Shown here in pieces: positions 1 through 64,000 of a stretch of DNA of 64,000 nt (its first letter is position 1; each line of letters starts with the position of its first letter). The DNA comes from Mobula hypostoma (taxonomy: Eukaryota). Made by a program: the position numbers and the translations under genes. The stretch covers positions 46,006,001-46,070,000 of the forward strand of contig NC_086097.1 of assembly GCF_963921235.1 (NCBI RefSeq), in the 5' to 3' direction. The notes beneath the pieces are model-generated. The model searched no databases. It saw only the letters and a program-made list of their open reading frames with translations, and was not told where the DNA came from.

Positions 1-450
1 GCACAACTGAGAGCATCCTGACTGGCTGCATCACTGTACTTTCCTCAATTGCAGTACTCTGCAGAAAGTGGTGCGGACAGCCCAGTGCATCTGTAGATGT
101 GAACTTCCCACTATTCAGGACATTTACAAAGACAGGTGTGTAAAAAGGGCCTGTAGGATCATTAGGGACCTGAGTCATCCCAACCACAAACTGTTCCAGC
201 TGCTACCATCAGGGGACTGTACCACAGCATAAAAGCCAGGAACATCAGGCTCTGGGACAGCTTCTATCACCAGGCCATCAGACTGATTAAGTCACGCTGA
301 TACAATTGTATTTCTAAGCTATATTAACTGTCCTGTTGTACATACTATTTATTATAAATTACTGTGAATTGCACATTTAGACAGACGTAACGTAAAGATT
401 TTTACTCTTCGTATATGAAGGGTGTAAGTAATGAAGTCAATTCAATTCTT
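1..450 (+). mobile_element. Rex1/Babar-type LINE 3' fragment
   Basis: TESILTGCIT (DUF1891-like) remnant and a 3' tail. Confidence 0.7.
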
Positions 451-937
451 TCATCGTAGACAGTAACCACATTAGCTATTATAAATATTATTTTTTTAAA
501 TCAAGGATACTCAGAGTGGAAAGTTATTACGTGTATTTGGGGCATCGTACCTGAGCTTCCAAGACTGATAAATTGCCAAATAGTAGCAGTTTATTATTCT
601 TAGCTAGAGGAAGACAACTCTTAAGGAACATTTACAAGAATTAGTATAAATAGAAAATGCTGAAAGATTTATTGATTGTTCTCGTTGAAAGAATTGTCAA
701 GGGGCCTATCCAGTCCATGCCACCAGCTAGTCCCGATCTTGTTATTAACTAGCTCGAGAAAACTTTATAAGTATAGTGTTTTAAAATGATCAAGAATGGT
801 ATGGCATCTTTAAAGAACTAACGAGCTTATCAATTATTGCTTTGTAATGTAGAAATATATTTATAAATGTTCTGCAGAGGCTTTGGGCAGCATGGCAGTG
901 GAAATAAGGGAAATGTTCTGTAAACAGAAGCAGGCAT

Positions 938-1420
938 TATCATCAGAATCAGGTTTATTATCACTGGCATGTGACGTCAAATTTGTTATCTTAGCAGCAG
1001 CAGTTCAATGCAATACATAATCTAGCAGAGAAAAAAAATAAAAAAAATAATAAGTAAATCAATTACGGTATATGTATATTGAACAGATTAAAAAACGTGC
1101 AAAAACAGAAATGCTGTATATTTTAAAAAGTGAGGGGTAGTGTCCAAGGGTTCAATGTCCATTTAGGAATCGGATGGCAGAGGGAAGAAGCTGTTCCTGA
1201 ATCGCTGATTGTGTGCCTTCAGGCTTCTGTACCTCCTACCTGATGGTAACAGTGAGAAAAGGGCATGCCCTGGGTGCTGGAGGTCCTTAATAATGGATGC
1301 TGCCTTTCTGAGACACCGCTCCTTGGGTAAGGAGCTCCTTACCTTGCCTTATAAAGGTAGCTCCTTTGTAAGCTAGTACCCAAGATGGAGCTAACTAGAT
1401 TTACAACCTTCTGCAGCTTC
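938..1420 (-). mobile_element. Rex1/Babar-type LINE 3' fragment
   Basis: Tail ATCAGAATCAGGTTTATT; reverse complement of the HPGHALFSLLPSGRRYRS-type region. Confidence 0.7.
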
Positions 1421-2814
1421 GAATAGAGCTGCATAAAGCAACCAAACAGGTTTTATGAAATGAAACGAGTGTGTGTGTTAGGATCAGAATTTCGTGGCGT
1501 TGAGTCCATGTGGATGAAGACATGAAAGGACATGATGCTGCACTAAAAGGGTCTGAAATCAGAGCAATTGCAAACTGGAAAAAGAAACTGTAGTGCTGGA
1601 GGTGGACTGAAGGGAAGTTTAAAAATTGTGGCCATTAGGCAGCAGTAATCACTTTAATTTAGGGTTGATGAATGATTAGGTATTTGCCATAAACAATGTT
1701 GTACACATAGGACAATAGAAAAATTGATTATGTGAATGTTGGAAAATTTCTAAATAAAAGATTGGCCTTTCCTTTCAAACTGTCATTTGCAGTTATATTC
1801 TTGAACCTGTTAATGATTTTTGCTTGGTCGGTCAAGCTGCATTGAACAAGTAGCTGGGGTTATTCCCAAGCTTAATTGTAGCAGGAAAGGTCCTTCAGTC
1901 AGATTCTGCTGACATCTGTTTCAGCAGGCCAGGCAACGTCTGTGGAAAATGAAAAAGAGTTATTAGTTTGACTGAAGACCCTTTATCAGGAATCGAAAAG
2001 AGGGAAAACATGCTGATGTTAAATTGCACTGTAGGTGGGCACACAATGGATAGGACATAGGGAAAAGGGTAGTTTTGCTGAGGAATGAAGTTGTAAATAG
2101 TAATCTAGATGATGGGTTATTGGTGGGGTTGGGACACAGAAATAAAACTATGAAAGAAGTGTAGGTAGAGAAACAAATGAAAGTGAAAGCTGTAAAAGAG
2201 ATAGCTGTAGGAGGTGCTCAGCAGTGAGGTGACACAAACCTGCAGAGCAGTGCAGAATTGCAGTTACCTTGCTTCTTCCACCAACAATAACTGAGGAGTT
2301 CAGCAATTTTCAAAAGTACTGCATGCCAGCAACAATTTAATTGCAAGACACTGTTACTACAATGAATGAACCAGAATCTAGCATCATTGAGATGAAGGCA
2401 GTTTAAAAGAAATTGAGATTGATCAGACTGAGTGATCAGCAGTGAATTCTCAGTGCTCCATTCAGTTTTGAAGAGAGAGGAGTTTTGTCATGAAATTTTT
2501 GCAATATGTCTTCATGTATCTATGATTGTGATTCCATGCGAATATCTACCCATTTCGCAGCATTCTCCAGGTTAAGGTAAATCCGATTACTGTTACTGAT
2601 TCTGGCACCTGTTCTGACATTACAGTGGTCAGCTTCATTTGTAAAGTCAATCTTTCCAAGTATTTGATTGAAGCTACATTTGAAAGCTTCACTCTTGTGA
2701 TTACTAACTTTAGTGTCCTAATCAATGGAGGTAGCAAGTTTATATACACATGCAAAATGTATATGTGTGATAATGTAAATAAAACATAAAAGTTTGCAAA
2801 ATGTGTATGTATTT

Positions 2815-2815
<1 letters not shown>

Positions 2816-2853
<38 letters not shown>

Positions 2854-2857
2854 GTGT
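2816..2857. repeat. (TG)n microsatellite
   Basis: Direct reading of the sequence. Confidence 0.95.
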
Positions 2858-3889
2858 AGTTCTTCCAGACACAAACCCTTTTTCAGAAGTCTGTAATCCT
2901 GTGTGGAATTCTTGTCTCTGATACTGGAATATGTTTAGTTTCATAATTCTTCTTTGATAATAAATCATATACTGACCATTTAAGACACGTGACACTTGAT
3001 TGTTGCCATTGTCCGAATTGTTACTCAAAGTTACATAATTTTATTGAAGCTAACTAACACGTCTTGTTAGAAACTGACAACCATACAAATCTTGGGAATG
3101 GATGATGTTTGATTGGTTCTGAAAGGACTCTGACTTTTATTTCTAGACTAATATCTTGTCAGCTAAAATCAGAAATGGGTGGAGAGATGAGAACTGGAGT
3201 CCTCATTTTTTAAAATATGGATGTAGAAGATGCATGGAAATGGCTCTATCACTTTTTTTTAAAGAAAGGGATTTCTTTTAATGTCCTTTATCGAGTGTTT
3301 ATGGTCTTTTAAAAGCATGTTGTTTAAATACACTATATATTTTAATTTTACTGGACCATTTTAAAGCTGGTATTTTTTTGTCTTTTCCATTTAAAAACTT
3401 AAGCATTTTTCAATATATTATGTGAACTTGCGCATAATATTTTCATAGCAATAACTGAACTCAGTGTATCATATTAATATTGATATCACTGAAGTCTTTT
3501 GTGAGCCAAGTTTTGTTAGTGACAATGATATTCTTTTACATGAATTTGAGGAGACTATTTTCAGGAGAGGAAAAAGGGAGTAGACTTTGCAGTAATGACA
3601 AAAGAGCAGTTAGGTGTCTGGTTCAGTGAAGAACTTTAGATTGTCTTGTTTTCAGTAAATCCTACGTTCTCATTCATTTTGACTTGAAACCGGCAACATC
3701 CTCTTAACCTTTTGAGCATATAATTTCCTTTATACGAGGAAACAAGTATTTTCCATCACCTAGCATGAAATGCCTTCCCTTTTGAGATATTTGTGCTATA
3801 TTTTGAAAAGATGGAACAATAATTGAAATAAGAAATTATTTTGTTTCATCCCCACTTCCTATGGGAAAGTAGTGATAAACCTTCATAAA

Positions 3890-5560
3890 CAAAAGAGATT
3901 CAGCAGATCCTGGAAATCGAAAGAAGCATACACAAAGTACTGAAGAAATTCAGCCGATTAGGCAACATCTGTGGAGCAGAATGAACAGTCGATGTTTTGG
4001 GCCAAGACCCTTCATCAGGACTGGATAGGAAGTGGGAAGAAGCTCGAAGAAGTAGTTGGGGGGTGGGGAGTGAGTACAAGCTAGCAGGTGATAGGTGAAA
4101 CCAGGTGAGGGTCGAGGTGGGTGGGGTTGGAGGATGAATTGAGAAGCTGATAGATGATAAGTGGAAGAAGCAAAGAGCCAAAGAAGAAGGAATCTGATAG
4201 AAGAGGACAGTGGACCATGAGAGAAAGGGGAGGAGGAAGATACCAGAAAGGAGGTGATGGGCAGGTGAAGTGGTAAGAGGGGAGACAGAATGGGGAATGG
4301 AAAAAGAGGGAACGGGAAGGAGGAGAAGTCACCGGAACTTAGAGAAATCAATGTTCATGATCGGGTTGGAGGCCATCCAGATGGAATATGAAGTGTTGCT
4401 CATCCAACCTGAAGTTGGCCTCCAAGAAATCCTGTCTTCTGTGCTAGACAGAGGGAAGGTGCTTGGTAAAGCAGTGCCTCATCTTTGTTGGGTCTTTCTG
4501 ATGTAGAACTGGGAGCAACAGATATAGTAGTTGGCCACGGCAAACTCAATAGTGAAATGTCGTCTCACCTGGAGGAGCCGCTTGGGGCCCTGAATGACGG
4601 TGAGGGAGGAGCTGTGTGAACAGGTGTAGAACTTCTGTCTGCACGGATAATAGCCAGGAGTAACGTGGAGAGCGATTACTGCAGAAAGAGGGAGAATGAA
4701 AGGTGCATTTAGCAGTAGGATCTTGTTGAAGGTGGTAGACGTTATGAAGAGTGATGTACTGGATGTAGAGACGTGTGGAGTGGTAAGTAAGGACCAGGAC
4801 AAGTCTATAACTTAAGGCAGTGGGAAGATGGGGTGTGAGTGAGCGATCAGGAAATGGAGGAGATGCGGGCAAGGGAAGCATTGATGGTGGAAGAAGGGAA
4901 ACTTCTTTGAAGAAGGAGGATATCTAAGATGTTCTTGAATGGAAGGCCTCATCCTGGGAACAGATGCGGTGGGGGCAAAGGAACTGAGAAAAGGGAATAG
5001 CTGTGAAGGTTGGTAGGTTTATAAAAGATATCAGTAGACAGTCTGTCTCCAGAGATGGAGTCAGTAGACAGTCTGTCTCCAGAGATGGAGTCAGTAGACA
5101 GTCTGTCTCCAGAGATGGAGTCAGTAGACGGTCTGTCTCCAGAGATGGAGTCAGTAGACGGTCTGTCTCCAGAGATGGAGCCAGAGCACTTGAAAAGGGG
5201 AAGAGTGGTATCAGAGATGGACAGAGTAATTTTGAGTGCAGGGTGAAAATTGGAGGCAGAGTTGATGAAATTGACGAGCAGGAAGCAGCACCAGCACAGT
5301 TGTCAATGTAACGTAAGAACAGTTGGGGAGTGTTACCAGGGAAAGCTTGGAACATGGACTGTTCTACATAGCCAATGGAAAGGCAGACATAGCTGGGATC
5401 CATGAAGGTGTCCATAGCTACACCTTGGGTTTGGAAAAAGGGGAGAGGCCAAAAGAGAAATTGCTGAGGATGAGGACCAGTTCTGTCAATTGAGGATGGT
5501 GGAGGAGAACTGGTTAGGTCCATTTGTCTAGAAAGAAGCAGAGAGCTTTAAGGCCTTACT
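3890..5560 (-). mobile_element. Degenerate Penelope-like retroelement (RT plus GIY-YIG remnants)
   Basis: QTQGVAM..PSY..FLRYIDN RT motifs; QGPKRLLQVRRHFT..IYYICCSQ-type endonuclease remnant; decayed hammerhead near 3986-4024. Confidence 0.85.
5031..5180. repeat. 30-bp minisatellite, 5 copies, inside the Penelope RT
   Basis: TCAGTAGAC(A/G)GTCTGTCTCCAGAGATGGAG x5 (three A copies then two G copies), no spacers. Confidence 0.95.
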
Positions 5561-6319
5561 GATGGGGGGTGGGGTAGGGAGTAGTAGCAGGTATTCCATA
5601 ATTGTGCTTTTGAAGATAGAATTTTAGTTTATTGTTTGCTGAAGTTAAATAGGTTTTCATGGCCTATTCCAAAGACACTAATGATCCCCCAAAACAAAAA
5701 GAAAGACAATTGTGATTACTTGAGACAAACTAAAACAGTTTCAGAGGAGGAATTTGATTCCTGTTTAAAACTATTTAGCTTACAATAATAAAAGGAATTC
5801 ATTTATCCCTTTTCAGTGTAACTCTTTGGTAGGACTTGAAGTTTTCATGTGCAGGGTTCAAGCATTCCTCAGAGATAAGCTTATAATCTATGTTGAATTG
5901 GGGATGGTGATTCAAATAAAACATCCCGTCAAACTTCCTATCTTAGAAATTCTGTGATGTTATTTGAAGAAGAATAGATGATTGTTTGGAAGTATCCCAG
6001 CATTATTTGTTGCTCAAGCCCCATCACAGAAACATTGTTGGGACATCGTTGTGGGAAAGTTGACTGGTATGGTTGCCTTCACTGTAACAGGAATCGTATA
6101 TAATTCATTGTCTCTTTGAGGCATTCTGGAACATTCTGAACATGTGAAGTTCCATAGGTATTGAATTTGCAATTTACATAAATGTATTGGACTCAGAAAT
6201 TTAAAAATAAAGTGATCCAATTTTCAGTGAAATCAACAGACACCTCAAATGATAGATGGATTGCACTAAATCTGAATTAGGCAGGCTAATCTCTGAGAGT
6301 GTAACATGTTTCAAAGCAG

Positions 6320-7460
6320 ATAAGACAATAAGACAGGACACTCGGCACATTAAGTCTGCTCCACCATTTGATAACAGCTGATTTATTTTCCCCTCACCCC
6401 ATTCTGCTGTCTTCTCCTCTTAATCTTTGACACCCTTACTACTCAAGTGCTAATCAACCTCCATTTTAAATATACCTTATGACTTGGCCTCCACAGCTAT
6501 CTTTGGCAAATTCACCATCTGGTTAAAGAAATTCCAGATTTCTTTCGAAAGGAATGTTCGAAAGGAACATCGTTGTATTTCTGAGGCTGTGATCTCTGGT
6601 GTTGGACTCTCCCACTATTTGATACATCCTCTCCATGTACACTGTATCTGGGCCTTTTAATATTTGGTAGGTTTTAATTATATCCACCCTTATTCTTCTT
6701 CTCCAGTGAGTACAGGCTTAGAACCATCAAACGCTCTTCATACCTGGTAATTTTCATAAGCCTCCCCTGGACCTTCCATGTTAGCTCTCCAAAATGGGGC
6801 TCAAAACTACTTACAATACTGCAAATGAGGTCTGATAAATGCTTTATAAAGTTTCAGCATTGCATCCTTGTTCTTGTATTCTAGTCCTCTTGAAATGGTA
6901 ACATTGCATTTGCCTTCCTTACTACTAACTCAATTTGTAAGTAAACCTTTAGGGAATCCTGCACGAGGACTACCAACTCCCTTTGCACCTCCATTTCTGA
7001 ATTTGCTGCCTGTTTAGAAAATTGTCTATGACTTTAAACCTTCTACCAAAGTGTATGACCATACACTGTATTACATCTATCGCTTCTTTGCCCATTCTTC
7101 TGATCTGTGAAAGTCCTTCTGATGACTTCCTGCTTCCTCAACACTACCTCTCTTTCTATCATCTGCAAACTTGGCCATAAAGTCATCCAGATCATTGACG
7201 TACAATGTGAAAAGCAGCGGATCCAAGACTGAGCCCTGTGGAACACCTCTAGTTGCCGGTAGCCAACCAGGAAACACCTCCTTTATCCCACCCTTTGCTT
7301 TCTACCAGTCATCCAATCTTCTGTAATAGCATGCACTCCTCTATTTTGTTTAGCAGCCTCTGCACCTTGTCAAAGGCTTTCTGAAAATCCAAATAAACAG
7401 CATCCACGGACTCTCCTTTGTCTATCCCGCCTGTTCTTTCCTCAAAGGATTCCAGCAAAA
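6320..7460 (-). mobile_element. CR1 LINE RT fragment
   Basis: [20 protein letters not shown] and AKFADD motifs. Confidence 0.85.
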
Positions 7461-9959
7461 TTAAAATGTGGCTCACGGTCCATAAGTAGTATGAACATGA
7501 GACAAAATGCTGGAGGAACTCCGTAGGTCGGGCAGTGTTCAATGGAAAAGAGTGAACAGTCGCTGTTTCAGGCCGAGACCTTTCTTCAGGACTGAGAGGG
7601 AAGTGGGAAGATGCCTGAATTGAATTGGCCCACAATGTCGACTGTTTACTCTTTTTCATAGATGCTGCCCATCTGCTGAGTTCCTTCAGCATTTTTTGGA
7701 TTTGGATTTCCAGCGTCGTTTTTATAAGAATAGTTACAATGCGGCTGAAAATATTTCATTGTGGCTGTCAGAATGATGATGGTTAAATAGAGCACATGGG
7801 ACGCTACAGACCAGCTAACTACTTACCCACTGCCATTATACTGCTGGTGTTTAGGGTGCCAATGAAGATCCACCTTCTCTGTCCGTGGCCACTCAGATGT
7901 AGGAGGATACCTCATTGCTGTTTCCATAACAGTTTTGGTTTGCTAGTCGGGATTGTTAGCCCTGAGCTGAACCCTGAAGCTGGAGGACTGGTGGACCACC
8001 ACCCTCTACCCTTTGATCTGTTTGGCATGGGTGACCCTACCAAGAGCCAAAGCATAAAGCCCTGACTCCAGCCAACAGAGCTCTCTGGGTCATTGAGGCA
8101 CACAAGCCTCCAAGCCACGACGAGGTTGTGGTTCTCTTGGAGGACCAGCTAACTAAGAGAGCAATAAACCTTTAACCTTTTCTTTGATTTTCATTGAGGG
8201 GTGGTTGAACTTGCATTTTGAAAAAGAAAACTATCAATATTCTTTTGTCCAATCAGACCTATTAAGGTCTGGATAAGGAATGACGATAATTTTGTTTGTG
8301 ATTTTGGTTCCTGTCAGTACTCCTCAATATCCATATTCCTGGCTGTGCACACAGCAAGATACCAGATTGCATCTTTGATCTAAGAGGAAGAAATGGGGAG
8401 GAAATTATTTTTTGCATGACAGAAGGAGCAACTTCCTTTTTTGAAAGTCTCCATGAGTTTGCATTATTTAACTACCCATTCCTTCCCCCACAAAAAAAAA
8501 CAAATGAAGCCCAAAGTTGACTTGCGTCAATCAGATAGGGCTAAATGATACCAATCCCCTAGCCTATAAATGGGGAACCGCCATCACTGAATTGAGCAGT
8601 GGAGAGGGGAGCAGCTGGGGAAAGGGCTGGATGTGTTTGGCACAGGGAACGACTTTGGAGATGAGGGTATGTGCTCGGGTTGCTTCATTTTTCCGATAAC
8701 ATTTTGGAAAACATTTGTTCTTTCTTTCTATAAAATACATCTTTCTGAACGTAGTTTAAAAGAAATACGAAAAACTGGGTTACCCAGCACTTCAGGAACT
8801 GGCAGCAGCCCTCAGGTTATGTAGCACATGCCTAATAACTAAGCTGTGGGCGCCGGGCCTCGGCCACCCATCAGCCGTGGCTGGCCTTGGGCTCCAGGAG
8901 GCCAAGGACATCCATATAGGGTCAGGCCAGGCATGTTGTGAGTCCGGGTGAACACTGCATCCAGAACCATTTGAGGCATTATAATTTACCGGTCTGTTCT
9001 TGGGACAAGCGCAGCTCGCAAATAACTTGTCTGCGAACCATTGAGAGAACTCTGCCAAACTATTTGATGTCCCATGACATACAATGAGCAGCGTGTTAAC
9101 ACCCAGAGCAAGTAATGAGCACGTGACTACTTGCATCAGGTGCTTATCGGCAATTGTCACACTAATCAATATTAGCCATTGTTCTCAAATTTACATTTGA
9201 TTACCGCGAAGGAGATGCATAAATTGGTTAGTTTGATATAGAACTAGTTTCCATATGGATAGCTGTCAATTTAACTAGTTGTTAAAATAGTTTGGTACAT
9301 AGATTTGCATGGTCAGTGGTGTGAATTACACAAGACTTCTATTATTTATTTCTTCAACTCAATCAGCAACTTTCTAATCCTTTCTCATCCATGTGATTTT
9401 CCAGTCTCTCTTTAATTTCATCTGTGCTACTGAGTTCCAGTAAGCACTGAATCCTGGATGATCAATGTTGATGGCAATGTCAGCATTTGAGATGGTAAAT
9501 TCCAGTCACTCACTCACTGAGGAAAGGAGTTTTTCGTAAATTTTCTGTAGGATTCTTGTAATGATCAAATATTTACAACCTCTGGTAGGGTGCATGCTCG
9601 CACAGACACACTTCCTTTTAGTGTCTCGGTCTGCTCTCTTAAATCTTTTCATAGTTTTGGAGGCCTTTATCTGATAAGATGAGTCTAATTGCTGAGCAAA
9701 CAAGCTCATTGAATTGTACAGCATAGGAACAGACCCTGTGGTTCACCCTATCATAACGTACCTATATCAATCCCATTTAACGGGACCTGATCTGTTGCCT
9801 TCTCTGCATTGGCAATTCAATTGTTCATCCTGTTTTAAGAGTACCTGTTTCCATCACAATTTGACCACTGTTATACCACCATTAACAGCACTTGCCATGC
9901 CATCCCATGTCTGCACCTTGAAAAGTCTGATAACCTGACTGTACTTCTACTCTGAGCGT

Positions 9960-10990
9960 ATAGGCAGATACTAAAGACCAGAGCAGCACCAGTGATGAAG
10001 ACCAAGAAGGTACGGTCAAGGGAGGTGGAAGAGCACTTCCAGGACTGCTTTGAGTCAGTGGACTGGACAATATTAAGAGATTTGCCTTCGAGTCTGAATG
10101 AATGTGCCACATTTGTCACTGACTTCATCTAGATATTAGGGGATGAGTGCATGTGTTCAAGAATGTAGCAGAAAATACCCAATAAAAGCTGTTGAAAAGC
10201 CAGGAGATTCAAAGTCTGCTGAGGGCTAAATCAGTGGCGTTCAAGACTGGTGATCCAGAATTATATGAGAAGTCCAGGTACAACCTACAGAAGGCTATTT
10301 TAAGAGTTCAAAAAAAAATTCCGATTAAAGTTAGAAATGAAAGCTCTGGCAGGGTTTGTAGGCCATTACTTCCTACAAAGCTAATTTTAATATCATGAAT
10401 GGCTGTGTTGCTTCACTCTCAGATGAGTGCCATGCCTTTTGAACATGCATTAAAGGGGAGAATAAAAGTACACCTTTGCCAATCCCTGTAGCATCTGTTG
10501 ATCCTGCGATCTCTGCTTTGGAGGCTGATGTCAGAACATCTTTCAAGGCATCATGACCTGATGGTGAACCTGGTAGCGTGCTGAAAACCTGTGGCTGCCA
10601 ACAGTCGGCGGTGATCAAAGGTACAGGAGCCTCAGGACCAACACCACCAAGTTCAGGAACAGTTGTTACCCTTCAACCATCAAGCTCTTGAACCAGTGGG
10701 GTTAATTTCATTCAACTTCCACCTATCCCATCACTGAACTGTTCCCACAACCTATGGGCTCACTTCCAAGGACTCTTCATCTCATGTTCTCGATAGTTAT
10801 TGCTTACTTATTTATTATTATTAGTGTTTTTTGTATTTGTACAGTTTGTTGTCTTTTGCATATTGGTTGTTTGTCCTGTTGGGTGTGGTCTTTAATTGGA
10901 TTTTCTGAGTTTGCCTGCAAGAAAATGAATCTCAGGGTTGTATATGGTGACCTATATATACTTTAATAATAAATTTATATTCAGAAGTTG
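9960..10990 (+). mobile_element. Internally deleted Rex1/Babar-type LINE
   Basis: QDCFESVDW and AFKTGD..Y..SRYNL remnants joined to a 3' end. Confidence 0.65.
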
Positions 10991-11109
10991 GATCTAGTTG
11001 TCGGAGGCTATTTGAGACGCACATCAATGGGAGCATTTAACAGGTAGTGGGAGCTTATCCCCGCTACCACCCCTGACTATAACAACCTTAAGAAACCAAC
11101 ACAACTATA

Positions 11110-12225
11110 CCCTTAGTTCTAATCAGCAAGCACCAAAACCTGGGCCTCTGTACCACCCTCTGCAACTGGATCCTTGACTTCCTCACCGGGAGACCACAAT
11201 CAGTGCAGATCGGAAATAATGTCTCCTCACTGACAAGCAACAGGACATGTGCTTAGCCCACTGTTCTACTCTCTCTACATCCACAACTGTGTGGCTAGGT
11301 ACAGCTCAAACCTCATTTATAAATTGGCCAGTGGCATGACTATTGTTGGCAAATTTCAGATGGTGGTGAGGCGTTCAGGAGCGAGATAGATCAGCTGGTT
11401 GAGCGGTGTCGCAAGAACAACTTTGCACTCAATGCCGCAATGTTAATTGCGAACTTCAGGAAGGGGAAGTTGAAGGGACACGCACCACTCCTCACATTCT
11501 GATCAGCATGGAAAGGAAGAGCAGTTTCAAGTTCCCGGGTGTCAACATCTCTGAAGATCTATCCTGTGCCCAACATATCGATGCATTTGCTGAGAAGGCA
11601 TGATCATGGCTGTGTTTTATTTTGAGTTTGAGGACACTTGCCATGTCACCAACGACACTTGCAAATTTCTACAGATGTACTGTGAGAGCATTCTAAATGG
11701 TTGCCTCACCACCTGGTATAGGGAGGCCACTGCACAGTACTGGAAAAAGCTGTACCAAGTTGTAAACTCAGCCAGCTCAATCAAGGGCACGAGCCTTCCC
11801 AGCATCGAGGACGCCTTCAAAAGGCAATGCTTCAAGAAGGCAGCATCCATCATTGAGGACCCCCATCATGTAGGACATGCCCTCTTCTCATTGCTACCAT
11901 CAAGGAGGAGGTACAGGAGCTGGAAGATGCACACTCAGCATTTCAGGAACAGCTTCTTCCCCTTCGGCAACAGATTTCTGAATGGACAACGAATCCATGA
12001 ACTTCCTCACTTATTTTTTTGCTTTCTTTTTGCACTACAGTACTTAATTAATTTTTACTGTGTGTGTTTATAGTAATTTATAGATTTCCAGCATCTGCAG
12101 ATTTTCTCTTATTTGTGTATATCATTTTATAGTTTTTAATTATTATGTATTGCAATGTACTGCTGCTATAATACAACAAAATTTTATGACATATGCCAGT
12201 GATATGAAACCCGAGTCTGAGTTGA
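11110..12225 (+). mobile_element. Rex1/Babar-type LINE 3' fragment
   Basis: FKFPGVNISEDLS, ESILNGCLTTWY and HALFSLLPSRRRYRS..FRNSFFP remnants. Confidence 0.8.
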
Positions 12226-14469
12226 TGCATTTCAGGTTCGAAGCGAGTGGGTGAAACAGTTCCTTAAATCCTCTTACTCCTATGTCCTCTAGTTTAAGTA
12301 CATCTACTTCAGTCTTTCTTGGGGCTTAAGTGCTGGTATTATTCTTGTAGGTCTAGTTCTCTAAAAATTTTCCTAATATGTACTGTAAGTCCTGTTACAT
12401 TATCTTAGGTCTAGTGACTTTTCTCATTTTCTGTCAGCAATTTTCTTTATCGTCATAGAGCAGATGATTTTGCATATGCTAGATAAAACTGTGCCCTCAA
12501 GTGCAAAGGCTACTAGTGGGATTTGAACAAGAAACTGAAAATAAAAAATCAAGCATGAACATTGCCTTATACAGTTTATTTCCCTTATCTTGTCAGTAAT
12601 GTTTTAGCAATCCAAGTCATGAAGTATTGTTGCTTTATTCCTAAGCTTTTTCTGATCTTTGGATAAAGGGGTTAAACATGGGCCTTTGTGAGAAAGGGTC
12701 CTTTCTAGCCTGTTGGCCTGTGGTATTGGTGCTTTTATGTTTTTGTTTGTAATTCATTAATTTACAGGATGTGTATGTTGTGCTTAATATCAGCATTTTT
12801 TGTACAACCTTTATTGCCACTGAATAGGAAAGTCATTAAATGCCAACGATATTGGTGAATCTAGAGTCACGCATAGGCTAGACTGGATAAGAGCTACAGG
12901 CATTTCCTCTGAAGGAGGTTGCTATGAAGTTTTGTACCATTACCAATTCTGCCTTTTTTCCTCTAGATTGGAATGTTTCTTTGCTTTAAGCCTCCTCAAT
13001 ATAAATTAATATTTACCCCTCCACTTTTCAGCCTTATTGCTATTGATAGTTTAAGGAAACAACAACACATTCTGGAAATGCTCAGCAGGACAAAAAGCAT
13101 CTGAGGGAAGAGTTTATTCTGTGTCAAAATCTTTCATCTGAAGAGTTATGATGAAAGGCCATTGACCTGAAGTATAAGTGTTTTTTTTCCCTCTTTCCAC
13201 AGAAATTGCTTGACCTGCCGAGTATTTCCAGAATTTTCTATTTCATGTGTTCACTGTCTGTATTTTAAGAACTTCAAGTAATTCTTGAAGCTTTTATCTG
13301 AGATGAAACCAAATTTCAGTGATCTACCATTTGGGATTTCTGAGGAGTTTCATTATTGGTGACAAATTAAATAATTCACTTGCTCAATCTGCTGAGTTAA
13401 TCCTGCTACTGAAGAAGAAAGTAACCTGTCTTTGTATAGTATCTTCCATGACTTCAACACGTGGTAAGGTATTTCACTGCAAATTAAATAAATTAAGTGT
13501 GATCATAATAATGCGGGAAAATACAGCTGCTGATTTGCCCACAGCAACTTCCCACAAAAGTGCTGATTGACCATCTATTCATGAGGATGAGTTTTAGCCA
13601 GAAGACTCCAAGAAATCCCCTCCTTTTTTTTGTATTTTTTAGCATCTCATTTCAAAGACGCCTCCTGACACTGCGGTTTACCCCACAATTACATTCAAGC
13701 ACCAGATGACATTGTGTTTAAACATCTGAATAAAAAGTAGGAATGATATCATCGAACTAAGCGTCATCATCCCTTTTGCAATGAGTATTTGATCTTTGGT
13801 TGAGATGTACATTTTTTTTCAAAGGGTTTTGTACCAAGACAGAATAGGAGCAGCAGAGCAAGGAAACAGGCCTTTTAGCCCGTTGAGTCAATACTGTACA
13901 TAATCCATAAACTTTACACTGATCCTACACTTATTCCCACCTGTTCCTCACATATGTGTCAATCTGTCACCTCCCTTCACCATGATTTTGTCGTTCATAT
14001 GCACACCAGCTCCTCCGGAGGCTTACAAGGCAAAAGTACAAAATCCACACAGGGAGGACTGGAGGTGATGGTGAATGGAGGTGTGAGACTGCAGAACTTA
14101 CCACTTGTGCTTACAAATACAAGGGCCTGTTTCTAGGTTAATTGGCATGGGATTGCATATTACTTTGGGACTGAGAATCTGCTCAAATAAATTGGACAAT
14201 TTAAATATCTGGAGGTTTTCCAAAGTGACCATATTCTTACACAAATGATTTATTTAAATTTGAGGGGGTGTGAAATCAGTAACAGAACATCATGATTCTC
14301 TAAAGGCTTTAACTAAATGGATGCTTAGGCCTTTGCTCTTTGATTCTTTAATATACTGCAAGTTGTTATTCAATGATATAGCTAAAGTGGACACGAAGAA
14401 ATGAATGAGCTTGGAGAAACTTATTAAATTTAAGCTTTTCTGAGACCAAATATGTTATTTGCAAAGAGA

Positions 14470-14632
14470 CATACATCAAAGTTGCTGGTGAACGCAGCAG
14501 GCCAGGCAGCATCTATAGGAAGAGGTGCAGTCGACGTTTCAGGCCGAGACCCTTCGTCAGGACTAACTGAAGGAAGAGTGAGTAAGGGATTTGAAAGCTG
14601 GAGGGGGAGGGGGAGAGCATCTGCAGAATTCC
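14470..14632 (-). mobile_element. Short young Penelope-end insertion with inverted tail
   Basis: Same family as the 41.3-42.3 kb array. 17-bp direct repeat TGTTATTTGCAAAGAGA at 14453-14469 and 14633-14649. The terminal GCATCTGCAGAATTCC segment is inverted relative to the body. Confidence 0.8.
14528..14565 (-). ncRNA. Minimal type I hammerhead ribozyme motif (solo copy)
   Basis: Identical 38-nt motif to 41419-41456. Confidence 0.75.
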
Positions 14633-16269
14633 TGTTATTTGCAAAGAGAGTTGGATTAATTAGAACCTTAAATTAGCTGGGATGAAAAAGGTGGACTGAC
14701 ACGCTGTTAAATGTGTATTTGCATGCACTGCTGAGAAAGTTACTTCAGGAAGGAGCTTCTCAAATTTTGCCAAAAGCTCTTTTTATGGTGTTCTGGATTT
14801 GTTAGGAATTACATTGAACCTGGTCATATTGAGTTTGTGGCTACTCTATCTAGTTCCTTAATTCACATTGACAAATTTATAGATTTAGGGCTGACTGCTG
14901 TTAGCAAAGGTATTGAACATTGAATTATTGTGGCATTTGATCTTCCATAGAACGTAGAACGTAGAACAGTACAACTCTGCAGGATATTAGGCCCATGACA
15001 TTCTGCCAATCTTGACAGTAGTTTGTCCTAAATGACCTCTTTGTGTATCAATGGTATCCCTCCATTCCATTCATGTCTGTGTATCTGAAGCCCTTCATTT
15101 CTCTGTTCATGTGCTTCCCAAGTATGCTGTTTGCCAGAAATATCAGAACCCTCTGTGCTCATAACCTAAACTAACCTCTTTGAGATGTTACCTCGATCAT
15201 TTGCTGAACATGACCTTTTTATTGATATTCATTTTGATACTGATATTTCATGATATTCATCTGACTGCAAGTCCCTACAAAGGATTGTGAGAACTGTTGA
15301 GAGGATCATCAAATCTCTATTTACTCATTACAGGTATTTATTGGGAGCACTGTGAACACAGGGTTCTCAGTGATCTCTCCCATCCGTCCAAAAATCTCTC
15401 TGACCCCTGACCATTAGGCAAGAGGTACTAGAGCATTAGGATAAGAACTGTTAGGATGAAAAAACAGCTTCTTCCCCCGGGCCATAAGACTATTGAACAC
15501 CCTGCCACCACCCAGGTCTCATCACCTCTGAAGCACCAGTAGTGTTATACGGTTTATTTTTTAACTTGTATATGCACCTTATTATTTGTTAATTTATTTG
15601 TAGGGTAATATTATTTTGTGTTATGTGTGCAAGTTATATGTACTATGTTGTGCACCTTGGCCAAGAGGAACTTTGTCTCATTTGGTGGTACACGTGTACA
15701 GCTGAATGACATTAAACTAGAACTTGAAAATTAGTATCCTTTGAAATTTGGCTGAGGAAGTTAGATCTATACCCTTCAGCGTTTAGAAGAGTAATAGATG
15801 ATCTTATTGAATGATGGCCCTTGAGGTGTTTCTTCTAATGGAAAAATCAGACTGAGGAGACATGGTTATAACTATAGGGGGTGGTCATTTAAAACTGGTG
15901 TAGAAAAGAACTTTTCACAGAGGTTGATGAAGCTCTGGAATTCTTTATACCAGAGAGTACAGAGGCTAGAATGTATCTAAGGAGGAAGAAGATACATTTT
16001 TCATGACAACAAATTTCACGAGGTATGCCAGTGATTTTAAACCAGATTGTGATCCTGATTCCTATTTTCATATGTTCTTGTACTCAGCTGCCATGTTCGC
16101 ATGAGAATTTTAAACTATTGTCTTTTTTTTAAATTCAGATCATGAATTATAAAGTTAACGAATTAAAGCATAATGTTTTTAGAAAACAAAATATGGGGAC
16201 ATTCCAGGAAGGCCTTGATAAATTGGAATGATATTAAAACATTGTTCCATACAGTCTGCCAACTGATTT

Positions 16270-17035
16270 GTTTCGATTAGATAGACCATATAACTGTGAC
16301 TGTAGAAGTGAAAAGGGTTAGCAACTTTCAGTTTTTTGGTGTCACTATTTTAGAGGACCTTTCCTGGACCTAGCACATAAATGCACTTATGAAGAAAGTG
16401 CAGACTCCTTAGGAGTCTGTGTAGATACAGCATGACATCTAAAACTTTGACAAACTTCTGTAGATGTGTAGTGGAGAGTGTATTGACTGGCTGAATCAAG
16501 ACCTGGTATAGGAACACCAATGCCTTTGAAAAGAAATCCTACAAAAGGTAGTGGATTAAGCTCGGTACATCACCGGTATTGCCGTCCTCACCATTGAGCA
16601 CATCTAATTGAAACACAGTCGCAGGAAAGCAGCATCCATCATCAGAGATCACCACCACTCAGAACATGCTCTCTTCTCGCTGCTAAAATCAGGTCGAAGG
16701 TACAAGAGACTCGGGACTTGCACCACAAGATTCAAGAACAGTTACTACCCCCCAACCATTAGGCCCTTGAGTAAAAGGGGATAACTACACTCGTCAACGA
16801 TCTCACTTTAAGGACTCTATCTCATTATCCCATGTTCCTGTTATTTATTGCCATTTACTTATATTTGCATTTGCAGTTTGTGATTTTCTATACTCTGGTT
16901 GATCTTTCATTGATCCTGTTATAATTACCATTCTATAGATTTTCTGAGTATACCCATAGGAAAATGAATCTCAGCATTGTGTATGATGATGTTGATATTA
17001 AAATTTACTTTGAAATTTGAACTTTGAACTTTAAT
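16270..17035 (+). mobile_element. Rex1/Babar-type LINE 3' fragment
   Basis: Same motifs as the 11.1-12.2 kb copy, with a TTTGAAC-type tail. Further degenerate copies at about 15270-15730 (+), 47810-48590 (-), 51280-51960 (+) and 58190-58680 (-). Confidence 0.7.
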
Positions 17036-18509
17036 GTTTAACCAATTCTTTTTAGAATAAAAGTTCAAATTGCGGAAGACAACATGTATTGCACTGGGAA
17101 CTTTCCCCATATAGATTTTTTTCTGGGAGTTTTAACACAGGCCGTCCCCAGCTCTACCAGGAACTGATCCTGCCTTGGAAACTCCCTAAAAGAAATGCAT
17201 TTCTCTTTAGTTCTGTTTATTGCTTTATTTCATTTGTTTCAATAGAGGAAACACAGCATCTTCATGGCAATGCTTTCAGGTGAGGTCAAGATTTTCTTGC
17301 TTAAAAGAAAATTCAGCTTGACAATTAACTGTTTAATTGTATGAAAATTACTGGATCAGGTACATATAGTTGCTTAATTTTTTGATATATAATTCTACAC
17401 TTTATATTGCATTCACATATTTGTATATAGCATTAACATATTCAGTAGAATTCTTTGCAATCAGTTTTTTTTCCTTAATCAAGAAATTAGTACAAATCTC
17501 AAAGTGAACATACGGTATTGTTGAGAGAAGGAAGTATTTTTAATGACACATCTGCTAAAACTCCATGGCAATCCACAAATGTAAATCTAAGTTGTTTTCT
17601 TTCACAGAAAGTTGATTCTGTGAAACTTGGTAGTAACTGACAAAAGTATACTTCAAGGGGGAAATAGTAGCTTTAGTATTTAAAAATCTCTGTCTGTACA
17701 GTATTAATCTAATCCTGGCAAATAAAAGGGGTGATGCCTGCATTAAAGTAATACCAGATGAAACATAAAAGTAATCTCTTGGCTAGTTTTAGGTATCTTT
17801 CTGTGAGATTGATAAAAGTGCTTAGAATTCAAAGAGTAGGATGTATCTCCACTTCATGTTAAGCTTGGATGTAAAATAGTTTTGGCTTCTCTCCAATGCT
17901 CAGTACATTTCGCGTAGAGTTTCCTCCTTTTGGTGGGGGGCGGGGGCTACTGACTTTGATTTTAAAAAGTTTCTATCCTGACTGCAGTGCAAAAACAAAG
18001 TAAAATCCGTTTTGAACGTGTGATGTTTTGTTTGGTTTAAGTACATCATGAAACTGCCGTGGATTTTACCAAGACGTGATTTAATGTCACTTCATTCCAA
18101 TATAACATTAAACTTAGCAGAAGTAATTTTTGTCTTTTGAGATCAACTGTAAGCTGATTTTTTTTCTACATTATCGGATCAAACGAATAGTGGCTTTGCA
18201 TGTTCTCTGCTTTTTATTTTTCATTTACAAGGCATTTGTGTGCTAGTCAAATGTATCTTATATTTTTGCAGCATTTTCACTAATGATTGTTGATCTAGAG
18301 GCCTTAGTGCACTGAGTACAATGCAAATTACTGTAGGTGGGCTCTGAATATCAGCCAGTGTAATGCTGAATTTTATCTATTGTGAAAATACAGCGACAAT
18401 TATGAAATTAAAATAGAAATGCCCAATATTTCCTTGTGCTTAATCATAAGGTGCATTACTTGGGATTGAGGAGTGGAAGTATGTACCCTCAGTCATCATC
18501 TTGGCATAG

Positions 18510-19600
18510 ACCCATAGAACCACAGAACACTACAGCACAGGAAACAGGCCATTTGGCCCTTCTAGTCTGTGACAAAACATTATTCCACTAGTCCCATTGA
18601 CCTGTATCCAGTCCATAACCCTCCAGACCTCTCCCATCCATGTACCTATCTAATTTATTCTTAAAATTTAAGAGTAAGCCCACATTTACCATGTCAGATG
18701 GCAGCTTGTTCCACACTCCCACCACTGTCTGAGTGAAGAAGTTCCCCCTAATGTTGCCCCTAAACCTTTCCCCTTTCACCCTGAAGCCATGTCCTCTCGT
18801 GTTTATCTCTCCTAATCTAAGTGGAAAGAGCTTATTCACATTTACTCTGTCTATGCTCCTCATAATTTTGTAAACCTATAATAAATCTCTCCTCATTCTC
18901 CTCCACTCCAAGGAATAAAGTCCTAAACTGTTCAATCTTTCCCTGTAACTCAACTCCTGAAGACCCGGCAACATCCTAGTAAATCTTCTCTGCACTCTCT
19001 CAATCTTACTGATATCCGTCCTATAGTTAGGTGACCAGAGCTGTACACAATACTCCAAATTTAGCCTCACCAATGTCTTATACAACCTCCCCATAACATC
19101 CCAACTCCTATACTCAATACTTTGATTTATGAATGCCAGGATGCCAAAAGCCTTCTTTACAACCCTGTCTACCTGTGATGCCACTTTCAGGGAATTATGT
19201 TTCTGAACTCCCAGATCTCTTTGTTCCTCCGCACTCCTTAGTGCCCTACCATTTACTGTGTATGTCCTACCTAGATTTGTCCTTCCAAAATGCAACACCT
19301 CACGCTTGTCTGCATTAAATTCCATCTGCCATTTTCTGGCCCATTTTTCCAATTGGTCCAGATCCCTTTGCAAGCTTTGAAAACCTTCCTCGCTGTCCAG
19401 AATGCCTCCAATCTTAGTGTCATCAGCAAACTTGCTGATTCAATTTCCCACATTATTATCTAGAATTCTAGATCATTGATATAGACAACAAACAACAATG
19501 GTCCCAGCACAGATCCTTGAGGCACACCACTAGTTACAGGCCTCCAGTCTGATAAGCAATCATCCACTACCACTCTCTGTCTTCTCCCACACAGCCCATC
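18510..19600 (-). mobile_element. CR1 LINE 3' fragment
   Basis: [40 protein letters not shown] and NFFTQTVVGVWNKLP motifs. Confidence 0.92.
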
Positions 19601-22600
19601 TCCTCTTTCCTGCAAGATACAGTTTTTTTTGCAAGGGACAAGTGCACCAAACCCCAGTAACATTAGTGTCCAACACCTTTATTTGTAGAAGAAATGTATG
19701 AAGGGGCATGACAAAGGGAGATGCCAATATTTTTATCAACATCAAATTCCCTGTATGTGTCCACATACTTGGCGATAATAAAGGATTCTGATTCTGATAG
19801 TGAAAGAGTTTTGAATAAGAGGCCATGGTTTCAAGGTAAGGGGGCAGTCGTATAAAACTGAGGTGTGTAGAAATTTCTCAAAGGATAGTTGGCAAAATTC
19901 TCTACCCTACAGAGCTGAAGAAGCCAGATCATCAGAGTTATTTAACTTGGAGACAGATATATCTTTGAAAGATTGTGGGAGATTGAGGGCTATGTGGAGG
20001 TAGAACAGAGGAAGAGGTTAGGCCTCAGGCAGGGCAATCATGATTGTATTCAATGGGTGAGCAGGCTTAAAGAACCAGGTGGTCATCTACATTTTTCTTC
20101 TTGTAATCTTGTATTGAACCATGTTGAAGCACGTTCATATGCAGCATGCGCAATTATGTGAGAAGTATTTTAGACTCATTGAATTGAAGATGTGGCACAC
20201 TGCTGGCCATGAACTGCATATCATAGAGTGAAACTGAAGTAATCTGAAGATGCCGGATGATCCCTCTGCTGTGTATAAGGAGTTTGTACGTTCTTCCTGT
20301 GACTGTGTGTGTTTTCTCTAGGTCCTCCGGTTTCCTTCTACAGTCCAAAGATGTACCGGTTGGTAGGTTAATTGGTCATTATAAACTTGATATCCAACAC
20401 CATCTTGGCTGGCCCTCTTTATTAGAGACAGATGGAGCAGGATGCATACAACATATAGCAGCAACACCTTAGGCAGCAGATTCTGAAACTCCCTCCGCAA
20501 AATGCCCTATGAAATTTTTGCAGCTCACTGCTGTTAAATGTGTTGAAAGTTCCTGAAGGCTGAAAGTATACTTATTAATTAAAATACATATTCAATTAAT
20601 ATAGCAACGATCTGAGAAATTGAAGGCACTATTCTGTTTGGATCAGCGACCCCGGCCAGTGACAAGTGGAAAGAGTCTGAGTGGAAGGTCGTCTGCAGTA
20701 GCCCCTCTGACTTCCATGTTTTAATACACAGGCACAAAAATCACAGCTAAGCCGACCCGTGAAGCGAAAGTAGACTGCTGGTCAGAGATGGATGGACACG
20801 TTCCAGCCCATTTAGCAGTGTTAACTACACCTTTTCTGCCTCGGTTTGGTGATGGAATGAAAGTAGGACGTTGGCTTTACCTACTCTGATCTAGCAATAA
20901 TACCAGGCGAAGAATGGGAGTCAAGGAAACCTCCAGCTTCTGTTCTTCATTTTCAAGGTTTCCATAAAGCCCACTCCCCTGTTTGTTTCACCAAGCTTAT
21001 GAATAGCATTTGCAAAGGAATTTGTGCCACCTATGTCTCTTTTGTACTGCACCCTTCCATTTCCCTCAAACTGTATCAGGGCTGACAGTTCTCTATTCTG
21101 CCTTTGGGAGTGCAGGAACTCAACTTAGTTTGAGACACCTGCTAACCAGACCACATTCTCATAAAACTGGACAACATCCACTTCATTTGCTGACCGCTAT
21201 CTTTTGTGATATTGTAAATAATTTCCATCTTGGAGTTTGGTCCCATTTCCTTTCAAAATCAATATTATGAACCTAATTCCACCAAAGTACAATGCATTTG
21301 ATCTCCATTTTCTTTGGGGGGGGGGGAGAGAACTCCAGTACACTATCAGAACTTTTGAGCATATTGTCTCCCAACCCAGATGGCACAACGTCAGAATAGA
21401 GGATTGTCCCTTTAGAACAGATGAGGAAGAACTTCTTTCGCCAGAGGGTGGTGAAGGTGTCAAATTCATTGCGACAGTCACTGGGAATATTTAAAGTGGA
21501 GGTTGCCGGGTTTTTGATTAGTAAAGGTGTCAAAGATTACAGAGAGAAGGTGGGAGAAAGGGGTTTAGAGGGATAATAAATCAGTCATGATGGAATGGTG
21601 GAGCAGACTCAATGGCCCGAATGGCCAAGTTCTGCTCCTATGTCTTGTGGCCTTAACGATTTTCATATAAAATATGTAAAACAAAAGCTTAAAAAATTTT
21701 GTTTGCTAATATGTTCGAAGGGAATGGAAACCTGTGGTGGTCTTCTCCAAATCTGGTCTCCATTGCCAAAAGCAAAAGTCAGTGATTGTATTTCTGTGAC
21801 AGTAATCACAGTTACATTCCTCTCTGGTTTTCATCCAACATCTGACACACTGAACCACTCCACTTTCCTTCAGCATCCTTTTCTGTGTGTGCAGCTAGTG
21901 ATAATGTCATTATTTGGATAGGCTTATTCTCAACATTGCTGCCTTCATCTGTTGTCCTGACTGCAATATTTCCAGTTTGTTGTTTTTTTGTGAACTATCA
22001 GGACTCCACCTTGATGTCCAATCTCCTTAATGCTGCTATGAATAGTGCTGATCGCTTTCGGCTCTCACAGGTGACCAGTACTTGGACCTTATTCTCCAAC
22101 CCCCTATTAACTGCCACTTGCACACCTGCCAGACCTGTCCTCCAAAGAAAGTTTCCTGGAGTGAGAAAATCAGAGGGGATACCAGGCGCTTGGTGAATTA
22201 GATTGGATTCCTGATCGCTATTAACCAATCCTATTGAAAAATCAAGGAAGTACACATGATCTTAAATGGTCGTTTGGATTAAAAGCAAAGTGTCACGACA
22301 TAAAATTCTACACCATCCAAACGGATGACTATTACAATGTATATGAAAAATTTGAGGCGTTAAATTTCAAAATAATTGGTCAGTTTAATAATTGTAGAAG
22401 TGTCCAAGTCAAACAGTAGTAGTAGTAAGAAAGGAACGAAACTCCAATTCAACCACAGAAATAAGAGTTGGATATAAATGAGCTCATTTGGCAAATAATT
22501 AACTTTCAATCCTGCTCAAAATGTATCCAGAAATAACCCCTTCACCCTCCACTACCCCTAACATGACTATTCTTTCAGTTTATGTGGGGAAGGGAAACCC

Positions 22601-24844
22601 CAAAAGTGCCAGTGTAATGTTACAGGAATGAACTTAGATTTACAATCAATTCTCTTTTTTCTTTTACCATAATAAAACCACTTGTAGAAGGGTTGTGTGC
22701 CCCAACTGCATTCAATATGATGGCTCACATATCAGTGTCGTCATTGTACTGAATCAATGCTCTGTCTGAATATAAGCTAAACCTATTCTATTAACATGCA
22801 CTATTCACCAATAGGTAGTCAGTAAGATAATGCTTTACTCTGTAAAGGTGCAAATGACTTCACAATAAAACTCACCACCACAGAGGTGATGAATGACCGA
22901 TCAATGCATCTGTGAATAATAATACAATTTCATTCCATATATTTTTAACTTTGCTTTCAAAACTTCTGTGTGTAACTTTTTATGCTGAAATATGGAGAGT
23001 AAAAAAGCCTCACATTGCGGGATCGTATATTTGCTGAGATCAAAAGGATTGAGTGGGATGATCGCAATATGCCACAGGTGGGTGAGGGCCACAGATGATT
23101 GGAAGGTACACATCAGCTTGGTTGCAAGAAATTTAGCAAATGATCAGATTCATGACAACAGTAATGTAGCAAAATATTTTAAATTTCACAAGCAAATCTG
23201 AATAGGATTAGGAAGAAATTAGATGTTCAAAAGTAGAGTCCAAGAACGGGCAGTTTTAAAAGCTGGCAATAATGGATTGTGAAGAAATTTGAAGAGGGTT
23301 GTGATGCTAAAAGCTCTGCTTCCCTCAGGAAAGGAAGCACGCATAAGACTGTCTTGGAAATGGAGAACAGAAACACGTCTTAAAAAGATAGAGGGTAGAG
23401 GAAACTGTATATTTGCTTAAATTCAGTCTTCCTCAGTGACTACTCATTCAGAACCAGGCAATTCATAATCCTCTCATCCCTTTCAAATGAAGCCGAGGTC
23501 CCCTTCCATATACTATAACGTGGGCCCCTCTGCTTTGGTTCACCTGGGACTGGAGCATTCATCCACATCTTAGGCTGGAGGTAGATAAAGTTTTGAAAGA
23601 TGGGGGAATTGATGGTAATGAGAAACTAGGACAAAAGGGGAGTTGAAGCCAACACAGATCAATCTTGATCATGTCAAATGGTTTGGCAAACTTGATGGAA
23701 TAGGGGACCTACTACTGTTCCTGTTCCCTTCTGTATATGGTCTATCAAATAATAAGCAGGTAATTAATATAAGTAATGTTAACATTTATTAAGACTGTAT
23801 TAAAATGTTCCTATGTAAATGATGTGCATAGGAATTGATTAATTTGTTCCTTGAATACCTCAGTGGAATGTAATAACTTACTGACATAAATGTTTGAAGC
23901 TGAAGTTCTAATAGTGAAAGTACCTGGATTTGTTCCAGAATAGCAAGTAGAACTTGATCCAGTTCCCAGTTGGGATTCCCCCAAGTCTGATGTGCATTAG
24001 TACTGTAGTAGGCAAATGCATTTTATATAGAACAGGAGCCAGCCTGTCTGCAATATTTATAATATTTATCCAGTGCAGCTAATGGATTAGTTTCTTTTTC
24101 TTTCATCTAGAAATTGTTTTTGTGAAGTTTTATTATACAAATATTCCAGCAGTTAGAAAGTGGAAGTATAAGTTGGTTCCAGGGGGTAAGAGAGAAGGCC
24201 ATAATGTCTGTCAGTATCTCATCACGAGTTCCAGCTGAGCATGACTTGTTTGTGGCAGCAGATTTTGGAAAATCTCATTTCTATGCTGTAGTCTATATAA
24301 AAAAAAGGCAGCTATAATATAGATTTAAAAATAAGGGTTCAAAATTCCACTTCTAAATTGCAATCTCTTTATAGCGAGATGAAGGCACTTGGCTAAATTT
24401 GACCGTCCATTCCCTCTGTTGTTTGGATCTTTCTTTACTGAATGCTAGAAGCAGAGAAATGGCATCCCTGCCCTTGTCTGACATTCTGGGTTGTCCTGAA
24501 AACATCACTGGATTAGTGTCACTTCCCACGTAAAATCAATTTCCATTAAGATCCTTACCATGATCCTGTAGTTGCTGATCCTGCCAAATTAGATGAAGTT
24601 TCAGAAACTGACATTCTGGACATTGCTTTTAGCAAGGTCACGGAGAATATTGACAATTGCAGATTGGAAATAATATTTTTATCTACCCAGCCATACATCA
24701 ACCATGACATCCGCTCACATCCAGAGAGGGTTTAGGAAGTGACCTGCTGATGGATGGACCTGTCAACTGTCCAGTGATGCTTTGTGGAGGGTAGAGTAGT
24801 TGAAAGTTGAAGGTCACATGATGCTATCTCAGAATGGGGAAACA

Positions 24845-25290
24845 CAGTGGATTCCAGTTATTTGGACAATCGGTTAGTCAGAGCGGCCAGTTATCTGGGA
24901 CAACCCTTGAACAGAAACTAAACGAGAAAATAATTGGGGCTAACTTTGTTTAACTGGAACAGGAGACTGTTGCCGAACAGTTTCTAACTAGCGTGAGTCG
25001 AGTGCACTTGTGTAGCTGTTAGACACTACGTCATGTTTTGAGTGAATGTTTTTTATATAGCATCAGTTGTGTATATTTTTGTTCAAAAAGTAGTGATTTT
25101 TGTTGCTGATAGTTGGCAAAAAATAAGCAGTAAGACAATTCAGAACTTTTTTACTCAACTGTGGTTTCAAGCATTTAGGCTTGGAGATGCTAGAAATGGC
25201 CAGGAGTGAAAATGAAGCAATTTCACTACTTCAAGTTAGAAATTACGAATAATTTGTAATCGTCTTAAATGTTACAATGAAAATGATTTG
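24845..25290. mobile_element. Partial copy of the same Tigger/pogo-like MITE
   Basis: Begins CAGTGGATTCCAGTTATTTGGAC; reverse-complement similarity to about 43750-44213. Confidence 0.65.
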
Positions 25291-28200
25291 CATGGCCTCG
25301 TTTGCAGTGTGTTTGTAAATAGAGGTGAATATTGTGCAACAGCAGTGAATTCCTCCCTCCCTGCCCCTCCCACACCCACACTTCTGACCTTATGCAGGTA
25401 GTTTGGCCTAGACATTGACCTGATAATCTCTCGCTATGATTCCTGGACTGAGATGGCTATTAAGTGATCATGATTTATTTACTTATTTAGTGATACCGCG
25501 CAGAGTAGGCTCTGCCAGTTGGAGATATGGCTGCACCCATTGGAGGGCTTTTCTCTTTGGGCCTATTGACCTCAGTTTTATCAGGGCACCATCTGTCAAT
25601 TGCTCCCTTAATGTCAAGTATAGTCACTGCTGCTTGCTTCTGGAGTTCAGTTCTCTGGTCCATGTTTGGAGCAAGATTCTCATGAGGCCTGTAGTTCAGT
25701 AGTGCTGGTGCAGCCCTGGCACACGTTTAGTGGGTAATTGTTGCTTGTGGTACTGTTGATAACTGCTTCCATCATTTCTTGCTATTGGTGATAGACTGCT
25801 GGGGCACACAGTACCCACACTGTGGAGAAGATGATTGTGTAATTGTGCTCCAACAACTTCTGTGTTGCTCTGCATTCAACAACTTCTACATTGTAATTGT
25901 CAATTTGCTGTCATGTAAACTCTTATGCAGCAATCCGATCATTGATAAAGTAATGTAAGAGTAATAGTCATCACATACTGAATTCCTCAAATAACTGGGA
26001 TTGTAGTTATACTCTGCAGGATCAATTTTGCTGCCTTTGAGGAGATAGGGGGCTTAGATTCAGCATTTCAACTAGACAATGCCACCTCTTGAGCTAACAA
26101 CTGCAGGTCATTTCAACTCCCCAACCATTCACACACCAATCTGTCTGTCCTTGGCAGTCTTTACTTCCACGATGTGTCTAAATCCAATTTTGAACAATAC
26201 CACCTCTGCTTGGGCAGCAGACAACTCAAGGGTAAGAACAACCAATTTTCTGATTTTTAGGTAATCCATACCTCCTGCGCTCCCACCACTCCACCCTGCT
26301 TCTCTCTCTTTCTGTTAATCTTTTCCATCACTTCCTTGTCCCCCCACCCAACCCATTACTTAGACCACCCTCCCCCAGCTGGTTGCATCCGACCATTACC
26401 TTCGTACCTATCCACCTGGGGTTTTTGTTTCTTCTCTTCGTTCACCTGAATACCTCTTCCCTCACCTAGCTCTATTTCCCTATTTCATTTTTTCCTTGGC
26501 TTTTTCTGCTCATCAGCTTTCAGCCTCAGTATGACACTTCCTCCTCCCCTCCACCCTCCACCTGGCTCTATCTTCCCTTCTTCCTTCACCCACCAGCCCT
26601 CTCCAGTTTGTTTCCATCTACCATCTAGTAGCCTCTGCTTTAACCCTCCATCTCACTTCTAAATAAACCTTTCTTCTACTGATTCAAAACCGAAATGTCG
26701 ACCAGCCCTTCACCTCCACTGATGTTACTTGACCAGCTGATAGTTGACCTGCTGATGACTTCCAGCAGTGTGACTTTACTCCAGGTTCCAGCACCTGCTG
26801 TCCCTTGTATGATCCACTTCGGCATTGGTTAGTTCTGTAGTTACTGCATGACTTGCATATTTACTGGAAAGGTTACCAAAATTAAGTCTCAGTTTCTCCC
26901 AGAACAGAAATTTATGAACTACTTGTGCAAGTGCAGTGAGAGAAGCCTGTGGGGATTTCCCCTCTCTTCCTGTTCCTTGTGTTTGCACCATTTTACCCCT
27001 AGATTCACTCAGTCTGAGTTCTTTTTTTCCCAGAGCTTAAATACGACTGCAGTCCACACACTTTTTTTTATGAACTAAGAAAGGGTAATCTTTGATCACT
27101 TCTGTTTGTTTTGCTGTCGATCATTTCTCTTGTTCTCTTCTGGAGGGACTATGTGACTCATGCCTGGCCAATTTCATCTATTAAATCATGTGACTGTTGC
27201 TCATACAGGAGCTATAGAAAAGAAATTGGCAAAGCACTGTATCAAATTTGAGGCAAAGTCTCTCCTCATTAACACTCTGCAGATTGTGTTTGCAGGACAA
27301 TGATCAACGTCGAAATCCTAAGCATTTTTCTTAGATCATTTCTGAAGTATCCCTAATCTGACATTACCCCGATATGATTAGTAACTCAATGATGATAAAT
27401 GATCAGTCCTGGAATTTTACTGATTTCCACATCCCAGAATCAGAATGATGTTGCACTAAACAGATTAATCTTTGGGGATGTCCAAAGATGCTGATTTTCC
27501 CGTACATGAAGTCCTCTTGCAAAGTGGTGTTATCTACATATCATTTCAAGAAAGGTAATAAGACTGTATCCTCGCAAACATGAGCGGAATATGAGAGAAG
27601 GGGAATGGAATCCATGACCAAGCATTTAAACAAGACAGAACATTACTTGTCAGCATGCATGAAGTTCCTCTTAATAAGAGATTTGAATTTCCCATCTCCT
27701 GAACGGAACCAGTAAGGAGAAATGATGTAAAACAACTCAGAACTATGACTAAATTGAGAAAATGAAAACAAGTATGCCCAAGAGATTTGTGCCGTTACTT
27801 GGAACTATTTGTGCAGAGCATGAAACCATGGCCAATCATTCCCGATTATCGGACAACAAAATATCAAAAGCAAGGGATATTAATAAAGTTAATTAATGCC
27901 AGCACGTCCAGGAATCCAGAAGTCGGAAGGTTGCTGTTAACGTGTGTGCCTCTGGTTTCCTTTATGTAACTCTGAAACACGTACATAATTGATGTGTATT
28001 TTGATCTATACGAATAGTACTTTGGAAAGAAAGTTAGAAGATGTATGATAGGAAAAGAAGGTAAATTTGTTCTGCAGCTGTGTGTTTATTTTGGGATGTG
28101 GGACTTTCCTCTTGCATCCCTTACTGAGTCCTGGAATTTAACTTTGTGAAAACCCAGAAGGCATCAAGCCAGTGAGACAGACTGTTTAGTGGGTCTGGAT

Positions 28201-29829
28201 GTGATTCAAATGTTGGCTCAGACATTCTCACTTAGATCAAAGAGCACAGGAATAAAGTACCTGGCTCGAAGAGATGTATAGGCACCAACAAGTGGCCTAT
28301 TTGAGTTCTCTGAACAAATATGTTCGATGATGTTCATTTGTATGAAGTCCTTGAAAGATGCTTGGATGTTACATCATGTGAAAGCTGAAAAGACGTGTGT
28401 ATATTGAACATTTCATTATACAAGTGTGAGTTGAGTGATGAAATGAGACACAGGCCGTCTCTTTACTTCTAGGACTGATTATCTGAATGCAGTGGAAATC
28501 AAACTTTTAAAGTAGTTTCTAGCTGTCAGGCAGTGTTAAACAGATGCCATTGCTATCTACGCTGCAACACCCAGAGCTTTACAATAGCTTGAATGTTTTT
28601 GCGTTTGAGAGGGACTTTTTTCTTAAAAAAAAGTAGACTTGGAATCTTGTTTGCAGTGATAACGTGGGCATGAAATCAGCATCATTGAAGTCCCTTGCTG
28701 ATTTTCACTGTTCCATTTTGAAGAGACGTATTTTCTGCTGGTAATTTGACTATAGATCTCCAAATTTGACTGACAAACTGCAATTTGAAAAATACCTAAA
28801 TTTCTCCATCTTTGAGTCAGCTAACCTAACACTTTAAATAGGGAAATTTAAGCTTGGGGAGTACTGAGTATTTAATTATTGCATACTTCATTTTCTTGTA
28901 CTATTTTCTGGTTTTAGTTAATGTACAGTTCAGATCTGAGTGTTGTATCCCATTTCTACTGTTGTATTTTACTTTATGGCTAAACACAAGGAAATGCCAG
29001 CTGCAGTTGTGATTGAAATGATCAACTCGGCGCTGCCTTTAATTTCAAACAAAAGGGAAATATTTCAGGCCTGATTGATTAATTGGTGGAGTGTTCTAAA
29101 GATCTGTTCTTGGCACGCAACAATTTACTATCTATATTAATGACTTGGAAGAGGGGGCAGCATGTAAGGCGTCTGTGTTTGCTGCTGATATGAAAATTGG
29201 TGGGAGGGTATGTTGCACTGAGGATGTGATGTATGGACTCTGCAACAGGATATAGGTAGCTTGAGTGAATGGGTGAAAACTTGACAAAGTGTGAGGTCAG
29301 GAACTTCAGTTGAAAGAACTAAAAACAGACTAAATAAAGAGAGGTTGAAAATGGGTGGATTTGTGAGGGCTTTACAATAAATTGGCATGCAGGTACTGTA
29401 AGCCCTTTTGCAAGGGGCACAGTGGCCTTTTTTGCTGGGGGTTAGAGTTTCGAAATACAGGACACGATTTGTGTTTTTATGCTTGTACAAGTTGCTTATG
29501 AAGGTTTTGGTTGCCTTACTTAGGAATGGTATATTAACAATAGGAGTTCAGTTGACTGCTTCCTGGAATGAGAGAAAAAGATCCATATTCTTTGGAGTTT
29601 AGAAGAAGAGGAAGCAATCTTAGTGAAATATGTAAGATCCTAAGTGGTCATGTCATGATGTTTCCACCAGTGGAAGAGCCTTGAACAAAGGAACATAGTT
29701 ACGAGTTAAAAGGGCAACCACTTAAAATTGTGGTGCAGAGGAATTTTTTTCAGAGGCTACTGAATCTCTAGAATTTCCTACCCTGGAAAGTTAGGGAGAC
29801 TGAATTATGGAAGTATTTAAAGAGGAGGT

Positions 29830-30420
29830 TTGCAACACATACAAAATGCTGGAGGAACTCAACAGGTCAGGTAGCATCTATGGAAATAAATAGATAGTCA
29901 GCGTCTTTTGCCAAGACCCTTCTTCAGGACTGAGAAGGAAGGGAGAAAATACCAGAATAAGAAGGTTGGTGGAGGCGAAGGAGGCAAGCTGGAATCTTGA
30001 TAAGTGAATCAGGTGAGTGGGAAGGGTCAAGGGCTGGAGAAGAAGGAATCTTGATAGGAGAGGAGAATGGACAATAAGGGAAAGGAGGAGGAGATTCTGG
30101 GGTAAGTAATAGGCAGGTGATAAGAAGTAAAAGGTCAGAGTGGGGAATAAAGGAAGGGGGGCAGAAATTTGTTTACCGGAAGGAGAAATCAATATTCATG
30201 CCATCAGGTTGGAGGGTACCCAGATGGGATGCAAGGTGTTGCTCCTCTACCCTGAAGGTGGCTTCATTTTGGCGCAAGAGGAGGCCACGGACTGACATTC
30301 AGAAGCAGAATGGGGATTGGAATTAAAATGTTTGGCCACTGGGAAGTCTCACTTGTGAAGGATGATGCAGTAGTGCGCGGCGAAGTGGTCCCCTAATTTA
30401 CAACTGGTCTCACCTTTGAT
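29830..30420 (-). mobile_element. Penelope-like 3' fragment
   Basis: Similar to 3890-4560, with a decayed hammerhead near 29895-29935. Older plus-strand remnants at about 26040-26810 and 33590-34880. Confidence 0.75.
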
Positions 30421-30766
30421 GGACCAGGAAATTGTTCACAATGTGGAACGGTCGGAAGGGGAGATGAGGCAGAGTGGTCAGCCACGGGCATATTAAAATG
30501 GGGAGCGTGGCTGATGCATTATGGGCTAGATTGGCTACTCTTATTTTCTTGTGTTCCTGTTGTCATTTGCTTCCCTTAACAGACTTCATTCAATCTCCCA
30601 AGACAATTCTTTTTTTATATGAATTGTCAAGGATTTAACTCTGAGTTGAAGGCTACCCCAGGTTGTGGCCGAAGTGTAATGTTAGTATACAGAGTATATT
30701 AAAGGGCTGCCCATTATTGTTACATACTAAAAACTGTTTCTTTACAGCTTTGGGCGGCCATAGGCC

Positions 30767-31029
30767 ATGGCAACAGCAAGAAACATAGAGTCATTGGCAC
30801 CCCCACTTTCCCTGGAATCGTTGGCACAGCAAGCGAATGTAACCCAGGTTCAAGATGGTAGGTTATCATCTATAAGCATTGAACCAGAGGATGGGGGCTT
30901 CAAGGAGAAATTTGTACTGATCGTGGAAAACAAGTACAAGTGTGGACATTGCTGTCTTCCACTCTGTAATCCGAAGCAGACCGAGTGTGGCCACAGATTC
31001 TGTGGAAGCTGTATACAAAAAATTCTTGG
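30767..31029 (+). CDS. TRAF3: TRAF3 coding exon 1 (N-terminus and most of RING)
   Basis: Acceptor tttctttacag ends at 30747, followed by 19 nt of UTR and Kozak GCCATGG. Encodes MATARNIE...GGFKEKFVLIVENKYKCGHCCLPLCNPKQTECGHRFCGSCIQKIL. Donor GG|gtaagt, phase 2. Confidence 0.93.
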
Positions 31030-34000
31030 GTAAGTTCAGTGAGATATTGTGATGTATAGTTTTTAAACTAATCTGAACCACATTGCTGTGTGTGTCTGCT
31101 GATGTAGTAGCTATTTTGATTCATCTGACAAGTTTGGATCTGAGACTTGGTTCACACATCTTCTGTTTAAATTTACTGCCACTCCAGGTTGTTTTGGATT
31201 GCCTAAACTGGTTGCTAAGGTTGCAGCAGGAGCTAACTCAACAAGCAAAAGTGGGAAAGAGAATGGCAGATCGGATTGAACTGCACAATGTGAGGCACTT
31301 TGGGAAGTTAGTACACGCCAGGATGTACACAGTGAATGGCAGGTCCCTGGGAATTGTTGTACAGGGAGATAAATGCATGTTTATTACTTCCCTGAAAATG
31401 GTTGACGGGTTGGTGAGGAAGGGGTATGGCACGCTCACCTTTATCATTTGAAACAATGAGTACAGAAACTTGGATGTGATGTTCTGGTTAGACAAAACAC
31501 TGGTTAGTCTGCACTTGGGAGTATTGTATACACTTCTAGTCACCATTCTACAGGAAAGATCTGAATAAATGAGAGGTGGTGTGTAGATGATTCACAGCTA
31601 TGCTGCTGGATTGGAAGGTTTGAGCTATCAGAGATTGGATAAGTTGGGTCTAACTTTTCCTGGAGCAAAGGAGGCTGAGGGGTGCCATGATAGAGGCACA
31701 TAAAGTTATGAGAGCCATGGAGAACGTAGGTATGCAGAATCTGCTTACCATGGTGGGGGTGTCCATTACTAGAAGGCATTAGTTTAAGGTGCGGGGGAGC
31801 AGGTTTAAAGGAATCTGAGGTGTGTATATGGTGGAGGCAGGAGCAGTAACAACTTTTAAGCAACGTCTGTACGGGCACTTGAATGAGGGCACAGGGAGAT
31901 GTAGAATTAACACAGTCAATTTGGATTGATGCTTCGGGCTGAAGGGCCAGTTTCTATTTCTGAGCACGTTTGATGTCATGTTTCTTTTTAATAACTCACT
32001 TCATGTTTTATGTATCCCTCTGATACATAATTGAAAAAATTGGTACAGTAATGGTAAATAGAAAATGGTAATGTTGATTAAAAAGCTTTGACACCAAAAT
32101 CTTAACTTTATATGGTAAAGACCTGATAATTAGCATGTATTGGAATCGGTAGTAGCTATGAGAAAAAATCGATTCTTTCTGCTTTATTGATCAATACAGA
32201 TTGATAAGTCTTACATCAATATAATTTGATTCTAAACTGTGTTTTCATTTGTTAATTTTGTGGTTATTTTATTTGAATGAAGCCCCAATGTGAAATAAAT
32301 TGGGTTGAACAGTGATGAACAAAATGCAAGATGGTGCCAGCTGAACTCCATAGGGGTGGATGGATCCTGAAACGTGGAGTTGATGGTGTTGGAATTATAT
32401 CTGCAAAATTATTCTCACTATGTGTATTGGATACATTTTAGAAACTAGGAATGGATGTGTATGGTATTACAACTTGTATTGCATTAAGACCAGAAGAGAC
32501 ATTTATAAACATATTGAGCTATGTAATCAAATTGTTTTTACTTTGCTATTGGGATGTAGCTTACTGTGATATATAATATTATGTAATATTTTTTCCAGGA
32601 ATCCAAATTCTGTGTGCCCACTTGATAACGAGCCTTTATATGAGAAAGCGGTAAGCAATTTGGGACGTGTCGTTTTTGAATTTCAATTTTCGTATCTTAA
32701 GAACCATTAAAGTTCTATTTCTTTATTTTCAAAGGTTTTTAAGGACATCTGCTGTAAAAAAGAAATTCTAGCACTTCAAATCTATTGTAGGAATGAAATA
32801 AATGGATGCAAGAAACAGCTACCTCTAGGAAAGCTTGAGGTAATGGATACAACCGAACCCTGTCTGAAACACAATCAGTAGCTCCTGGGTTATTCTGGTG
32901 CATATTTAGATAATTAGTGGACTACAGCATGACTAAGCTTTAACCTGCAAGTTGCAAACTTTTATTGGAATGAACTCTTAATAATTTCCTTTTTTTTAAT
33001 ACAACGTCAATAGTTTTGTCTTTGGAAAGTATATAGAAATCTTACTATTAGGACTTTGAGATCATTTAAAGATTACTATGTGAAAATTAAGAAAATATTT
33101 TAAGTAAAATGATCAAGAAAATGTGACATTTGAACATTGTCTGAAGGTAGTAGTCTGGATGCAAACAGTTGTTTGATTGCTTTCTCTCCTGCAGGCTCAC
33201 TTACATGAATGTCCTTATCAGGAAGTTCGATGTGCTCGCAGGGGATGCACAGAAAAGGTTCAGAGGAAGGATTTAGCTGACCATTTAAATTCAACTTGTA
33301 CATATCGGGAGCAAGCCTGTAAATACTGCAAGAAAAAAATAACGATTGCAGAGTTAAAGGTAAAATGCTCCACAATAAACGTAACCGTGTTTCTTTATGC
33401 AATTACTAAGTTTATGCAAGTTTTCAGAATATCTGGAAGAATGTAAAAAAGGCTGGAGTTATTTGGTATAACCGACAATAGCTTTCATCCTATGGTCACA
33501 CATTGGTCTGTAGTTGGCACTATGAGTTTGTGTCCTTGCTTCTTGCTTTAATTTTTATTAATGATGTCTGCTGTCTTTCTGCAACGTGGGTAGTAAGGGG
33601 ACTCTCATGCATTCTCTTCATTTCCCACACATTCCCTCTCACCCTACCTCCTTTTGCCCAAGGAACATCTGATATTGAGTTCACCTCCACACTAGCTGAC
33701 CTATCTGTTTACCACAGGGACCACGTTCTCATTGACTACCCTAGTACACTCGTCACTTCCCACCCACTCCTCTCCTTACCCTGTGACCACTCCAGCTACC
33801 AAAGGAGGTGCAGTACTTTCCCTTCACCTCCTTCCTCACAACCATCCAAGGATTAAAGAAACATTAAAGGCGAGGCAGCAACTCACATGCACCCTCACCA
33901 ACCTCATTCAGTTTTTGCATTGTGGTCTACCCAACATCAGTAGGATCAAGCAGAACACCTGCAGACTGCCCGTGCAATGTCCTCAATGGACACCTTGACC

Positions 34001-37000
34001 ATGCAGTTTCATATCATTTCCTCCCCCTTTCCCATTCTATCCTTGACATTCTCCGCTCCCAAAGTGATGTCAAACATAAAGTAGAAGAACAGCATTTCAT
34101 AATCTGCTTTTGAGGTCTACAGCAAATTGAGACAAATACTGAATTTTGCAATTTCACATAACCCACCCCCTGAGTATAGTTTCCCACTCCTACAATCCAT
34201 CCAGGTCTTTCTCCCTTCAGGGATTCCCAGCCATCTTTCTACCATGCACCCACATCATTAATAGAGGGGTCCATGAACCCTGGGTTGGGAACCCCTGCAC
34301 ACCCTTTGATTATCTTTACATCCTACTTCTCATTACTCCGGTTCTATCTGCCCGTCACTCACATACAGAACTGTGCAGAAGTCTTAGGCATATGTAAATA
34401 AAAGATAGGTGAAGCAAGGATGCTCTCAAAAATAAAAGTTTCTAAATTATCAGAAAATTTACTATAAAGAGCAGTAAACAGTAAAAAAACTAAATCAAAT
34501 CAAGATTTGGCGTGACCACCCTTTACCTTTAAAACTTCATGAATTCTCCTTGGTACACTGTCGTGCAGTTTTATAAGAAAATCAGCTGGTAGGTTGTTTG
34601 AAGCACCTTGGAGACTTGCCACAGTTCTTCTGCAGACTTTGGCTGTCTCACTTGCTTCTGTCTTTCCAGATAATCCCAGACAGCCCTGAAGATGTTGAGT
34701 TCAGGGCTGTGTGGAGGCCTTACTGTCTAAAAATCTAGCGTGCCTAAGACCTTTGCACAGTATTGCACCCATCTTCTTGGGTTTCTGCAACCTTGGTCCA
34801 TCTTTTCTCTTCCTGTCCCCTCTCCAGTCTGGTTCTGTCTGCCCTTTATCTGGGTTCTAGCTATCACTATTATTCATCAGCCTTTTGTTCTTCAAGAGCG
34901 GCAATTAAAAATCAAAAATGCTGGACAGCTGGACACACTCAAATGACCAGGTAGCATCAGTGGCAAGCAAAATGGAGTTATCGTCTCTGTATCAAGTAAC
35001 TTCCATCAGAGTATTCTGATATAGGATCTTCAACCTGAAATGTTAACGTTCTTCTTTCCACTTACTGAGGACTTCCAGCATCTCTTTCACTTTAACACAG
35101 ATGCTGGAAATCTAAAATAATTTTTCTTGTTCTTCAAAACCAGTTGTTAGTGAAGGAAATGCTAATCAAGATAGCATGAATTTAGTCACGTCCAACTATT
35201 GTTTGGTTGAACATGATCAAATATTATCTCTTTTTATTTTTTTTTGTTGATGTTGTTCCTTTCTTTGTGCCTTGTGGCATGTCGTGTGGCATTTTTTGCC
35301 GCTTCCTTGGCAGTTCGTCTTTTTTATGAGGCCGAGTTGCTAGCTTGACGCTTAGCCCAACGCAGATGGAAAGCTTGCAAGGAGCTGGCCGGATTCAAGC
35401 CCAGGACCACTTTGCCTCGAAGTCTGGTGCTGATGCCACTACACCACCGGCTGCCTTTATTTGTTGATGGGATTTCAGCAAAACCAACTAGACTGAAATT
35501 CAAGCAACACACATCAAAGTTGCTGGTGAACGCAGCAGGCCAGACAGCATCTTTAGGAAGAGGTACAGTCGACGTTCGGGCCGAGACCCTTCCTCAGGAC
35601 TAACTGAAAGAAGGGCTAGTAAGACATTTGAAAAATGTGTGTTGCTTGAAATTCCAGCATCTGCAGATTTCCTCGTGTAGACGGAAATTCATTGCCATTC
35701 TCTTTCTGCCTTTAAGTAGTCGGTGTGCAATTTCCTTGAACCACTGCAACCCTTTTGATCCAGGTACTGCCACAGTTCTGTATTTGCAGGATTTTGACAA
35801 GGTAGCCATACGGTAATTTAGATATATTCCAGACCTGTAATGTGCATGACTTGGAAGGGGATCTGTAGTTGTTGATGCCTTCGTGTGCCTGGCCTTCCAG
35901 GCAGTGGAGCTGAAGAGTGGCATTGGTGAGTACATTTTGTAACTGCTTCAACTGCAGTTACGATGTTGACAGAGCGCCTGGCTAACTTTTCTGGAGATTC
36001 ACTCATCCAAGCAGAAGGAGTGCATTCCACCACCCTCCTGATTTGTTTCGTGTGCCTGATGAGAAGCATTTCAGGAACTGGGAGGTGAACCTTCAGTTGT
36101 AGCGACAGTTCGGTTTCTGCTCAATGGTGTTGTATAGCACGTTAAGGAAGACTGAGGGTGACTCAGTTATGTAGCGCGTAGTGCACAGCGCCAGCGACTG
36201 CGACTCCTGTTCAGTTCTGCCACTCTCAGCAGGGAGTTTGCACCTTCTCCCTCCGATCACAGCTCGAAGCCTCCGTTTCCTCCTGCTTTCCAAAGACATA
36301 CTTGCCCGTGGGTCCCGTGGGTGTAACTGGGCAGCACCTGTTTGTTGGGCCAGAAGAGCCTGGTGCCATACTGCATCTCTAAGTTTAAAAAAGCTAATGC
36401 CATTGCAGGTTAGGAGCTGAATTATATCCTCATCTGATAGTCTGCCACCTATATGGTACAGATGCTGCAAGTCCCAAATCGGGATATATCCAATGTGTAG
36501 TGTTTGTGGCACCTAGATACGAGAGGTGTTCTGAATGATACTAAACACTGGTCATCCCATTTCTGACCTTACAGTGAAACAGCTGAATGTGGTCAAGCAC
36601 AGGACCAGCTGCTGACATGATTGTCGAACGACAACTATTTCCTTTATACGGGACGTGACTTCATCCCAAAGAGAAGTCCTCATAAACTTCAACTTTTCTG
36701 GGACCCCCTTGATGCTCGGTCTAGTCAAAGTCTGCCCTAGGTTCAAGGGTGGCCATTTGCACCTTCTCTGTGAGTTTACTCATTGTTTAAGGCTGTAATG
36801 GAATTAGAAGGGAAGTTGTTCTGATTGAACCCAGACATGGCAACAGTAAATGAATTATCGAAAAATGCCAACGAATAGCAGTCAAAGACATGTTAGTCAT
36901 GTTGCTGACTGACCTAATGATATTTTCGGTAATGATGGCCTACCAGGTTTTATATTTGTAGCTGGTTGGTTTAAGAGAGCTATACCATTTGCTTTTCTCT

Positions 37001-40000
37001 GCACTCTCATGCATTCCCAAGGTTGGCCCAAAGGAGAATGCTGAGTGGGAGGAAGTTGCTGTGAGGGATGAAGCGGACTTGAAAGGAAATTACAGTAAAT
37101 GCAGGCCTCGTTACATACTTTTTTCAAAGTCGAAAATACCGGTGATTGAGACTAAACATTTCTGACTGAATCCTTCAGGATATTCCAGGCAATTCTGCAG
37201 ATAGTTTCCATCACTAAGTCAAATGAGCAGCATTAAAAGAATGATTAGTAGAATGATGTGACTGGAATTAAATGGATAGAAATAAGTTTAATTAAGGACA
37301 CACAATCTTCAATTTAGTAACATGTTTTGAGGGGATAATTTTTTTTTCCTTTTTCTTTTATTCTCTTAGAAACATGAAGATTTTGACTGTCCTGCATTCC
37401 CAGTCCTATGCCCTAATAAGTGCAATACTTTTATTCTGAGAGGAGAGGTAAGTTTGTTATCTTTAAGTTTCCTCACAGTACATTAAAAAAATTTGGTTGG
37501 TAGACCGCTGTTTACGTATTGAATTTGTGCAGGGAATGGACTTCGATTGTAAAATATAACATTAAAATTTAATTCTTCTGAAGAAGATAATCATGTATAA
37601 TGTCTCTTCAGACAAATCAGCAAGGTGAAAAACAGAAGTTTGAACCAAATTGTGATTGTTATTTTATTTTGTTTACAACCCAAACATCACTGGCGACGTC
37701 TACATTTATTGCCCTAGGTATAGACGGAACAGTGCTACAGCTGGTAAAGCTGCTTCCTCACCGCTCCGGGTTCAGTCCTGACTTCTGGGGCTGATGAAAA
37801 CTTGGGATGATGAAAATGAGTCAGGGTAGGAATAGTTTTAGAATGGGTGTTTGATAGTCAGTTTGAACTAAGTCGATTGAAGGGCCTGTGTAACGACTGT
37901 ATCCCTCTGACTCTTTGAGATGGTGATGAGCTGCTGAGGCCTTCTGGTGAAGGTTCTCTCAAAATGCTGTTGGGGAGGATGGAATTCCAAGATCTGCATC
38001 CATTGCTGAAGCAGCAGCCTCATATCCGCACATCCGGATAGTGTGGAACAAAAGGAAGGGAGCCTGCAGCTTCCCAAGGACCTGAAGCCTTAGTCCTCCT
38101 CTCTGGTAGAAATTGTGAATTTAGGACGTGTGTATGTGGAAGGCTTCTATTTTGAGCTGTAGAAAGTGCTTTGTTTGAAGAGTTCTGTGCATCAGACCAA
38201 GAAGGCGTGGTCTCTGATCAAACATCTGCTCTTCATGTACGTAGTTGCGAGTTGGATTATGAGTTGTTGAATATGCATGCTGTTGTGTGATGGATTAGGA
38301 ACTTATCTGGTAAAGGACAACAGAGGCACCAAGTACAGAAAAGGAAAGCACTCTTTGTCCTTGGTTCATGTTATGAGAAATTCCGAAAGCTTAACATGGC
38401 AATAGTATAGTTGTAACAAGGAACTGAAGACCTTTTTTAAAAAAATAAGTTTCATGCAAATATTACTGTCATTTAACCCTTGACTATGTCAACAGAGCCA
38501 TGGTACTTTTATCCCCACATTTGCAGGCCGAGCTCTCCCAAAAACATGACAGCAATGCTGTAACATTTGACTCAGTGTGAGTGTAGAGGCTGAGCACAGA
38601 CTTGCCAAGTTCATGCAGGGGCTCTGCCGTCTGAATCTGCTCTGTGTTAGACCCGTGTCCCAAACAGTCTGAACAGAGAGGACTGCTCATGAGAGACAGG
38701 TTAAATATTTGGTTATCCAAATTAAGTGTGATTTAATGTTTCCTGATACTTAAAAAAAAATTTAGTAATTGAAGTATTTATTTTCAATGTTCTGTATTTT
38801 TCAATCTGTTAACGGTGTTTGAATCTTTCTGACTGTGAGTGTAGATGTTTTTGAAGTTGACAGCTTTGAGAGCAAGCAAGGCTGATGTCATCTTTACCAC
38901 CTGTAAAACAAATATTAGTTGGTACCTGGACAGGGCATGTTCTGATCCACTCATGTAGAACAAATGCCTGCACATTGCTTCAGCATTTGAGATCAGATAC
39001 TTTAAAGGCAAAACTCAGGGTTCTGCAAAGGCCAGGTTTGTATGTTCTTAACCTGGTAATAGTATAGTTTATTCATATATCAAACACACATCCACCACTT
39101 CCGCTGACAACTTGTTCAACACTCGATCACTCTCTGAGTGAAGAAGTTCTCCTTAGGTTCCCTTTCAATAGTAGATGGGTCATATTCTGCATGGAGCTTG
39201 GTCACCAGTGGTGTGCCTCAGGGGTCTGTTCCGGGACCCCTACTCTTCGTGATTTTATAAATGACCTGCACAAGTAAGTGGAGAGATGGGTTAGTAAATT
39301 TGCTGATGACACAAAAGGTTGGAGGTGTTGTGGATAGTGTGGAGGGCTGTCAGAGGTTACAGTAGGACATTGATAGGATGCAAAACTGGGCTGAGAAGTG
39401 GCAGCTGGAGTTCAACCCAGATAAGTGTGAGGTGGTTCATTTTGGTGGTCAAATATGATGACAGAATATAGTATTAATGGTAAGTCTCTTGGCGGTATGG
39501 AGAATCAGAGGATCTTGGGGTCGAGTCCATAAGACACTCAAGGCTGCTGCGCAGGTTGACTCTGTGGTTAAGAAGGCATACGGTGCATTGGCCTTCATCC
39601 ACTGTGGGATTGAGTTAAAGAGCCGAGAGGTAATGTTGCAGCTGTATAGGACCCTGGTCAGACCCCACTTGGAGTACTGTGCTCAATTCTGGTCGCCTCA
39701 CTACAGGAAGGATGTGGAAACCATAAAAAGAGTGCAGAGGAGATTTACAAGGATGTTGCCTGGATTGGGGAGCATGCCTTATGAGAATAGGTTGAGCGAA
39801 CTCGGCCTTTTCTCCTTGGAGCGACGGAGGATGAGAGGTGACCTGATAGGGGTGTATAAGATAATGAGAGGCATTGATTGTGTGGAGTCAGAGGCTTTTT
39901 CCCAGGGCTAAAATGGGTAGCACGAGAGAGCACAGTTTTAAGGTGCTTGGAAGTAGGCACAGAGGAGATATCAGGGGTAAGTTTTTTTACACAGAGTGGT

Positions 40001-43000
40001 GAGTGCGTGGAATGGGCTGCTGGCAACATTGGTGGAGGCAGATACAATAGGGTCTTTTAAGAGACTCCTGGACAGGTATATGGAGCTCAGAAAAATAGAG
40101 GGCTATGGGTAACCCTAGGTAATTTCTCAGGTAAGGACATGTTCGGCACAGCTTTATGGACCTAAGGGCCTGTATTGTGCTGTAGGTTTTCTATGTTACA
40201 ATATTTCACCTTTCAGCCTTAACCTCTGAACTCTACTTCTAGTCTCACGCAGCCACAATAGAAAAACATGCATGCATTTACCCTATCTATACCTATCATA
40301 GTTCTGTATAACTAATCTTGCCCTATTTTCCAACACTCCAAGGAATAAAGTCCCAATCTATTTAACCTTTCAATATAACTCAGGACCTCAAGTCCTGGCA
40401 ACATTCTTGTATATTTGCTCCGCACTCTTTCAATCTCATTGGTATCTTTCCAGTAGGTAGGTGACCACACAATAGTCCAAATTTAGCCTCACCAATTGTC
40501 TCGTACAACTTTGGTGACATAACATCAATATGCTTGATTTATGGAGGCAATGTGCCAAAAGCTCTCTTTGTGACCCTATCTACCTGTGACCCTCCCTTAA
40601 CTACTTTGAAGCACTTGACATGTAGGTTGCACTCTGTATCAGTACCTTTCCTTTCTATAAAGAATACCATACCAAGGCAGAAATAAAAATAACTTCCTTT
40701 TCTTTCTCAGTTAAATAACCACCAGTTACAGTGTCTCAATGTGACGATGTCCTGTCCTTTCTCTCAGTATGGATGCAATTACCAGGTTAGTATATTTTAA
40801 TCATTTTATTCCTATTAAAGTTTAGCTATGCTGATAAGTCTAGCTGATCAAATTCTAGCTGTAGAACTTGGAATAATTGGAGACATCTTAAAAGTCAGGG
40901 ATTAGGCAGTTGGATTCTGGCAGTGTTGCAATCTGAAGGTTCTTCGGGTGTCAAGTAGAAGCCTAAAATCTTAGAGTGTAATAAGAACAAAAAATGAAAT
41001 GAAATGATGGCAAGAAACAAAAAGTTGTGGTTGTCCTATACTTAAAAGCCAGCTGAATCCAAAAAGATAACAAGGCGTTCATGATAGCAAATAACCCATG
41101 AAATAGCCAGTTTCAAGTGGCTATGAATCCACTTATTCACAGTGACACCTGTGACACTTGCTGCAGAAAAACTAAGAACCATTGAGGAAAGCCCAGATTC
41201 AGCTATACTACAATTACTGGAAAATTCACTGAACAGTTATATGTATGATTATGTGAATTACATGGGCAATTATACAAAAATCCAAGCAAGCACAAGAGAA
41301 GTTAAACTATGAGAAAAACGCAAACAACAGGAATTCTGCAGATGCTGGAAATTCAAGCAACACACATCAAAGTTGCTGGTGAACGCAGCAGGCCAGGCAG
41401 CATCTCTAGGAAGAGGTACAGTCGACGTTTCAGGCCGAGACCCTTCGTCAGGACTAACTGAAGGAAGAGTGAGTAAGAGATTTGAGAGGGGGAGGGGGAG
41501 ATCCAAAATGATAGGAGAAGACAGGAGGGGGAGGGATGGAGCCAAGAGCTAGACAGGTGATTGGCAAAAGGACCAAGAAAGGATATATGGCTGTGATAGC
41601 GAGTCTGAGTCAAAATGTGGTCGAAAAGTTGAAGAGCCGAAGAAATTACAGATGGGGAGCAGTGAGAGTTGGTTTCACTAAACTCCCCTCGAAGAGAGGA
41701 TCTAAACTTCTTCGGTGTAGGCATCACCGGAAGAGGCTTCGCAGTAGTGAATTTAAAAACGCAAACAACAGGAATTCTGCAGATGCTGGAAATTCAAGCA
41801 ACACACATCAAAGTTGCTGGTGAATGCAGCAGGCCAGGCAGCATCTCTAGGAAGAGGTACAGTCGACGTTTCAGGCCGAGACCCTTCGTCAGGACTAACT
41901 GAAGGAAGAGTGAGTAAGAGATTTGAGAGGGGGAGATCCAAAATGATAGGAGAAGACAGGAGGGGGAGGGATGGAGCCAAGAGCTAGACAGGTGATTGGC
42001 AAAAGGACCAAGAAAGGATATATGGCTGTGATAGCGAGTCTGAGTCAAAATGTGGTCGAAAAGTTGAAGAGCCGAAGAAATTACAGATGGGGAGCAGTGA
42101 GAGTTGGTTTCACTAAACTCCCCTCGAAGAGAGGATCTAAACTTCTTCGGTGTAGGCATCACCGGAAGAGGCTTCGCAGTAGTGAATTTAAAAACGCAAA
42201 CAACAGGAATTCTGCAGATGCTGGAAATTCAAGCAACACACATCAAAGTTGCTGGTGAACGCAGCAGGCCAGGCAGCATTTCTAGGAAGAGGTGCAGTCG
42301 ACGTTTCAGGCCGAGACCCTTTGTGAGGACTAACTGAAGGAAGAGTGGACTATGAGAAAAACAATGATTTTACGCTAAAATCTAAACAGCAGAAAGAAAA
42401 ACCTATAATTTTCATTGTGTTATAGCAATTATAGGCACGATGCAATGTGTAAAATGAAATTCACACTTTTATGAGCTAACCTTGCTTGCTAACTCCAGCT
42501 GAACTTTACATTGTGAAGCTGAATTCAAATGTTTTTCTCTTGTTTCCTTCACCATCATTGAACTTTCTTCTGCTTCGTTCTTGTAGGGAAACAACCAAGA
42601 AATGAAAGTGCATGAAGCTAGTACAATGGCCCAGCATTTAAAATACGTGCTGCTGAAGAACGAACATCTTGAAAAAACGGTAAAGAGTGGAAAAAGTCCA
42701 ATCAAAGTGTTTTGTTTTTAAAGTAAAGGCATTATCCAGCGGGCAAAATGAATAGTGTGCCTAATACATACCTGATCACTTTTATTTTGGGGCGTGTCAG
42801 TGTTCACAAGTTTGAAATTGTTTGGGAGAGACGAGAGATGAGAGAGTTGTTGGGAGAGAAGGGCAAATCTGCAGATTACTCATACAGCTTGCCCAGCAAA
42901 GTGCTTGTGAACCGGTTGTGTGTCTTCATTGTTCTCCAGAGATGAAAGCTGACACCTGTATTAAGATCTTAATGTGTCACTGGCTTTGAATACTGAACTG

Positions 43001-46000
43001 TAGAAATTCTTGCTTTGGAACAAATAGTTGAATCATTGTTCAGGTATGTGCATTTATTGCAGCAAAACCAATCCCTGAAGGAGAGCTGTCAGTATAGTTG
43101 ATATCTTTTCTGAGGGCTGTTTATCCTTATCCAGTATGGTACTATGTTGTCATTATTCAAGGTGTCAGTGTCACTTAAATATCTAAACTTCTATAGAGTT
43201 ATCCTAGCTTACATGCTACTTTATGTTTTTTCTCATCGCAACTTTGGGAGAAAACATTACCTTTTACTCATTACTCAGAAAGATGATCAGCTTGGTCCCT
43301 GATTTCTTCCTTTGATATAGTGAAGGGATCATTACAATTACGTTAAGGGGAAAACCAGAATAGCTTTTTGCCACAGTTATTCACGTGAATCCTGCTAGAA
43401 GCACCGTGGATTCTGGTTAATTACATTTGACCAGTACATTTTGGCCCAATTAAGCGTCTGGCCCTATTACTGAAGTTTCGTGGAAATAGTTAAAAGGAAA
43501 AGAAAACAAACTACCATTTAACTGAGTAGCTCTTTATGTGCTTAAATAAATACAAAACAAGTTGAACACTACCAGTACCTCTACAGTACTATATAACTAT
43601 ATTAGTTCCTAATAGTTATTGATAGAGGTATTCACCTGGAGCATTCTTTTGATTGATTATGAATGAACAAAATTAGCACAGACACCTAGTGCAGATAATG
43701 GACTGCTTCCGTACAATGTTTTAGATGACAGCATCCTCCAAATCTACATTTTCATTGTAACATTCAAGACTCTTGTACGTACCTTTGTAATTCCTAACTT
43801 GTTGAAGAAGTAAGATCATTTCACTTTCACTCCCAGCTGTTTCTGACATCTCCAAACCTGAGTGCTTGAAACCCACAGTGAGTGAAACTGTTCCCGAATT
43901 GTCTTAACTGCTTATTTCATGCTAACTACCAGCTGATAAAAATCACTGCTTTTTGAACACAAATGCGTGTAACTGACGCTATTTAAAACCGATCACTGTA
44001 AACACGGAGTAGTGTCTAACAGCCACACTGGTGCGTTGACTGAAGCTAGTTAGAAGCAGTTCAGCAACAGTCTTCTGCCCCATTAAGCAGCATAGTGTCC
44101 CAAATAAATGACGGGAACCTTGGCTATTTTCTGGATTAGTTTTTGTCCTTTAAACCTTGTCCCAAATAAGCAGCTGCCCTGATTAACAGTGGTCCAATTG
44201 ACTGGATCCACTGTACTTGTGAATACACGTGCAGCCAACCTCTCCTGTACCTATGACAAGATGATCAATGAGGTCTTCTAAATGAGTGAAGTTCTAATCT
44301 GGTGCTGGTGTGCCTTTAAGCAACAATTAGCCAATACTAGCGGTAGGTTTAAGTTTTCTGTTTCACTTTCAGCTTCAGAGAAAACACTACAAAAAACTAA
44401 ACTTGTGTTTCCTTCTGTGTTTGAATGTGAACATAATTTTATTTAAAAACAGGAGGTTCTTACTATCCTGGGTGATGAGTCCCAGCAGACTCTACTGAGT
44501 ATAGTTTCACATGAAGCTCCATTGTTCATGGTCTTGTGGTTTCTCATTCTGGAAGGTAGTTTAACCTTTTGGAAACGCCACCACACTCAGCTACATATTT
44601 GCACCATAATATCTGGGAATGTTATAATTACAGTAGTTATCAATATCTAAACAGACTGCTCATTTTATCTTATTGATTACGTTCCCTCTAACATTTTTTT
44701 ACAGCTGGGCAGACCAACCATTGCTCTGAGCAGGAAATTATTACACTGCCTGGAAATTATGTGGCACTTTATATTAACATTATATAAAATAAATTCCAGC
44801 TGTGCTGCAACAAAGGCTATGTGTGTGGGAGCATTTGGTTATTGCGCGGCCACATACCTACGCAGCTTAGAGGGAACAGTGGTTATTGCTGCTGTCTCCC
44901 CCCCCCCACCCCCCGTCTCCTTTCTTCTCTCTGTCTCCCTCTCCATCGTCTTCTCACTCATTTATAATTCGCCTTAGAGAATTACAAAGTAGATAGTTTG
45001 TTGGGGGCTGTGAGTATTAATGTTAACACAGTTTAGCCTTAAAATGTTATACCGAATTAAGAAGTGGCCTAATAAAATGAGAAGCTGCTACTAAAAGGAA
45101 TTTATTGTTGTAAGATTGTTTTGACTATGGCTGATTTCAGCTGACTGGTATTGAGACTGGTTATATTGCTCGGTACATTTTTAATGATCCTGCCACCAAG
45201 GTCAGTGGATATACAAAGTTATCTGTATTTTCTTTATTCTGTAAATATGACAGACCCAGTTAATACACCATCTAGTGGTCTAATTGATGTCCGGAGCTAA
45301 AAGGGTGATGTGGATGCTGAACTGGTGAACAAGCTATTAAAGGCACATGGTGTGTCACATTATGGTGCTGCAAATTCCACCCCCGCCACCACACTTGAAA
45401 TGCCCATGTTTAAAATAGACAATTGCTCATTCCAGCGAAACGGCAATACTTATTTGCAGTCATCTCATTTTAAAAGTTGCCAGCTACAGATGTTGGTGTG
45501 GTTGATGTATCTTGGGCTTAAAAAGCAGTGTCTATTCATTCGATTATAGAAACTACATTCAAACTGAGAGGTAATCCATAAAAGTGTTAATATTCCACTA
45601 TGAAGAGCAAGGCCTACGGGTATCCCATTTCAACACTGTTGATGATGAAGTTTCATGCATCGAGTGAAGGCTTCACATCTGCTTGGGTTGGGATGAAGGC
45701 TGCTGTCAGGATAGCTGAAGTGAATTCCTGTGGCAGATAGTTTGGGCGGCACTTTGCCATTCAAAGTCTGTTGAGCTGCGGCTTGCCGGAACCATCACGA
45801 CCAAGCATCATAAGGAGTGAATTAGTAAGCAGACTCTTACTTTGCTCAAGGACGCCATGCACTTCATTCGGAAAATGCCAAGGAAGGCAAGGCCAGGCCT
45901 TTTTTTTTTTTGTTTAAAATCTTATTGCTTGTGTTCGAAAAAGAGACTTTTAAGGCTGCATTATACTTTGAAAAGCATGAAGACATGTTAGGCTTCTGAT

Positions 46001-49000
46001 GCTGAGTCACACTGGAACATGTTTGGCAGGGAAATTCATCATTATTTCTGAAGCACCTCACAGAACAGGTTGGATGATATCATTTCGTCTGTCTGAAAAT
46101 TGTGATATCCACCTGACCAACATACAGTGAGTTTGCTTTTCTGGGTTGTTGAGAAAGATAGATTTGGCATTGCTTCAATGAGGAAAGTACTCCCAACTCA
46201 TCAATATTGCCTGGATTGGGGAGTATGCCTTATGAAAACAGGTTGAGTGAACTTGGCCTTTTCTCCTTGGAGTGACGGAGGATGAGAGGTGACCTGATAG
46301 AGGTGTATAAGATGATGAGAGGCATTGATTGTGTGGAGTCAGAGGCTTTTTCCCAGGGCTGAAATGGCTGCCACAAGGGGGCACAGGTTTAAGGTGCTTG
46401 GGAGAAGGTACAGTGGAGATGTCAGGGGCAAGTTTTTTACACAGAGGGTGGTGAGTGAGTGGAATGGGCTGCCGGCAACGGTGGTGGAGGCGGATACAAT
46501 AGGGTCTTTTAAGAGACTTTTGGATAGGTACATGGAGCTTAGAAGAAAAGAGGGCTATGGGTAACCCTAGTAATTACTAAGGTAGGGACATGTTCAGTAC
46601 AACTTTGTGGGCCAAAGGGCCTGTATTGTGCTGTAGGTTTTTTATGTTTCTATATTCTCTTCAGCAGATGTAAGATGTGGGTTTCATCAGATGAAAGGAA
46701 GAAAATAATAATACTTTAAAAATCATCAGAAAGAGAATGATTGGGAAGGAGATTTCAGTTGGCATATTCTTCCAAAGTTCACTTGCTTACAATTTGGATG
46801 GAGAGATTGGGAAAGATCCACTCTCTGAATATGGTGCTAGAGCAATAATCGATCAAGTAACCCCCAGAGATAAAATCCCACGATGGAATTTAAATTCAAT
46901 CAATAATTGAGCTTTTTTTCCAAATTGTTATCATTAGTAACAATGATAAGAAAACGGATTGTTGTGAAAACCCATCTAGTTCACTGAAGTCCTGCTGGGG
47001 AGGGAATTGCCCAGTCTGGTTCACGTGGGACTTCAGACTCACTCCTTTGGCTGACTCCGAAATAGCTGAGCAGTCAACTCAGTTCAAAGGGTGATTCAGG
47101 GTTGCCAAGAAATGATAGATGGTCTTTCTAGTGCTACCTCGTTCATGAAAAATAAATAAATTTTAGAAATCAAGAATCATCAAAGGAGCTCATTTGTCAT
47201 CTGATGACTGTAGCGAATTGTTTGTTTCCATGGAAAATAGATTACAGGTTATCTGATCGAGGGATGTCGACATTTTACTTGGAATTTAATGAGATTGCCA
47301 AGCACCGGTTTTAAAACCCTAGAGTCCTTATTGCAGCAAGTAGTCAGAATCTGTAAATCAGTAGCCATGCAAATGACTGAGAGGTGAGATTGCAAAACCA
47401 AAGAGTGGCTCAAGGAGAGTTTTGTTTTTGAAAATATTCAGATGATAGTTCCTCAGATCCTCTTCATGATGGTCAGTATCACCTGAATTGTTTCAACTTT
47501 CAATAGATTTAACATTCTCAACACTCAAGTTTACTTCAGCTTTTAATGTTCACTTCTCTTATTAATAAAGTGACGTATTGTACTGTACTGTGAAAGCTCC
47601 AGTTACCGATCAGCTTTATCCGCTCGCATTGTTCTGCTTTCTTTCTGAATCATTCATACAACATAATACATTTTACAGCCTTCCAGTTTTAAAACAGAGT
47701 TTAAGAACTTCAGACCTTAACCACCACACCCACTTTTTCGCTGAGCAAATGTTACTGGGGTAACTGCACCCAGAACCACAGGCGGCAACAAAAGTTAAGA
47801 TGGAATTTGAATGTGGAATTGCATTCACTTATGACTAACACATGTACTGAGATACGGTAGAAAACTTTTGTATGCTATCCAGACAGACCGTGACATGTAT
47901 ACTTATATCAAGATCTTAAAAAGAAAGCAATACAGAATATAGTTTTTCTTTTACAAAGAAAGTGCAGTGTTGGTAGATAGATGAAATGCAAGGGGACACG
48001 ATGAGGTGGATTGGGAGATCAAGAATTTATCTTTTAGCCTATGCGAGGTCTATTCAAGAGTCTGATAGCAATGGGATAAAAGTTTTCCTTGACTCTAGTA
48101 GTCATTTCACTCAAGGTTTTGTTTCTCCTGCCTGACTGGAGAGGGAAGAAGAGAGAGTAACTGAGGGAGGGTGGTTCTTTGATTATATTAGCTGTTTTGC
48201 CAAGGCAACAGGAAATATAGACAAAGTTAACGATTAGGATCCTGGTTTCTCAGATAGGCAGGTTGCATTACAACTTTCTGCAATTTCTTGCAACTTAAGA
48301 CAGAGCAGTTGCAGCACCAATCTGTTACGCATCTGGATGGGATGATTTCTATGGTGCATCTATAAAACTCGGTAAGGTTATCAGGGACATGCTGAATATC
48401 CTGTACTTTCTGAGGAAATAGAGGTGTTGGGGTGCTTCCTTGGCTGTAGCATTCATATGGCTGGAGCAAGACATATTGTTGGTGATATTTATAGTGCATC
48501 TTGGAACTTGAAGCTCTCAACCATCTCCAACTCAGCATCATTGATAGAGGCAGGGCCTGCACTCCACAAGGCTGCCTGAAGTTAATGACCGGGTCCTCCT
48601 CTGTAACTGAAGATCTTTTTTTAAAAAAAAGCTACAAATGCTGGAAATGTGAAATAAAAGAAAACAATGCACATACTTACCAGTCAGATGGCACATGTGG
48701 AAAGAGAAAAGGTTAACTTTTCAGAATGAAGACTCACCCCGCCCCGCTGTCTGCTTTCTTTCCACAGATGCTGCCTGACTTGCTAAGTGTTTCCAACATT
48801 TGTAGTTTTGTATTTCTCCTCCTGCTTTGCACATGCAGAGTTTACCTGCAGCTCTCCTACCAGAAAAGCCTGAGCCGCAGATATTTCTCTTTTGCCATAA
48901 TTTACATGCTTCTATCCTCTAGTGTTTTACCCCATTCACTAGACATCTTTTGTCACTATTATATTGTGCATCTCCTGGTTTGCTCAAGGGTCAATAAAGT

Positions 49001-52000
49001 TAAATATTAACTCTGTTCACTTATACTGCCTTCCTTCCGAAGTAAGAACAAAGCTTTCTGAAGTTATTGGAAGTATTTGCTTTAGAACCAGTTTTCCTGT
49101 TTTGAGTTTAACTTCTTGTATTGCACAAATCCCATGATGGGTTCCTGATGTACCACAAATGGGCAGTGAATTATCTAGTGTTTGCCAGGGCTGGTGCCCA
49201 AGAAGGGCCATGGAGCTTGGCAGCTGGTTTATTTTGTTGTTGAAATATGATACATCAGGAACTGATTACATTAAGGACGTTATTTAGCTGGAAAGGTTGT
49301 CGAAAAGATTCATAGTGATGTTATCGGGACTGGAGCCTTTAGTTATAAGGAGAAGCAAGATAGACTTTCTTCCCCCCTTGGAATACAGGAGTCTGAGGGG
49401 CAACCTTAGGTGCATATAAAATTGTGAGCAGTATTGATAAGGTGCATAGGCACATTCTTTTTCTTTGGGTAGGGCATTTTGAAACTGGAAGACATGTATT
49501 TAAAGTGAGAGGGGAGAAATTTAAAAGGGACCTGAAAGAAATCTTTTCACAGGTGGTGGGAATACGCAACGGACCGCCAAGAAAACTGGAGTGGTGGGTA
49601 TGTCGTTGCCCATTAACTGGAGTCTGAAAACTCATACTTGTTCCTCAATCACACTTTATTTACTTGTGCACAAAGGAAAGCAGCGTGGCTCCTGTCACTG
49701 CACTGTTCTGAAGTTTGAGCAGAGCAATGCCATTTTTATGTAGAATTGGCTAGCAGTTACAAATACTGACCACCTGGTAAACTGTGGGTTGTTTATATTC
49801 CTTATTTGTATAATGGATCGCCATTCACATTGCAGGTGTTAAATGACACTTTGAAGTTAGTAAAGTGATTGTCCACTAGTCGGAGTGTGCATTGCATTCT
49901 TCCATCACATCCTTTTCGTGCCAAATGGCTGCAGGTTGATGCCATCCAAAGGGAAAGTATGCTCTTCAAGGGCTTCTCTTCAAAGACCTTTCTCACCTGG
50001 GTTGACTGTATGCTATCTGTCAACTATCCTTGCCTGGACATTACCTTAATCCTGCCCATGCTGCAGCTTCAACAGGTACTATAATAATGTTTAAAAAGCA
50101 GTTAGACAGGTGTACAGATGGAAAAGGTGGAGATGGATATGGGCCAAATGCAGTTATATGGGGCAAGTTCGTATGGCTTTCTTGGTCAGAATTGTTGAGC
50201 CAAAGGGCTTGTTTCTGTATTGTATAACACACTTTATTCTGCAGATCTCAATATGCAAAGTACTTAAAGATATTGGTGGTGCATTGAATTTTTTTTGGGA
50301 TCATGGCGAGATGTAGACTAATGTCCTGATCTCTAGAGATCACTTGTTAACTTTTTTTCTGGATTACTGAAGCTAATGAATTTTGATATCTCTAATAAAA
50401 ATCTACGTTTAAACTTAGTCAATGAGAAGGTTCACAACTGTAGAAACTGTTCTCTGATTCATCCACATCCTTTCCATGTTGTTTAATCTGGCCGTCGTAC
50501 TGATGACAAAGACTCATTACATTTGTATAGGTGTATGGTTTAATTACTTCTTTTGAATACTAGACTTTATGCATTGTGAACTCAGCCTTGTGTGAACATT
50601 TCATTTTAGATCTTAGTTGGTGAGATCGACTGTTCCAGTACACATTCATGCTAATTGTGATAAACAGTTGACTAAAATAACTAAAAATACATAAATTTGG
50701 TTTTGGGCTCGAACAAAAAGAAAACTTTGTGTTTTGGAGTTTATATGCCAATAAGGCTAAACTGATTTCTCAGAGTCGGAACCTAGCCCAGCAGTAATTT
50801 GGTGAACTGGTTAACGCAGAAAATTCTGCAATAGTTATACTTCAAGAATTGCTAATGACATGACAAAAACAGAAATGCTCATATTTTTGCAATAATAGGG
50901 TAAAAAAAATTATTGATAAATATTACATCCTTAACTCGCTGAGCAATTGCATGGATGCCTGTTTGAGGTTCCTTTTTTCTATTTCTATGAAAACATGTAA
51001 TTTTTTGGAAACTTGTAACAGTTTCTTCATTTTTAAAGATGTCATCCTTTCTGAGAGCTGGCTGTGGGTTGAGATCCCGCTCCAAAGGCTTGAGCATGTA
51101 ACATGGACTAGCTCATTCGGCAGGATTTAATGATTAATTTTGTTTCTTCATTTATGAGATGTTGCTGTTCCTGCAAGACCAGCATTTATTGTACTGTATG
51201 TAGTATGTAGAATGTAAATTCAGAAGAAGAGCTGGCTTTTTTATCCTGTTGTTAGGAGGTAGAGAGCCTAGTGACATGGTTACATGGCAACTACCTTGCC
51301 CTCAATGTCAGCAAAACAAAAGGGCCAGTCATTGACTTCAGGAAAGAGGAGCAATGCACATTGCTGCTGTTTACATCCACATGAGGATTGAGAGCTTCAA
51401 GTTCCTAGGAGTGAATATCACCAACGACGTATCCTGGTCTAACCATGTAGATGCTATGGACAAGAAAGCTCTTCAATGGCTCTACTTCTTAGGAGGCTAA
51501 ACACATTTAGACATCTGCTGTCACCAAGTTTGGTTGATGCACCATTGAAACAAAAGAAGTTGACTGCAGGGAGTTGTGAACACAGCTCAGCACATCATGA
51601 GACCAGTCTCCCCTCCATGGTCTCTGTTTTCACTTTTCACTGCCTTGGTAAAGCAGCCAGCAGAATCAAAGAGCTCACCCCCTTGCACACAGTCTACACT
51701 CCCATTGGGCTGAAGGTACAGAAGTGTGAACACATGGACGAACAGACTCAGGGACAGGTTTCTATTGCACTATTATAATGGTTCCCTAGTACGGACTCTC
51801 AACCTCACTATCTTGTTTTGATCTTGGACCTTATTGTCTACCTACTCTGCAATTTCTCTGTAACACTTTATTCTTCACGCTGCATTGTTTTAGCAGTATT
51901 CCCTCTAGACACTGTTATGACAAATTGATCTACAATCTGTTGCTTAGTACATGTAACCATACTAAACTAACTTGCCAATTTATTTACTTGCACTAGGTTT

Positions 52001-55000
52001 GTAAAAACAAGTTCTGTTTTTTCCTTGTATACTCTTCCTCCATTGTACAAAAGTTTGGCAGTGGCGAATATTTTGATCCATTCTGCTTTTATTAAGCTTA
52101 TTTTCTTAGAAATATCAGTGGCTTGGAAGCTGCCCTACTGTGTCACTAACATCCTATTGAAAAGTAATCCTCTCTTTGTAACTGTAGCTGTGACAAGAAG
52201 AATTTATACTGACAGCTACATTCTTTCTCAATCTAGCCATCTAACCTCCATAACTGATCCCTCTTAAAAGAGTTTCCTCATTATGTAAAAGACCTCAATG
52301 GCAATAGTAAGTCGTTCTTTGCGAAATATTAGATAGAATGCAGCAGTATTGTTTAAGTGTATGAAAGTATAAGGTGTCAAACGTTACAATTTCTTCCAGA
52401 GCTGACATTTCATTATGTTTTGTGGAAGGATCTGATTCACACTTGGGTCTTGGCATCGTCTACATATACAGTTGTATGATGCGTGTTGGTGGGCTGTAGT
52501 CTTTCAGTGATGGGCGAGACTCCAATTTAAATCTCACAGCATATAATTCCTTCATGCAGGATGTTCCCAAATTGGTGGCATCAAAAAACTGACTAATAGC
52601 CTTGAGCAGATGTTTAAGGTGTCAGTAAGAGAAGTTTAAGGCCTCAGTGTTGAAGTTCCATCTGTGTGATGGAAATGCCAGATTAGGAACAAAAGAATAA
52701 AGCATTTCCGATTTCATGGAAGTAATTATTGAAGTCAGCAAAAAGTGAAAATATTGAATCTTAATGGTATAATAGTGCTTGCTAGGAGAGATTCCGTGCT
52801 AATTTTTTTTTATTTGCTGCAGGTCTTGGATCTTCAGAACAAGTTGCAAGAAAAGTGTAAAATGGTTGATATCATGTCAGCCCAGATAAGCCACTTGGAG
52901 AAAGAACAAAGTAAATTTGCACAGCTCGCAAGTAAGAACGAAAGTCGACTTGGCCACATGCAGGTAATACCTTTAGGCACAGAGAAGGAATACTTTCGTA
53001 TTTGTAGATCCTTGATTCTTAGTTTTTGATATAATTAATTGTAAAATGTTGAACAATTAGATAAATGAGAATTTGTCCTGAATAGATCAGTTTTCATGTA
53101 ATATGTCCTTTTTGGATTGCAAAAATAATCAATCTGTTAAGGCATTGACAAAAAAAAACCTGTAAGAGTTGAACAATAAAGTAACTGAAAAAAATCGTCT
53201 TGGGGCTTTTAGTCCATGAAGGATGTAGCTGAGGAAAATTCTTACAGAGATGTGAATTATCAGGAAGGTTTGAAAAAATACCAAAATGTGAAAAATAGAT
53301 TGTTACTAGACAACAGGGTGACCCGTTGGGGCACCCTTTGAGAGAAGGGTAGTGCAGTCTCATGTGACCAGAATGAACATTAAATTTTCCTGAATGCTAT
53401 TGGTATCACATTGCTTTGGAAACTGAAGTAGAAAACCCCAGTTTATTAAAGAACGATGCGTAGCAAAGCAAATACAGCTCCTCCTCGTTTAACGAAGGAC
53501 ACTTGATGGCATCATTTCTGGCTTATCTGCCATCCAGGACATCTCAAATGTCCTCTTTCTTTAAGGATCATGGTTTCCCTTCTGCTGTCATCAATGATGC
53601 CCTCACCTGCATCTCCTCCATTTCCCACACTTCGGCCCTCACCCCATCCTCCTGTCACCACAAAAGGGACAGAGTTCCCCTTGTCCTCACCTACCACCCC
53701 ACCAGCCTCCGAATCCAGCACATTATCCTCCGCAACTTCCGCCACCTTCAACAGGACCCCACCAGTAAGCACATCTTTCTCACTCCACCCCTCTCCACTT
53801 TCCACAGGGATCGTTCCCTCCGCGACTCCCTGGTCCATACATCCCTCCCCACGGATCTCCCACCCGGCACTTATCCCTATTTGCATAAGTGCTACACCTG
53901 TCCCTACACCTCCTCTCTCGCCACCATTCAGGGCCCCAAACAGTCCTTCCAGGTGAGGCAACACTTCACTTGTGAGTCTGTTGGGGTCATCTGTTGCATC
54001 CAGTGCTCCCGGTGCGGCCTCCTCTACATCGATGAAACCCGACGCAGATTGGGGGACCGCTTCGTCGAGCGCCTCCGCCACAACAGACAGGATCTCCCGG
54101 TTGCCACCCACTTCAACACCGCTTCATACATACATGGCCTCCTCTACTGCCATGATGAGGCTAAACTCAGGTTGGAGGAGCAACACCTCATATACCGTCT
54201 AGGTAGTCTCCAGCCCCTTGGTATGAACACAGAATTCTCCAACTTCCGGTAATTCCCTCCCCCCCCTTCCCCCATCCCAGTTTCACTCTGCCCCCTCCCC
54301 CAGCTGCCTATCACCTCCCTCATTGTTCCGCCTTCTTCTACTACCCATTGTGTTTTCCCCTATTCCTTCTTCACCTTTCCTGCCTATCCCCTCCCTGCTT
54401 CCTCTCCCCCACTCCTTTATCTTTCCCCTTACTGGTTTTTCACCTGGCACCTACCAGCCTTCTGCTTCCCACCCTCCCCCCACCTCCTTTATAGGGCCTC
54501 TGCCTCCTCCCTCTTCAGTCCTGACTAAGGGTTCCGGCCCGAAACGTTAACTGATCATTTCCGCGGATGCTGCCTGACCTGCTGAGTTCCTCCAGCGTGT
54601 TGTGAGTGTTGCTCTGCCACTCTTGTACCTCTCGTTGTCATTCTGGAGATGTGCAGCCCTTTCATCCCCTGAGTCTTAATCTCTTCTGCCGTTTGTTGCT
54701 TGTCTCTGATCCTGGAGACGTGCATACCTCTCCTCCTCTGTCTCTTCTTCTCTCATCTTTTTTTGTCCTGACTCTTTGATCCTGGAGTTGTGCGGCCCTG
54801 GCCTCATCTGATTCTTGTTCTCTCCCTCTCCTTGCTGCTTCCCGACGAAGTTTGGCATCATCTCTTGACCATAATGTCCCCCTTCCCTTTCCACGTGGCA
54901 TAATTAGGCTGACCATTTTTTTTTACCCTAATGCTGGATAGAAGATACGAAGCAGTAACATCAAAGGATGCTGATTATTCTTGATGATGTGGTTGGCGCT

Positions 55001-57870
55001 GTCCTAAATGGACGTGATATAGTCACCGCTGTCCTTTGACTGCAGCAAAGGGTTTTATGGGTGTCTTGAAGTACGTCATTACAATAAGATTTAATTATCT
55101 CTTATTGATGGGTGGCAGTTAGATCTGTCCCAATCCTGCACATGCTGATGGTGATTAGCAGAATGTGACCCTTCGAAATAGAGCTGCCTTGCCCTTCTGC
55201 TCCAGTAGGTGTTGCTGCTGTGGCTGGCCGTGCGCATGCATCCGGCTGTCGCGTCCCGATTTCCATGAAGGCCGATTGGGTCTCGGGTTAAAAGGGAGCC
55301 TGTTTATTTTGGCAAATGAGCAATTTTAAACGAATATATAACACTGAACTTCGCCTGCATTCTATAAGTTAGTGTATTTTAATTCGATTCAGCCAAAAAA
55401 AAGTGCCGCTGTAATGCACCGTTTGTGCTAATTGGAGGTCACAAACAGACCGACAGACAGAGCATGAAAGTTTTAGTAGTATATAGATTTCAGGTATAAT
55501 TGTACACTAAATTCTGAATAGCCAGAAATAGAGAACAAAGAAATTAAATGTTCATGAAACATTTAAAATCACAGTAAGAGCAGAAAGCAGGGTCAACAGA
55601 GGGCCACGGTGTAGTGGAGTAATGTCTCGGGGTAGGATGTGACTTCAGACGAAATGAAGAATGCTCTCTGTACTTGAACAACCCAGGATATTGCAGTATC
55701 CTTGAAGAAGTGGCTCACTATTGACCCCAGAGAAATATTCACGAGATTTAATGTTTCAAAGTGAGTGTGAAGATAGTGGCATCCTTGGTGTGGAACAGTC
55801 TATAAATTAGATTAAATAGTTCTTACAGACACCAAAGTCAGGAGAAAACTGAAATCCCAGCCTTGTGCATCAGTGCAAGAGTCTCTTTGAACAGTTTCCA
55901 AGGCTCAGTCATCTTCAGTTGCTTTATCACTGACTATTATAATGTTATTAGGAAGAATGTTCACTGATTACACAATCTTCAGTTCCATTTGCAACACCTC
56001 GGTGAATAATGCACTAAGCCCTAAACAACGCTCAGCTATGACTGCAAACACCAGGAATTCTGCAGATGCTGGAAATTCAAGCAACACACATCAAAGTTGC
56101 TGGTGAACGCAGCAGGCCAGGCAGCATCTATAGGAAGAAGCGCAGTCGACGTTTCAGGCCGAGACCCTTCGTCAGGTATGACTGGCAGGTGGCCAGTGGG
56201 ATTGTTGCCAGTTATTCTCTTTTGAGTACATTGTGCTTGTTGGTCGTTGTTGGACCTGCACTCATCACAACCAGTGGAAAATATTCCACCATATCCCTGA
56301 CTTTTGCCTTGTTGAGTGTGGATCGTTCTTGAGGTGTAAGTTGATGTCTGAGGATATCCAACCTCAGTGATCGGTAGTTATCTCCAAGGATATTGATGGT
56401 GGGGGGACTCTGTTGTGATAACAGCATTGAACATCAAGGATAGCTGCTTTTTCCTTTTCTAGCCAATAGTTTACAAATTTTTTTTAATTCAGTGACTGTA
56501 TAATAATTCCCTACTGATGCAATTGCTTCAAGTTATATAATTCTAATAGTTATAATCAATGTGAAAATGCCTCCATTGATATTATTATTTACTTATTTAT
56601 TTCTACATGTGTATTGGACTCTGTATGAACTTTGAGGCCAGCTACGGTAACACTAGCCAGTTAACTATCCAAATTCTGCAGACGCTGCAAGTTCTGGTTC
56701 GCATCCACCCTCGTGCAAATGATTTTCCATTGTTAGCCAACTGTTCTTCACATTTTTTTCTCTTCAATTCATTGAAGCATATCTTGCTCAACAACAGCAG
56801 CTTGTATTCATATAAATTCTTTAATGTAGCAAAATTTTCTAAGCTGCTTCACAGGAGCATTATCGCATAACGTGACGACTGAGCTACTTTAGAAATACGT
56901 TTTATGGAATAATTTAAAAGGAAAAGAGGGGGTAGAGAGGCACTACTTCAAAGCTTAAGGCATTGTTAGCTGTTGATGTAGCTGCCAGTAGTGCATCAAT
57001 TAACTTTGGGTATGTTAAAGAGGTCAGGTGCAGGACTGTGCGTACTCCATGGGATTATAAGGTTGGAGGAGTTTATAGAAAGAGGAAAAGGCAAGGTCGA
57101 AAAGGGATATGAATTAGTCGATGAAAATTTTAAAATCCAAGTAGCACAGGATTGATGATCAGACTAACTTTGAGTACAAAATATGTGATCGAGTTTTGGG
57201 TGATTTCTAAGTTATAGAGGTTAGAATGAGAATGCCCATTTGAAGTAGTCAAATTTAGTACAAAGGCACGGATAAGAATTTCATCAGTGAACAAGCAGAG
57301 TCAAGAGACTGTGTTACTTGTACTGAAATGTGCTGCAGTTTGCATCCTTGATTAGATCCATAATAACTTGCATAGTGGAGAGGGATTTGGGTGAGAAAGG
57401 CTGTATGCTTGCAGAGAATGGCCATGATTAGAAATGGACTTTGGAAGCAGTTCACTTGGGAACTCAGAATCTGTCATTGTGTCTTTCCTGCCCTGCTTTG
57501 CTTATAATAAAAGATTTTACCTTTAGTCTGAAGCTGGCATTGACTTTCTCACATTAGGTCGCCAGGAATGCTTTCCTCCTCACCTGAACATCAGGCATGA
57601 ACCCAGGTCACCTGCTGCTTTGGATATGATGCTACATTGTATTAAATGTATACAAATTTTTATTTTTATTTTTGCAGAAAATGTTGGCCAGTCAGACAGA
57701 TAAGCTGATGAATATTGACCAAACATCACAACAGACATACCAAAGGCAGGAAGAGAGTGCTCGAGATGCCAAAATTCTGAGAGAATCTATAGACCACCTG
57801 CAGACCCGAATTAGACAACTGGAGTTCCCCTACAGAACTGCTGGACCAGGCTCAGGAGCTGCTAGCTTGA
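30767..57870 (+). CDS. TRAF3: TNF receptor-associated factor 3 (TRAF3/TRAF5 family), partial spliced CDS: join(30767..31029,32599..32650,32735..32839,33195..33359,37370..37447,40711..40785,42587..42679,52823..52963,57678..57870); C-terminal MATH exon outside window
   Basis: Nine exons with GT-AG boundaries join into one open frame of 1165 nt (388 codons + 1). It encodes a RING (CGHC..CGHRFCGSC..CPLD), five TRAF-type zinc fingers and a coiled coil. The motifs GGFKEKFV, PKQTECGHRFC and EILALQIYCRNE match TRAF3 as I recall it. Confidence 0.9.
31250..31960 (+). mobile_element. Old CR1 fragment
   Basis: Degenerate CR1 RT C-terminal motifs. Similar decayed pieces at about 21330-21650, 29160-29830, 49270-49580 and 61180-61800. 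Confidence 0.65.
32599..32650 (+). CDS. TRAF3: TRAF3 coding exon 2 (end of RING, 52 nt)
   Basis: ttttccag|G AAT CCA... encodes (G)NPNSVCPLDNEPLYEKA|gtaagc; phase compatible with exon 1. Confidence 0.9.
32735..32839 (+). CDS. TRAF3: TRAF3 coding exon 3 (105 nt)
   Basis: ttttcaaag|VFKDICCKKEILALQIYCRNEINGCKKQLPLGKLE|gtaatg. Confidence 0.93.
33195..33359 (+). CDS. TRAF3: TRAF3 coding exon 4 (zinc fingers, 165 nt)
   Basis: ctcctgcag|AHLHECPYQEVRCARRGCTEKVQRKDLADHLNSTCTYREQACKYCKKKITIAELK|gtaaaa. Confidence 0.93.
34366..34765. mobile_element. Tc1/mariner-type MITE or deletion derivative
   Basis: TIRs CAGAACTGTGCAGAAGTCTTAGGCA and TGCCTAAGACCTTTGCACAGTATTG; TA on the left side. Confidence 0.8.
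35503..35677 (-). mobile_element. Short Penelope-end insertion with inverted tail
   Basis: Same family. TSD TAGAC(T/G)GAAATTCA at 35489-35502 and 35678-35691. The hammerhead has lost one A (GAAC). Confidence 0.75.
37370..37447 (+). CDS. TRAF3: TRAF3 coding exon 5 (zinc finger, 78 nt)
   Basis: Long polypyrimidine tract, then tag|KHEDFDCPAFPVLCPNKCNTFILRGE|gtaagt. Confidence 0.92.
39172..40196 (+). mobile_element. CR1 LINE 3' fragment nested in an older minus-strand CR1 (about 39060-40590)
   Basis: LVRPHLEYCAQFWSPHYRKD..ERRRMRGDLI motifs; the two flanks rejoin as an antisense CR1. Confidence 0.88.
40711..40785 (+). CDS. TRAF3: TRAF3 coding exon 6 (zinc finger, 75 nt)
   Basis: tctttctcag|LNNHQLQCLNVTMSCPFSQYGCNYQ|gttagt. 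Confidence 0.9.
41419..41456 (-). ncRNA. Minimal type I hammerhead ribozyme motif
   Basis: Minus strand reads UAGUC-CUGACGA-A-GGGU(CUCG)GCCU-GAAAC-GUC-GACUG. The core CUGANGA/GAAA/GUC is intact, stem I is UAGUC:GACUG, and a palindromic ACGU replaces stem-loop III. Confidence 0.8.
41860..41897 (-). ncRNA. Minimal type I hammerhead ribozyme motif (second array unit)
   Basis: Identical 38-nt motif to 41419-41456. Confidence 0.8.
42295..42332 (-). ncRNA. Degenerate hammerhead motif (third array unit)
   Basis: Core reads CUCACAA instead of CUGACGA; predicted inactive. Confidence 0.65.
42587..42679 (+). CDS. TRAF3: TRAF3 coding exon 7 (93 nt)
   Basis: ttcttgtag|GNNQEMKVHEASTMAQHLKYVLLKNEHLEKT|gtaaag. 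Confidence 0.9.
43404..44213. mobile_element. Tigger/pogo-like MITE
   Basis: TIRs CCGTGGATTCTGGTTAATT and AATTGACTGGATCCACTG|TA; a partial inverse copy lies near 24845-25290. Confidence 0.7.
44677..44881. mobile_element. Small hAT-like MITE
   Basis: Inverted ends GTTCCCTCTAA and TTAGAGGGAAC; imperfect 8-bp flanks CTTATTGA and GTTATTGC. Confidence 0.55.
46205..46635 (+). mobile_element. CR1 LINE 3' end
   Basis: Highly similar to 39755-40196; TRGHRFKV..FFTQRVV..WNGLP motifs. Confidence 0.88.
52823..52963 (+). CDS. TRAF3: TRAF3 coding exon 8 (coiled coil, 141 nt)
   Basis: tttgctgcag|VLDLQNKLQEKCKMVDIMSAQISHLEKEQSKFAQLASKNESRLGHMQ|gtaata. Confidence 0.88.
53306..55487 (-). mobile_element. Non-autonomous Helitron, interrupted by the Penelope insertion
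   Basis: Minus strand begins A|TCTATATACTACTAAAAC at 55487 and ends with hairpin AGGGTGCCCCAACGGGTCACCCT plus GTTGTCTAG|T at 53306. ORF remnants MPRGKGRG.. and ETEEERYARLQDQR resemble Helitron N-terminal repeats. Confidence 0.72.
53533..54612 (+). mobile_element. 5'-truncated Penelope-like element with GIY-YIG endonuclease region
   Basis: ORF 53503-54252 contains RVPLVLTYHP, FTCESVGVICCIQCSRCGLLYIDETRRRLGDRF and EQHLIYRLGSLQPLGMN. TSD TCTGCCA at 53526-53532 and 54613-54619. Mutated hammerhead (CUGACUA) near 54516-54553. Confidence 0.9.
56045..56176 (-). mobile_element. Short Penelope-end insertion truncated at the hammerhead
   Basis: Same family. TSD TATGACTG at 56037-56044 and 56177-56184. 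The core CUGACGA..GAAACGUC (56143-56176) is intact, but the 5' strand of stem I is replaced by flank. Confidence 0.78.
57678..57870 (+). CDS. TRAF3: TRAF3 coding exon 9 (coiled coil, 193 nt)
   Basis: tttttgcag|KMLASQTDKLMNIDQ...IDHLQTRIRQLEFPYRTAGPGSGAASL+A|gtaagt; ends in phase 1, as expected before the terminal MATH exon. Confidence 0.87.
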
Positions 57871-58699
57871 GTAAGTGTAAAGCAGTGACTTTGCTCATAC
57901 TGTCTGTTATCTAAAATGCGAATTGAAGTGTGGGAGCAGTGCAAGTTGGCCCCTATGTAAAAGAGTGTTTGCAACCCAGGATGCATTGTTAATGTGCAGA
58001 TTTTCACGAGAATGGAGAATCATAAAACTCGTATTTTCATCCTGAAACTCAACTGGAGAGGTGATAGCTCAGGCAGTGAAGAGAGGCAGAGGAATTTTGT
58101 CTCTATGGGGAAGGGAAGGAGCTGGCTGAAGGCAGCTAACCAGATAATGGCAAAGTTAATAATTCCCACTTTGTCAGAAGTTACAATAACAGTCAAAAAA
58201 TTAATTTATTATCATATGCATAAGTGCAAGTATGCACAGGCGCAAATGAAAAGATTATTTGCAGTGGCATCACTGGCACGTAGCATCAGATACACAAGGA
58301 TAACAAATAAAGAATGCAATTAAAATAAAAACAAAGTCCATGGTAGTTCAAAGAAATGAGAGCATAATTATACCGAGGTACCAAGTAGGATGGTGCTGGT
58401 TGGTTGAATGGCAGAAGGGTAGTAGCTGTTTATGAACCTGGTGGTGTGGGACTTCAGGCTTCTGTACTTGGAGCCCAATGGTAGCTGCAAAAAGATGGCC
58501 TGGCCCAGAAGGTGCCGCCGTCAGGCAGCGTCTCATTTAGATACTTTGGATGGTGGGGAGGGATGTGCAGTGGTGTATTGGGCTGAGCCTGCTGTTCTCT
58601 GCAGCTTCTTGCGTTCCTGTGCACTTGACGCGCTGTGGCAGAACATGATGCAACTAACCAGGATACTTCCCACAGTCATCGGGCAGAAGACTATGTGGG

Positions 58700-58960
58700 A
58701 CAACACAGCAGTTTAGCAGTCAGCACAACGCTGTTACAGCTCAGAGTGTCGAGTTCAGAGTTCACTTCCAGCACCCTCTGTACGTCCTCCCCATGGAACG
58801 TGTGGGTTTCCTCCGTGTCCTCCGGCTTCCTCCCACAGTTCAAAGATGTACCGGGTAGGTTACATATTGTCCCATGAATAGGTCAGGGTTAAACCGGGGT
58901 TGCTGGGCAGTGCATTTCGAATGCTTGGAAGGACTTATTCTGCGTTGTATCTCTAAATAA
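58700..58960 (+). mobile_element. tRNA-derived SINE (V-SINE/HE1-like)
   Basis: GTGGGTTTCCTCC..TCCGGCTTCCTCCCACAGT core and A-rich tail. Related copies at about 20270-20385 (+), 36170-36395 (+) and 59345-59510 (-). Confidence 0.65.
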
Positions 58961-60314
58961 AAATAAACAAACAAACAGTCCATCTGTATAAGTTGGTAAG
59001 TGCTTGATGTCGCTACTTTCTATGAAAGCAAAGACACTGGCGTGCCTTCCTTGTGTTGAGGTTTCAGGAACGAAAAAGAATTTGCAATTGGTATTGTATT
59101 TCAAGATATTACTGGAATTATAGACAGTTTTGCTATTTAAAAGCAGAGTTCATTAAGGCTTGATTATTATTTATTTATTGGGACACAGCCTTTCAGGCCA
59201 CGCTACCCAGCAACCCTTGATTTAATGCTGGAGGAACTCAGCAGGCCAGGTAGCATCTATGGAAAAAAGCGCGTTGCTCCAGGCCAAAGCTCCGAAGCAT
59301 CGACTGTGCTTTTTTCCATGGTTGCTGCCTGGCCTGCTGAGTAACCTACCAAATGGTATGAGTTTTGACTGTGTAATGGAACCAGAGTATCCGGAGGAAA
59401 CCCACGTGGTCACGGGGAGAACATACAAACTCTTTCTAGGCAGCAGCGGGAGTTGAACTCTGGTTGCCTGTAGTGTAAAGTGTCGTGCTGACCACTATGC
59501 TATTGTGCTGCCTTAGTGATGTGGTCCACTAAGATCGAAGCTATCCAGTTTATCTGCCTTTGACCTAATTTCCCTCATTTTCAGGTAACGGAAAGTTTTG
59601 TTTTCCCTACTTTATGTCTCATGCTGCCTTCATGTTCCTATCAGCCATAAGTCTGCCATCCTGATCTTTCCCTCCTGGCCTGCTGTTACCAGGCCAACTA
59701 AATCTCTCTTGCCTTAGCTGTTGTGGTTCTCCCCTTAACCTTTTCCACCATCGGCCATTTCAAGAAGCTCGCCGTTGACTCCTTCTTCCTTCTAAATGCT
59801 AACTCTCTTCTCTTCCTCTCAAGTCCTTGAATTTGCTAACACTTTCAAAATTCTTGTTCAACCTTCCCAGAACTGTTTTTGAATCCTTTCAATCAGGATT
59901 CTGTCTCTGCTGTGTTATCAAAATGGCTCTTCTTAAGGCTACACATGAGAGCTCTGTGGCAATGACAAAGGTGAATAATCTCTCTTTATTCCTCATGACC
60001 TGTAGGCATATTTTGGCAACGTCTATCAGCACAACACCTCCAGATAACTCTCCACTCCCATCCAGCTGGCACTCTGGCACTGCATTCCCTTGACTGAAAA
60101 AAAAATATTTTATTCAGTGGCCAGCAAAGAATCAACTGCATTAGCTTTTTCCTGTTTCTATACTATTTCCTCCCCAAGGTTCCTTGGGGCATTTTCAGTT
60201 TGTCAACTCTCAGCAACCTCATCACGCAGTGTCAGTTTTGGGACTGAATCCACTCAGTTCTGCTTCATCTCTTCTTCACTCTTCACTATCCCTAACACAT
60301 TAGAAATTTAGCCT

Positions 60315-60925
60315 TTGGGGTGTTAGCTTTCATAAATCGAGGGATAGAGTTTAAGAGTCGTGATGTAATGATGCAGCTCTATAAAACTCTGGTTAGGCCA
60401 CACTTGGAGTACTGTGTCCAGTTCTGGTCGCCTCACTATAGGAAGGATGCGGAAGCATTGGAAAGGGTACAGAGGAGATTTACCAGGATGCTCTCTAAAC
60501 CAAGCAGTATGCATTATGATCAGAGATTAAGGGAGCTAGGGCTTTACTCTTTGGAGAGAAGGAGGCTGAGAGGAGAGATGGTAGAGGTGTACAATATAAT
60601 AAGAGGAATAGATAGAGTGGATAGCCAGCGCCTCTTCCCCAGGGCACCACTGCTCAATACAAGAGGACATGGCTTTAAGGTAAGGGATGGGAAGTTCAAG
60701 GGGGATATTAGAGGAAGGTTTTTTACTGAGAGAGTGGTTGGTGCATGGAATGCACTGCCTGAGTCAGTGGTGGAGGCAGATACACTAGTGAAGTTTAAGA
60801 GACTACTAGACAGGTATATGGAGGAACTTAAGGTGGGGGCTTATATAGGAGGCAGGGTTTGAGGGTCGGCACAACATTGTGGGCTGAAGGGCCTGTACTG
60901 TGCTGTACTATTCTATGTTCTAACA
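60315..60925 (+). mobile_element. Young CR1 LINE 3' fragment (open 180-codon frame)
   Basis: LYKTLVRPHLEYCVQFWSP..TRGHGFKV..WNALP motifs and TTCTATGTTCT tail. Confidence 0.92.
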
Positions 60926-62599
60926 TCAAGTACTAGATGAGCAGAAGTGTCCTCTGGCTGAACTTTGGGAAGAGAGAACTATTCCATTCCCTAACTCCCT
61001 GACAAATTCAAGGTCCAGAAGCTTGATATCACACCTAATCCTGAGAAAATAGTATAGATATGAATGTTTCTGCAGTATTGTCCCCGCCCTTGTGTTGTGC
61101 CTCTTGCTGCTTCCAATATTCTGATGAACTCTTGATGGGCTTATCATTTTCCATCAGGCATAAATTGCTGCCTATATCCTAATTATATCTGATAAGTGGG
61201 AGACATTTAAGAGGAAAATAGTAAGTTCAGAATCAGCATATCCTTGCAAACATGATATATTTATGGAACCCTTGATGGCCAAATTGAGTGTTGTCAGGAA
61301 AAAGAATGAAGCTATTGTCAGATATAGGAAATAGTTATCAAGTTAATTCATTGCGGTTTCTAGATGAGAAAACTTAAGAAATCGATTTGGAGGACAAAAT
61401 AAGATCATGAAATGGTCTTGGCCTACAGTATTAAAGGGAATTCCAGAACTTTTTATAAATGTATTTAAAAACTAGAGGGCAGTTAGGGAAAGAGTAGGTC
61501 CTCTTGGGGATTGAAAGGGTAGTTTTAGTGTGGAGCCAGAAGTGCTTGTGTGATGGCATGAAAGAATATCTGTATCACTGTTCACTACAGAGAATGACGC
61601 ACTGCCCGGGGAGATTACACTGATAGCCTGGAATGTGTACTGCAGGAAAGAGACATTACTGCATGTTAAAGTCAATAGATCTCCAGGGATTAATGAAATG
61701 TATCTCAGGGAGCTATGGGAAGCAAAGGAGGGATTACAGGGGCGCTGATGGAGAGGGAGACATCATCTTTAGGCACAGATGAGGTACTGGAAAACTGGAA
61801 GGTCAAAGTGCATTTATTACCAAAGTATTTATGCAGTATACAACCCTGAGATTCTTCTTCCCACAGACAACCACGAAACAAAGAAAAACCTTGGGACTGC
61901 TTCAAGGAAAACATCAAACACCCAGTGCGCAAAAGAAAGAATAAATCGCGCAAATGGCAAAAAACAAGCGAAAAACACACAGATCATAAAACATCAAACC
62001 AGAGGGTCCTTAAACAATCTAGGAATTTTCAATTTAGTTCAGCTCAGTTCAATTTTTCGTTGACTGCAGGCTGCAGAACCAGTCGGCCCCAAATGCATAA
62101 AATAGCAATTTTAAAAAAGAGTAACCAGAAGTGTATAACGTGAGCTGCAGAGTCCAATCCACAAATTGCACCGATCAAACCTTGCCTGAGGTCCAAGACT
62201 CCAGCGCCTTCCTCCGGCAGCGAGCAAGCAAGAGGGGGAGAGAGAGAGAGATCAGTCACACGCAGGCAGATGGTGCCGAATACCCGCTCGCCTTCCACTC
62301 TCGTCCTCGTTGATTTCAATATTGCTTGATTCTTTCATTGGCGAGAAATGGAGTCAATCATGGGCTCGTGCCCAGGTTTCTTGGCTCCAGGCTGTACGCT
62401 CTGCTCCAAACCTCAGCGACCTCCCTCAGAAACAGCAAAGTGCTGGATCGCTCAACTGACCCAAAAAGGTAAATCACAGATTCCAATCGCACGCAGTAGT
62501 ATAACCATATATGGAAGAAGAAGAAGTAAAAGAAGTAGTTTCATGAATTGTTTGAAGGACATCGCCGTTGGTCACATTATTTGCTGGCCATATTGTTCC

Positions 62600-62770
62600 C
62601 ATATTCCTGTCCTGTCCATTGTGCACCAACTGCTGCCGCTGGGCTATAAACGTGCAGGAGCAATGTGTGGTTAAGTGCCTTGCTCAAGGACACAATACGC
62701 TGCCTCAGCTGAGGCTGGAACTCGCGACCTTCAGATCACTAGTCCGACGCCTTAACCACTTGGCCACGCG
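62600..62770 (-). mobile_element. tRNA-derived SINE
   Basis: Minus strand GTGGCCAAGTGGTTAAGGCG (A box) and GAGTTCCAGCC (B-box-like), followed by a GTGTCCTTGAGCAAGGCACTTAACC core. Confidence 0.7.
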
Positions 62771-63177
62771 CCAATATTCAAAAAGAGTGAATGGGGTAAG
62801 CCAGAAAGTGTCAGGCCATGTGCCCTATCTCAGTTGCAGGGAGACCTTCAGAAAAAGTTCTTGCAAGTACGGTTTAGCACCATTTGTAAAGGCAAGGACT
62901 GGCTTGGGATCCAAGGTTTTGATTATCTGTCCCGATATCACCTTAAATGCTGTTTTGCTCTGAAGCATTTGATTGTTATGTTACTGGCTATAAGCAACAT
63001 GTCTCTGCTTCTATGTAAAGTCTAGATAACAACATCAAATTAGATTTTAAGTTAAAACATTACTTTCCTGTGTCACTAATCTTTAGCAGATTATGCCAGT
63101 GAAATTATGTATTTTGTATAAGTACAGTAAGAAGTTTAGTTGATTTAAGACTCATATTTGCAAACTCCAGTATCATA

Positions 63178-64000
63178 CAAACCCCATTTCCAGAAAAGTT
63201 GAGATATTTTCCAAAATGCAATAAAAACAAAAATCTGTGATATGTCAATTCACGCGAACCTTTATTTATCAGACAAAAGTACAAAGAAAAGATTTTCAAT
63301 AGTTTTACTGACCAACTTAATTGTATTTTGTAAACATACACAAATTTAGAATTTGATGGCTGTAACACACTCAACAAAAGTTGGGATAGAGGCATGTTTA
63401 CCATTGTGTTACATCACCTTTCCTTTTAGTAACACTTTTTAATCGTTTTGGAACTGAGGATACTAATTGTAGTAGATTTGCAATTGGAAATTTTGTCCAT
63501 TCTTGCTTGATATAAGACTTCAGCTGCTCAACAGTCCATGGTCTCCGTTGTCTGATTCTCCTCTTCATGATGCGCCATACATTATCAATAGGAGATAGAT
63601 CTGGACTGGCAGCAGGCCAGTCAAGCACACGCACTCTGTGTCTACAAAGCCACGCTGTTGTAGCCCGTGCAGAATGTGGTCTGGCATTGTCCTGCTGAAA
63701 TAAGCATGGACGTCCCAGGAAGAGGCGTCGCCTGATGGCACCATATGTCTCTCTAAAATCCTAATATACGCCTCAGAGTCAATGGTACCTTCACATACAT
63801 GCAACTCACCCAGGCCGTGGGCACTGATGCACCCCCATACCATCACAGATGCTGGCTTTTGCACCTTTCGCTGATAACAATCTGGATGGTCGTTTTCATC
63901 TTTGGCACGGAGAACTCGACGCCAGTTTTTTCTGGAAAACTAGCTGAAATGTGGACTCATCTGACCACAGCACAGAGTTCCACAGTCTTTCGGTCCATCT
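63178..64000 (-). mobile_element. Tc1-family DNA transposon, frameshifted transposase, runs off window
   Basis: TA followed by TIR CAAACCCCATTTCCAGAAAAGTTG, with inner direct repeat AAAAGTTGGGATA near 63376. Transposase motifs [22 protein letters not shown] and [15 protein letters not shown]. Confidence 0.93.

Follow-up and report, generated by a model that had tools for sequence, protein, structure and literature searches.

By its sequence, the tandem array described here is an internally deleted, non-autonomous copy, with a truncated 5' end and a target-site duplication (TSD), of an endonuclease-bearing Penelope-like element (PLE) that is very abundant in this genome, and it belongs to an already described kind of element. 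The window analysed is a stretch of 64,000 nt from Mobula hypostoma (GCF_963921235.1, NC_086097.1:46,006,001-46,070,000, forward strand). An insertion of 1.36 units, produced when the PLE reverse transcriptase (RT) skipped the interior of its template and followed by a local duplication, probably explains the array, while the retrozyme reading given in a first-pass annotation is only partly supported by the features analysed below.

Structure of the array and its target site

Tandem Repeats Finder reported a single tandem array at 41314-42347 (period 435, 2.4 copies, 97% matches, score 1983), and direct alignment resolved its 1,034 bp into units of 441, 435 and 158 bp, in line with the roughly 2.35 head-to-tail units (441 and 435 bp) of the first-pass annotation. 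Unit 1 (41314-41754, minus strand, 441 bp) is the 3'-most in the sense of the element and comprises the PLE 3' tail (41314-41571) and the PLE 5' module (41573-41754). It is followed on the same strand by unit 2 (41755-42189, 435 bp) and by partial unit 3 (42190-42347), 158 bp of tail that form the truncated 5' end of the insertion. The G+C content of the array unit is 0.48, against 0.41 in the whole window.

The perfect 14-bp TSD said to bound the array is indeed present: its copies, ACTATGAGAAAAAC, lie at 41306-41319 and 42349-42362 in an AT-rich target site and are identical at 14/14 positions on sequence comparison. The last six bases of the TSD, AAAAAC, are also the terminal six bases of the element (the first six of the unit), so that TSD and element end overlap in a microhomology of 6 bases.

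Units 1 and 2 differ by one substitution in 435 bp (C>T at 41825 in unit 2) and by a 6-bp indel, unit 2 having lost the equivalent of 41486-41491 of unit 1. Unit 3, on the other hand, differs from them by 4-5 substitutions within only 158 bp; four are private to it (42280, 42294, 42322 and 42325), that is, four of the five inter-unit substitutions. The G at 42294 (unit position 105) is a common allele of the family, carried by 39 of 88 copies. The left flank-element junction is crossed, at 2 mismatches over 144 bases, by a contig from one public run (X1, record 1), and contigs of four public runs of unknown library type cover parts of the array at very different depths.

The parent Penelope-like element

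Each unit joins the first 182 bp of a resident autonomous PLE to its final 252 bp, the tail that contains the hammerhead. The tail was placed by means of locus L043, where positions 4373-4634 (reverse strand) match unit positions 3-252 at 91%; the match starts about 175 bp past the stop codon of a 969-aa RT/GIY-YIG open reading frame (ORF), and the hammerhead lies on the same strand as this ORF. We take the C-terminal motifs of the ORF, named by eye, to be of the GIY-YIG type. A first look across the genome gave 130,315 candidates for its C-terminus, of which the 150 that were scored were all significant. A reading with the ORF on the opposite strand, derived from a GIY-YIG-like frame beside the tail in L011, was discarded: L011 is a head-to-head mosaic, and the orientation is fixed by L043 and L047.

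The 5' module (unit positions 254-435) returned 1,818 candidates, with 97-100% identity in 40/40 scored. In all 28 loci fetched, these positions match the extreme 5' end of full-length PLE copies at 97-98%, and no tail adjoins the module where the array has its deletion junction (unit position 254); an upstream tail copy precedes the module in 27 of the 28. The reading frame of L047 continues from the module into the RT, and the 182-bp module of the array's unit carries what looks like an ORF start. The label "mini-Penelope" of the first-pass annotation is thereby upheld at both ends, the tail matching the 3' part of the PLE with the 969-aa ORF and the module matching full-length 5' ends. Array frames of at least 62 aa matched no Pfam family. 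Since the RT and endonuclease are missing (about 3.3 kb), the array copy cannot move by itself.

The 3' tail (pLTR) carries a minimal type I hammerhead on the sense strand of the element. Of 124 tail copies, 79 stop within unit positions 1-11 and 28 within 40-52; this is the optional tail of about 40 bp known for PLEs (PMC11167929, in the excerpts consulted). Of 21 inserts examined, 6 have direct repeats of 6-14 bp immediately next to both ends. The TSD, the truncated 5' end and a 3' end that falls in the longer of the two PLE 3'-end classes together sustain the proposal that the array arrived by retro-insertion.

The hammerhead motifs

Minimal hammerheads on the minus strand, two intact and one mutated, had been proposed, and the pattern is found at all three sites. 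Motif 1 (41419-41456) and motif 2 (41860-41897) have intact cores, CTGACGA-N13-GAAACGTCGAC occurring without mismatch at minus-strand 41451-41421 and 41892-41862. Motif 3 (42295-42332), aligned at minus-strand 42327-42297, has the core CTCACAA and not CTGACGA, with two core positions changed. As RNA, two units contain CUGACGA-N13-GAAACGUC, which agrees with the conserved core of the minimal hammerhead (CUGANGA ... GAAA ... UH). The window contains seven matches to the hammerhead pattern, where chance would give 0.01. Cleavage is predicted between 41424 and 41423 in motif 1 and between 41865 and 41864 in motif 2; these positions (after C41424 and C41865) and the 441-nt interval, as first annotated, follow from the sequence.

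Helix I (UAGUC/GACUG) is open, with 5 bp including a U.G pair, and helix II (GGGU/GCCU) is preceded by an unpaired A; the ACGU palindrome is present and the helix III loop is absent. Both helices I and II appear in the minimum-energy fold of a 48-nt segment, and the minimum free energy of the hammerhead segment is -12.2 kcal/mol. By itself, the 56-nt hammerhead segment has a fold no more stable than those of shuffled sequence (z = 0.09), and the 441-nt monomer RNA is not strongly self-paired (z = -1.84; 2/100 shuffles fold as well); both scores are for monomeric folds, the dimeric hammerhead fold being a pseudoknot. Of 99 family copies sampled, 81 keep an intact core. Helix II closes with G.U in 71 family copies and with G-C in 26, and the end pair of helix I is U.G in 85 and C-G in 8; these pair-keeping variants, all of them one-sided changes, may lend weak backing to the hammerhead helices.

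The Rfam search suggested in the first-pass annotation returned no hammerhead, with 0 matches at the gathering score over the whole window and, at E<=10 over 41200-42500, eight matches to other families. These eight weak matches (CRISPR-DR32, PrrB_RsmZ and lncRNA fragments) were dismissed as chance. The hammerhead models of Rfam describe forms with a helix III hairpin, so the miss is expected.

In the portions of PMC4209133 consulted, minimal PLE hammerheads are active only as a dimer and show low cleavage in vitro. If a minus-strand transcript exists, the two intact motifs of the array could pair by way of the ACGU palindromes and, by cutting, free an RNA of 441 nt.

The deletion junction and other short derivatives

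The tail is joined to about base 182 of the PLE 5' end at 41570-41574 in unit 1 (minus strand, GGCAAAAGG/A/CCAAG) and, identically, at 42005-42009 in unit 2 (minus strand), with about 3.3 kb of ORF missing. Across the 3.48-Gb assembly the exact 35-nt junction with GGCAAAAGGACCAAG occurs at one locus only, and with up to 2 mismatches at four. The GGA of the junction, T at 41825 and the 6-bp indel are private to the locus. The first-pass annotation had envisaged a mobile family sharing this junction, and had named in advance a junction unique to the locus as pointing to local tandem duplication; the confinement of the exact junction to this locus speaks, in that part, against the family. The array seems a one-off by-product rather than a member of a spreading ribozyme-circle family, and counted against a one-off origin is that the assembly could lack a progenitor that shares the junction.

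At the other three loci (L004, L015 and L020) the junction is one base off in 35, a near-identity that is unexplained if the origins are independent. Descent of the array from their lineage was ruled out by diagnostic sites: unit positions 379, 383 and 395 read G/C/G in the array and in 28/28 full-length copies and A/T/A in these three loci, which also differ from the array at eight or more tail sites. Tight clustering of junctions may in part be ascertainment, the searches for short derivatives having begun from the array's own unit.

Whole-genome anchors recovered at least 20 short units at at least 16 loci, with 15 different junction strings; both counts are lower bounds because the anchors were exact and miss diverged copies. 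Fifteen different junctions at 16 loci indicate that such derivatives form recurrently. The 16 loci hold at most two direct units each. L003 and L004 have two direct and one inverted junction copy within a single TSD, and their units are about equally diverged from one another (1.2-2.1% in L003, 0.5-1.2% in L004). As to why junctions cluster, a comparison of the 5' module region with the tail start revealed neither homology nor complementarity, with a best local alignment of 19 columns and a duplex energy within the shuffle range. Splicing was rejected as the source of the junction, as the deleted segment has, by eye, no GT...AG borders. L081, which has 55 of 56 bases in common with unit 3, was rejected as the source of that unit, being only a solo tail fragment of 161 bp.

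Origin of the array

In the origin that we consider probable, the PLE RT would have primed on the nicked plus strand, aided by the 6-base microhomology, copied the tail, and then skipped about 3.3 kb to the 5' module. It would have continued into the upstream tail copy and halted after 158 bp, leaving an insertion of 1.36 units. In a later step, the two 158-bp direct repeats would have recombined unequally, duplicating one 435-bp unit to yield 2.4 units. The distribution of substitutions favours this scheme: unit 3 makes up 15% of the sites and holds four of the five substitutions (binomial p ~0.003), which fits a 1.36-unit insertion with local duplication better than rolling-circle copying. 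To the duplication step taken separately we give about even chances. All four unit 3 differences lie on its own branch, whereas a later duplication predicts an even split (4:0, one-sided p ~0.06), and, given the common allele at 42294, unit 3 may come from another template, which would weaken the timing argument. Moreover, the multi-unit insertions at L003 and L004 indicate that multi-unit cDNAs of this kind arise at insertion, and the array could be one of them.

Two readings place the multimer before insertion. In one, which we regard as unlikely, the RT copied a linear multimer, by read-through of a tandem short progenitor or by template switches between PLE RNAs, and unit 3 derives from another PLE copy. 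The usual form in which PLEs are arranged and transcribed is the tandem or partial tandem (PMC11167929, as excerpted), 27 of 28 full-length copies fetched carry the upstream tail, and the alternative common allele at unit position 105 is what another template would supply; L003 and L004 are likewise multi-unit at insertion. Against such copying, the assembly holds no tandem progenitor with the array's junction, and two identical junctions are unlikely to arise in one cDNA by de novo skipping, as the same imprecise skip would have to be made twice where 16 loci show 15 junctions. The other reading is the retrozyme cycle, in which paired hammerheads cut a minus-strand transcript of the short element, the product is ligated to a circle of some 435-441 nt, the PLE RT copies this by rolling circle, and the multimeric cDNA is inserted once. 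Two complete units with identical junctions, a canonical unit boundary and one TSD are as this cycle would leave them; the two intact minimal hammerheads stand in tandem, as the dimeric form needs (PMC4209133, portions consulted); the multi-unit insertions at L003 and L004 have equally diverged units; and the locus fits the operational definition of an "active non-LTR retrozyme" (10.64898/2026.07.22.740005, section 5).

We nevertheless hold the retrozyme cycle to be distinctly improbable for this array. The homogeneity that a rolling-circle multimer predicts is lacking, so this part of the first-pass interpretation is weakened: unit 3, whose 158 bp hold 4 private substitutions where units 1 and 2 differ by 1 substitution in 435 bp, would not derive from the same template, and one of those substitutions is the family's common alternative allele. 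No progenitor with the array's junction was found in the assembly, and none of the 16 loci has an array of more than two direct units. The 5' ends of tail copies (n=124) are not piled at the cleavage site, with 2 at unit positions 109-110 against 12 at 141-148. The lack of strong self-pairing in the 441-nt RNA and the low in vitro cleavage of minimal hammerheads (PMC4209133, same portions) also count against the cycle, as does the finding for a PLE, in excerpts of PMC11167929, that uncut RNA is the main template and that no reads end at the hammerhead site. A broader proposal is that retrozymes are being born here: the RT would skip recurrently from the tail to the first ~180-240 bases, some of the products (L003, L004 and perhaps the array) would be copied as multimers from hammerhead-made circular RNA, and the array would be a young, still competent proto-retrozyme. 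We find this doubtful. Expansion of a 1.4-unit insertion by repeat mis-assembly is far less credible still. Short contigs never span the whole array, leaving its copy number without independent support; yet a simple assembly duplication would not create the substitution and the 6-bp indel between units 1 and 2, and the left flank-element junction is confirmed by a public-run contig.

Relation to known elements

Among known systems, endonuclease-bearing PLEs of the Penelope/Poseidon/Neptune type, as described by Cervera & De la Pena (2014; PMC4209133) and Frangieh et al. (2024; PMC11167929) in the parts consulted, are close to the array, which has the 3' tail and 5' end of the resident PLE. The likeness includes a minimal hammerhead lacking the helix III loop, in which helix I is short and helix II follows an unpaired base, as well as the partial tandem, the 5' truncation, a variable TSD at an AT-rich site and two 3'-end classes ~40 bp apart. 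The array differs in missing ~3.3 kb, including the RT and endonuclease, and in holding two full short units, unlike any of the 25 other loci with short derivatives examined.

Internally deleted, non-autonomous derivatives of retroelements keep both ends, lose the middle and need the enzymes of the parent, and the array resembles them in all three respects. It differs from them in that junctions of the short PLE derivatives vary by locus, pointing to recurrent formation and not to one successful deleted master.

Metazoan non-LTR retrozymes (Cervera & De la Pena 2020, PMC7229834, in part; 10.64898/2026.07.22.740005) share with the array short (150-450 bp), non-coding tandem units that each carry a type I hammerhead, a TSD longer than 4 bp, a co-resident autonomous PLE and a unit related to the PLE terminal repeat. 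The array also has two or more units in succession that bear a complete canonical or minimal hammerhead, as set out in section 5 of 10.64898/2026.07.22.740005. In contrast, its hammerhead is the minimal PLE form, while that of retrozymes is the canonical type I with loop 1-loop 2 contacts; the available text of PMC7229834 sets minimal variants apart as the PLE/Terminon type. The array lineage occupies one locus (at most four), against hundreds to thousands, and has no long arrays, whereas retrozyme families range from dimers to long multimers; its unit keeps the PLE 5' end with the apparent ORF start. Low G+C content and a highly self-paired monomer RNA also mark retrozymes; the array has a G+C content of 0.48 and a monomer fold with z = -1.84. 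[quoted passage not shown]

The first-pass annotation knew of no such family in cartilaginous fish, a statement overtaken by the preprint of Li, Clavereau & Pollet (2026; 10.64898/2026.07.22.740005), which describes PLE-derived non-LTR retrozymes in vertebrates, including the single chondrichthyan that it covers. A literature search on retrozymes or PLE hammerheads in cartilaginous fish found no paper besides this preprint, which infers the PLE origin of retrozymes solely from similarity of terminal-repeat sequences.

Host gene and significance

The array is placed by exon matches inside a TRAF2/3/5-type gene and antisense to it. Upstream exons of the gene span 30764-40797 on the plus strand, with a TRAF2/3/5 RING domain match within 30764-31030 and TRAF zinc finger matches at 33177-33443 and, weaker, at 37370-37483 and 40693-40797. 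Frames of at least 62 aa over the whole window, and plus-strand frames of 30-61 aa from 33400 to ~54900, contained no MATH exon. The "TRAF3 intron" of the first-pass annotation is thus partly borne out: the RING and zinc finger exons give the gene type at the TRAF2/3/5 level, with TRAF3 as a candidate paralogue. From the host's side, the array is an ordinary insertion in an intron of a TRAF-family gene, one that happens to have retrozyme architecture, with two intact hammerheads 441 nt apart, antisense to the gene.

Base by base, the array illustrates how an autonomous PLE can give rise to a retrozyme-like unit, made of the PLE's 5' end plus its hammerhead-bearing 3' tail. To judge by the number of different junctions, such units form repeatedly but rarely spread, which bears on whether animal retrozymes need more than PLE ends to take off.

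Array anatomy and genomic setting

Tandem Repeats Finder reported one array at 41314-42347, with a period of 435, 2.4 copies and 97% matches. Alignment of the units divides it into unit 1 (41314-41754, 441 bp), unit 2 (41755-42189, 435 bp) and a partial unit 3 (42190-42347, 158 bp); unit coordinates (q) follow unit 2 in the plus-strand direction, and the sense strand of the element is the minus strand of the window. The sequence ACTATGAGAAAAAC, with A/T at 10/14 positions, stands on both sides of the array (41306-41319 and 42349-42362) with 14/14 identity, confirming, together with the repeat search and the unit alignment, the first-pass annotation of a tandem array between a perfect 14-bp target-site duplication (TSD). 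The last six bases of ACTATGAGAAAAAC are the first six of the unit, so that a nicked plus-strand end could pair with the template over these six bases and then be extended.

A TRAF2/3/5 RING domain (within 30764-31030, E = 2.7e-11), a TRAF zinc finger (33177-33443, E = 1.2e-12) and weaker zinc-finger matches (37370-37483 and 40693-40797), all on the plus strand, place the array, as far as these domain matches indicate, within a gene of the TRAF family, in antisense orientation. A MATH exon was not found among frames of at least 62 aa in the whole window or, between 33400 and about 54900, among plus-strand frames of 30-61 aa. At 42540-42720 (plus), some 225 bp downstream of the array, a pyrimidine tract and AG precede an open frame that gave no Pfam match and could be a putative next TRAF exon. 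Fragments of other mobile elements in the window are a DDE_3 transposase piece (63401-63760, minus, E = 4.4e-10) and two weakly matching RVT_1 fragments (7080-7301 and 19463-19678, both minus).

The unit joins both ends of a Penelope-like element

Within the window, q~7-181 was found again at ten further places, while q182-435 had no further occurrence. Searching the 3.48-Gb assembly with the whole unit returned dispersed copies (65 pieces at 78-93% identity from the 40 candidates scored out of 2,440), and q254-435 alone gave 1,818 candidates, with 40/40 of those scored being 97-100% identical. A near-full-length parent Penelope-like element (PLE) at locus L043 encodes a 969-aa open frame that contains reverse transcriptase (RT) motifs and ends in a C-terminus of GIY-YIG type; first-look candidates for this C-terminus number 130,315 in the assembly. 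The L043 tail, matching q252-3 (91%), begins ~175 bp past the stop codon, with the hammerhead ~300 bp past it on the ORF strand, and a partial upstream tail copy (q117-10) lies 5' of the ORF. The 182-bp module (q254-435) has no tail attached on the junction side in 28/28 loci fetched and has a tail copy upstream in 27/28; at L047 an open frame extends from the module via ~190 further bases into RT. Taken together, the tail, 5'-module and L043/L047 matches indicate that the unit joins the first 182 bp of a PLE to the last 252 bp, ~3.3 kb having been deleted, and the description as "mini-Penelope" units was right.

Among other mini copies, L027:1137-1500 reaches 55 bases further into the PLE 5' region at its junction than the array unit does, and is an independent, longer deletion derivative. 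At L011:1908-2186 (minus), an open frame adjoining a mini-PLE resembles what we take to be the C-terminus of another retroelement ORF.

Junctions vary among mini copies. In a whole-genome scan, the 35-nt array junction was exact only in the array's own two units, so the search suggested by the first-pass annotation yielded no multi-locus family with that junction; with 1-2 mismatches it occurred at L004 (three units), L015 and L020. We considered the array as kin of this lineage and rejected it: q379, 383 and 395 read A/T/A at these three loci and G/C/G in the array and 28/28 full-length copies, at least 8 polymorphic tail sites differ, and the array has no private state in common with these loci. 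This makes the array junction an orphan. Searching with a gapped pattern that had an anchor to either side of the junction recovered 20 units; they lie at 16 loci and show 15 junction strings, a single one of which is common to two loci, all counts being lower bounds because exact anchors miss older copies. From these sequences, minis built in this way seem to arise repeatedly, with no more than a few copies per lineage.

The 5'-module-side breakpoints recur among the 16 loci (AGGCACGTT at four loci, CCAAG in three junction types, GGCTGTG in three) and pair with varied tail-side breakpoints, as though the skip favoured certain acceptor sites; since all mini searches were seeded from the array unit, the clustering of junctions may be partly ascertainment. 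No homology or complementarity able to explain a junction hotspot was found.

Hammerhead motifs and traces of cleavage

The minus strand carries intact motifs, CTGACGA-N13-GAAACGTCGAC, at 41451-41421 and 41892-41862, and a third at 42327-42297 whose core is CTCACAA. The motif search, with 7 matches in the window at up to 2 mismatches versus 0.01 expected by chance, thereby confirmed two intact and one mutated minimal hammerhead motifs, and the predicted cleavage positions, 41864/41865 and 41423/41424, with their 441-nt spacing, can be derived from the sequence. The Rfam check that had also been proposed returned no hammerhead match, either in the window at gathering score or in 41200-42500 at a relaxed E<=10. 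The array motif agrees with PLE minimal hammerheads as described in PMC4209133 in its conserved core, 5-bp helix I (UAGUC/GACUG), unpaired A before helix II (GGGU/GCCU, CUCG loop) and absence of a helix III loop, the ACGU palindrome being able to pair only between two copies; the same text reports low cleavage in vitro, by dimers only.

The minimum-energy fold of the 48-nt hammerhead segment contains helices I and II. Taken alone, the 56-nt segment is no more stable than its shuffled versions (z = 0.09), and the degree of structure in the 441-nt RNA is no more than mild (z = -1.84). The core is kept in 81 of 99 family copies and the array motif is matched exactly in 31, variation falling mostly at CpG sites. 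Helix II closes with G.U in 71 copies and G-C in 26, the last pair of helix I is U.G in 85 and C-G in 8, and no two-sided pair changes occur in these copies.

We then consider 124 tail copies from the window and the fetched loci. Their 3' ends fall at q1-11 in 79 and q40-52 in 28, matching the optional 30-40-bp "tail" and two internal initiation sites that PMC11167929 shows for an Anolis PLE. The 5' end lies within the tail in 70/124; of these, 12 are at q141-148, on the 5' edge of helix I, 8 at q168-175 and 2 at the predicted cleavage site, q109-110. Ends distributed in this way do not suggest that cleavage often precedes reverse transcription, and the q141-148 cluster might correspond to the point where transcription of the element begins or to a reverse transcriptase stop. 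Copies ending at the helix I edge include window 3887-4022, 54517-54584 and 56044-56184, and L046, L052, L057 and L060. In a single case, the mini-PLE at L018:1501-2011 starts at the base directly after the predicted cleavage site and is flanked by a 6-bp TSD (TGTGGA).

Origin of the 2.4 units

The 5' ends of mini copies are variable and located within a further unit. Among 21 inserts examined, 6-14-bp direct repeats abut both ends in 6, repeats of 6-7 bp lie near the BLAST-defined ends in 3 more, and 12 have none.

Rolling-circle copying of one template by a Penelope RT, as first proposed, would yield an array and predicts identical units, but those of the array are not. A single CpG transition (41825) and a 6-bp indel separate unit 1 from unit 2, and the 158 bp of unit 3 include four private substitutions (42280, 42294, 42322 and 42325), placing 4/5 substitutions within 15% of comparable sites (p ~0.003, binomial calculation); G at 42294 is a common alternative allele of the family (39/88 copies). 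A de novo skip cannot produce the same junction twice in one cDNA. Either a mini RNA pre-existed, from a progenitor absent from the assembly, or duplication of one unit took place at the DNA level.

For duplication, a 1.36-unit insertion with two 158-bp direct repeats would have come first, and unequal exchange between both repeats would give exactly 158 + 435 + 435 bp. Against a later duplication, all four differences fall on the branch of unit 3 (4:0), a fit that is only moderate. Also counter to it are the head-to-head composites L004:1501-2663 and L003:715-1941, each with two direct units and an inverted copy inside a single 13- or 14-bp TSD. Their units are about equally diverged pairwise (0.5-1.2% in L004, 1.2-2.1% in L003), which places the origin of the whole structure at insertion, and two direct and one inverted junction copies in one duplication indicate that multi-unit mini cDNAs do occur. 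The inverted copy has the look of a snap-back product.

Relation to retrozymes

Metazoan non-LTR retrozymes are defined, in PMC7229834, by canonical type I hammerheads, 150-450-bp tandem units and circular RNAs, with PLEs proposed as their mobilisers. The 2026 preprint 10.64898/2026.07.22.740005 argues that they are non-autonomous PLE derivatives and reports them in 20/31 vertebrates, including its one chondrichthyan. The array falls within the operational definition given there, but its hammerhead is not canonical and it is not multi-copy. The view that no such family had been described in cartilaginous fish is superseded by that chondrichthyan, beyond which the literature searches yielded nothing on retrozymes or PLE hammerheads in this group. 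The array is of a known kind, correctly caught in the first pass, and its anatomy is modestly informative.
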